Source: Eledone cirrhosa
Lineage: Eukaryota
Assembly (NCBI GenBank): GCA_964016885.1
Contig: OZ024741.1
Coordinates: forward strand, 126,046,001 to 126,110,000
DNA length: 64,000 nucleotides
Direction: 5' to 3'
Translations under genes and position numbers: made by a program
The notes under the pieces: generated by a model
The model's database searches: none
What the model saw: the letters and a program-made list of their open reading frames with translations, nothing else
Told to the model about the DNA's origin: nothing
Shown here: in pieces, positions 1 through 64,000 of the stretch
Layout of the letters: each line of letters opens with the position of its first letter
Position numbering within the stretch: position 1 is the stretch's first letter

Positions 1-796
1 TAAATAAATAATATGCATGACATGCACACATTTAAGAATCATCATCATCATCATCGTTGTTTAACGTCTATATTCCACTCTAGCATGGGTTAGACGTGTT
101 TGTTCCGTAAATAATCCCTTTAATACCAACTTGGCCAAAATCAGCTCTGTTTCTATGGAAGAAAGCCACATTTTAACAATCTTCTTCTTCTTCTTCTTGA
201 GTGATGAGAGATGCCCATTCTACATGATCACTTGTCCTTTCATATGCCTGCTAGTAAGCAGGGCCCATGTCTGCCAGGCTTTCAATCCTAGGCCTCAACT
301 CTTTTTGTCTTCCATTTGAGGGAAGACAAAATTAGTTGTAGCCAGCATTGGCTTAAAATGCACAAGATATGTCATGGCGGCATCCTTACATTAGAAGCTG
401 TGGTCATGCTGAGTAAGACGATAACACCTTGTATGGTATATGAGATATTGTATGCTGTTACAAAAACCTTTTATAATTATTTATTTATTTATTTATTTAT
501 TGTTTTTATTTTCTTTCTTTCCCCCAGGGACCCCACCTGCTTCGATATTCGGCCGAAAGAAAGAAGATCGTTCAAGTTACCTGAAAGAAGACAAGAAAAC
601 TATCCAGAAAGCCTTCGGACAATCTTAGACGTGACGTCATTGGGTGACGATTGTGGCAATATTGCAACTGTTACTGCTTCACTTCAATTCTTCTTTTCTA
701 TACGGACACTACACATTAAATATCCGCTAATGAATATATCTTGTTAAGCAATCGACATTTAATAATAATAAAAAAAATCTTAATAAAAATAAAAGG

Positions 797-895
797 TGAC
801 TTTTCGTCTAAGGTAGCCGCACCAGAAGTCGCGTGCCTTCGTTTGGTTTTGTTTTTATAGTCGCTGGAAAGGTCTATTACTTTTAAAGTTGTTTA

Positions 896-943
<48 letters not shown>

Positions 944-1140
944 TGTATATGAAAACATACATAAACATATACATATACTATATGCTTATACACCATAGAC
1001 ATATAGGTAGCCTCGCTATCAAAGAAAAATAATTTTTTGTAACGACATGTACACACGTCTAGCGACTACAAAAATACAAAAACAAAGACATACGAAGAAA
1101 CATTACCTCAGATACGTCTACCCAAGACGAAGAATCACTG
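797..1140. mobile_element. Degenerate inverted-repeat (MITE-like) element around a (TA)n core
   Basis: gtgacttttcgtctaaggtag...tttttatagtcgctgga (797-868) is an imperfect reverse complement of tctagcgactacaaaaa...ctacccaagacgaagaatcac (1058-1138); no TSD seen. Confidence 0.35.
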
Positions 1141-2264
1141 AGTAAAATCTAAAAAGTAATATATTAGAGAAAACACAATGTTATCGAGAGCTAATGTACA
1201 CATGATTCAAAGCCAAGAGTAGATTAAGCTTGCATAGGACCCTTAGCTGAATTTATTATCGGAGGCCCTTGCATATCATTTATGGCAGCAAAAAATTAAT
1301 AAAATCAATTTGTAGCCCTTTAAATATTGTGGGGCACCCATGTCAGTACCCCCTCATCGCACCTTAATCCGCCACTGGTTCGAATACATTATGAGCAAAG
1401 CATTATTAGAAAGTCGCTCTATGGAACCGAGCACAACTCCCAGTTTAGGAAAACATACGAACATACACACATACTCAGAAACACGTACACATTAACGGCA
1501 AATTGGCTTTTCTTCATATTAACATAGATAATTATATGTATAAAAATAAATAAAAGGGTGTGGTGAGTTGAGCAGAAATAGGGGTAAAGTGTTACCGGAT
1601 TCATTGTCTTGGGAGCAGGAAGATTAAAAATATTATCTCTGTCACTTTACGTTGCACCAAATTCAAATTCCTACCGTGATACACTTTTTCTTTTATTCTG
1701 TCTAATTATCTTTCTTTCAGCAACGGTTCTCCTTAGTTGATAAAAAATATAACAAAGGAACAAAAACACAAAATAGTCCAAAAATGTTTAAGGGAGATAA
1801 CTCATACATCGGATATGGCACACACGGTTAAATTGTTATATCATAATAATAATAATGATTTCTATATTTATAATAATAATAATAGTAATAATAATGATAT
1901 GATAATAACGATAAAAGTGAAGACAACATTAAATTACAAACCACCATTGTTTTATATTTTGCGTTAATAATGAAAGAAAATTAAATTTGTATGTAACCTG
2001 CATAACGTTTTGTTGTTAGGAAAGATAAAGAAGGTAAATAACTCAACATGCACGTTTAGTGTCAAGGGAATTAACTATAAATTATTTTATTATTTTTCTA
2101 TTATTTCCATATTATTAAGTGGGAATTGTGGATTTTGGGCGATTTCACTGCCCTTGTCTATCCTTTTTTTTTTCACTATATATTTATTTATATATTTATT
2201 GAGATTTTATGAATCGCGTAAATATTCCGTATATTCAAAACAAAGAAAAAACTGTATTTAATTC

Positions 2265-2302
<38 letters not shown>

Positions 2303-2672
2303 AGACACGATATTTATTTTTCAACCCGTGAATTATCTAAAGCAATATATCCGCTACAGAAAATCCAAGAATGTTACGTGATAAAATGGTTAAAATATTA
2401 CAGCAAGTGGATTGACCGACCAGCTGGTCAGTCGTGTTGTTTGTTGAGATTTGGAAGCTCTCGGAGACTGGAATTTTCCGGTAAAACTAAAGAACTCAGC
2501 TAAATTTGTTTGTTTGAATGCTTGTTCATTGATATTTTTTATCTCGTTTTCACAATAAAAAATATATTATTAAAAGAATATTTACCTCAATTCTTTGTCT
2601 CTCTTTTGTCCTATTATTTTTTTTCACAAATGTTTTTCATGGAAATTTAGAAAAGTAAATAAATTCTAAACT

Positions 2673-2707
<35 letters not shown>

Positions 2708-2764
2708 ATAGTCTGCGGCAAGGGGACTGAGAAAATCATAAATGCAGAGTCGGTGTATTAATCA

Positions 2765-2865
2765 GGTAGAGAATGGACCTTGAACTCAGGCGGTTTTGAC
2801 TAGTTACTTCTTTTGGTAATTGAAAGAGGTAACTAACCGCTTGAGCTCGCGGTCCATCCTCTACC
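2765..2865 (+). other. ~100-nt imperfect hairpin inside a short insert flanked by (TA)n
   Basis: ggtagagaatggacc/ggtccatcctctacc, ctcaggcggtt/aaccgcttgag, agttacttcttt/aaagaggtaact; two of the non-Watson-Crick pairs are G-U on the + strand. Confidence 0.7.
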
Positions 2866-3254
2866 CAACTAATATATATATATATATAGGTAAGGGTATA
2901 TGTTACTGCTCCTAATGAAAATCTTTTAAAATTTATATTCGTGAGCTGACTTTAGGTCCTAATAGTGACTACATGTGGCACAATATGATTAATTACTTCA
3001 CGTATTAATCAATATTTTACTAAACACGCACACACATATATATCTATAAAACCTAACATATAGCTCCTTACAACTATCCAGCGTATTTAGGTAATACTAA
3101 AACTATCGAATATTAACCCTTTATTAACTATTTTGTGTACGTTGTATTATGTTATATCATGGTCAACTATAACATAACATAAGTTGTCTTCGTATTTCCT
3201 TATTGTTTTTTTCCCCATAGATTTATATGTAATAGACATTTCTGTGTAGAAATA

Positions 3255-3455
3255 ATTGTTTCAACATTTGGCACAAGACAAACGATTTACTGGGAAGGGA
3301 AAGTTGATTAAATTGACCCCCAATGCATTACTGGTACTTTATTTTATCGATTCCCGTAAGGATGAAATGCAAAACTAACCTCGACGGGTTTTGAACTCAG
3401 AACGTAAAGGCACGTAACTATATATCACAAAATATGCCAATTCACCGCTCTATTC
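3255..3455 (-). mobile_element. tRNA-derived SINE (family 1)
   Basis: Matches the recurrent motif ggcacaag...ctggtactttattttatcga...gtaaggatgaaa...cctcg...tttgaactcag; B-box GAGTTCAAA on the - strand. Confidence 0.8.
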
Positions 3456-3643
3456 CATGTAGAAATAACAATAGTGGCTGTGTGTGATGCTGCTATGACG
3501 CTGAGATGTGAATGTAGATCAATTAACTGGAATATAAAATATAAGATAGGTGGTCTTGTTTTTACTCTCTCGACACTTTATTTTATCATAGATTAATATT
3601 TAAATTGAGAAGGATGGCACACGTGTCTAGCAACCTTACCTCC

Positions 3644-3695
<52 letters not shown>

Positions 3696-3778
3696 GTGTG
3701 TATATCTGTGTGTATATGTACATATATATATAAATACATATATATGTACATATATATAAATACATATATATATATATG

Positions 3779-3817
<39 letters not shown>

Positions 3818-3859
3818 TTATATATATATGTACACACAAACACACACGCGCGCGCGCAA

Positions 3860-4272
3860 TCACATGCTTGGTGAGGAACGTGATTTTAAATATTTTGCGG
3901 GATGAAAAACAAGACCCGTTGAAGGCCATCGAATAAATATTTTTTTTTATGGAGCGAGGGACTCCTAGTCTTCATTAAGACATCTCTCTAGGAGAACGTG
4001 GCTCTGATATAAAACCTCCGACTTCGTTTACAACCAATGATGTAGACCAGTTCTACTTTTTGGGTAAATGCATTGGATATTCAGAGTGGGATTGACCTCG
4101 TGCAAAGCTTTCCTCACTTAAAAAAGCTTCAAGCATAGACATCGCTTGATATGTGATATTTTTTGCGATGCATGGTTTTGCTGGTCATAGGCAAGTCCAT
4201 AGCAGGACCAAAAGGTCATGTTCGAGAGGCGCATGTCATGGCATTACTCGAAATCAAATTGCAGCCATCATG
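3860..4272 (+). mobile_element. Non-autonomous RTE-derived element (5'UTR + 3' tail), diverged copy
   Basis: Shares ctctgatataaaacct, agagtgggattg, cctcacttaaaa and the 3' tactcga...gcagccatcat motifs with 12548-13260. Confidence 0.55.
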
Positions 4273-4345
<73 letters not shown>

Positions 4346-4604
4346 TATATGTGTGTGTGTGCGTGTGTATGTGTGTATACATAAACAGATACTTGTGTGT
4401 CTCTACGTATTTGATACAACCTTATAGTTATATATATAAAAAACCAATGTTAATGCATCAATAATTTTTATCCATCAATCCATCTATCTATAGGCCTTTA
4501 AGTCTTGATGGAGTTTGTGGTAGTTGGTCCTAGTGGAATCCACCTTCCAAACTAGGAATGAATAATAGCCGATTCCAAATAGTCGATGATATTGGACCGC
4601 CTAT

Positions 4605-5220
4605 TAATGGTTTCTGATTCAGGCACAAGACCAACAATTTTCAAGAAGTGGAAAGTCGAGTAAATCGACTCCAGTGTGTTACTGGTACTTTATTTTATCA
4701 ATCCCGTAAGGATGAAAGGCAGAGCTAACCCCAGTGGGATTTGAACTCGTGGACTATAGATTAATTGTTTCTACTTTTGGCACAAGGCCAGCAATTACCC
4801 AGTGCATTACTGGTACTTTATTTTATCGACCCCGTAAGGATGAAAGGCAAAGTCAACCTCGGCGGGATTTGAACTCAGATCGTAAAGGGACGTAACTATG
4901 CTGGAAAGCATGGCGTCCGACCCTCTACCGATACTGCCAATCCAAGATTAATGAATATTATAGAGTCGCTATACGGTCGCTTGTCATGGTAGATAGCAGG
5001 CAATTTCCCTGAAAACCACTCACCATAGGCTTTGAAACGTTCACGTTGGATAATATCGTTTTAGGTAAATTATTTAGGGATGGTCGTGGCTTTAATGTAT
5101 TCCATATTAGATTTACTGTATCAGAGCTGACTTAGAAATAAACAACAAGCGGTTGCTTAGCCTGCTAGATATAGCAGCCACATCTTCCTTAAATAATATC
5201 CTACCGTCTTGATAAAGGGT
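4605..5220. mobile_element. Composite SINE cluster (family 1 + second SINE) with a nested younger SINE
   Basis: Colinear with 40930-41345; extra SINE at 4766-4944 flanked by TSD agattaat (4758-4765 / 4945-4952). Confidence 0.75.
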
Positions 5221-5529
5221 ACATCGAAAATGTAATTCTAGATACACTATGTGTGCAAATGAAAAACAAAATGGGAATGTCAGAGTTGGGATGTTTTTTG
5301 AATAGAGCTCTGTTCGTTCGTGGATCACCTGAGACTATTACTTTCATCACAAGTATGTTGATAAAATAAACACCAGATATATCCTTGCATTGATTTAATC
5401 TACTGCAAGTATAGACAACGGGGGAAAAAAAGTGAGAAAAAAAAACAAAAACTAAGCAATACCCGAATTGTCTTCTCTTTAATGACACAATTAAAATAAA
5501 AGAGTTATTTCCCTTTTCACCCTATTATC

Positions 5530-6640
5530 GGTGGAACGTCGGACAACATGCTTTATGGCACTGGGTTAGGGTCCTTTACGATCTGAATTCAAATCCTGCC
5601 GAAGTTAGCTTTGCCTTTCATCCTTACGGTGTTGATAAAATAAAGAACCAGTAACGCACTTGGGTCGATTTAAACCCCCCCCCCCCAAAAAAAAAGATTG
5701 TTGGCCTTATGTCTAAATCAGAAATCATTACCGTCTGCCCTCAACAGTATGAATACCAAGGATTGTTCTATTTGATCGATGATTAACTACAGATGTGTAC
5801 ATGGTTTTTACACATGGTGAGGCTCAAAATTCTTTCACGATGGGCTGGTGTGTCATGGCAGAATTTGAACTCAAAGCCTTCGAACAAATTGCTCAACACA
5901 TCCCTTACGACATTCTAAGTATTCCACTGGTCTATCCCGTTTAGACTGGTAATTTATCTAATCGGTCGCAGTATAAGACTGGTACTTTATCTATCGGTCG
6001 CAGAGTGATGAAAGGTAAAATTAACTTCGGCAGGATTTGAACCCAGAACGCAAAGAGTTGGAATGAATACAACACAGTGTTTCATCATCCGCTTTAAAAC
6101 TTATCTTAATTTCACACAAATGTAAGGTTACACTTTACTGTTAAAGGTACAGTCGATAAAATCAACTGGTACTTTATTTATCGTTTCCACTACGTAGCAG
6201 GTACCTATTTTATCGATTTCGGAAGTATGAAAATCAAAGTTTGACCCTATATATTGCAACATATTTTGTCCGACGCTCTAACATTTCTACCTGTTCTGCC
6301 TGTTCGTAGCATGGAATGTGCCTCCGTCGGTTTCGACTATGAGTGTTCTAGTTGTTTGACCAAGGGAACAGCCTACTCAAGAAACTGACGTGACTGAGCA
6401 TTCCATAGACATGTGTAACTTTGATTTTTATTCTCAATGAGATTGTGTGACACAATGTGACAAGGCTGGTGGTACGGTCCTTCTGACAGGCTTCAAACAG
6501 TTTCCATCTACCCAATTTCATTCACAAGAAATAGGTTAACTCAATGTTATGGTAAATCTTACTTACTCCAACATGCTAGGCAATAGGATAGAATCCAGGA
6601 CTTAATGATTGCGAGGCAAACTTAACTATTTGGCCATGAT
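5530..6640. mobile_element. Cluster of degenerate SINE fragments (several families)
   Basis: Family-1 core on + (gcctttcatccttacggtgttgataaaataaag) and on -, plus the ggaacagcct...gactgagcattcca...gtgacaaggctgg family. Confidence 0.65.
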
Positions 6641-7329
6641 CCATCCACGTTCATTTATATAATCTGGTCTAAAAAGGTATAGACATATAAAAGGAAACAT
6701 AAAAAATATTTAAATGTAATGGTCGATCAAAAGATGGGAATGTGACCAAAAGATAACCACGGAGTTCTAATATCTGGTCTCGAGAGAATTTAACATAGAA
6801 ACTCTGCACTATACTTTGGAAGGCTATATTTTGGTCAGTATTATGAACTCACATCGATCTCTCATTTGAATCTAATACCAGCTGATAGGTAATTTCTTGT
6901 AGCTGACACTATGATATAATAGTAACACTTTGTTCAAGTCTTCCGTAAAATGCCTTTGTTTTCCTAATTGATTTCTTTGGTATCGATATATTTGAAATTT
7001 CAGTGCTGACCTACCAGGTCATGATTTGAACCCGGGTCAACAGATGTATTTCTGTACAGGAGAAATTGTATCATTTGCTAATGAGATTACATTTTAAAAT
7101 CAGCGTATTTATTTATTTATCTATTCAATTTAAACGTTCGTATAGAGCTAGTAATCCATGACACACTCGGTGAAGTATCGTGTACTCCTAACAGTTGGTA
7201 ATCAAAAAGAGCTAGTGAAAAAAGTAATAAAAAAGAAAAGAAAAAAAGGAAAAAAAAAAAGAAAAAAGGAGAAAAGGGGAAAAACAAAACAAAAATAACA
7301 TTTCAAATATTGAAGTCCAATGGGAGGTA

Positions 7330-7690
7330 GATTATGTCTAAGAAAACGAAAAGGAAAATAGGAAACAAGGGAAACTGTAAAACAGAAGTTTCTCTTGTTG
7401 AATCTTCTCGTAGCTTCCATGTACTCAAATATCTTTATATTTGGTAGACCTGTAATCATATATTGAACTTCCATTCTTGGTAGTTGTTTGAAGATTGGTT
7501 TCTGAATAGCCTCTCTCTCAGATTGGTAGTTTCTACATTGGAACAAATTTCTGGAGAGTCACCGTAAGAACATAGAGGTGAATCTCTACGACCTGATCTT
7601 GATAGAATGTAGTTCAAAGGTATATGTCCAGTTCGAAGCCAGTATATGTCACTGGCTCTTCTCCGTGGCAATGTGTTCACCATTTTGCCC
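7330..7690 (-). mobile_element. LINE 3' fragment (I/Nimb/Ingi-like C-terminal zinc knuckle)
   Basis: WLRTGHIPLNYILSRSGRRDSPLC...MFQCRNYQSERE across a frameshift; typical RLRTGH...C..C...H...C end of I-group ORF2. Confidence 0.65.
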
Positions 7691-8509
7691 GCGGGTTGTA
7701 GCTGAGACCTACCACCTAGACATGGGTGTAGATTTTACCACTCCTTCTCTCTTTCTGTTTTGCTATTTCTTTCTTTCTCGTTGTTTTTTTTTTTTTAATA
7801 TGCGAATGTTGATAAATTGTAAATTCGTTGCCTAAACATAATTACAAGAGTTGTATATATATATTTACTCACAGGAAGAAATGAAAAAAGGTAATGAGAA
7901 AATGGGATGAACTTGTCCCAAAATAAATTCGTGTGTTAGACATTATATAAGAAAATCACCTGCTTTATTTGGGTTTATTTTCTCTGTACCTATTCTCTAC
8001 AGATTTTTGCTGTGCATCAGACTCCACCGAGACTTCCCTGTGATCAAAGTATTACTTTTTATTCAAGCATTTCTAACCACCAGCTAAAGACAGTCACAAT
8101 AGAACAACTATGAACTCCACTACCAACAACCACAAGGTATTTCAATGTGACAGTTTATCGCCAGTTACACAGTGCACACAGCTTTTGTTTTCTCCACGAG
8201 CTTAAACAACTAACAAATTTCATGAACCCTAAAACATGAATGTGAATGGTTTACACATTTTTTCGTATGTTGCAACAATATAAATCCTTGGTCACTGGTT
8301 CTCCCCAAACTTTTGTCTCTCGAAGGACTTGGAAAAGCTTATTTGACCAGTTGTCGGTATGGTCAAACAATGGAATATGTTTTATACCATAAGGAAGAAG
8401 CGAAGAGCCTTTTCTTTCGAAGCGCATCCCTAACATTGCTACACCAGTGTTACGGGATCGGACGGTGTATGGGAGCCTTGATTGTATGCGGGAGGCCTTG
8501 TGCAGGCCA

Positions 8510-8790
8510 CCTCGTGGTTCCAGCGGACAGAATGGAGAAAATGTTGCTGTGCAGGATGGCAAGGGAGACGCGTTGGAATATGGATTCCAACTTGCGGGTG
8601 GCCAACTCTGCCTTAATAGTTGAAAGGAAGTGGTCTGGTGACCAAGGACTCCGGAAGCCTCCTCAGCAGCTACAGGTTCAACGACAAACCTATGGGAGAG
8701 CGATTGATATTTCGGTAGCTTGACATCTTCGACTTGACAACTTTGAAAGTCTTGCCAGGAGACACGTGCTGAGTTAAACCAATTTGCCCA
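8510..8790 (-). mobile_element. CRE-clade non-LTR retrotransposon 3' relic (restriction-like endonuclease end)
   Basis: EDVKLPKYQSLSHRFVVEPVAAEEASGVLG and, after a frameshift, IFQRVSLAILHSNIFSIL; same motif as 10657-11110 and 37925-38340. Confidence 0.65.
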
Positions 8791-9074
8791 TTCCGGTAAG
8801 TACATTCCTTTCAATTTTTATTATAAGGAATTTGTTTAACTTTGTTTCGCATTCAAAACAATATAAACATTTGATCTAATCATTGATGCTGCAACTTTAA
8901 ACATGTATATATTACTACTTTAAATCTACGTTCATTATCTTACGTACTGAATGTATGAACTTCTGTTTTATATTTCTTGAACTCTAGTTTCTTATTTTTA
9001 TAATACACGAATTATCATTCTTAATGCCTTCGAATTAAGTTGCAATATTCCATTTAAATGACTCCGTTTGTATA

Positions 9075-10025
9075 ATTCTTTACCCACAATATTACCCACG
9101 ATAATCATTTTACCCACCATTTTACCTACAATACTCATTTTACCCAAAATAATCATTTTACCCACCATTTTACCCAAAATAATCATTTTACCCACCATTT
9201 TACCCACAATAACTATTTTACCCACCACTTTACTCACGATAATCATTTTACCCACCTTTTACCCACAATAATCATTTTACCCACCATTTTACCCACAATA
9301 ACTATTTTACCCACAATAATCATTTTACCCCCAATTTTACCCATAATAACTATTTTACCCACCACTTTACCCACAATAATCATTTTACCCACCATTTTAC
9401 CCACAATAACTATTATACCCACCATTTTACTCACACTAATCATTTTACCCACCATTTTACCCACAATAATTATTTTACTCACCATTTTACTCACATTAAT
9501 CATTTTACCCACCATTTTACCCACAATAAATATTTTACCCACAATAATTATTTTACCCACCATTTACCAGCAATAATTATTTTACCCACCATTTACCCAC
9601 AATAATTATTTTACCTACCCTTTTACTCACACGAATTATTTTACCTACCTTCTTACCTACAATAATTATTTTACCCACCATTACCCACAATAAACCTCTT
9701 TTTATTGGGGGTGGAGGTGGGGTCCGTTATTTATTTGGGGAGATCGGTTTTTTATTTGGGGGGATCCGATTTTTAATTTTTTTTTTTGGGGGGGGCAGTT
9801 TTTTTTGGGGGGGTGGATCCGTTTTTTATTGGGGAGGGGGGCGTTTTTTATTTGGGGGGGATCCGTTTTTATTTGTGGATCCGTTTTTTATTTGGGGCTC
9901 CGTTTTTTAATTGCCTTCCTTTTTTTTATTGGGGGGGTCTGTTTTTTACCCACAATAATTATTTTACCTACTAGATTACCCACAATAATCATTTTATCCA
10001 CCATGTTACCCAAAATAATTATTTA
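9075..10025. repeat. Compound minisatellite (ttttacccacca / ttttacccacaataatca) interrupted by a G-rich ttttatttggggggatccg array
   Basis: Visible 12- and 18-nt units; G-rich block at ~9695-9945. Confidence 0.9.
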
Positions 10026-10460
10026 TTATGTGACCAGCGATTCTTTACTGAGACATTCTAACCACATGCTCATAATATCGGAGTTGTGATCTCTCAATTC
10101 GGAGAAGTAGCGGCTCTACCAGGAGTGACTCTCTGGTCTCTGAGTTATGCACTTTATCGAGTAACATTACTCCAAAGACCCTTCGGAGGGATCCCATTTC
10201 TGCCGCTTTTATTTGCAATTGTATTCTTTTGGTCATTACTCAAGATTCATGAACCTCGGTAAAAGTTGGCAGGAATACCATGAAGACAGCGAGTTTGGCT
10301 TTTACACTTACCTCCCTTCTTCTGATTGCTAAATGCTGAGGCTGGCGCATTACTGCATCAGCTTTTGCAATTCTTGCACTTAATTCAGCCTCCTGCATTC
10401 CATCACTCATGAACACGGCTCCAAGATATTTGAACTTCTTAGTAGAATTCCATTCACATG
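10025..10460 (-). mobile_element. RTE-clade LINE RT C-terminal fragment
   Basis: FKYLGAVF..DG...ELSARIAKA...IKAAEMGSLRRVFGVMLLDKVHNSE..ESLLVEPLLLRIERSQLRYYEHVVRM. Confidence 0.85.
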
Positions 10461-10656
10461 TATATAAATTTGAAGGACTTCTGTCCACCCGTCCATCACG
10501 CAATGTGTATGTGTGTTTGTGTGAATGTATGTGTGTGTAAAAGGAAGGAAAGGGATACACACATATAAATGTCTAACTTAAAAACAGTGGCACACACACA
10601 CACGTGTCTCTAATTTAAGAACGCCGACAAACTCACGCGCGCGCACATACACACAC

Positions 10657-11355
10657 TGTCCTACTACCACTCAAGGCCCAGGAAAACATCTCCTCAATTT
10701 TGGAACCGTCTGGGTTGTCCTGAATTGATGGGAAAAGACTTGACGGTTTTGCTCTGTGCTCTTGGTCAAGAGGTAGGTGTCTTACCTGGGACGTCACAGT
10801 TAGTGATTCTTTTGCTTCTTCCCACATTGTGGATGCAGCGGTAAGGGCGAGCGCTACAGCATCTGCAGCTGAACGGAACACAATCCTAAAATACCGTGTT
10901 CTGTCAGCTAACTACATTATCCAGCCTGTGGCGTTCGAGAGGTTTGGGGGAGTCGGGCTACTGACAGCGAGATTCTTATCTTCACTGGCGGCTCGCCAAA
11001 CAATGGTAACTGGTGATGCTCGTGAGAGCACTTGGTTGTTTCAGCACCTCAGCGTCGCCATCACCCCAGGTAACGCTGCGAGCGTGCTGGCCTGCCTCAA
11101 AAATAATTATAGAGGTTTGCCAGTGCTCCTCGTTATATTGCTATCTTTTGCTCTGGTAGCGGCTCGTTTTTCCACCCCTTTCGTCTGCATTTTGTTCTAT
11201 GGGGTCTGCTTGTGTATTTTTTCTCTTTCTTTTTTTCCTTTCCCTTTCCTTTGTATATATTATATTTGTTAGTATTTCGTTCTGTAACCATTACATTATA
11301 TGAGTTTAAAAAAAAAAGAGTTAATTAATAAATAAAGAGTTAATAAATAAATAAA
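10657..11355 (+). mobile_element. CRE-clade non-LTR retrotransposon, 5'-truncated, with A-rich tail
   Basis: GKRLDG...W.RGRCLTWDVTVSD...AAERNTILKY...QPVAFERFGG...WLFQHLSVAI..GNAASV (RLE domain); inserted after a CA tract; A-rich 3' end. Confidence 0.85.
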
Positions 11356-12003
11356 ACGTTATACTTATTTTACCCTCCCATCTCCAATTAAACCGAACGT
11401 TATCATGACTGTATGTGTGTGTTTGTGTAAATGTATATGTGTGAATGTATGTATGTCTGTGTAAATGTATATGTGTGAATGTATGTATGTTTGTGTGAAA
11501 GTATGTGTGAATGTATGTATATGTGTGTGAAAGTAAGTGTATTTGTGTGAATTATGTCCGTGAGAGTGTATTTTTATGAGTTTGTGTTTGCGCGATTATA
11601 GTTATATACTTATAATAGTTATATACTCATACATATAGACGTATGTATGTGCACAATCATACACGTCAGCATGTAGAAAGTCATAATCTCTCTATCTCTT
11701 TCATGACACACTCTCTCTTTCTATATATATGGCAATTGAAATGGTGGTGGTGGCGACGATATACCGGAAGTGCAACTTTGAAAAGAATTCAATTTCAAAT
11801 TATTTATTTTTACGAAATTATTTTTGTTTACGAAATTTAGTAGATAAATTATGTAATATTCATTCATTATTTATTCAAAGTAATCCAACTTATTTTAAAA
11901 ACGGGATAAAAAAAACCGTACGCAGGTTGGTTTGTTTACTCCGGTGTAATGTAAAATAAGTAAGTCAAACATGTTAAATTTGGTTTCGTTTATTATAAAT
12001 TCT

Positions 12004-12056
12004 CTGCTATGTATATTTCAGTGACAGCTATTATTGGTTGTGACCTCTTCAGGCAG
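12004..12056 (-). ncRNA. Type I hammerhead ribozyme (family A, left arm)
   Basis: Reverse complement of 12293-12345. Confidence 0.7.
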
Positions 12057-12292
12057 TACGAATTAATGTAGAAAGAACAGGTAAACATGGTGTTGAAATG
12101 TGTTCCACTTTGTCAATGCTTCGATATGTCCAGCTCCTGGGTGTGTTCTTAGTCCTCCAGGGAACTGGAATCATATGTTTTCAGTTCCTCGGACGACTAA
12201 CAACACACCCAGGAGCTGGACATATCGAAGCATTGACAGAGTGGAACACATTTCAACACCATGTTTACCTGTTCTTTCTACATTAATTCGTA

Positions 12293-12345
12293 CTGCCTGA
12301 AGAGGTCACAACCAATAATAGCTGTCACTGAAATATACATAGCAG
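12293..12345 (+). ncRNA. Type I hammerhead ribozyme (family A, right arm)
   Basis: ctgc-CTGAAGA-ggtcaca...tgtcact-GAAA-tatacaT-A-gcag; stem I ctgc/gcag; AUA site. Confidence 0.7.
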
Positions 12346-12390
12346 AGAATTTATAATAAACGAAGTCAGATTTAACATGTTTGACTTACT

Positions 12391-12442
<52 letters not shown>

Positions 12443-12490
12443 CTACATGCATAAATAGAGAGTGTGTATGCATACACATTCACACACACC

Positions 12491-12546
<56 letters not shown>

Positions 12547-12547
12547 A

Positions 12548-13260
12548 CCCCTTAGCCTTTGTCAAGGCAGAATTCTAGGAGAAGGAAAACTCTGATATAA
12601 CACCTGCAACCCTGATGGTATCCAATGATGTTGACTTGTTCTTCTTCTTGGTAAATATCATCTTGGTTAAGAGAGTGGGACTGGCTTTGTGCAGTGCCTT
12701 TGCTCACTATAAAAGCTTCACAGCACAGGCATTGCTTTATATCTGGAGATCTCTCTGCACTTGTCATCACATGGTACCATGGGCCTTGCACTATGTGTCA
12801 ATAATGGTCACAAGTGTAGTCTTTGTACCAGAGTTTTCAAGTCGCTGGCTGGACTAAAAAGTCACATTCGTTCAGCGCATCGGTAGGGGTTCTCCTACAT
12901 GGATATAAAGTAGTGGCCGTACTCGAAAACGAGTTGGCAGCCACCATGTATGTATGGGAGTGAAGGCCCCCTAGCCTTTGTCAGGGCATTCTTCTAGAAG
13001 GCAACTCAGGAAACTAGGATAACTCCGATATAAAACCTGCGGCTCAGTAGTTACCGATGATGTTGATCTTTTCTTCTTTTCGTGTTATAGCTACTGTCGC
13101 TCAGAGAGTGGGATTGGCTCTGTGCACAGTCTTTCCTCACTTAAAATAATATCTTCACGCACAGGCATTGCACGATAGAATTAATTAATAATTATTAATA
13201 ATGGTATATCTTGCAATGGCCATACTCGATAACGAGGGGCAGCCATCATCATGTATGTAA
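12548..13260 (+). mobile_element. Two tandem non-autonomous RTE-derived elements
   Basis: Duplicated 5' block (12548-12735 vs 12968-13172) with ggagaaggaaaactctga; first copy keeps the C2H2 tail HKCSLCTRVFKSLAGLKSHIRSAH*; shared 3' ends followed by (atgt)n. Confidence 0.65.
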
Positions 13261-13316
13261 GTATGTATGTATGTATATAAACACACACTTATAAAGACGT
13301 GTGTATTTGTATATAC

Positions 13317-13377
<61 letters not shown>

Positions 13378-13504
13378 AAAGTTCTATTTAAATTGTTGGG
13401 ATACAACAAGCAAATATTTTTATAACTGATATAAAGCACTCGACAAGTATTTGGAGTAAATATACGATATTAACAAATGGAAACTATATTTATAAAACCA
13501 TATC

Positions 13505-13569
13505 TATTTTATTATACATATTTCAAGGATACCATGTTAAATTATGTTATGCTTTCATCAGACAAAATA
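13505..13569 (-). ncRNA. Type I hammerhead ribozyme (family B)
   Basis: Reverse complement of 13731-13795. Confidence 0.7.
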
Positions 13570-13730
13570 CAATATATACCAGTTTTATAAATAAATATTG
13601 ACATACCCTTACAAAATGCAACCGTTACTATTGGAAGACATCGGGATAGACTATCCCGATGTCTTCCAAAAGTAACGGTTGCATTTTGTAAGGGTATGTC
13701 AATATTTATTTATAAAACTGGTATATATTG

Positions 13731-13795
13731 TATTTTGTCTGATGAAAGCATAACATAATTTAACATGGTATCCTTGAAATATGTATAATAAAATA
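13731..13795 (+). ncRNA. Type I hammerhead ribozyme (family B)
   Basis: tattttgt-CTGATGA-stem II-GAAA-tatgtaT-A-ataaaata; 8-bp stem I; near-palindromic stem III. Confidence 0.7.
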
Positions 13796-13834
13796 GATAT
13801 GGTTTTATAAATATAGTTTCCATTTGTTAATATC

Positions 13835-13911
<77 letters not shown>

Positions 13912-14276
13912 AGTATGACACAAACTCTCAAAGCACATATAGTTATATTACCGGTCATAAACATGTAGAGGAAATTGCAAATTATTGACTGTGATTTATT
14001 TTAATCAACCATGCGAGAAGATATAGGAAGGCTTTATCAGCTTCATCAAAGGGAGATAATATACTAATATATATGTATGCTTTTCACAATGTTTCCATTT
14101 TACACTGAATTTACATTGATTCAGGACGTTTATTACACCCTACTCTCCCTCTCCCCCTCTCTCTACACACACGTATGGTACATACTACCATATTATATTC
14201 GATTGCAGGTGACATCTGAAATAGTATGTATGGGTACACACACACACATGTATATGTATATATATATATATATATA

Positions 14277-14790
14277 TAGTTTTAATATAGATGAGATTCT
14301 ACAGGACTAGAACTGTTTCATTCTTTAGAAATCATCAGGAATCTGGCTTTCCAAGATAAATGTTGTGGTATTTATATCTTTTCAGGTGGTAGGAGAGGGT
14401 GGGGAGTGGGATGGGTGGAGGTCATTGGTTGAAAGAAAAGGGAATTCATTAAAACTAATTCTTTAAGGCTATAATTTATATTTAGAGTGACAAAAGCAGA
14501 TAGAATTCTATAAACAAGTTCAGATTGGGGAGCCACTCCTTATTTTAAATTTCTCTTAAGCTAACAATGCCTATATTTCAGGTGTCTATAAGATGGTTGG
14601 GGGTCGGTCATGGTTGATGGATTTAAAGAAAAGGGAAATTCTTTAAAAGCTAATTCTTTAAAGCTCTACTTAGAAAGACAAAGGCCAAGAGAATTCTATA
14701 AACCAGTTCAAAATATTGGGTGCCTATCATACCATTATTGTCATGTTTCTCTTAAGCTATATTCCAGGTGTCAACAGACACATTCTCACA
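14277..14790 (-). mobile_element. Non-coding hammerhead element, family F (two internal subrepeats)
   Basis: Reverse complement of 29490-29817 plus one extra ~170-bp internal unit; flanked by (TA)n and (CA)n. Confidence 0.8.
14294..14344 (-). ncRNA. Type I hammerhead ribozyme (family F)
   Basis: Identical reverse complement of 29750-29800. Confidence 0.8.
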
Positions 14791-14857
14791 CACACACACA
14801 CACATATACATATATATATACATATATATATATAAATATATACCTATATATATATAC

Positions 14858-14954
<97 letters not shown>

Positions 14955-14967
14955 CATATATATATAT

Positions 14968-15003
<36 letters not shown>

Positions 15004-15042
15004 GATATTAATAAATGGAAACTATATTTATAAAACCATATT

Positions 15043-15107
15043 TATTTCATTATACATATTTCAAGGGTACCATGTTAAATTATGGTATCCCTTCATCAGA
15101 CAAAATA
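15043..15107 (-). ncRNA. Type I hammerhead ribozyme (family B)
   Basis: Inverted copy of 15256-15320. Confidence 0.7.
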
Positions 15108-15255
15108 CAATAAATACCAGTTTTATAAATAAACATTGACGTACCCTTTCAAAATGCGATCGTTACTTTTGGAAGAAATCAGGATGTCTTCCAAAAGTAA
15201 CGGTCGCATTTTGAAAGGGTACATCAATGTTTATTTATAAAACTGGTATATATTG

Positions 15256-15320
15256 TATTTTGTCTGATGAAGGCATACCATAATTTAACATGGTACCCTT
15301 GAAATATGTATAATGAAATA
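15256..15320 (+). ncRNA. Type I hammerhead ribozyme (family B)
   Basis: tattttgt-CTGATGA-aggcataccat...atggtaccctt-GAAA-tatgtaT-A-atgaaata. Confidence 0.75.
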
Positions 15321-15494
15321 AATATGGTTTTATAAATATAGTTTCCATTTATTAATATCGTATATTTACTCCAAATACTTGTCGAGTGCTTTATATCAGT
15401 TATAAAAATATTTGCTTGTTGTATCCCAACAATTTAAATAGAACTTTTGCATATATATATATATAAATATATATATATACATATATACACACAT

Positions 15495-15599
<105 letters not shown>

Positions 15600-15636
15600 T
15601 ATATATATATACATATATACACACATATACATACAT

Positions 15637-15711
<75 letters not shown>

Positions 15712-15752
15712 TTCAAAATATTAACAAAAATAGACATTGGTGTGATCAAGTA

Positions 15753-15819
15753 TATTTTATTATACATATTTCAGAGGTACTGAGCTATCTTCAACAGTTC
15801 GTCCTCGTCAGATAAAATA
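15753..15819 (-). ncRNA. Type I hammerhead ribozyme at the PLE 3' end
   Basis: tattttat-CTGACGA-ggacgaactg...cagtacctct-GAAA-tatgtaT-A-ataaaata. Confidence 0.75.
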
Positions 15820-17727
15820 AGATGATGCATGACATACCCAGTCATCGTAGTGAATATGATATGACAAGACTCAATATTTATATAGCTTAAGATTGAGACA
15901 TGAACAAATTTACATATAATACAGAGGGTGCGTGTGAGAAAGCTTAAAAATACATAATAGCAATTTACATAACTGTTAGAGATTCAAATAATTTAAATTA
16001 TTGAAGAAAGAAAGAAGAAAGACAGTGAGAAGCAGATGAGGAACAAATATAGTTACTAGAAGTATAGAAAGCAAAAGAGAATTGATCAAGGGGAATAATT
16101 TTTATATTATAAAGCATAGATAAATACATGAATATACATTTCGGCATAGCTATGTGAAAGAGTAAACTCGAATCTTTGAATTATCTAGAAGTATCCATCT
16201 ATCTAAATATTAAATATATCTGGGTGTAATTATATGAGGGTTTAATTTCGAGTCCTCAATTAATAAGAAATATACTAACAATTATTTATATACACTATAT
16301 ATATCCAAACTTATCCGGCTGACCGTTATATTTCGAATTCCTTATGTTAGTTCAGAATAATGGATTAATCTAAAGGTATATTTTAGGCTATAAAAGTTTA
16401 TAAATGTCTATATTAATATTAAAGTATACTAACATTTAATTTATAAAATCATATTTAAAGTATTTTCATCCACACGAAGGTAAACCATATTAAATTATAT
16501 TATCTTATATTATTTTCCTATATTAAAATAATTCTCACTATATAATTTAGAAAATAATTACAGTTATAACTTTAAAAATTTTAAATTAACAATTAGAATG
16601 CCCTAAAGTATCTAAAGGCCTTATAATTAAACTTTAAAAAGTTATTATTAAATTAGATATAAGCATTTGTCTAAATATATACAAAGAGTATATTGTCTAA
16701 AGTTCAAGACGATATTAGTCAGTTATACATAACATAATATAATATAATATAATATAATATAATAAATAAGTTACTGTTAATATTGTTACAATTAAGGTTC
16801 TAGATCAATTATTGTATCTTAGGATCATGTAATACATATATACTATACAAATTTCATGAATCATAAGGATACGAACCAGATTCAAAGTAAATAAGTAAAT
16901 TGTTTGCGATCATATAAGTGCCAAATATTTAAGCTATATAATTTAAAATACAAGAAAATTTTTAAGGATCTATATTGTAGTATAATATCATATTTAAAGT
17001 GTCTGCAAACATGAGAAAGAGAAAACTTAAGATTTTCATCGACCCGAAGGTAACCCGGATTTAATTAAATAAAAAAATAATAATCGTTATATAATTTAGA
17101 AAATATTTAACAATTATAACACTAGAATGTCCTTAAGTATCTAAAGTATTTATAAATGTAGCTAGAAGCATGTTATTATACTAGATATACACATTTGTCC
17201 AAATATATACAGAGTATTCTGTTCGGAACTCAAGACGATATTAGTGATCCATATACATATAATAAATAAATAATAAAAACATTGTTAGTAAAGTTATAAT
17301 TGAAGTTTAACATCAAGTTAAGTGGAAAAAGTTTGTCGACTAGGATCGTGTACGACGCATATACCATACATATATATAAACAAATATAAATATATAAATC
17401 AAACATCCTGAATCTTAAAACTAACATACTCCAAAAGAATAAATACATAAATACGTAAAAGCATGAATTGCTTACGGTTCATTACAACTGTCAACCATAT
17501 AAGCTATATATTTAAAAAAATACAAGAATCCCAATCAAATTAAATGTATCTACACAATAAAAAAATATGCATATTCATCAAGAGATCGTGTTAACAATCT
17601 ATATGTTAATATATTTATATAGAACCCTTAATCTAACATTAATCATATCATAAATGAGTAAAAAAAATTAATATAACATTTTACGCACTCAGTTGATACG
17701 AGACGTCAAAAATTAGAACGTATTTAT

Positions 17728-19411
17728 TTAGTGTTTTTTCCTGACTTTTTGCGAGGCTTGGAATGTAGAGGAAGCTTTATGAAGGCAATTTGAGAATAAT
17801 TCACTTTTTTTGTTAATTAAATTATCATAATTATTAATTATTAATAGGGTCTCCATAGTACAGAGATTGCAGTTAGGTGATATTGACGAATTCGAGTATA
17901 TTCGACTATTACACAGCTTCGACCAAGAAATCGAGTATTTTAAATGTTTGTCTTTTAACGACCATATAAGTTGTGATAAAGAAGTCGAAGATTTCCTATT
18001 AGGATTCGAAAAAGAGTATTTGTGATTTGAAAATCTTAATTTAAATGTCGATGAAGTTGCACCAATGTAGCTGTATGTGATGTTATTTGCTTTTACGGTG
18101 CATTTATAGACCAGATTGTTATCCAGACAATTATTTTGCAGAGGGCAATTTGATCTATTCCTACAATTACATTTCGATTTATTGTTATTACTATAAATTG
18201 GACAATTGACATTAACATTGTTAGTACAAACCATATAACTGATTTAGTTCTGATTTTTTTCACCGATTTATTCACGGTATTGGTGTTTGTATTATAATTT
18301 TTAGAATCTCGTTTGTATATATTAGTCTTATTTTTATCAGGATTATAATTCAAATTATATATTCAATATATATTCTATATATTCAATATTATTCAATATT
18401 ACATCTATATATTTAATATCTATATATTCAATATTATTTTTATAACCCGCCTTTCGTAGCGCGTCATTATAATATCCTGCTTTTTCATCAAATATGGATT
18501 TATTAGCGGATATTCTAGTTATGCGTTTCTGTACACTATTGACTATTGCATTTTTCACGGATTTAGGGTGATTAGAGTAATAGGTAACGCAATTTAAGTT
18601 TTCATTGGCTTATGGAAAGGGTAATAAAAACCAGAGTTTAAGTTAAGGGTAACGTCAAGGAAATTAATTATTTTGGTACTACTTTCAACTTCTAATTTAA
18701 GGTCATAATTTTTAAAGAATTCAATTATAGTCTTCTTAACCCTATTTAATTCTGTATTGCTATGTTTGACAACCGTAAATAAAATATCGTCCCTATATAA
18801 ACCACCGGTAATCTCCGGCAGTTTTCTATTTACCATATTTAAGATAAAAATCCCCAGAAGATCGGTGACCTGCGCTGAGTCCGACGATCCCATGGTAATG
18901 TCAAAGTCTCTATTCCTATCTGAACGGGTCCAATACTCATTGTTGAAATTAATTAGAGTTCTTCTAGCAGATAATATCATATTGATTTCATCTGTAGTTA
19001 GATCTGTATGTTTGTAAGCGTAGGATAAAGCCTTGTTTAATAGGTTAGGTGTAATAGAAGTATAATAGCTTGCTATGTCAATTTGGATGAATTTGTGATT
19101 TTTCTTATTATCTATATTTTTATAGTGTCCTTCCATAAGCTCAATTTAGACTTCAATTTCAGAGTAGGAAGAATTCTATCAATAATATTCTTACTGATTA
19201 CTCCAATATCCGATTCAGATGGAGCTATCAGTCTAACTGGCAGGTCTTCCTCAAAGTTTCTCTTGTGATCCTTAAAATTGATCCTCGGCTGTCTAGGTAT
19301 AAATGGCTCGGTTCTTCCTTCAATTCCAAGTTTGGCTATTAATTTAAATGCATCATTATTGATGTCTATAAGATCTTCAGCCGAGTGCTTCCAATCTATT
19401 GTAATACTCAT
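17728..19411 (-). pseudogene. Disrupted PLE RT-GIY-YIG ORF
   Basis: Five ORF pieces in shifting frames; the segment after VIWF is deleted relative to the 55450-55580 copy. Confidence 0.9.
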
Positions 19412-19442
19412 TCTTTGATTTATTCATTGAATCTTGTTTAAC

Positions 19443-19565
<123 letters not shown>

Positions 19566-19600
19566 CATACATATAAATAAATATAAATATACACATATAC

Positions 19601-19828
19601 AAACAATTGTTAAACAATTGTTAAACAACCCAACCAGGAGCTGGACATATCGGAGTATTGACGGAGTAAAACACTTTAACAACATGTATACCTGTCTCTA
19701 CCACATCAATTCGGACTGCCTGAAGAGGTCACAGCCAATGATGGTTGTCACAGAAATATATATAGCAGTACATACTTAATAAACGAAGCCAAATTTTAAA
19801 TATTTGACTTAATTACTTTATTTTATAT
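19601..19828 (+). mobile_element. Single-arm copy of hammerhead element family A
   Basis: Colinear with 12198-12397 (ccaggagctggacatatcg...ctgcctgaagaggtcaca...aataaacgaag...ttgactta). Confidence 0.85.
19715..19769 (+). ncRNA. Type I hammerhead ribozyme (family A)
   Basis: actgc-CTGAAGA-ggtcacagcca...tggttgtcaca-GAAA-tatataT-A-gcagt; palindromic stem III ATATATAT. Confidence 0.75.
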
Positions 19829-19832
19829 ATAC

Positions 19833-21669
19833 GGGGCGAACTCCTCGCTCTCCGCTCCCTCCGTAACCGAGATGACATCGTCATCAAACCGGCGGACAAG
19901 GGAGGCGCCGTGGTGGTGTGGCGCGCGGACCTCTACACGGCCGAAGCCTTCAGGCAGCTCTGTAACCCCCCTCTTCTACCGCCCTCTACCCTCCGATCCC
20001 TCCCCTCTACCAACAACAAGTCTCCTCCACCATCCAAGACCTTATCGCCTCCTCCCTCCCCCCATCGCTTCCCACCTCATCGTCCGCACCCCCGCCATCT
20101 ACTTCCTCCCCAAACTCCACAAACCCGACAACCCCGGCCGCCCCATCGTCTCCGCTTGCAACTGCCCCACCGAACTCATCTCCGCCTTTCTCGACTCCAT
20201 CCTCGCCCCCCTTGTCACCACCCTCCCCTCCCACATCTCCGACACCAACCACGCCCTGCGCCTTTTCGATTCCTTCACCTACCCACCCGGCCCACAGCCC
20301 TTCCTCTTCACCCTAGACATCAAGTCCCTCTATACCGTCATCCCCCACGCCGACGGCCTACGCGCCCTCAAACACTACCTCGACCTTCGCCCCTCCCCCA
20401 TTTCCCTCCACCCCACCCTCCTTCGCCTCGCCGAGCTGGTCCTCACCCTCAATTGTTTCTCCTTCTCGGGTGAGTTTTACCAACAGGTCACGGGGGTAGC
20501 CATGGGTACAAGAATGGGCCCGAACTATGCCAACCTTTTTGTTGGCCATGTTGAGGCCCAAATCTTTTCCCAGTACACCGGCCCCACGCCCGAACTGTAC
20601 GGTCGTTACATTGACGACTGTATCGGAGCCACGACCCTTACCCGAGAACAGCTCGACTCCTTTCTCTCCTTCTTCTGCTCCTTCCACCCTCCCTCCCTCC
20701 ACTTCACCACCTCTATCTCGACTACCCACGTCCACTTCTTAGACATCTCCTTCGCCTTCGACCCCTCCCACCACTCCCTCGTCACCTCCGCCTTCTTCAA
20801 ACCCACCGACTCCCACTCTTACCTCGACTTCACCTCTTCCCACCCCACCCACACTAAACACTCCATTCCCTACTCCCAACTCCTCAGGATCCGCCGCCTC
20901 TGTAGCCGAGATGCTGACTTCGAGTCCCAGGCCCTTTCCCTAGTCAGCCATTTCATCCGCAGAGGTTACCCCCCTCTCTCGTCCACACCGCTCTCACCCG
21001 CGCCCGTGCTGTCCACCGCTCCACCACCCTCACCCCACACCCACCCACCGTCTCCCCTTCCCCATCACCTACCACCCCTCCACCTTACCCCTCCACCGCA
21101 CCATCCGTCGCCTCTTCCGACGCCTCCAGTCCGACCCCTCCACCTCCCACATCTTCCCAACCCCACTACTCCCCTCCTTCAAATGCGCACGCAATCTCCG
21201 CACCCTCCTCGTCCACAGCTCCCTGCCCCCAACCCACGCTCTGTTCCCCTCCGGTTCCTTTCCCTGTTCTAGGCCCCGCTGCAACACCTGTCCCCACATC
21301 ACCAACACCACCACCTTTCAGGGTCCCAACGGCCACTCTCTCTCTGTCCGGCATGCCTTCCGCTGCACCTCCTCCAACCTAGTCTACGGACTTCGCTGCA
21401 CCGAGTGCAGCGCGACTTATGTCGGACAGACGGGACGTCGCCTGGCGGACCGTTTCACTGAGCACCTCCGGGATATTCGTCTCGGTGGTAGTTCCCCCAT
21501 CGCCCGCCACTTTGGTGGCTCTGGACATTCCGCACGCCATCTCACAGTCTGTGGCCTACTCCAATGCCACGGAACACCCGCCAATCGCCTTAGAGTCGAA
21601 CAAAGAACTATCTTCATCTTACAGACCCACACTCCCCCCGGCCTGAACTCCCCACCCTTATTCCTTTAG
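19833..21669 (+). pseudogene. Frameshifted Neptune RT-GIY-YIG ORF
   Basis: Core RT lies in ORF 19872-21272; frameshifts fall in C-rich stretches; stop tag at 21667-21669. Confidence 0.88.
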
Positions 21670-23111
21670 CCTTCGACCGCCCCCCCACTTATCCCCCACT
21701 AACACACCCCTCCTTTTCACCGCCCACCCCACAACTAACAATACTAACACCTCCACTCCACCCCTCATCCGACCACCCTTCCCTAACTAACATACCTCCC
21801 TTCTTCTCCTCCCCCCTCCTTATCACACGCACACACCCACCGGCACATATATACACGCGCTCACACTAAACACACACCCTACTACCACCACTAACCCTCA
21901 CCCCCACACCTCCATCCCAGCACCCCGCAACTAACCTCACTAACACCCCCTGACCCCAAGCACACGAACACACGCATCCACTTACACCACCCACCCCACA
22001 CGCAACTAACATCACTAACACCCCCAACCCCACACACACGTACCCACACACCCTCGTACACCACCAACTCTACACACCCTACCACCACCAACCCCCACTC
22101 ACACCTGCATTCAACCCTTCCCCACCTCCCGTATACTAACACCCCTTCATCAAACTACACACACACCAGTACACCACACTCCCTCCATAGAACTACACAC
22201 ACCCTTCTCTCCCCGCTCCACCCACACCCTCACTCCACACTCACTCATCCCACTAACACCTCTACTAATACACACACACACCCTCCTCACTCCAACTTTC
22301 ACACCTACCCATCCTCGCCCCTTTACCATTCCACCCGACTGTTGCTATGCCCCCTGACCACCTCCCAGCACAAACAGACACACAGCACTTCCACCGCTTG
22401 ACCACTTCCTGTTGCGCGCGCACCCCACATCTCTCCTCTTCCGACCATCTCTTCATGGAATACTCGTATGTGGAACTTGACCACCACGGAATCTACTAAA
22501 CATCATAGGAATTTACCAACATTTCAACCATCCTCTTACGGAATCACCTATATAACTCACCCACACGCACACCCAAAACAATTTTTTTCTCCCACACACC
22601 ACCTACACCCACAACACGCTTAAACCCCACACACACGTACTTTCCACCACATATTTACACCCTCAGTCTCCTGATTCCTCTCCTCCCACCCCTCTACCCA
22701 CACACGCACAGACACTCCGACCTAAACCACCACCCCACACACACACCTTCCTGAACATGCAACCCCGTTCTTCCCCCAACCCTTACTTTCACATACACAC
22801 ACACACACACGTACACCTACACACACACACCACCTTCAGCCCTCCCCGCTCGGACACCCCATCTCCCTCTCCCCACTCCACCCGCCACCACCCCTACACA
22901 CCCCAAACCCTTCCACCACCTGTTTTACCCCTTTTTAATTTCAGTTTATTTTGATCATGCTTTTATATTTATTTTTTATTTCATTCCTTGTATTTTGATC
23001 ATGCTTTATTTTTATTTTAATTTTTAATTTCATTCGCACCGTTTCCTTTCGCTATATGTCTCTCCACCACTCCCCTACACACCCTTTGAACTCTGTTCCC
23101 ACACACTTCTC

Positions 23112-23143
23112 ACCTGAGGAAGGGCTTATGCCCGAAACGTCGT
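23112..23143 (+). ncRNA. Minimal type I hammerhead ribozyme (PLE-type)
   Basis: ac-CTGAGGA-a-gggc-ttat-gccc-GAAA-cg-TC-gt; palindromic ACGT stem III; GUC site. Confidence 0.8.
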
Positions 23144-23231
23144 TCCCCACCACCACCCCACTCTCCAGAGCGTGAAATTAATAAACATTCGTTGTACTGC
23201 CTCTCTGTTTTGTTCCTGTTCAAATTTTTCC

Positions 23232-23233
<2 letters not shown>

Positions 23234-23289
<56 letters not shown>

Positions 23290-23541
23290 CATATCGCTGT
23301 GTGTACGTGCGTTCATATGTACCTGCATATGGGTATGTTTGTGTATGTTTGTGTGTATATATATATATATATATATGTATGTATATATATATATATATAT
23401 GTGTATATATATATGTATATGTATATGTATATGTGTATATATGCATATATTTGTATGTGTATGTATATGTGTATATAGATATGTGTGTGTGTGTATATAT
23501 ATGTATATATATGTATGTGTGTATGTATATGTGCATATATG

Positions 23542-23578
<37 letters not shown>

Positions 23579-23665
23579 GTGTGTATATATGTGTATATAT
23601 ATGTGTATGTGTATGTATGTGTGTATGTATATGTATGTATATATATATATATGTGTGTGTATGTG

Positions 23666-23708
<43 letters not shown>

Positions 23709-23763
23709 ATGTGTGTGTGTGTGTGTGTATATATATATGTGTATATATATATATGTATATATG

Positions 23764-23796
<33 letters not shown>

Positions 23797-23803
23797 GAAT
23801 ATA

Positions 23804-23888
<85 letters not shown>

Positions 23889-23911
23889 ATGTATCTGTGT
23901 ATATGTGTATA

Positions 23912-23956
<45 letters not shown>

Positions 23957-23978
23957 ATGTATCTGTGTTTATGTGTAT

Positions 23979-24036
<58 letters not shown>

Positions 24037-24263
24037 GTGTGTATATATATATGTATATATATATGTGTGTATATATATATGTGTATGTGTGTGTGTATGT
24101 ATATGTATATATATGTGTATGTATATGTATATATATATATATATATATGTATATGTATATGTATGTATATGTATATGCATATATATATATATATGTATAT
24201 ATATATGCGTATGTGTGTATATGTATATATGTATATATATGTATGTGTGTATATGTATATATG

Positions 24264-24300
<37 letters not shown>

Positions 24301-24310
24301 ATGTATATAT

Positions 24311-24342
<32 letters not shown>

Positions 24343-24385
24343 GTATGTGTATATGTATATATATACATATATATATATATTTATT
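23234..24385. repeat. Compound (TA)n/(TG)n microsatellite
   Basis: Directly visible; similar arrays at 3645-3830, 14790-15000, 15450-15710, 19445-19600, 28355-28650, 29005-29490, 46955-47330, 48690-49050, 61060-62255, 62930-63145. Confidence 0.95.
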
Positions 24386-24688
24386 AAAATAACAGATTAA
24401 AGTTTAAGCAAAGAATCGCTGCTTTCACCCTTATATATATGTATATGTGTGTGTATATTTATATATACATAAGTAAATATCTTTAGGTCGTTTGGAAGCC
24501 TCGACAATGCAAATGGGTAAATCACCGGGTAACAAGGTCCGGTGGTGGAGAGAGAGATGTAATTGGGTGTACGTTGAGAAGCGTGGTGTGTATAAGATGT
24601 TTGAGATGTGTAGAATGAGGGAAGAGTATACAGGTTAAAATAAAAATAACAACACAAGAGAGAGTTACCTTGGGAGAGATTTAATAGT

Positions 24689-24724
24689 CCCTATATATTT
24701 CGGATTCACATCCATCAACTGGGG
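24689..24724 (-). ncRNA. Variant minimal hammerhead-like motif in the 3' pLTR
   Basis: ccc-CAGTTGA-t-ggat-gtga-atcc-GAAA-tata-TA-ggg; non-canonical positions 4 and 6. Confidence 0.55.
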
Positions 24725-25132
24725 TTTTTTTCCGGGGTGGTGGAAAAAGGTTGTCTGTCGGACAAGCCCGGAACGCGTCTTTCGCTGTTTGTTGTTTTGA
24801 ATATCTGAGGTATTCGGCAGAGCGCGCGTGCGCGTGAAATGGGGTCGGTCGTACAGAGGTCAGCGGCCGAATGAGGGAGTGGGATGGCGCTAGCTGTCAG
24901 TCCATTCTCTGCCTGTTTGTTAAATGTTACTGAGTGTGTGTGTGCGTGTGTTGTTGTCTCGCTTAAGTGTGTGTGTGTGTGTGTGTGTGTGTGTTGTTGC
25001 CTTCTTCATCTGTATTGGCAGTGTAGTATGTTCGTATGGTGGAATGCTACTGTGTGTGTGTGCGTGTGTGTGTGTAGTTGTCTCGTTTGCGTGTGTGTGT
25101 GTGTGTTGTGTGTTGTTGCATCACTTGTTAAC

Positions 25133-27735
25133 TTAAACCAGCCATTTCATTTCGCTTCTCTCCGTTCGGTTGTTTATTTGCGGTTGCAGACGTTTGATAA
25201 AAAGCGCTTCCTTGATACGTAACGTGCCGACGTTTCTTTCAGTCGCTAGAATTGTGACAATGGGCCTTCCGTCTTTGTTTCCGCATTTGTCTATGTGTTT
25301 CCGGAAAGACGAGGCCCTGGTTTTAGTGTGTTCCTTGATCCGGATGTGCAAAGGTCGAATTGTGCTACCTATGTAGTATTGGTTGCACCTGTCACATTCT
25401 ATCTTATACACGACGTATGTGCGTAGGCAACAGTTAGCCTGGCGTATCGGGCAGTCTCTGAGGGAGCATGCGTCAGTAGATTTTTCGGGTTTCCTGGAGA
25501 GGCATCTTCGCAGGGAGGGGCCCGAGTGGGCCAGGTGGATGTCGAGGCCCTCCCTCCGTATAGCCTTGCGGATAGCGTTGGTGGTTTTCTCGCCCAGGTG
25601 TGGCATTTTAAGGAAGCACTTGCCTTGGGTTCTTCTCTGTCTCTTGCGTCTGGTGTCTCCTATTCTGTCTGTGATCGAGGTAGGGTACCCGTTCGTCTCC
25701 AGCACCTCGAGGAATCGCTTGGTATGAGTGACACCACTCGCGGGATCGCTGCATCTGTTTTTGATTCGCGCGATCTCGTTCGTGATGTATCCTCTTTTGG
25801 CACTGTTAGGGAGGGCGGACTTGTAGTGAACGAATAGGTCCCTGCAGGCTGCCTTTCTGTAGAAGTTGCAGTGGATCCCTCCTTGTTCCGTGATGTTGAT
25901 TTGGAAGTCGAGGAGGGCGAGTGACCCGTCTTCGTTGGGGTGTTCAACACTGAAGTCAATGTTCTCGTCCGTGTTGTTGAACGTCTCATAGATTCTGTTC
26001 GCCATATCTTGGGAAGATGTGAGGATGAGGATATCGTCCACGTATCTTGAGAAAAAGGCTACTGCGTTGGGGTGGCAGGCGTTGAGTGCCTTGCGTTCGA
26101 GGTTGTCCATGTAGGAGATCGCTAGCACACCTGATAGGCTTGATCCCATGGGCAATCCCGAGGTTTGTTGGTATATTTGGTCAAGGAATCCGAAGTAGGT
26201 GTTGTCGACGACGATGGATAGGAGTTTGTGGATGTCAGTGGTGGTGAGCCCGAAGCAGTGTAGGTCGGTGGATTGGACGCGTTCCATTAGTATATTGACG
26301 GCCGGGAGTGCTGGGACCGAGGTGTAGAGAGCGACTACATCAAGGCTGAAGTCATATCTGTTATTCCTTCTGGTGTCGGGATCCATTTGATGCAGGCGCT
26401 TCAACACCTCCTCGGAGCTGTTAACGTGTCCCGGCAGGTGTCTAAGATGGGTTTGAGTATTCTGGCTAGGAGCCATGAAATTTTGTAGAGTGGTCCCTCC
26501 ACGCTCGATACGATGGGCCTGATTTTCAGTTCGGGTCCCTGTTTGTGTGTTTTCACGAGGTGGTAGAAGGCGGGTAGTATGCTGTTCCTCGTGAGGAGGT
26601 TGTATCTCAGCTTCTTCGGGAGCTTCCGCCGGTCGCAGATGTTGGTCCAGGCGGAGTTGATGTGTTCTTCTATCTGCGCGGGAGTGATTCCCGTGACCTT
26701 GGAGTAGAGGTTGTCATCGTCAAGGTGTTGGAGGGCCAGGGTGTTGTAGGCCTCTCTGCTGATGACGCAGAATTCTTTTCCCTTGTCGGAGGGGAGATAG
26801 ATGAGGTTCTTCGATTTTAGGTTGGAGAGAGTGGTGAGTTGAGATTTGGTGAGGTTACGTGTTGTGCGTGTGTGTGTGTGTTTGTGAAGTATATCCGAGA
26901 TGGAGTGTTTTAGCCTGATGAGTTTAGTGTCGAGTTCGTGGGTGGGGGGTGGAGTGGGTTGTCGGGGTGGTAAGTGGGGAACTTGGGGTGGGTTGTGTCG
27001 GCGCTGTTATTATCTGTGGCGCTGTTGATAGCGGTCATCCATTTAAGTTGGTAAGCGGCTCGACAAAAGTTGGCCTCGATGTTGAGTTTGAGTCTGTCGT
27101 CGAGACGTTGTGAGACGATGAACTTAGGTCCGAGGTGTAGGAGTTTCAGCTCGTCGCTCGTGAGAGTGCCGGTTAGGTCGGTGACCAGGTGCGTCGCATC
27201 GTTGAGGTATGGCTCGGTGTTGGTGGTTGCGGCGGTGGCGGTTGTTAAGTTGTTGTTTTCCACGTGGTTCTGGTCCGTCTGTTCGTTAGTGTTGATGTTC
27301 TCGTTGTGGCGTTTCGACAAGATCCACTCATATTTTCGCTTGAGCCGTTTTTTCTCGTATTGGACTCTTGAGTGGTAGCACTGGTCGATTGCTTTAGTGA
27401 TTTTTAGGAGCAAGTCTCCGGGTGTTATTGGAAGTCGATGTGTCCGCTTATGGACGTGTAATTGGCGGTTGAGATGTCTCAGGATCTGTTTAATACACGT
27501 GCGATGTATGCGGTTAGTGGTGTTTTGGAAGGCTGGTGTACGTAGGCTTACTGGTAAGCGGATGTTCTTGATGGTGTTGGGGATGACATCGTTTTTTAGG
27601 CAGCGTTTCAGGAAAATAATTTGGCAGCCAGCGTTGGCCCATTTCTCCGACAGTCTAAACAGTTCCCTTACGGATGCAAACAATTCCTGGCTCAGGTGTA
27701 AGGATAAGAGAGTATTGAAGTTTGCTTGAAGCATT
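25133..27735 (-). pseudogene. PLE RT-GIY-YIG ORF with about two frameshifts
   Basis: ATG at 27735 (MLQANF); pieces 26910-27735, ~26480-26910 (DKG, RPIVS) and 25133-26476. Confidence 0.88.
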
Positions 27736-27962
27736 GTGGAACAATAAGTAAATATCTTTAGGTCGTTTGGAAGCCTCGACAATGCAAATGGGTAAATCTC
27801 CGGGTAACAAGGTCCGGTGGTGGAGAGAGAGATGTAATTGGGTGTACGTTGAGAAGCGTGGTGTGTATAAGATGTGTGAGATGTGTAGAATGAGGGAAGA
27901 GTATAAAGGTTAAAATAAAAATAACAACAAAGAGAGAGTTACCTTGGGAGAGATTTAATAGT

Positions 27963-27998
27963 CCCTATATATTTCGGATTCACATCCATCAACTGGGG
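27963..27998 (-). ncRNA. Variant minimal hammerhead-like motif in the 5' pLTR
   Basis: Identical to 24689-24724. Confidence 0.55.
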
Positions 27999-28237
27999 TT
28001 TTTTCCGGGGTGGTGGAAAAAGGTTGTCTGTCGGACAAGCCCGGAACGCGTCTTTCGCTGTTTGTTGTTTTGAATATCTGAGGTATTCGGCAGAGCGCGC
28101 GTGCGCGTGAAATGGGGTCGGTCGTACAGAGGTCAACGGCCGAATGAGGGAGTGGGATGGCGCTAGCTGTCACTCCATTCTCTGCCTGTTTGTTAAATGT
28201 TACTGTGTGTGTGTGTGCGTGTGTTGTTGTCTCGCTT

Positions 28238-28303
<66 letters not shown>

Positions 28304-28358
28304 TGCCTTGTTCATCTGTATTGGCAGTGTAGTATGTTCGTATGGTGGAATGTATATT

Positions 28359-28411
<53 letters not shown>

Positions 28412-28431
28412 GTATTATATATATATGTGTG

Positions 28432-28470
<39 letters not shown>

Positions 28471-28547
28471 GTATGTGTTTTTATGTATTTGTATATGTGT
28501 ATTTCTGTAGATGTGTTTGTATATGTTTGTATATGTGTATATTTATA

Positions 28548-28627
<80 letters not shown>

Positions 28628-28651
28628 GTATATATATATGTATATATATAT

Positions 28652-29004
28652 TGCCCACTCTGGCCAGCGTGTCTATTTGCAATCTCTCTCGCTATGAAGG
28701 TTAGATGTGCAGGATTCAGTCTCGCATTTTGCTGACTGATGATACATGTTGGACTGTTATTCTACACATATAGGTGGTGACACATATAAGTGGTGAAACG
28801 AAAAACTAGGTTCGTATCAGCAAAATATAGTTAAAAGGTTTGTGATTTAAAATTCCAATCCAGAGATTTGATTCTGATCTGGTTTTTTTCTATTTAATTG
28901 CTTACCTGTAGATATTGTTCCCTATACAGTAACGGTAAAATCACTTGTAATAATTCTTTACACACTTCTCACTGTGTAACACATTTCTCTTTGTGTAATA
29001 TATA

Positions 29005-29005
<1 letters not shown>
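28652..29005 (+). mobile_element. Short non-coding hammerhead element between (TA)n arrays
   Basis: ~350-bp unique insert containing the HHR at 28726-28826. Confidence 0.65.
28726..28826 (+). ncRNA. Type I hammerhead ribozyme
   Basis: attttgctga-CTGATGA-...-GAAA-cgaa-loop-ttcg-TA-tcagcaaaat; perfect 10-bp stem I; GUA site; stem II weak (16-nt tandem duplication). Confidence 0.75.
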
Positions 29006-29066
<61 letters not shown>

Positions 29067-29090
29067 CATATATATATATGTATATATGTA

Positions 29091-29155
<65 letters not shown>

Positions 29156-29170
29156 ATGTGTGTATATATG

Positions 29171-29269
<99 letters not shown>

Positions 29270-29274
29270 ATATG

Positions 29275-29453
<179 letters not shown>

Positions 29454-29489
29454 ATATGTATATATATACATATATATATATGTGTGTGT

Positions 29490-29888
29490 GTATGTGAATG
29501 TGTCTGTTGACACCTGGAATATAGCTTAAGAGAAACATGACAATAATGATATGATAGGCACCCAATATTTTGAACTGGTTTATAGAATTCTATCTGCCTT
29601 TGTCACTCTAAATATAAATTATAGCCTTAAAGAATTAGCTTTTAATGAATTCCCTTTTCTTTCAACCAATGACCTCCACCCATCCCACTCCCCACCCTCT
29701 CCTACCACCTGAAAAGATATAAATACCACAACATTTATCTTGGAAAGCCAGATTCCTGATGATTTCTAAAGAATGAAACAGTTCTAGTCCTGTAGAATCT
29801 CATCTATATTAAAACTTTTATACTCTGCTATGTATTGAGTACCTTACTTACTGTGGTTACCTTCGATTCAAACCGGAATAACTTACCT
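29490..29888 (+). mobile_element. Non-coding hammerhead element, family F, with ~70-bp 3' tail
   Basis: Inverted copy of 14277-14790; flanked by microsatellites. Confidence 0.8.
29750..29800 (+). ncRNA. Type I hammerhead ribozyme (family F)
   Basis: agattc-CTGATGA-t-ttc-taaa-gaa-t-GAAA-cag-loop-ctg-TA-gaatct; all three stems present; GUA site. Confidence 0.8.
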
Positions 29889-29977
29889 ATATATATATAT
29901 ATATATATAATTATATATACACACACAGTCATTATGTATACATAATAAATACATTGATACACGTGTCTTTGCGTGGC

Positions 29978-30054
<77 letters not shown>

Positions 30055-30114
30055 ATATTGTGATTATACATACATAAAGACATTGATATTTATATGTGTT
30101 AGTGTGTCTATGTA

Positions 30115-30332
30115 TATATCACATTCACCGATCACCTTGACCAACCAGTCTGTCGGGCGCCAATCGACGTCGCTGTTCACAGCACGTCGTGCTGTTTTAG
30201 CCATAAGATAACGCCATCCCACTGGCTGGGCGGGCAGACCGGTACTCATTTCTACAGCTGAGTAAACTGGAGCAACGTGAAATAAAGTGTCTTGCTCAAG
30301 GAAACAACACATCACCCGGTCCGAGAATTGAT
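30115..30332 (-). mobile_element. SINE (family with gtccttgagcaagacactttatttcac core)
   Basis: ggtactcattt..cagctgagtaaactggagcaacgtgaaataaagtgtcttgctcaagga; related copies at 36980, 39310, 44690. Confidence 0.7.
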
Positions 30333-30884
30333 GCATATATGTGTTTGTGTTTCTATGTAAAATTATGAGATTAATATATACTTCATGTGATTATAGGTTT
30401 AATCTGAATGACATGGCTGCTCGGCTTATATAGGTGAAGGGGATTTATCTAAGGTTCCGTAAGAGTCTCTTTTCTTCAGTGAAAGTCTTTAAAATATTTC
30501 TGTTGACACTAATGGCTAACGTCAGGCGTATAATCATACGACACGAAATGAAGTTAATATTTCAATTAACTGCTTGTCATTCATTCTTTTAGTGTTTGAA
30601 GATTAACTCTTAACATCCTGTACCACATGAAACGGCATTATCAAGCTATTCTGTTGCAGCGGGTGTCGCTGCCTATTGTCCACGGGAAAGCTTTTGCGGT
30701 CTTGTCCGCAGACCACAGCCCCAATACCACCGCACCCTAGGCCTAGAGCCCATCACCCTCCCCCATTTTTCTGTGACCCTAGAGGTCTTGCCTTTCCTTT
30801 CCTTTTCGTTTACATAACTACAAAAGACACTCGAATTTATTTTTACAATAAAACGATGATGTTATCTATCTACTATATATAATA

Positions 30885-31282
30885 ATGGTTTCTGATTTAG
30901 GCACAAGGCCAGCAGTTTGGGGGCAGGGGAAAGTTGATTAAATAGACCCCAGTGCGTGACTGGTACTTTATTTTATCGACTCCGTAAGGATGAAAAGCAA
31001 AGCTAACCTCGGCGGGATTTGAACTCAGAACGCAAAGGGCCATAACTCTATGCTGCGAAGCATGGTGTCTGACGCTCTACCGATACATTTTAATTGTTTC
31101 TACTTTTGGCACAAGGCCAGCGATTACCCAGTACATTACTGGTACTTTATTTTATCGACCCCGTAAGGATGAAAGGCAAAGTTAACCTCGGCGGGTTTTG
31201 AACTCAGACCACAAAGGGCCGTAACTCTTTGCTGCAAAGCATGGCGTCCGACCCTCTACCGATACTGCCAATCCACCGCCCT
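30885..31282 (-). mobile_element. Two tandem/nested family-1 tRNA SINEs
   Basis: Full motif with A-box TGGCAGTATCGG and B-box GAGTTCAAA on the - strand. Confidence 0.88.
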
Positions 31283-32273
31283 TACATACATAATAATAAT
31301 AACAAAAAGTACATTAAACGTTAACGTCTTTAACTTTATTTTACTGCACATCTTCACAACGATCTCTCCACTAGTATAGAAACTATGAAACCTTTAACAA
31401 ATCCGCTTTAGCTATTTTCTATTAAATCATTACAGGATATTATGAGTTAAACTATCAGATCTCTACTGACGCTGATTCAAACAACTATAGCCTTCTACAA
31501 TGATGGATCCTCTGTCTATTTCGACGATGGGCCTTCCCTCGATCATCTAAACGGCACTCTCATTAACTTAACGTGCTACCATAACATAATTCTTAAGCAG
31601 GGTGAGTGTAATGTAATGTGATAAAGCTGGAGCTTTAAAATTTTAGTTTAGGGAAGAAAGAACAAGGCCCACGTATAAACTTCCACTGTGATGGATCTTC
31701 CACCAATTTCGGCGATGAGCAATCACTCATTTGATCAATGAGATACCCTACTCGTTAAATTAACGTATAAGTGGTGAAGTATTGCTCAGACACGTGTACC
31801 TTTATATAGCCATCTGGTAGAATCAACGTGACACAATATGTGTCAACACTGAACCTTTGAAAATTTGAAAAACTGTTTCGTCAGAGAGGGAAGAATCGTG
31901 CCCATGACACTTTTTAAAGTTTCGGATACTTGTGGATATGAGCAAAGAAAGAAAGAAGGTATCCCTAAACCGAAATGTTTTGGAATAAAAGCTTCCAAAA
32001 GGCAGCTGGTGATATTAAACCGGGCAAGTATAATTCATAGTTACCGTTTACCCCATTTCATTTACAAGGCTTGTGTCACTCCGAAGCTATGGTAAATGAC
32101 ACTTGCCCGAGAGGCTACACGATGGGATCAAGCCCGACACCTAATGATTTCCACGTGAACCTCTTAACCACACAACCCTATTTGATTCCTAACATAATTA
32201 TTTGATTTTTTTTCAGAAGAATATTTTAAAACCAAATAAAGTTAAATTCTTCTTCTTCGTCCACTTATCCCTA

Positions 32274-32613
32274 GCTTAACCACACAGCTATGTCTGTCCC
32301 TGTGTTGTCAAGTGAGTGGCTTAACCACACAGCCATGTCTATCCTGTGTTGTCAAGTGAGCGGCTTAACCACACAGCTATGTCTGTCCCTGTGTTGTCAA
32401 GTGAAGCCCTAACCACACAGCAGTGTCAACCCCTGTGTTATCAAGTGAGAGCCCTAACCACCCAACCATGTCTACCCCAGTGTTGTCAAGTGAGCTTCCT
32501 AACCATACAGCTATATGTACACCTGTGTTGTCAAGTGAAGCCCTAACCACACAGACGTGTCTGTCCCTGTGTTGTCAAGTGAGCTCCCTAACCACACAGC
32601 CCTATCTGTCCCT
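32274..32613. repeat. Minisatellite, ~8 x 44-45 nt
   Basis: Unit ctaaccacacagc.atgtct..ccctgtgttgtcaagtgag. Confidence 0.9.
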
Positions 32614-33519
32614 GTTCATTTTCTTTCTTTAAAAAAATCTCTGTTCTTTCACGAGACATTACTGTTGTTACAGGTACCGATGTAGTTGTTATTAATCATC
32701 ATCATCGTCATCATCACTGTCGTTGTTGTCATCTGCATCGTTGTTACTATTGTTGTCATCATCTTTGTCGTTGTTGTTGGTATTTCAGCTCAACTTGACA
32801 AAATACGAAGTTTATCCACGCTTTATATTTCCATAACTAGACCAAATACAGTAAAATAAATAGATAAATAGCTAAAATAAAATAATACATAATCTAGGAA
32901 AACATTTTGATGTTACAAATCTATCACAGCTTGAAGATAAATCTTATCTTAGTGTCATTAATAAAGAAATTATGCAGCTCCTGATAGTAATAAAGTGTGT
33001 GTGAGAGAGGGAGATGATCTCGAAAGTAAGGAATTAACTCTATCGTATCAAAAAAAGAAAACTCAGAAAAGCCATCTCTCATGTATTAAACATACATGGA
33101 AAATAGGAAACAGGAAAACAGGAATAGATATGCGAAACATTGAAAATAGAATAAAAAAGGAAAGGAATCGATTGTCAGATCGAACCAAGGAAACAATGTT
33201 TCCATCGGTCTTTCCATTGCTGATACTATCTGGCGATATATTTCATTAAGTGGTACATTTCGTTAAGAGACTGAATTTTCTAGAAAATATGCCACATATT
33301 TATTGTGATAAAGGAAAAGAAAGGATCATATCGTAAAATCAAATCAAGGAGACAACGTTTTTTTTTTTTATTAGTCTTTGCATTACTGATACTGTCAGTA
33401 GCAACTCTTAACAAAAAGAGGTGGGATTTGAAAGTTGGATCAGATATCGTAAATTCTGTCCGGCTCTTCAACAATTTCACCATATCTACAGACCTGGACG
33501 TGTACTTTATTTTATCGCA

Positions 33520-34250
33520 CAAAGCCAACAATTTTGGAGAGGGAAAATCGGTTAAATCAATCCCAATTCGTTACTGGTAATATATTTTATCGATCTCGTG
33601 ATTTGAACTCAGAACGCAAAGGGCCGTAATTCTATGGCACAAAGCATGTTGTCCAATGCTCTACCGATACTGCCAATCCAGGACTCTAAAACAATTGCTT
33701 CTAATTTAGACACAATGTCAACACTTTGGGGGAAGGGAAAGTCGCTTAAATCGACCCCAGTGCGTTACAGGTACTTTATTTTGTTGTCTTCGTAAGGATG
33801 AAAGGTAAAGCTAGCCTCGGCGGAATTTGAACTCAGAAAGTAAAGGGTCGTAACTCTATGTCACAAAGTATGCTGTCCGACGCTCTACCGATACTTCAGT
33901 CCACCGCCCTCAATGATACTGTAAATAATTGTTTCTACTTTAGGCACAAGGCAAGCAATTACCCAGTACATTACTGGTACTTTATTTTATCGACCCCGTA
34001 AGGATGAAAGGCAAAGTTAACCTCGGCGGGATTTGAACTCAGACTGTAAAGAGTCGTAACTGTGCTAGAAAGCATGGCGTCCAACCCTCTACCGATACTG
34101 CCAACTCACCGCCCTTTGATGATACTGTAAATAATGGCTTATGATTTCCGTACAAGGCTAACAAGTTTCATGGAGAGTAAAATCAATTAAATCGACCTCT
34201 GTGCGAAAGCTAACCTCGGTCGGATTTGAACTCAGAACGTAAAGGGCTGT
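33520..34250 (-). mobile_element. Four clustered family-1 SINEs
   Basis: Repeated core; the copy at 33930-34118 has a 17-bp TSD atgatactgtaaataat. Confidence 0.88.
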
Positions 34251-34729
34251 AATATCGTTAAAAAAAACAAACTATAGCAGTAACAACAAATATGCTTTTA
34301 AAAAAATAATTGAAATAAACATCTTTCTTGCATAAAAAAAAAAAATGGCGACAATTTCTTTCTTTATAAAAGTTTTATTTTCCATCATGATTCTTGCTTT
34401 TAATGTAAAATTCGCTATACTGTGTTAAGCCTTTGACATATTCTCTAAAAATCTCCACGTTAAGCTCTTATTTCTCTAACTCTTATCTATATCCTTCTTA
34501 TCATACTGACAAATTTGATTTACATTTTCCTCTTGGCATTTTACGTTTGTTTAAAGTTAGTTTTCTTTTTTTTCTATATAATGACTTTGACATGGTTTCA
34601 CAACCACAGGCTTTCGAGTTCAGTGTCTTCTATCATAACCACTGGTTGATCAATGCCATGTGAGTGAAATTTGGAAGACAAAAACGCATGGAGGCCCATC
34701 GTGTATGTATTTATATAAAAATGTATGTA

Positions 34730-34795
<66 letters not shown>

Positions 34796-35247
34796 CATGC
34801 ATGCATTATGTGTATGTATGCATGAATGTATTATGCGCATGTATGCATGCATGCTTTATCTATATGCATGCATGCTTTATGTATATGTATGCATGCATTA
34901 TGTTTATGTATACATGCATGTGTATGTGTGCATGCATGTGTATGTGTGCATGTGTATGTATGGGTGTATATGTATATGGCAAAGCCAGCTGTAAAATCCC
35001 TCGGTATGCTGTAGAGAATACTACATATTCTCAAGTTGTAGTGTGTATCAGAATAGGAGATACACAATCTTGACAAGGAACAATAACCTCGAAACAATTG
35101 TCCATTGTTTCTGTATGCCTCTGCTAGAACAAAAGGATGACGGTAGTCGTCTAAAATACATAACGTTATGAAGCTGTTTGCTTACAAACGAATCGACTAT
35201 TATAATGTGATATTATAATGTGATATTATTCGATATAATACTCACGA

Positions 35248-35324
<77 letters not shown>

Positions 35325-35464
35325 TATATAATATATGTATATATGTATGTATTTATATATCTATACACACACATACACACACAGCCTGCTTGGTGAGGAA
35401 CGTGATTTTAAATATCCTGCGGAGTATTATATATATATAAACAAACAAATAAATAAATAAATAA

Positions 35465-35512
<48 letters not shown>

Positions 35513-35641
35513 TGGAATTGGAAATAGCGCAGAAAGTATATTTAAAGGATCTATTTTTCTTTTTTTCTTCTTTTTTTCTTCTTTGTTAAAGTGACATTAA
35601 TGAAAAAAATGAGAGGAACAATTTTTTTTTAAAAAGGAGTT

Positions 35642-35870
35642 TTATGTACTGTACATGCACCATGTACTGTACATGCACTTTTTGATGAGTTGTGGTGCAC
35701 CTGGGCACTGTACACAATATTTCATTATTATTATTATTATTATTACTATATCATGACTCACACTGTTCATTTTCCTGACATTTGTACATTATTCTATGTA
35801 CTATACATGCACCGTTGATGAGTTGTAGTGCACCTGAGCACTGTACACAATAATTTCATTATTATTATAA
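35642..35870 (+). mobile_element. Two tandem 3'-end fragments of a LINE-like repeat ending in (TTA)n
   Basis: atgtact.tacatgcac...tgatgagttgt.gtgcacctg.gcactgtacacaata...attattatt occurs twice. Confidence 0.5.
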
Positions 35871-36043
35871 TGTATATAAAATATAACCGGTTTCCATGTA
35901 TCAGTGTAATCCATCTTATCAAATGTTGAATATTTCAATTAGAAATAATTAAAAAGAATTACAAATTTAAAATTAAGTGTTCATCTTTCTTGTTGAGCAG
36001 AAGACTGGGTCTAAAATGGGACCTTATATATATAGAGAGAGAG

Positions 36044-36081
<38 letters not shown>

Positions 36082-36404
36082 AGTAGTAGTAGTAGTGGTG
36101 GTGGTGGTGGTGGTAGTTGTGTCTTTTCACTGAATAAAATTATTTCTAGGGAGAGAAAATGTTTCTGTATATATGTGTGTGTATCTCAATTGTGTTAAAA
36201 GGACTGGTCAAGAGTTCAGATGGGGGTGGCAAAGAGGGGAAATGTAAGCTAGACACGATTGTTATAGGAGAGAGCGGTATAAGTGTAGGATTGTAAAAGA
36301 AATTCTATTTTAGGAATATGGTTTTAGAGTTTATGAGTGTGTACGTGAGTGTGTATATAAATATATTCCACTTTTTCTCTATAACCTCTGTTTTCTATAG
36401 AACC

Positions 36405-36448
<44 letters not shown>

Positions 36449-36499
36449 ATATATATACAATATATTAATAAATGGAAACTATATTTATAAAACCATATT

Positions 36500-36565
36500 T
36501 ATTTTATTATATATATTTCAAGGGCAACCAAGGCAAATTATGGTACGCTTTCATCAGATAAAATA
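36500..36565 (-). ncRNA. Type I hammerhead ribozyme (family B)
   Basis: Inverted copy of 36704-36769. Confidence 0.72.
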
Positions 36566-36703
36566 CAGATTTGTTTTATAAATAAATATTGACATACCCG
36601 GAAAAAAGACAACCTCAACGGTTGGAGCTACCTGGATAGCTATCCAACCGTTGAGGTTGTCTTTTTTCCGGGTATGTTAATATTTATTTATAAAACAAAT
36701 CTG

Positions 36704-36769
36704 TATTTTATCTGATGAAAGCGTACCATAATTTGCCTTGGTTGCCCTTGAAATATATATAATAAAATA
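36704..36769 (+). ncRNA. Type I hammerhead ribozyme (family B)
   Basis: tattttat-CTGATGA-aagcgtacca...tggttgccctt-GAAA-tatataT-A-ataaaata; perfect 8-bp stem I. Confidence 0.75.
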
Positions 36770-36807
36770 AATATGGTTTTATAAATATAGTTTCCATTTA
36801 TTAATAT

Positions 36808-36862
<55 letters not shown>

Positions 36863-37924
36863 CATATTCGAAGTTCGATCAGCAGCCAAGCCAACATATA
36901 TATATATATATATATATATGTGTGTTTGTGTGTGTGTGTGTGTGTGTCTATATATATATATGTCTGTATATATATATGTGATTTCGATTCCCGGACCGGG
37001 AAGCAAGACACTTTATTTCACGGTGCTCCTTCTGCTTGGATTTGCGACAGATGATATTAGCAATTTGAAAGACCAATGGAAGCATTGTTTTCTCGGTCCG
37101 ATTTGATGAGCTCCACCCCACTCATAAGCGAATGAGGTCTGGGATCTTGTCGATCGACTGTCGATATGTATGGGTTTACGTTTACTCTTTGTTTATGCCC
37201 CATAACTTAGTGCCTCGAGAAAAAAAGATCAATAAAATAAATACTGTAAACTATATGATTGAATAAATCTCTTCAAGGCAGTGTCCCAGCGTGGCCACAG
37301 TCTACTGACTTTTAACCAGTAAAATAAAAGCCACAACGGAATACAAGAATATCTTTAATAAGCCATAATAGTGCTGTATTAGCCCTGGGTGATAGCTTTT
37401 TATATGATATACACTAGTGCAGGATAAAACGTTAATTAAAATGAAAGGTGGCTTCTTTGTAATGATATTAACTGGGACCTCTTTGAAAGGATATTAAATA
37501 TACCACTCTTTAAATGATAATGCTGCTTTCTCTTTTATATAAAGTCGTTAGATGAATTTTTCTAAAAGAAACAACAAAATTCACTCTCTTACTTCTGATG
37601 ATATCAATTAAATTATTTCCGAACGTCGCTTTGAGGTTGTTAAAAGCAGTTCTTGTGTGTTTCAGGAAATAGTTTGTAAGCTATGTCGCAGAAAGTGTGT
37701 CCACGCAATGACAAAATTCTTACAACTTCTCTAGAGATGAAGACTTACTATCAACCATTTTAATTATACTTTCTCGGAGAGTAAACATTCTAAATGAAGC
37801 TATTAGTCTGGTCAATCAGTGGCGACTGACCGAACATTGTATGCGTGAAAAATAACAACAAAAACTTTGATAATAAAATAACATAAAAACTAAAAAATGC
37901 TATGTTTTCAATTTGCCACTTTAA

Positions 37925-38340
37925 GAGACGCGACGTGTTGCGACTCGTTTCTTACCTCCAACCTTGTCACTTCGGCCACAAACCCGGGCTCCGCTGCCCG
38001 CAATGCAGAGGAAAGGAAGACAGTTACATATTGGGGCCTGGCCAACCACTTCATCTTTGTACTGGTCACAGTCGAGACCTCCAGTGTCCTTGGCCCCCTC
38101 ATTGCTTCCGTAACATTGGAAAGACGGCGGCCCACATGAGGAGTGAGCCACATGAGGCAGAGTGGCTATTGCAGTGGGTGTCTCTGGCCATTCTCCACGG
38201 TAAGGCATTTACCATTTTGTCCGAAGGGCGTGGCTGAGGCACCGCTCAGGCTGATTCCTTTTTTTCTTCTTCTTTTCATTTCCTTCCTTCCTTTTTTGTT
38301 CCCTTTGTTTTTGTATAAACAGATTTGTGAAATATAATTA
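37925..38340 (+). mobile_element. CRE-clade retrotransposon 3' relic
   Basis: DATCCDSF...AARNAEERKTVTY..L...FIFVLVTVETSSVLGP...EAEWLLQWVSLAILHGKAFTIL. Confidence 0.82.
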
Positions 38341-38749
38341 CTGGTTTCTATTCTAAAATGACACAAGATTAAAAGGTAAAAAAAGGTGCTTGGCGATAAT
38401 ATTATTATAGCAATCTGAGAACCGTGTTTCACAATATTGATATATTAAAATATATTAAGGTATTAGCTAGAAATTGTTCATAACACGTTAGATACAATTA
38501 TGGAATGGTTATCACATATCCATTAGTTTCATCCTGTCTAACTCCAATAAAAAAAAGAGGAACACAGGAGCTGTCTATTATTCAATCAATAGTCAGAAGT
38601 GAAACAGAAATCGAGTTCTCGAAACAGTTTCTTTTCCCAGATGTATGACGATGCAGCTCCACTTCGCTTCACATCACATTCATGACATGACGTAATATCA
38701 ACTAATTTTCAGCTCCTATCTTAATCTGATACATTTTTGTAGACTCATT

Positions 38750-39660
38750 AAAACATCGGACAAAATCTCTTTACATTCCGAGTTCAAATTCCACGGAGAT
38801 CAATTTTGCTTTTCATTCTTCCAATGCTGATAAAATAAAGTACCAGTCAAGTACTGGGGTCGATATAATCGATTCCCTCTTCCACTAAATTTCTAGTTTT
38901 GAATCTAAATTATTATTATTAAGGTTGTAGATGTCAGAATCAGTTTTACGTTCTGAGTTCCAATCTTACCATGTTGACTTTCCCTTTCACCCCAGCTCCT
39001 TGGTGAATAACATAAGGACCAATCAAGCACCTGTGTCAGTATGATCGATTAAAACCCCCGAAGACGGGCCCCAATATAAGAATAAAACCTAGTAAAGAAA
39101 AATAAAACCAGGAAAAGAATTCTAAAAAATAGCGATTGTTATCGTAATATACTAAGTAGATGTAATATATGTTCTCTATAATGGAAATATCTACAAGAGG
39201 GAATATAGTTTAAAAAAAATTCTTTTCATTTTCTGAACCGTGGCCATTCTGGACTTGGGGTCGAGTATTTCGACCCCAGTACCTATTTTATTGACTGGTA
39301 TTTATTCTAATGTCGTGGGTTCGATTCCTGGGCTGTGTGTTGTGTTCTTGAGCAAAACACTTAATTTCACGTTGCTCCAGTATACTCAGCTGAAAATGAG
39401 TACCAGCAATAGCTGGAGGTTTAACCCTGCAATGGACTGGCGTCCTGTCCAGGGGGGAGTCTTGTACTTTCAGGCGCTTAACACCAGAGACTAGGATAAG
39501 TACTGGCCAAATGAACCTTCGGGCTTGAGACCTACTTTAGACTTATTTATTCTATTGATCTCCGAAGGATGAAATACAGAATGAAACTGGGGAAAGTTTG
39601 AATTCAGAACGTAAAAAGACGCAAAATATTTTGTTCGATCCCCTGTTTATTCTGTTATCC
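38750..39660. mobile_element. SINE cluster (family 1 fragments plus a nested second family at 39310-39545)
   Basis: gagttcaaatt...gataaaataaagtaccag; gggttcgattcc...ttcttgagcaaaacactt...gcaatggactggcgtcctgtccagggg. Confidence 0.7.
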
Positions 39661-40324
39661 TGCATCCGCTGATACATGAATACCTTGAGAAGAAATAAGT
39701 TAGGGTAAACACTACTTACAGTAGCCATAGAAATAAGTTAGATAGGGCAAACACTACTAAGAGTACCCATAGAAATACGGGTACATATATAGAAAAGTAT
39801 AAGATTGCTGGAAGCTTCTAGGAAGGAATGGAATATTTCGAACTCGGAACCTAAATATTGTGAAGCGAAACACTCAATCATTCGACCATTCTGCGTCCCC
39901 AACATAACTTCAATTGACATTACTCACTATCAGAAACCCTGTCAAACGAAGAAATTTATTGTGCATCATATATTCTGTTCCAATTAATTTTGTATTAGAA
40001 AGACATTCTAGGTGACATACCTTTAATTGTGATTTTTGTGTACACAGTAGATAATTGGCAGTAGTACTAAGATAACGTTAAGCATAATAGGGGGTGTATA
40101 TGAAAACATATACGATATGTTAATGTACAATAAACCCACGAGAGCCTCACTATAAAACAAAATAATATTTTTTCGTTATGAAAAATTATTTTTTTCTTTT
40201 ACTCCATGAACATGTCGCAGATATCTCAGGATCCGTTAAGAATGCCAGACAGCTGTTTCAAGATTCGGTTATCTCTCCTCAGTAACATTTACTCAACCGA
40301 TACTGAGATGAAAATAGACTAGAG

Positions 40325-40642
40325 CAGGGGCGTGCAACAGGCGATCCGCGGGCCATAATCCGGCTCGCCAGATCAGTCAGAGTGGCCCGCGATGACCGTT
40401 TTAATTTTTACCATGTAGGCTAATTTAGAATTTTTTTCGTAACCGTAATACAATTTTCTGTTAGTTGACTTATACTAAAGGGCTTCACTGATAGGGTTAT
40501 GTGTGTTATAATTTCCCAGTTTCATGTTATAGAAAAAAGTTGTGGTGAATCTTTGGAATAGTGCTTAATAAATATTAATTGCCCTAATAGTTGTTCCAAC
40601 GTTCAAAAGTGTCCCGCCAATAGAATATATTGTACACCTCTG
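40325..40642. mobile_element. hAT (Charlie-like) MITE
   Basis: TIRs caggggcgtgcaa / ttgtacacctctg; perfect 8-bp TSD gactagag (40317-40324, 40643-40650). Confidence 0.9.
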
Positions 40643-40929
40643 GACTAGAGCCGATATAGAGTTTGCATGATAAATTTTCTGGAGTTGATCGTTTGCATAT
40701 AGCAAATAGACAACATTGGCTGGAAATTCTCATACAGAAGTTATTAATCTAAACTCAGCTGAATATTTTTAATTCTCTTGAGAGACGGTGGAGTACCTGC
40801 GCGGTACAAATTGCAGAGAATCTGACTGCATTTAGTTTCGCTATCTACTTTCTCAGTTCGAATTATACCAAAAATGACTTACATTTTCGTTATTTCATTT
40901 TATGTAGACAGCACATCACCATACATAAT

Positions 40930-41475
40930 ATTTCATGATTTAGGCACAAGGCCAGCAATTTTGAGGGAGCGGAAAATCGATTAAATCGATCCCAGTGCGT
41001 TAATGGTACTTTATTTTATCAATCCCGTAAGGATGAAAGGCAGAGCTAATCTCTGTGGGATTTGAACTCCTGGACTACAGATTAATGAAACATGATGTAG
41101 TCCCTATATGGTCGCTCGTCATGCTAGAAATAGCAGGCAATCTCACTCAAAAACACACACCTCAGTCTTTAAAAAGTTCACGTTGTACAATATAGTTTTA
41201 GGCAAATTATTTAGGGATGGTCATGACTTGAACGTATTTGATATTAGATCTACTGTATCAGAGCTGACTTAGAAATAAACAAGTGGTTGCCTTACCTGCT
41301 AGATATAGCAGCCACATAAATAATATCCTCCCGTCTTAATAAAGAGCATATTTTATTGACTCTGAAAGGATGAAAGGCAAAGCTAATCTTAGCGGGATTT
41401 GAACTCCGGACGTAAAGGTCCGTAACTATATACCACAAAGCATGTTGTTCGATCAATACTGCCATTCTACCGCAT
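40930..41475. mobile_element. Composite SINE cluster homologous to 4605-5220
   Basis: Same truncation junction (ggacta.agattaat) and same downstream ~270 bp. Confidence 0.75.
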
Positions 41476-42474
41476 TAACGCCATACATAATAAAATTACA
41501 ATGAACGAGAAGTAGTCTCCCTTCGAGTTCAGATATGAAGGGGGCGCAACCTCATTTTTGGCCTATCATGCTTGTTAACAATTTTGCTGCTAACACATCT
41601 GAAATCACTCTTGGTTTTTATGATATAAAACTACTCTTATTAAAACTTTCCATCATAATTTTATTAAGTGTTTGTTTCATAATGTTCTAAACATCAGCTT
41701 ACTAATGAAAAAAGTAAGATATTCTATTAAATGCCTTCAATTTTTATTTATTTTCGGAATTAATTAAAACACACTTCGTTAGAAATACCGTAATGAAAAT
41801 ATAAAGTTAAAAGTGTCTAGTGTCTTGGCCACTGGGTACTAAAAACCATTGCTTGCTATACCACTGATTACTGAGTCAGCTTAAGAATTCCCACTGTGAA
41901 ATCACGTTTGTAATTCCTTTCATTTTACCATCGTGAGTGTAGCACCTTCAATTCCTTTAATACATTCATCCCCCTTTCAAAACTAGATTAAATTTCAAAT
42001 TAAATTTAAATAGAAAAGAAATGAATTCAATTTAATCTAACTTTGTAATTAGCTATTTTTCCCCTTCTTACCGGATTTTGATTGAAATCCAAGAACATCT
42101 GTTGACTCCAGTATTAGATTCCCAAATACTTAAGCTTTGTATTAATCATGAGAATTCAAGTTAGATTTAAAGTTATATAAAAATGGGGTTTATTTGATAT
42201 AGTTGATACCTTTTAATCGGAATATCTTCACATTTTAACAGAAATATTTTCTCAGAACAAAGCTTAATTTCAATCGAAGAAAGCCTTGAAGAAATTAACA
42301 GAATTTCTTGCTACGAAAGTGGAACAAACAAATATAAAAACAAGTCTTATGTGGCGCGACTGTGCTAATAATATTCCACGGTTTAATTAGAAACAACCAC
42401 CATGTATTAAAGATCAATATTGCATTTTAAATGTTTTATCTATGACACACACACACACACACACACACATACAC

Positions 42475-42505
<31 letters not shown>

Positions 42506-42507
42506 TA

Positions 42508-43620
42508 ATTGTTTCTACGTTAGGCACAAGGCCAGCAATTACCCAGTGTATTACTGGTACTTTATTTTATCGACCCCCGTAAGGATGAAAAGCAAAGTTA
42601 ACCTCGGCACACACAAATAATGATTTCTAGTATAGGCACAAGTCCAGTAATTTTTTTGGGGGAGGGAAAGTCGATTAAATCGACCCCAGTACGTTACTGG
42701 TACTTTATTTTATCAACCCCGTAAGGATGAAAGGCAAAGTTAACCTCGGCAGGATTTGAACTCAGACCATAAAGGGCCGTAACTCTATGCTGCAAAGCAT
42801 GGCGTCAGACCTTCTACCGATACTGCCATCCCACCGCCCTCTCACACACAAATAATAAAATCGTCCACCACCACTCTCTTTCTTTCACACACACTTTTAC
42901 CATACTCTTTCCATAAAGAATTTTTACAGCGTGGGATTAAAAACAGATTTCGGAGTTTCGAATGAGAAAGAGATAATTCTACTGTTCACTTTAATTTTCA
43001 AGTTGGCATCAATTCATATTATTTTCACTCATATTCTCCTGAAGGAAAGGCACGAACACTAAACAGAGTTATCCTATTGTGTAAATGTGTCATTGCGGTG
43101 AATTGGCAGTCTTGTCAGAGAGTTCGATTAAATACCAACACATTCCTCCGTGATCAATTTTACTTTTCATCTTTTTGGTGTTGATAATGTACCAGTTCAA
43201 GGGTGGTGTATTGGTGGATATTTTAAGAATTATGACTGGATGCAGTGTTGGACTTACCTATAAGCCATAGCTTAGGACAACACACCCTCGAGGGCCCGAT
43301 CAAAAAACAAAATATATATATTTTATCATTTGTTTTATTCTTTAACATAAAATCATCATAAACTATATATATATTATTTATTTATTCTTTATCATTAATA
43401 TTGGTTTTTGATTTAGACACAAGGCCAACAATTTTGGGGAAGAGGAAAGTCGATTAAATCGATACCAGTGCATTACCGGTACTTTATTTTATCGAACCCG
43501 TAAGGATGGAAGGCAAAGTTAACCTCGGCAGGATTTGAACTCAGATCATAAAGGGCCGTAACTCTATGCCATAAAGAATGTTGTCCGACGCTCTACCGAT
43601 ACTGCCAATCCATCCCCTTT
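42508..43620 (-). mobile_element. Family-1 SINEs at 42508-42610, 42620-42840, 43400-43617
   Basis: Core motifs; flanking direct repeats acacacaaataat and ctttatcattaa. Confidence 0.85.
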
Positions 43621-45304
43621 CTTTATCATTAACATTAATATAAAAAAATAATAATCATGTATAGTTATTCAACATTTTTTTTATCCAAATTGTTTAAGAG
43701 AAGGATCTCAAATTTCATATAATTTAGTGCCTTAGCAGGTGAAAGTCAATTTCTGACTCTGATTGGATGTGTTGCAGTATTTAATCTGATCTGGTTCTGT
43801 GCATTCTGAGTTCAAATCCAGCCTCCTGTCACCAGAAGAGTGGTGCCGTTTCTGTCAGGATTTGTGACCGATAGTATCGGCAAAGTGAAGACGAATGGAA
43901 ACAATTTCTTTGGTCCGATCTATCTGACGACAGTCAGCTTCTTTCATTTTTATATCTATGCAAGAAATTAATAAATCAAACAAATATGTATAGACAGGAG
44001 GTGAGTGCTAGAATTTTAGTTAAGGAGGCATTAATTGCATCAAGAATTCTGTGGTTCTTGTTTCAAATCTCATTTTTGTTTAATGGCCAAATACTGCATA
44101 TAAAGCTAATCGTGGTAGTTCGCATGATGTAACATAAACAGCAAAATTGGCACATCACCAGGATAACTGGTTGCTAGAAAATTGCTTCTTATCGTTTATA
44201 CCTATGGTTTTTCTAGATTGGTAACTCTTAGGTGAGTGGTTCTAATTTATCGCTTGCTTTACTACAACTGTAATCTTGGCAATGTGTACAGTTTTGGCAA
44301 GAAGTTGTCACAGAGTCTTAAAATCAACATGTTCAGAGTCTGATTTGAAATGTTTACAAATCAGTTATCGTTTTACGTCCCCTTTTTTCATGCTTGCATG
44401 GATTGAAGGATGCCCAGAAATTACCCTGCTTTCACGGTTTCATATGCGTTAAGCGACAGTGAAAGATGACTCGTCCTCTACTGGACAGGACGCCAGTCTG
44501 TCGTAGAGCTAACCTCTAGCTGACACTAGTACCCATTTTCAAAGTGTTTTAACTGTGGCCATGCTGTCTTTTTTTTTCTTTCATACTGTGAATCTGGAAT
44601 CTGATTATCCAATATGTTCTTATTTTTTAAAGTGTTATTTTGAGGAAGATTTGGATACGTTTTCTGACAAGTTAGTCACACGCTATAAAGTCGCGAGTTC
44701 GATTCTTAGCGGTGCGATGTGTCCTTAAGCAAGACACTTGATTTCATGCTGCTCCAGTCCACTCAGCAGGAAAAAAATGAGTCGTACCAGTAATTCAACG
44801 CACCAGCTTTGTCACACAGTATGTCATGCCGAATCTCTCAGAGGGCTGTTAAGTGCACATGTATCTGTGTAATGCTCAGCCATTTGCCTGTTGATTTCAC
44901 AAGCAGGCAGTTCCATTTGTCAAACAAATAAAACACTCATTATCGTTACCGATGTAAGTCCAATGCACGCGCGCACACATATATACATACATATACATAT
45001 GTATATATATGTATATATATGTATGTATGTAACGTGTATGCCAGTTTGTCACAACTGATTTCTAAAGGAATTAACCCATTTTGTAAGGAATCGTTAGTTT
45101 CATCTGACTTCACATCAAAAGAAGTTTTTAGATGGTCTTAGTTCGAGCTCATAGCTTTGTAAATCCCGAAATCCCTTTTGAAATATCTCCAAATAATTGA
45201 AGCACACTGGTCATTATATAGGATGTTTAAACATATATTAGATATCACTTGAAACGTAACTATTCCAGAAACTACCACTATATATAGTGGATTAGTGTTA
45301 TAAT

Positions 45305-45407
45305 TGTTTCTACTTTTTGGCACAAGGCCAGCAATTACCCAGTACATTACTGGTACTTTATTTTATCGACCCTGTAAGGATGAAAGGCAAAGTTAACTTC
45401 GGCGGGA
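45305..45407 (-). mobile_element. 5'-truncated family-1 SINE with 12-bp TSD
   Basis: TSD tagtgttataat at 45293-45304 and 45408-45419. Confidence 0.88.
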
Positions 45408-45799
45408 TAGTGTTATAATGATGACAAATTTTGAGGAATAAATCTTCTGTTGCTCAGCATTACCATGGTGGAAAATTGGCAGAGTCGTTAGAACGTCGGC
45501 TAGAATGCTTTACGGTATTCGTTCCGGCTCTCAATTCTCAGAGTTCAAATCCCGCCGCTGTCAACTTTTCCTTTCCTCCTTGCGAGGTCGATAAAAAAAA
45601 CGTACCAGTCTAGCATCAGTCTGGAAGAAATCTGTCGTACTCAGGCCTGGAGAGGGATGGCTCCGCCAGGCTTAAAAGGCCCAAGAAACGCCGTATGCCA
45701 ATACGGTGCCCCGACTATTCCCCCAGGAGTTACGAGACCATAATACATACATGCTCAACATTAAGTTTGCTCAGTCTCATTGTCCTTGACATTGTAGTT

Positions 45800-46140
45800 C
45801 TTAGGATATTTACATCTTAAATGATATCTAATTTTGGAAACACTCTGTACATCGCCATTACTTTTGGTTTCTGTAATTTCAGTTTTGGAAAATATCCCAG
45901 GCATTGATTGTTTTTGTTGAGATACCGGCATTTACACAATTGCTTCAAAGTTTCTGATGTTAGCAATAAAATAGTTAATTAGTATATTCACCCCTTGCAA
46001 TTTCAAACGAAGATCAGTTGTCTTAACAATGGTATCAGCCAGAAATGCCAAATTGCACAAACATTTTTGGTTCTTTTTATTCTATAATGGGTGTGCTTTT
46101 AAATATCTATGAAGAGTTTCACTACATCTTTTCTCCAAAT
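45800..46140 (-). mobile_element. hAT/Charlie transposase relic
   Basis: Reads CLCNLAFLADTI...DLRLKLQGVN, like the LAFL.DI...LN..LQG motif of Charlie/SPIN transposases. Confidence 0.5.
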
Positions 46141-46639
46141 GGGGAGGCAACGGGATCGAATGGTTAAGGGGTTCGCTTTGAAATCATTAGGTCACGGGTT
46201 CGATCCCACTGTGTCATTTTAGGTGTCATCATAACCTCGGGTCGACCCATACCTGTGAGTGAAATTGAGGAGACTGAAAATGTTTGGAAGCCTGTCGGAC
46301 GGACCGCAACATGTAATTCAAAGGGCCAGTCATGTGACAGTGTGCCATATTGAATTTTATTGAGTATTACGTTAAGGATACACGTGTTTGTGAAATGCTC
46401 AGTCATACATCAATTTCAGGAGCAGGCTGTTCCGTTGATCCACTTGGCGAAACAATCATCGTCGGAACTGCAATCTCCTTCTTTTGAAAACGGTATATAA
46501 CCCCGAAATATAGGGTAAAAGTGTAAATTGTTTTTTTTTTTTTACTTAACTATAGTGTTCACTCATTTATATCTAACTTGCATCCTACACACATGCACAT
46601 GTGCACACACACGAACACGCACGTGCACACACACTGGCA

Positions 46640-46746
<107 letters not shown>

Positions 46747-46950
46747 GTTACTAAGCAAAAAATAAAATGCAGGATATAGAAGGAATTCAGAGAAATATGT
46801 GTGCTATGTTGTATATAGAAAAGCAAGAGCTAACGTAAACACATTAATAGATAACTGGACATATTCTGCGTGATTTTGTGAATTATAAGGATTACAGCAT
46901 AACACTTCACACACTCTCGCTCAAGGTCAAACTATTAATGAAAAGCAGCT

Positions 46951-47010
<60 letters not shown>

Positions 47011-47018
47011 AGCTGCTT

Positions 47019-47049
<31 letters not shown>

Positions 47050-47106
47050 GCATACATCTAGTGAGCTAACAGGAAAACACAAACAAAACGAATGTACACG
47101 TGTATG

Positions 47107-47140
<34 letters not shown>

Positions 47141-47175
47141 TGTATATAAATATATATACATACACATACACATAC

Positions 47176-47252
<77 letters not shown>

Positions 47253-47356
47253 CATACCAACGTACATATATACATATGAGTATGTATATTTATATATACA
47301 CGCACACATATATATAAACATATATATAAATGTTTAGATATATACATATGCAGGAG

Positions 47357-47416
47357 CTTATTCCACGGCTGAATTCTTCGTTTCGACCCACGTTTAGTTA
47401 GCTCATCAGGAAACAA
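47357..47416 (-). ncRNA. Degenerate hammerhead-like motif next to (TA)n
   Basis: CTGATGA-gcta...gggtc-GAAAcg...cgTG-gaata; stems imperfect. Confidence 0.3.
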
Positions 47417-48265
47417 TGACTATTTAACTAAGAACATCTGGACACACATATATATTATTATTGTTATGGTTATATGTGTGTGCGTGATATAATTAGTTAA
47501 AAAAACATAACACAATCCTCTTATACATCGCCCACCACCAACAATGAAGGGAAAAAAACACGAAAACTGTTAGTTTTATTTATAACACAATACAAACTAA
47601 AAATTCAACATCACGATTACGCTACACGCTTAATAAACTTTACAAATAACCAGAACTGTTAAATAATTCTAAAATTTGTCGATGACAATTTTATTGGTAA
47701 CATTCATGAACGAAAAACTAGTAAAAAAATATATTTTATTTAACAAATTTAAATAAAATAAGGATAATGATATTTCACAAAACTTAAAAATCTTTAAGAG
47801 ATTGTATTCTCCTGTTCATAGTTAAATATTGGCAGTGAAATTTTAAATATATTTGTTAATTATTGTAAGATAACATTGCGTAAAGTTAGACAAAAAATAT
47901 ATTTAAATGAAACAAAAAAAAGAAAAGCGAAACAAGAAAAAGAGAAAAAAGAGAATGAAGCAATGAAGGAGAGGGAGAGAGAGAGGGACAGACTCTACAC
48001 CCCAGTCTGGCTGGTGATTTAGTAACATTCTTATGATCCTTTTCTGCTGACTACAACATGCAGCAGCAACATACCCCAACGATCACTCCGTTCAGACGGA
48101 TATATCTCTCTCTCCCCGTCTCTGTCCCTCTCCCCCACTCTCTTTCTATGTCTCTTTCTCTCCCCACTCTCTCTATACTTCTCTCCCCCCCCTCTCTCTC
48201 TTCGCGGTGCCAAGCGGTTTCGGCTTGCGTGTTCAACAAGCTTTTTCAAGGGTGTAGCCCACCCT

Positions 48266-48297
<32 letters not shown>

Positions 48298-48298
<1 letters not shown>

Positions 48299-48686
48299 TG
48301 TAGGGAAACATACTTTATTATTATTAATCTCCCTTGGTCGAGATAACATTTTGGTCGTTTTTACTTCTGCTATTTCTAGTGGCAGTACATTGACCTTTCC
48401 GCCCCTGCCTTCTATCTTTACACACGGCACTAGACAAAATTGTTTCTTCATCATTCACTCTCATCCGGGAACAGTTCTGTATGGCGCCAGTTCGTGATTT
48501 GAACTCGGGAATTTTATATTCTCCGAGTGAGAAGAACCCTCTGACGAAAGTCTTCTTCTCAATGAATTTCCGCACGGATTATTCATTTATTTTGAGACTT
48601 GAAACCGTGCGGTGAGGGTAATTATAGCATGTACAGTGAACTTTTTAAAATTTATTTTAAAACTTTTTCTTATTTGCTAAACCTTG

Positions 48687-48688
<2 letters not shown>
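48298..48688 (+). mobile_element. Short non-coding hammerhead element between (TA)n arrays
   Basis: ~390-bp insert containing the HHR fold at 48536-48619 and an upstream hairpin actcgg...ccgagt. Confidence 0.65.
48536..48619 (+). ncRNA. Type I hammerhead fold with long stem II and G at the cleavage position
   Basis: accct-CTGACGA-aagtct...aatgaat...attcatt...agactt-GAAA-ccgtgcgg-TG-agggt. Confidence 0.7.
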
Positions 48689-48746
<58 letters not shown>

Positions 48747-48945
48747 AGAAAACCACAGACCCTCCATCTCAACTCTACTTTTGAAAAGTAGAAGAACTGC
48801 GAAACCGGTAAAGGAACCAAATAAATATATATATTTTTTAAAAAAATAAGACTTCAGTTGCATTTTCGATTTCATTTTTTTTTCTTTATACTTTCACTCG
48901 TGTAGGACACCTCGGTTATTTTTCATTTTGTAAAAAAACCCTCAC

Positions 48946-49052
<107 letters not shown>

Positions 49053-49201
49053 GTATACACACACGAGCAAAAGTGAATGTGTATGTTTCACTGTATGTGT
49101 TCTAGGGTGTTTTTTTTTTAATTTCTTACCAATAGAGAGAGCCAGTTTCTAACAAAAAAACAAGACTTTACTTTCATTGAAATTTTGAAATCAACTAGGT
49201 A

Positions 49202-49255
<54 letters not shown>

Positions 49256-50597
49256 TATATATATATACGCATGATTGTGTGTGTATGAGCAGGTATGGAT
49301 GAGCATATGTGGATCTGTATGTTTTGTGTCATAGCTGTAAATGTACACATGTTTCTACATCTATACATATCTATTTGCAGTTATTACACGCAGTGTGTGT
49401 GTGTGTGTATTTATGTATGTATGTGAAATATTTGTTTTCTAATCAAGAAATACTAACGTCCTTTCTAGAAAACGAGCTTCTATAATGGCTCAGTGGTTTC
49501 AGCCAAATTGTTATTATTATTTTTTTTTAATCATTGCAGATTATTAACTGCGGAATAGAAAATATGATGAAAGACAGATGAAAGACAGATATTCGATTAA
49601 TAAAGGGGAAAGATCGATATAATTGATTAACTAGAGATAAGTTTTGTGCAAATGAAAGAATGAGGAATGATTGGATCTAAATGGGGAATGGAATTAGGTT
49701 AGAAATCTCTGCAAAAGAATTCTAGAAAATTTAGGTTTTTATGGTTATGATAGTAATTTGAGGACTGATTGGTTGTTGGTAGTATTGCTGTTGGTAGTGT
49801 TGTTGTTTAGCCCCAGGTCAATCTTGGATACGTATAAATATGATGTAATACGTTCCATTTATAATCATCTTCACATGTTAGTGCTGTGTATGACCACATT
49901 AGGCAGCGAATTGTCAATCGTTAGAGCATCGCACAAAATACCTTGTCTATAATGGTTTCTACTCTTTAGTCTAGGAGTTAAAATGTGTGCATTTATTCTC
50001 AAATACATGAAATAGATTAGAATAGATAGATACTTATGTTGGTGGTGATGAATATGATGTTGATAGTGGTGGTGGTGATGATGATGATGGTAGTGATGAT
50101 GGCGATTATGGTAATGATGGTAGTGATAATGATGATACCAAATAGACATCAGTCATCTTAAAGTGTTCAACATAGTAATGTTAATTACGTTGATGCACCA
50201 AATATGTATCATCTGAAAGTTGTTTGATGAACCGAACAGCCTGTTTGTGAAATTAACGTGCAATTGACTGAGCATTCCACAGACACGTGTACTCATAACG
50301 TAGATCTCAGATAGATTCAGCATAAAAGTGTATGACAAAATTGGTCCTTACGATCGTGAGTCGAACGCTTTAACCACTAAGCTACGCGCTCTCGAATACT
50401 CTACATTATATCATGCAATACATCCATGTTAAATTACCACCGAACATCTTTTTATCTGAAGTATACATTAGAAAATGTGTCTGAGATGTATTAAAAGGTT
50501 AAAGTGTCTAGAGAAGATAAGCTGTTATCGAAAGAAAAATGGACTTAGATGTTACAATATAAAAGTGCGTTAGTATTGTTTGTGTTATTTTATTTAG

Positions 50598-51150
50598 GAG
50601 GGCGGTGGAATGACGATATTGGTAGAGCGTCGGACAACATGCTTTGTAAAATATAGTTACGGTCCTTTACGTTCCGATAACAAATCCTGCCGCGGTTAGC
50701 TTAGATTTTTATCCTTACAGGGTCGATAAAATAAAGTACCATTAACACACTGGGATCGATTTAATCGACTTTCCTCTCTCCCTAAATTGTTGGTCTTGTG
50801 CCTAAATCAGAAACCATTATTTTTAATCATTTGTAGGGTGGTTGATTGGCAGAATTGTTAGAACGTCAGACAAAATGTTATGTGGTATTTGTTCTGGCAC
50901 TTTACGTTCTGTGTTCAAATCTTGACAAGATCAATTTTGCCTTTTATTTTCCCGGGTCGTTAAAATAAAGTACAGGGCCGATATAATCTATCCCGCCCAA
51001 CAAAATTGCCTAAATTAGAAGCCATTCTTATTTCTGAGTCCTTACTGCGCTACCAACATCGATTAGAAATTAAGTTCTGGAGTCGATGTAATCAAGTTTC
51101 GTCTCCCCGTAAAATCTTTGGCCTTGTGCCTAAATCAGAAAGCATTGCGA
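50598..51150 (+). mobile_element. Family-1 SINEs, + strand
   Basis: ggcggtggaatgac...ggtagagcgtcggac...gtcgataaaataaagtacc...ttgtgcctaaatcagaaaccattatt; another copy at 52435-52590. Confidence 0.8.
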
Positions 51151-51289
51151 TGATGATGATGATGAGGATAAGGATGGCGATGATAATGCTGGTGTTGATG
51201 ATGATGATAAAGAGAATGAATTGAAATGAGATCACTTTGAATGGAAATCGAAACTTAGTTACTCTCTACCGACTTGTCAAGAGCTTATC

Positions 51290-51875
51290 ATTTGCCCCGT
51301 GGATGATGTGGGTGGTTGACGCTCATGGTGAAGATTATAGTAATGATGATGGTGATAATAGTGATAATAATGATGGTCGTGGTGGTGATGGAGGAGATGA
51401 TGGTGTTGATGTTGATAATGATGGCGGTGGTGATAATAATGGTTGTGGTGCTGTGGATGATGATCTTGATGATTATAGTTATGTTGATGATGATGATGGG
51501 GGTGATGATGATGATTATGGTGGTGATGATGGTGATGATTATAGTGGTGATGATGATTATTGTGGTGATGATGATGATGATTATAGTGGTGATGATGATT
51601 ATTGTGGTGATGATGATGATTATAGTGGTGCTGATGAGGATGATTATGGTGTTGTTGATGATGACCATGGTGGTGGTGTTGATGATGATGATGATGATGA
51701 TTATTGTGGTGATGATAATGATGATAATGATATAGTGTTGATGATGATGATGATAATATTATAGTGTTGATGATGATGATTGTAGTGTTGAGGATGATGA
51801 TGATAATGATTATAGTGCTGCTGCTGCTGATGATGATTATAGAGCTGATGATGATAATGATATTGATGATGAATG
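51290..51875. repeat. (GAT)n/(GGT)n cryptic trinucleotide repeat
   Basis: Directly visible; a similar tract at 50035-50140. Confidence 0.9.
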
Positions 51876-52714
51876 AGATCTATTTTAATGGAATTCGAAA
51901 CCAGATGACCAAATAACCCATCACTCGTTCCTCCAAACCTCTCGTCACACAATACTACTTGAAATACTTACCGGAATCTTTAATACCAAATATTTCTTTA
52001 TTAATTCATCATCCGTATCCAAAGCCCTCCACCCCACATTCACACACACACACACATGTATATATACATGCACATACATATATACACACATACCCCCAAA
52101 AGGTGCTGACAGCAGTTTTAGTTACGCACACAAATCTTTTACTTGCTAACTCTGTTGTTGACATTCAGTATATTCTCTAGTACCTTCCTTCATCATACAT
52201 CTTTATTTATGTCTTTCATTGCTAATTTCCAATGTTCTCTGACTAATGCTTTAACTTTTTCTTATTATTTTTGCTCCAAACAGCTTTTTTTCCCTGTATA
52301 TATTTTACTTCTAAGTATTCATGTTTTAATTTTTTTATTTTTTTTTTAGATTGTATCTAAGGTGAAAAGTAAATGCCAAATAATCTACTTTATTTATTTA
52401 TTATTGGTATTTTTGAAGATATGTTTCTGATAAGACGGCGAATTGGTAGAGACGTTAGAACGTTGGATAGAACACTTTGTGGTATTCTAGGCGGTTCTCC
52501 GCGCCCTGAGTTTAAATCCCACCGAGGTCAACTTTGCCTTTCAATTTACGAGGCTGTTAAACTATACAATTTAATACTGGGGGTTGATATTCGTCCATAT
52601 CTTTTCTCTTTATCTATGTATCTGGCTATGCCAAGTTTAACTGTGGCACCACTACGGCATCACCGGGAGTTAGTGGTGATGCCGTAGGGGTGATGCCGTG
52701 TATGTATGTATTTC

Positions 52715-53415
52715 TGAAAGATATGTGCGAGCACATGCATATATTTAGTTTGATGCCCGAGAACGCAGTTACACTTACATCTACGACTGTGTCGATGAGT
52801 GTGGGGCTGAGAATGAATGAGATTAAGACGAAGTATCTGGTAGAGAACATTCAGAAACCAGAAGATTGTGAATCTAGGTGGGAAGCCGCTAGAGATGGTT
52901 GAGGACTTCCTGTATCTGGAAGCAAAGATTGGGAACGTAGAGGATGTGGTTGAGAAGAAGAGCAAAGCCTGGGCGGCGTGCCACAGTTTGAGATCGGTGT
53001 GGAAGTCGGACCTTCGTAAAGACCCGAAGATCCGTCTCTTCTTTGCTACAGTGGAGTCTGTGCTACTGTAAGGGTCTGAGACTTGGACACTGACCAAGAA
53101 ACTCACTCAGATGGTGGATGGGTGCTACACAAAAATGCTGAGGATGGCTCTGAACATTAATCAGTATACACTGAGAATGAAGAACTCAGGGCTGTACGGG
53201 AGCTTCCCAAAAGTCAGCTCGAAAGTAACAAAGGAGATTGAAGTTAGCTGGACATGCTCACCGACATTCAGAGTAGAAGAGGGAGACCGAGGTTGACATA
53301 TATTGATGCCCTAAGGACAGACACTGGTCTCTGGCGGACGTAGGACATGGCAGCGATGATGAAGGACAGAAACCGCTAGAGAGAACTCGTCCATGGATCT
53401 CGGGAATTTTACCTG
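52715..53415 (+). mobile_element. RTE/RTEX-like LINE 3' fragment
   Basis: VGLRMNEIKTKY, VEDFLYL, KIRLFFATVESVLL*GSETWTLT, DGCYTKMLRMALNI. Confidence 0.85.
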
Positions 53416-53435
53416 CCCTATATATATATTACATC

Positions 53436-55583
53436 AAAATATTAATAAATATAGACATTTATGTGATCAAATATATTTTATTATACATATTTCAGAGATA
53501 CTGAGCTATTTCAACAGTGCGTCCTCATCAGATAAAATAAGTTGATGCCTGACATACCTTGACTATGTTGATGGTTATAATTTAGTCATGGCAGTGATTA
53601 GTTATGACAAAACTCGATATTTATATACCTTAAGTTGAAACATGAAAAATTACATATAATACAGAGGGTGCGTATGAGAATGTGTACAAAGATATATAAA
53701 TAATTAATAATATATAATACATAAACTTATATAACTGTTAAAAAAATAATATATTCATACCTCATTATTGTTGATAGTGGAAGTGATAGATCGAGATAGC
53801 AAATCATGAGGAAAGAGAGAAAAAGAGAAAAAAAAGGAGATTTGATCGTAGGAACAAGAGAAGGGAGAAATGATCAAATGATAGAGAGAGGAAAATAAAT
53901 TAAATCGTATAATCAAAGGGAGGAAGATATGCATTGTAACATGTAAATAGCGTATAATTAGATAGGGGCAAAGAATATATCGTAACCGTTTATTTTCAAA
54001 TCTTAAGTTAATTGAAAATAGTCAATTAATCAAATGACATAAGATTTTAGACTATAAAATTTTAAAGGATTTATATTATTGTATTATATCTGAGTTCAAG
54101 CAAATGTAACGTGAAAGAGATAAATTTATGTCTATCATAACTCCAAAGGTATTCACAAGTATATTTAAAAGTATATTAAAATCAAGAATATAATCAATAT
54201 GTTGGTAAAAAAAAACCTTAAAATTAAAATGTTATTAATAAGTCATAAAGCATTATAAATGTATCTAATAAGATATTATTAAACCAGATTTATCTAGATA
54301 TACACATTTACATAATATATATATAGACTATAAATTTTAAGGTTTAAGACGATATTAGTCACTTATATGTAGTATAATTTCTGTTGAGAGTGTTATAAAT
54401 TTAATTCAACTAGATTTTACTGTATTTAAAATTTTACATGAATTTAAGTATACAAAAAAAATTTATCAATTTGGATCTAAGGAGACTTTTATACTATAAA
54501 TGTATAATCATATCCTCGTGAATCGTAAATAACCATTCAAAGTAATTAAACGGTTTACAAGCCTGAATACATTAAAGGTATCAAATATATAAGATATAAG
54601 ATTTAGAAAATACGAAAACCAAAATTAAATGTATTTAAACAATCTAAAGGTCATACGTACTCAACAAGAGATCAGGTTAACAATTTCAATGTTAAGGTAG
54701 AAAACCTTAATCTAATATTAATAATAGTATAAATAATAAAAGCATTACAAGAATTTTTAATCTGAGACAATATTGTTTCACACTCAGAGTTATTAATAAA
54801 CGTCTAAATCATTTCACATTTATTCAATGTTTTCTCCTGATTTTTTGTGAAGCTTGGAATGTAGATGTAACTTTGTGCAAGCAATTTGAGAATAATTCAC
54901 TTTTTTTGTTAATTAACTTATCATAATTAGTAATTATTAATAGGGTCTCCATATCACAAAGATTGCAGTTAGGTGATACGGAGGAATTAATGTAGACTTG
55001 GCTATTACAAAGTTTTGACCAATATATTGAGTACTCTAAATTTTTGTCTTTCAAGGCCCATATGAGTTGTGATAAAGAGTTGGAGATTTTCTTATCTGGA
55101 TTCGAAAAAGAGTGCTTGTGATTCGAATATCTTAATTTAAAGCTCGATGAGGTTGCTCCTATATAGTTGTAGGTGATGTTATTTGCATTAACAGTACATT
55201 TATAAACTAAGTTCTTATCAAGACAATTATTTTGCAGAGGGCAATTCGATCTATTTCTACAGTTACATTTCGATTTACTGTTATTATTATAATTTAAACT
55301 GTACACGTTATCATTGCTAATAGTTGGAGGTGTTCTGTTGTGAGTGGTTAAGTTAATGTTATTGTTATTTGCAGTATCAATATTATTGCTAATGTTAATA
55401 TTGCCATTATCCCTAATTGTTTGTTGGTTATGATTAAGAATTCTACTATTTATTTTTGCAATATCTGTGCCATATTCATAGTTGTTGAGTATGATAGTTT
55501 AATTGTATGTCTATTGAATATAGAATGGTATTTATGTGTACTGGGAAAGCATTTATCTAAAGCCTTAAAGAATAAATTTGCCA
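53436..55583 (-). mobile_element. Second, diverged copy of the Nematis-type PLE (GIY-YIG + 3'UTR + HHR)
   Basis: ORF 54824-55306 is highly similar to 17728-18234; KALDKCFP..HKYHSIFNRHTIKLSYS; homologous 3' end. Confidence 0.92.
53474..53539 (-). ncRNA. Type I hammerhead ribozyme at the PLE 3' end
   Basis: tattttat-CTGATGA-ggacgcactg...cagtatctct-GAAA-tatgtaT-A-ataaaata. Confidence 0.75.
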
Positions 55584-56227
55584 GTAATGATTCTCCCCAG
55601 CAACTGTGGTTCAGTTTCATGACGCTTGGGAATGTCTTGACATACCTGCATGCACCGCTTCTTTTGGTCATCGTTCAGTAGCTTCGTTACCATCTTTGCG
55701 CAGATCTTCCGCATGCCCAAATCTTTAGTGATAATCTTCCAAACGCTGTCGCGGATCCATACCGGCTCACTTGCGATCAATCAAGCAGTCAGCCAACAGT
55801 CACCACGTACCACATGCCACACGCACTCAACGTTCGTCTCAGTCCTGCTCGTCGAAGACCTTCCGCTCTGGGGATCGTCTTCCACGTTCTCACGTGCCTC
55901 TATGAACATTTTGTACCACATGAAAACCTGTGAGCGCAACATCACTCATCTTCGTACACTTGCTGCAGTATTCCGAGTGCATCTGATAGATTTCCCCCCA
56001 GCCAGACCAGAAACCTCAGGTTAATTCGTTGCTCTGTGTCCATCATTCGATGGCTTAAAATTGAGGAGTTGTTAACAAACGCACATGAAAAAGCATACAA
56101 TGGTTGCAGAGAACTGAGATCGCAGTAATATACTCTCCGGCTATTACATCATACGGTGTCACAACCTGCTAATCCCTACCCCAGTGATATCTTATACACT
56201 GTCCTCTTACCGTTCTGACGCACCGTG
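55582..56227 (-). mobile_element. Tc1/mariner 5' fragment
   Basis: TA + TIR-like cacggtgcgtcagaa; EDDPQSGRSSTS, ITKDLGMRKICAKMVTKLL, GRIITG. Confidence 0.88.
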
Positions 56228-56242
56228 TATATATATATATAT

Positions 56243-56559
<317 letters not shown>

Positions 56560-56789
56560 ACAAAGAAATATACAGACACATGCGAATACATACATATACA
56601 TGCATATACCCACATATATTCCTGAATTTGAGTGGTGCCAACCTTAACCGTTGTTGCTCTATGAGTAATAGGGACAAAATAATCTGAATGGATTAGATTG
56701 ATTCAATATCAGAGCTATATAATACATTATAAAGAAAGAAGAAACATTAGATATAAATAAAAAGATATAATATACCTAAATTCCTTCAT

Positions 56790-56885
56790 TATCCTCGACT
56801 ACGTAGTTTCGTGGCTATTATGCAAAAACATTACATCATAGAGATGCAGTATTTTTGTGAGGTTTGCCGACTTATCAAGAGGATA
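56790..56885 (-). ncRNA. Type I hammerhead ribozyme, U3-A8 variant
   Basis: Exact inverted copy of 57192-57287. Confidence 0.78.
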
Positions 56886-57191
56886 CCTCATTTAGAGTTT
56901 CAAAACACGTCCGTTGGACGCGAGATAGAATCCCGAGATAGAATCCGGTAGAGTAACCACTGAAGTATAGTGACTGCTGTTAAGCTTACACTAATCACAC
57001 TTCTCGCCCTCCTAGCCAACTCTTCTACGGCCTGGACATAAATACCCCCTCCGCCTTTTGTGGTATTTTTCTCTTGGTTGTAAGAGGCTTAGCTCTGTTT
57101 CTTGACCACTGTATCACGTGATAAGTTCCCCCTCCACCTTTCGGGATTCTATCTCGCGTCCAACGGACGTGTTTTGAAACTCTATTTGAGG

Positions 57192-57287
57192 TATCCTCTT
57201 GATAAGTCGGCAAACCTCACAAAAATACTGCATCTCTATGATGTAATGTTTTTGCATAATAGCCACGAAACTACGTAGTCGAGGATA
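57192..57287 (+). ncRNA. Type I hammerhead ribozyme, U3-A8 variant
   Basis: tatcctc-TTGATAA-gtcggc...gccac-GAAA-ctacgtag-TC-gaggata; 7-bp stem I; palindromic ACTACGTAGT stem III; GUC site. Confidence 0.8.
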
Positions 57288-57338
57288 ATGAAGGAATTTA
57301 GGTATATTATATCTAATGTTTCTTCTTTCTTTATAATG

Positions 57339-57461
<123 letters not shown>

Positions 57462-58075
57462 CCGCAGATGAGTATTTAAAAATAAACCTTTTTTTAAATC
57501 AGACAAAGCAATTAGGGTTGAGCTTTATCAAATATTTTTAACCCCTTTGAATGTTTAAAGCAACATTTAAAACATGACTTCATGAAGTTCAGTTCTTACA
57601 TTTAGACTCTTTTCAAAGAATATTGTTTTAGTCCAACACACACATGCATATTGTAAAAGGAGTGTGGTTAGGGATATAAGGGGAGGAGGAGAGGAGGTAT
57701 CTCTAAATAAAAGCAATGTCACCACAAATTCAAACATATTTCTCTCAAATCTCTGTACTAAGAAATCCTGAATCTCCCTGAGAATTATTACATTAAATGT
57801 ACACATGTACGTAGAAAGCTCAGCCATCTGCACGTTAATTTCATGAACAGCTTTATCTATTAATTGAATAAAACTGATACGCTCATCGTCAAAACCGACG
57901 GATGTCCAATCCATCACAGAATACATGGCTAAATCATTACCTTATAAAGATATCATTTTATTGACAGAAGAACATAAATTTATATAAGTGCAAGACATTC
58001 TTAATGAAAATAGATGCGATTCTCTGATATCCTAGCAAGAAGTCTTGTGTGTGATAGCCTATTAATTATAGTAGA

Positions 58076-58746
58076 CTAGCTGAGGTGCCCGGCTTCGCCC
58101 AGGAGAACAGTTAAGAGAAGACGGATAAAACAGAAAACGACCGTATTGGATGTGTTTTTCTCGTATGAGGTGAGACCGTAACGTGTGTGTGGGGGGGGGG
58201 GGGGAGGGGGGTATGTGTGAGAGAGACATAAAAAAAAAATAATCATAAAACTTCCTTATTAGGCTGGGGGAGTAAAACTGCCGATTAAATGGTAGCATTG
58301 GCCTTGGATTTTAAATGTGAAATAACCATAGTCAGTATGATCTTTTTCAGCTCCAAAGGACGTCATCTGAAACACAGCAATATACCGCATAACATTGCTT
58401 CTGAAGTGTTGCTTCGTTAGTACGGACTGTAAGTAGTATACGGATAAAAGCTGGAGGGTAGATTAATTTCAAATAGTATCAATTTTTCTTTGTTCTGTAA
58501 AATCAAAGACTGTAAAACGACTTTATAAAAGCTAACGCAATATAGTTAAACCTTCAACTGATACTTCTGTGGGACGTCTTTCTCTCTTTGTTTCTCCCCT
58601 CTCTCCCTCTCTCTCTCTCTCTCTCTCTGAATACCAAACACTTTAATTGTATCTTTCTCTGTATAACGGCTTATCTCTCTCTTTCTGCCTCTCCCTCTGT
58701 GTCCCTCTCTCTTTAGATGTGTGTGTATGTGTGTGCGTGCACGCGC

Positions 58747-58802
<56 letters not shown>

Positions 58803-58878
58803 ATATGTAGTTTTCGTCTGATTAAACCAACCAACCAACCAACCAACCAACCAATACACATCTTTCTTTTATATTATA
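58076..58878 (-). mobile_element. Non-autonomous Helitron
   Basis: 3' CTAG end with GC hairpin (ctagctgaggtgcccggcttcgcccagg on +); 5' end tataatataaaagaaag next to a microsatellite. Confidence 0.7.
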
Positions 58879-60587
58879 CTAGCATTAAAGCCCGGCGTTG
58901 TTCGGGGTCAGTAAGTTACCAAAGTTAGGTTGCACCACCCATTTTATGGCAGCACTTTTTTGTCTGCCAGGCACTGGGTGAATGAAAACCCATCGATGGA
59001 GGTCGGGTACAGTGACCTCATTTACAACAGGGCGCTGCTTGAAATCAAAGATACTGTTCTCGATATGGGCGGTAGTGCGTTGGCGGTGTATGGCCTACCT
59101 TCAACAAACCGGGAAGGCGCAAACACTCTGTCTTCGGACTTGCTGCGTGTGGGTCGTGGGAAGCTCTCGCAGCAGTAGCAGAAGCCACCTTTGCAATCCT
59201 AATGGACCGCCTATCTGCATCTTCAGAAGCCATGGAAGCAGTCATAGCCGCAGCATTTTTAGCAAGGCGAGTCGTCCGCCGTTCCAAACCTTCTGAAGCC
59301 CTGGAAGCAGCAGTAGCCGCAGCGTTTCTAGTCAGTCGAATCGCCCTTTGTTCTGGACCCTCTGAAGCCCTGGAAGCAGCAGTAGAACGGCGTTTTTTGA
59401 ATGATGTATCGCCCGCTCTGAATCGCACATCGCCGCACGTCTCGAGGCGTCGTATGAAGCCATCTTGGCTAGGCGTGCGGTGCGCTGTTGGAAACTTTCA
59501 GCAGCTCTGCATTCCGCTGAACGTAAGGCGCTCTGTGAAAGTCTTAAAGCAGTTTCCTCGGTGGACTCGTTTGCTGTAATCGCCCTCTGCGCCGCTGCTG
59601 ACGCGGTATGGCGACCGAGGCGACTTCTCTTTTTAGGTGGCATTTTATGTCAAAAACAAAGGGTGAAAGTTAATTCTACAGCAAAATTGCCTTTGAAAGT
59701 ATAAGGCTGAAAACTGGAGGCGCTCCGCAGGGGAAAAAAAGGGGAGAACGAACGACAAATAAATAACTCACAGTTTGGTGAAAGCGCGCTTCTGTCAGCA
59801 AGTGGAAGTTGTTTGGCCAAAAATCCCTATGTTGTTTCTGTTTTCAATCAATAAACGTTTAAATATGTTATACACAAAATGTAATTGGGGGTGAGTTGGA
59901 AAATAAATAGTCGTTGACTTAAGTTAGACCATTTACAATATTCTTATTGACTTTTAGTCGAATCAGTTTGATATCCTGTCTATTTATTAGGGGTGGTTTA
60001 GTGACCTCTCATAGAGGATATTATTGTGTATAGTAAATAAACTGATACCACGTTCCTAACACACATCAAAAACAAACGTTCTCTCTTTCTGTCTCTCACT
60101 CTCTCGCTCACTTCTTTTTTTCTCTCTCTCTCCTCCACTTTCTGCGTTCTTAACACACTCAAAAACAAACGTTCTCTCTCTCTGTCTCTCACTCTCTCGC
60201 TCACTCCGGTCACTTTTTTTTCGCTCTCTCTCTCCTTCATTTCTTTCTCTCTTCTTTCTTCCGCGTTCCTAAAGGAAGTTTGTAAGGAGGGGGTTTAAGC
60301 GTATATAAGAGAAAGTTGCAGCATGTATGTAGTTTTATCGATTTTTAAGGAGAGTAGAGAGAGGAAATCAGATTGTATTAGAGGGATAAAGCGACATGTA
60401 TTTAATTTTATCGATTATTTCAGTAATTCGGGGTGAGTTGGAAAAAGATAAATAGTCGTTGAATTAAGTTAGACCATTTACAACATTCTTACAGACTTTG
60501 AGTCGAATCGGTTTGAAATTGTGCAAATGTATAAACATGGAACATGCACACACACACACAACAACAACAACAATCTGCCTTTATAGA
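58879..60587 (-). mobile_element. Internally deleted Helitron with STPR-like N-terminus and an inverted RepHel fragment
   Basis: 5'-TC...CTAG-3' at an A|T target with a subterminal hairpin; MPPKKRSRLGR + E..EQR..RL repeats; YNRALLEIKDTVLDMGGSALAVYGLP on the opposite strand. Confidence 0.82.
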
Positions 60588-61061
60588 TAATTATAGATAA
60601 TGATGATATAGATGATGAATGAAACGATATATAATGGCAGACGTTACGTCGAGAAAATCTGATTTGAAAACCTTGGTTTCTCTTAGTTTATCAATATGAC
60701 ATTCTCAAGATTCTTTTCCAATTATCACATTCATTTCAACTATAATATACACAATAATTAGAAATCTATTCCTCCCACAGACATTTCTGTTTCATTAACT
60801 GTTCACTTGATTTTTCGTTCTTTTCTTCTTCACATTTCTTTTTTTTAATATAAAAATTATCCTTTAACAAATGTCAACAACATAATATGCATATATGATT
60901 TACCGTTAAAATTGTTTTTTGTTCAATTGAATAAGATTCCATTCACAGTTTTTGTTTTCTTCTTTTCCCTCCTTATTTTACAGTAGTATTTAAATTCAGA
61001 GCTAAGTGATAACTTGAAATAATTTTCTGTTTTCGTTTTCATTCTGAATATATATCAATGA

Positions 61062-61191
<130 letters not shown>

Positions 61192-61213
61192 CTATATATA
61201 TATATACACACAA

Positions 61214-61265
<52 letters not shown>

Positions 61266-61460
61266 TATATATATACACTGAAGAGATCACAGAATGTGTG
61301 ACGAAAGTAGTTTGACAATATATGAACAATCGTCTGGTTGTAGAACCAACCAACCGGAAATTTATAAATTCTTAAATTTATAAATTTAATTTATAATAAA
61401 TTGGAGTGAAAGCAACTGGTGCGTGTGTTTCTTATTGGCAACATGAGCCTCTCAAAGCAT

Positions 61461-61621
<161 letters not shown>

Positions 61622-62017
61622 CGTGCGTGTGTGTGTGCGTGCATATATATATATATATATTCGACAAGGCATTTATTTCTCCTCAATTAATAGTTTTCTA
61701 TATTGGATTACACAACCATAGATTTATAAAAAGACAAAAAGGTTAATGACGAGAGGTAAAGTTTGAAACTCAAGCTGAAACACGATAAAAGATTATAAGA
61801 AGTTGGTTTTATCCGAGAAGTTTTAAAGATATATATATATATATGTGTATATATATATGTATGTGTGTATATATATATGTATGTGTGTATATATATATGT
61901 ATGTATGTATATATATATATGTATGTATGTATATATATATGTATGTATGTATATATATATATATGTATATATATGTGTATATATGTATATATATGTATAT
62001 ATATATATGTATGTATG

Positions 62018-62257
<240 letters not shown>

Positions 62258-62963
62258 AATAAAAGGAATTCCAACTTTGTCTGATTTACTCGTTTTATTT
62301 ACAATCCTTTAAAATTATAATGAAATAGTATGGTAGAATATTAAATGTTAAATGTTAATTGAACAAGTACTTTCATGCTTTCGCAATCTTCAGGTTCAGA
62401 TTCAGTGGTGACAGTCAAGTTTGCAATTTTCAACTGTAATGAGATGGCTAAAATATGTGCCTTATATACAGAATGCTAAGTTTTGCAAATTGTATTTCGA
62501 TCAATCGGTGTGTGGTTTCACTAGATTACTAAAGCTGATTGGTTTAGGTGTCACGGTTGGTTTAGCATGTCTAACGACTTCTATTTGATCCTATCCAAGC
62601 ATCAATTATTTTGCTATTTTTAGAAATGATGAAAATAGCATTTTCTAGGGTTTTTATAAAAAATCTTCAGTAATCATCACCATCAACATCACTTTTATTA
62701 TTATTATTGTTGTTGTTGTTAGTGGTGGTAGTCGTCATGGTCGTAGGCGTAGTCATAGTAGGAGTAATACCCCTAAGCATTATTATTGTTCATTTAGCTT
62801 GGGTTGGAATTTATCAATAAAATTATTTTCTTTAATTTTTCTCTTGATTTCACTTGGGCTGTGTAATTTGTAGAATGGGAATATTATAAATACTTTCTGA
62901 CCACATGTTGCTAGATGGTTACTCATGTATACACACATATATATATGTATATATATATATATG

Positions 62964-63129
<166 letters not shown>

Positions 63130-63147
63130 TTATATATATATATATTT

Positions 63148-63794
63148 TTAAGTTGAGACAGTAAACAGAAAACAAAAAAAACAACGTCGAAGCGAAGAAG
63201 CAGTACAAATGTTAATATTAGTTTCACGCTTGAGAGTGGGGGGGGGGGGGATCACGTTTCGGGCATAAGCCCTTCATCAGGAGAAAAGTGGGCAGGAAAA
63301 GAGTTCCGAGGGTGTGTGGAGGAGTGGTGGAAAGACATAAAAAAACGGGGGGGGGGGGAGAGAAAAGGGAGGAAATATTTTTTTTTAGAGAGTAAAAAAA
63401 TTAAAAAGAAAAAGAAACAAGTGGTGAAAGGGTGTGAGGCGTGTAGAGGTGGAGGGGGTGGAGAGGGGAGAGGGACACGGGGGCTCCGAGCGGGGAGGGC
63501 TGAAGGTGGTGTGTGTGTATGTGTATAGGTGTACCTGTGTGTGTGTGTGTGGATGTGAATGTGAGTGTTGGAGGAAGAACGAGGTTCCATGTTCGGGTAA
63601 TAGGGAAACCGGTGTGTACATGGGGTGGCGTGTAAGTCGGTGTGTGTGTGCGTGTGGATGAAGAGGGGTCAGAGGGGGTGGGGGAGAGGGAGCGTGTGGA
63701 GTCCGGAGGCTGAGTGTGTGTATGTGAGGAAACGCACGTGTGTGTGTGTTTATATGTGGTGTGGATGTATGGTTGCGTGGTGCGAAAATAGTGT

Positions 63795-63827
<33 letters not shown>

Positions 63828-64000
63828 CCTGGAGTTTTTCCACGGATTGTGAGACCGGATGTCTGAGTGTAACAGGGTGGATGGCTGGAGCGACGGACCG
63901 GTGGTGTAAAATCCTGGTATGGTAATGAGGAAGTGGAGAGTTATGGGGTGCGCGCCCAACAGGAAGTGGTCAGAGGGTCATGGCAAGCCGAAGGAGGTGG
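63148..64000 (-). mobile_element. 3'UTR of a second Neptune-type PLE copy (runs off the window)
   Basis: Reverse complement is homologous to ~22400-23230 (accaccttcagccctccccgctcgga, gggcttatgcccgaaacgt); ends at (TA)n. Confidence 0.85.
63252..63283 (-). ncRNA. Minimal hammerhead motif, cleavage-site C apparently lost
   Basis: ctc-CTGATGA-a-gggc-ttat-gccc-GAAA-cgT-ga. Confidence 0.6.

Follow-up and report, generated by a model that had tools for sequence, protein, structure and literature searches.

The locus considered here raises the question of how short palindromes that carry no open reading frame (ORF) come to end in the same 3' module as Penelope-like elements (PLEs). The window, i.e., the whole analyzed stretch of 64 kb, is AT-rich animal DNA that is rich in (TA)n and contains several PLEs. 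In a preliminary description, its family-B palindromes were paired with a "Nematis-type" PLE as a probable autonomous partner, such that the shared module would be the cis-recognition signal of the RT-GIY-YIG protein, in analogy with LINE/SINE pairs. The features in question are as follows.

13375..13464, - strand: tail X on the left arm of palindrome B1, 90 nt, then (TA)n
13465..13835: palindrome B1, arms 184/185 identical, centre at 13650
13505-13569 (-) and 13731-13795 (+): predicted hammerheads of B1, facing outward
15004..15360: palindrome B2, arms 97% identical
15051-15107 (-) and 15256-15312 (+): predicted hammerheads of B2
15361..15450, + strand: right-arm tail X of B2, matching the B1 tail at 90/90 positions
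36462..36812: palindrome B3, arms 97% identical; both ends enter (TA)n, tail-less
36508-36565 (-) and 36704-36761 (+): predicted hammerheads of B3
15710..19440, - strand: PLE1, a PLE truncated at its 5' end, flanked by (TA)n tracts and carrying Hydra-clade motifs
19390-19124, 19124-18600 and 18621-18367, - strand: RT of PLE1, in three frames
18243-17728, - strand: EN of PLE1; the RT-EN linker upstream is partly missing
about 15710-15960, - strand: 3' end of PLE1, a terminal block of ~250 nt
15753..15819, - strand: predicted type I minimal hammerhead of PLE1, stem I 15819-15812 / 15760-15753
from 15811, - strand: core of the PLE1 hammerhead; GAAA at 15772-15769; 2-bp stem III
between 15761 and 15760, - strand: predicted cleavage site of PLE1 (AUA), placed by hammerhead numbering
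53430..55584, - strand: PLE2, Hydra-type EN and 3' end; upstream part broken by a mariner-like fragment
about 53430-53700, - strand: 3' end of PLE2
53474..53539, - strand: predicted hammerhead of PLE2
15830..15838 (PLE1) and 53550-53558 (PLE2), - strand: GGTATGTCA in the PLEs
13693-13701 (+), 13599-13607 (-) and 36590-36598 (-): GGTATGTCA in family-B arms

The motifs of the two PLEs speak against their assignment to Nematis. Both ENs have a CxCx5C linker, a single Cys between GIY and YIG, a CxxC ahead of the conserved E and a CxH after the N, and neither PLE1 nor PLE2 contains the CX2-5CxxC linker of Nematis or its CCHH motif, which includes two Cys between GIY and YIG. In PMC8557442, the Hydra clade is defined by the CxCx5C linker, the absence of CCHH, and CxxC and CxH around E and N, whereas the Nematis rows of Fig. 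S2 show CxxC and two Cys in the GIY-YIG span. As in the Hydra clade described there, both elements are inserted into (TA)n (with a short TA tract in the case of PLE2) and carry a hammerhead near the 3' end. On these motifs, PLE1 and PLE2 appear to fit the Hydra clade, not Nematis. Unlike that clade, they carry a spacer of 1.1-1.8 kb between the ORF and the terminal block; these AT-rich spacers (15957-17727, 1.8 kb; 53697-54823, 1.1 kb) are patchily alike, as reported for Pen1_Av. The N-terminal RWK and DKT motifs of the Hydra clade belong to a region that PLE1 and PLE2 have lost through 5' truncation; among 120 homologs, RW[KR] was found in 65, DK[TS] in 99 and DKG in 8. In an RT tree built without named reference RTs, PLE1 groups with these homologs, far from the two other PLEs of the window, which have two Cys between GIY and YIG.

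Elsewhere in the window, the PLE at 19826-23210 (+) is labeled Neptune-like from its motifs (CX2-5CxxC linker, two Cys in GIY-YIG) and has a hammerhead core at 23114; a related 3' end is located at 63196-63972 (-). The PLE at 24469-28203, which is young and possibly near-intact, has direct repeats of 462 nt (98.5% identity) and an RT-EN frame of 526 aa (25133-26713, -) with another frame upstream.

Autonomy could not be upheld for either Hydra-type copy: PLE1 shows a 5' truncation, at least two frame switches and a linker deletion, and PLE2, also truncated, retains only the EN, so that at most the families of these copies could be partners of B. The segment that breaks PLE2 (55590-56060, -) we take, from its translated motif, to be a mariner-like transposase fragment. 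The two ENs share 83% amino acid identity and the two modules are 85% identical; the differences between PLE1 and PLE2 are concentrated at third codon positions (46 versus 14 and 14 at the other two), which indicates separately active families.

The ordered 3' module itself proved to be real. Stem I, the CUGAnGA core, GAAA and stem III occur in this order eight times in the window, at 6/6 family-B arms and 2/2 PLE ends, and never in 100 dinucleotide shuffles of the window, for a combined pattern that was derived from the same eight ends on which it was scored. When a covariance model is trained on B arms alone, the two PLE ends come directly after them, at 59.9 and 51 bits, and the following match reaches 20.2; nhmmer searches between B and PLE ends agree in both directions. 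Module identity between B and the PLEs is 56-62%, with z of 3.8-5.4 against core-preserving shuffles, and comparison of B with seven other hammerhead ends in the window gave p>=0.09 in 21/21 pairs. B arms and PLE ends are homologous beyond chance, and within the 64 kb, the PLE1 and PLE2 ends are the closest relatives of B.

In a structural alignment of the eight ends, 94% of the cells are paired, a value reached by 0/500 shuffles, and 7 of the 13 pairs show changes on both sides. In the common fold, stem I has 8 bp, stem II has 3 proximal bp and then a C.C mismatch, and stem III has 2 bp. As claimed, the letters of stem II differ and pairing is kept (3 bp with both-sided changes, then C.C in 7/8 rows). 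Stem I is identical at 7-8/8 positions between B and the PLEs (chance 0.012 and 0.0008) and occurs in all eight ends, with an A-to-G change in the 3' strand of both B2 arms that departs from its given form, tatttt(a/g)t / ataaaata; stem III plus the 3' strand is identical at 15/16 positions between B3 and the PLEs. Other details require correction. The GGTATGTCA element is present but exact in only 3/6 B arms, with a variant in the other three; its spacing to the core is 41-46 nt in B versus 27 nt in the PLEs, and it is found at two further places in the window besides the module copies. A homologous TTAATAT exists but is not strictly terminal, being followed by 2-12 more nucleotides before (TA)n. 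The GGTATGT at 15830-15838, 53550-53558 and 13693-13701 resembles a 5' splice-donor consensus; PLE leaders can hold introns, which would be a possible alternative reason for its conservation.

With its CUGAnGA and GAAA core, three stems and NUH site, the module is a predicted type I hammerhead ribozyme. It resembles known type I hammerheads in its overall fold and tiny palindromic stem III and differs from them in having no G10.1-C11.1 pair (A-U or G.U is found instead), in its AUA cleavage triplet, and in that no Rfam hammerhead family matches the B module or the PLE module. The best 150 of 182 Rfam matches in the window include no hammerhead and consist of chance-level microRNA/snoRNA matches, mostly to simple repeats. 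Free folding of the PLE ends did not recover the full hammerhead and thus lends the module no support; such failure is common for minimal hammerheads. A search with the shared module against contigs of microbial genome records gave 0 matches, which is uninformative for an animal element. In the hammerheads of File S2 of PMC8557442, stem III has 3-4 bp; the present ones have a 2-bp stem III with an AT-rich palindromic loop and, also unlike those, a long stem II with a C.C mismatch.

The similarity between B and the PLEs is narrowly confined. It is not significant in the 5' flank (p 0.065-0.96) and in stem-loop II (p 0.13-0.78), and weak in the 40 nt after the ribozyme (49-63% identity, p 0.007-0.65), compared with 88% between PLE1 and PLE2 and 90-95% within B over the same 40 nt. 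With both flanks outside the ribozyme summed, p is 0.08-0.51 in 6/6 B-PLE pairs, so the resemblance exceeds shuffled controls for the module but not outside the ribozyme. A 10-nt upstream match between B1 and PLE1 was equalled in 10/1000 shuffles. The common signal is stems I and III of the ribozyme. Outside the ribozyme, PLE1 is approached more closely than by any B arm (p 0.0005) by the solo arm (19631-19826) of family A, whose palindrome, another hammerhead palindrome of the window, lies at 11954-12395. Family A has the same ribozyme subtype as B and the PLEs (3-bp stem II, then C.C, and a similar stem III), and its left arm lacks (TA)n.

This level of similarity was calibrated on 14 control loci (L001-L014) obtained by a Hydra-type RT alignment search of microbial genome contigs. 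These loci, which combine Hydra-type PLE reading frames with (TA)n tracts, come from 14 contigs filed under bacterial genomes and are probably animal DNA inside microbial bins; one control hammerhead equals the Hydra-2_aMil row in File S2 of PMC8557442. Among 13 ORF-linked ends (78 pairs), identity from stem I to the end was 92-93% for same-family ends (2 pairs), 65-74% in 10/11 pairs with ENs 67-86% identical (the eleventh, PLE1/PLE2, reached 92%), and 35-61% in the 65 pairs with ENs at most 62% identical. The value for B versus PLE1/2, 62-69%, falls in the range of sister families, which makes them cousins rather than parent and derivative. By contrast, locus L003 contains two hammerhead palindromes that are short, lack an ORF, are built head to head and have one tailed arm; 4/4 of their arms are 98-100% identical to ORF-linked ends in L014 and L012 (next family, 57-74%); such palindromes therefore arise directly from ORF-bearing families. 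LINE/SINE-type pairing is recognized by a near-verbatim common 3' end. B and PLE1/2, at 62-69% against the 98-100% of the control parent-palindrome pairs, do not share such an end, and the proposed analogy fails at this point. In 8/14 Hydra magnipapillata families, judged by eye from File S2 (PMC8557442), stem I is common, so that sharing of this kind marks kinship.

The family-B units are built in a uniform manner. A short, self-complementary motif, homologous in all six arms and located 72-88 nt upstream of the core, marks where each arm begins, and the three subfamilies differ by 7-20%. Arms of one palindrome are far more alike than arms of different palindromes: when the palindromes are compared with one another, both arms carry 10, 25 and 28 of the differences, and only 0, 0 and 1 shared differences are arm-specific, which implies that the arms were made together or homogenized. 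No B-type end with an upstream extension or ORF was seen in the 64 kb, which contains three B palindromes. The X tails, inverted copies 2 kb apart, are 90/90 identical next to B1 and B2 arms that are 7% different, which possibly reflects functional constraint or local gene conversion. No significant match of X to PLE1/PLE2 was found (best E 0.058), as expected if both PLE copies end at the short site. The possibility that X encodes the start of a Hydra-type ORF was considered on account of an S-x-K-N-I string in one frame (3/2000 shuffles; profile score equalled by 26/2000) and was ruled out: X contains no ATG, and the tails in the control loci proved to be non-coding leader sequence, the ATG lying about 185-190 nt downstream of the core.

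What X does contain is a small hairpin, which recurs in a third hammerhead family of the window:

15368..15390, + strand: tail hairpin in X of B2, with an outer stem of 4 bp, a bulge of 2 nt on the 3' side, an inner stem of 3 bp and RC after it
13457-13435, - strand: tail hairpin in X of B1
29822..29843, + strand: tail hairpin in an unrelated hammerhead family, core at 29756

A descriptor modeled on X and the control tails, which demands a 4-bp outer stem, a 2-nt bulge and no fewer than 3 inner pairs, gave 11 matches in the control loci (70.7 kb in total; mean of shuffles 0.42, maximum 2), and 10 of these matches lie 72-106 nt 3' of a CUGAnGA core motif. In the window, it gave three matches, namely both X copies and 29822 (shuffle mean 0.16), the last of which had not been used in writing the descriptor; the hairpin in X was matched by 1/20000 X shuffles. 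In a sequence-only test of 47 hammerhead ends, the outer motif was found in 13 (11 distinct), 12 of which pair 3-7 inner bases at the 2-nt bulge and one of which pairs 2; one of these ends also allows a 3-pair register at a 1-nt bulge. The 34 ends without the outer motif are mostly short ends or belong to other clades but include several long ends, and the left arm of family A is likewise a long end without a recognizable tail hairpin. The inner pairs differ in their letters. The outer stem hardly changes from family to family, its first pair being A-U in the window and G-C in the controls. Among new Hydra consensuses, inspected by eye in File S7 of PMC8557442, the hairpin is present in 3/6 and a variant in one, and two end before it. 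The word "hairpin" does not occur in the main texts of PMC8557442 and PMC3846280, and no earlier description of the tail hairpin was found in the openly searchable literature.

The position of the hairpin relative to the insertion ends is constrained. Short ends stop 2-6 nt before it in 10/10 long/short comparisons, which are not all independent; in the family of 29822, the short-ended sister copy (core 14338, -) stops 5 nt before it. A second copy of the hairpin, with 1-3 inner pairs, is present 58-76 nt before the N-terminal motif in 4/4 control leaders that were found; L009 has both copies, 63 nt apart, and in one control family, the only such case, the long end lies 5 nt short of the second copy. 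The combination of one long and one short end is no rule, since both ends are short in B3 and in one L003 unit. PLE1 and PLE2 end at the short site, and hence their own hairpins are invisible. The third hammerhead family comprises long and short ends (29522-29890, +; 14279-14563, -), with the tail hairpin and no ORF seen, and a related piece is located at 14576-14777.

The conserved hairpin, located just 3' of the module that had been flagged as the cis-recognition signal, is a better candidate for this role than the module, where the similarity is that of ribozyme stems. The behavior of PAc, a Poseidon element of Anolis and the one PLE assayed in vitro (PMC11167929), bears on this point: hammerhead cleavage is dispensable, hammerhead mutants still insert, and RNA starting from +20, 3' of core residues C3 and G8, is still active. 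Both DNA strands are cut and extended by PAc, and two internal start sites create the tail. Like the elements considered here, PAc has an AT-rich target, and its protein is a predicted dimer. An AC-rich stem-loop within the ORF contains the start sites of PAc; here, the ends lie just 5' of repeated hairpins of a non-coding leader. Taken together with the anatomy described above, the behavior of PAc, which belongs to Poseidon and not to Hydra, suggests that Hydra RT-EN may be positioned by leader hairpins.

The reading toward which we lean, only slightly beyond an even balance, is that the family-B palindromes are ORF-less head-to-head insertions of an unseen Hydra family sister to PLE1/PLE2, with the module as an inherited hammerhead. 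The arms would be the 3' ends (pseudo-LTRs, pLTRs) of a Hydra-clade lineage that has no ORF-bearing copy in the window, and each palindrome would be one insertion formed from two heavily 5'-truncated copies joined head-to-head. RT-EN, probably as a dimer, would bind the leader RNA at the hairpins, nick both (TA)n strands and begin cDNA synthesis just 5' of a hairpin; a start at the first hairpin would yield a short end, and a start at the second, a tail. The short palindrome in the centre would be the place where the two cDNAs are joined or fold back, and the ribozyme would process the precursor RNA without being the main recognition signal. More tentatively, and with somewhat less than even confidence, we suggest that a clade-wide hairpin, present in the leader as copies ~60-90 nt from each other, directs reverse transcription to a point 5-6 nt upstream of itself, and that priming by a dimeric RT-EN from both hairpins, on opposite DNA strands, accounts for the one-sided tail, the inverted pLTRs and the ORF-less palindromes. 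Being clade-wide, such a hairpin could let palindromes like B be mobilized across families, and trans-mobilization of B by the PLE1/2 family is possible. B was almost certainly inserted into (TA)n by a PLE RT-GIY-YIG protein.

An alternative that appears rather unlikely is that family B propagates itself as a palindromic retrozyme, i.e., a non-autonomous element in which a single-arm RNA with the tail is copied in trans by any Hydra RT-EN that reads the clade-wide hairpin, possibly that of PLE1/PLE2, and the palindrome is rebuilt in every cycle. The fixed arm start in all three palindromes fits a discrete unit at least as well as chance truncation, although a fold-back hotspot in the parent pLTR would also yield fixed junctions (5' palindromes in pLTRs are described in PMC3846280). 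Three palindromes without an upstream-extended B-type end in 64 kb are in line with such an element; yet control palindromes of like build come straight from ORF-bearing families. The nearly invariant outer stem makes cross-use of the hairpin plausible, non-autonomous PLE derivatives are known (PMC8557442; bioRxiv 10.64898/2026.07.22.740005), and pLTRs alone have moved a host gene in trans (PMC3846280); against this, a read-through palindromic RNA would form one long duplex (-258 to -287 kcal/mol) that locks up the ribozyme, versus about -15 to -28 kcal/mol for the ribozyme region.

The original proposal casts the PLE1/PLE2 families as the specific partner of B and treats GGTATGTCA, stem I, the core, stem III and TTAATAT as the LINE/SINE-like recognition module of RT-EN; we consider it improbable. 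Its valid part is that the PLE ends are homologous to B and are its nearest relatives in the window, with the stem I and stem III matches, the 10-nt upstream match and the common (TA)n target all pointing in this direction; the identity is nevertheless at the sister-family level, with no signal outside the ribozyme, where the family-A solo arm is nearer to PLE1, and the common stem I of the Hydra magnipapillata families (File S2) and the dispensable cleavage of PAc tell against a recognition role. Convergence of AT-rich hammerheads, with B being a fold-back or MITE-like DNA element unrelated to PLEs, is very improbable. In its favor, AT makes up about 80% of the region, the window contains ATAAAATA 45 times and neither module has an Rfam hammerhead match, but the z of 3.8-5.4 was obtained with the core fixed and is specific to PLE ends, B bears the Hydra-type tail hairpin, and control Hydra loci show the same architecture; the hairpin and the control loci largely refute this reading.

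Our preferred reading, a head-to-head insertion from a sister Hydra family, places B among several described systems. In the Hydra clade, Penelope-13_HM has a truncated copy in inverted orientation and hammerheads on either strand, a likeness to B (PMC8557442), and in Schistosoma, dual hammerhead motifs are found on opposite strands 100-700 bp apart, like the B pairs (PMC4209133). Adineta vaga Pen2a/Pen3a have head-to-head pLTRs of about 180-220 bp, a junction palindrome and a one-sided tail; unlike these elements, B has no ORF or passenger between its arms, and its tail, which appears non-coding, is 90 nt compared with 30-40 nt (PMC3846280). As an ORF-less, hammerhead-bearing PLE derivative, B resembles non-LTR retrozymes (PMC7229834; bioRxiv 10.64898/2026.07.22.740005) and, with its common 3' end, non-autonomous Chlamys derivatives such as MRC1 (PMC8557442). 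Retrozymes, however, are head-to-tail tandem arrays with canonical hammerheads (PMC7229834), whereas the B units are two-arm inverted pairs with no head-to-tail tandem hammerhead repeats; B works like an inverted pseudo-LTR unit, not a tandem retrozyme.

The window contains further repeats. An inverted repeat (56722-56920 / 57157-57341) is 92% identical and has no canonical hammerhead core; an abundant dispersed repeat with internal sub-repeats occurs at 3247-3431, 4602-5217, 30872-31312, 33517-34252, 42506-43650 and 50573-51146; and more hammerhead-like motifs, of other families, are located at 62393, 56386, 47409 and 40282 (all -).

Hammerheads on PLE ends, inverted PLE units and non-autonomous derivatives are already known, so that the finding itself is ordinary, and the SINE/LINE analogy and non-autonomous PLE derivatives have been published (bioRxiv 10.64898/2026.07.22.740005; PMC7229834; PMC8557442). 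Template choice by PLEs and the one-sided tail are described as open in PMC8557442 and have been answered in part for one Poseidon element (PMC11167929). The tail hairpin, which covaries and keeps a fixed distance to either insertion end, offers a concrete element to mutate, and it can also be used to predict where elements end and to search for the parent of family B.
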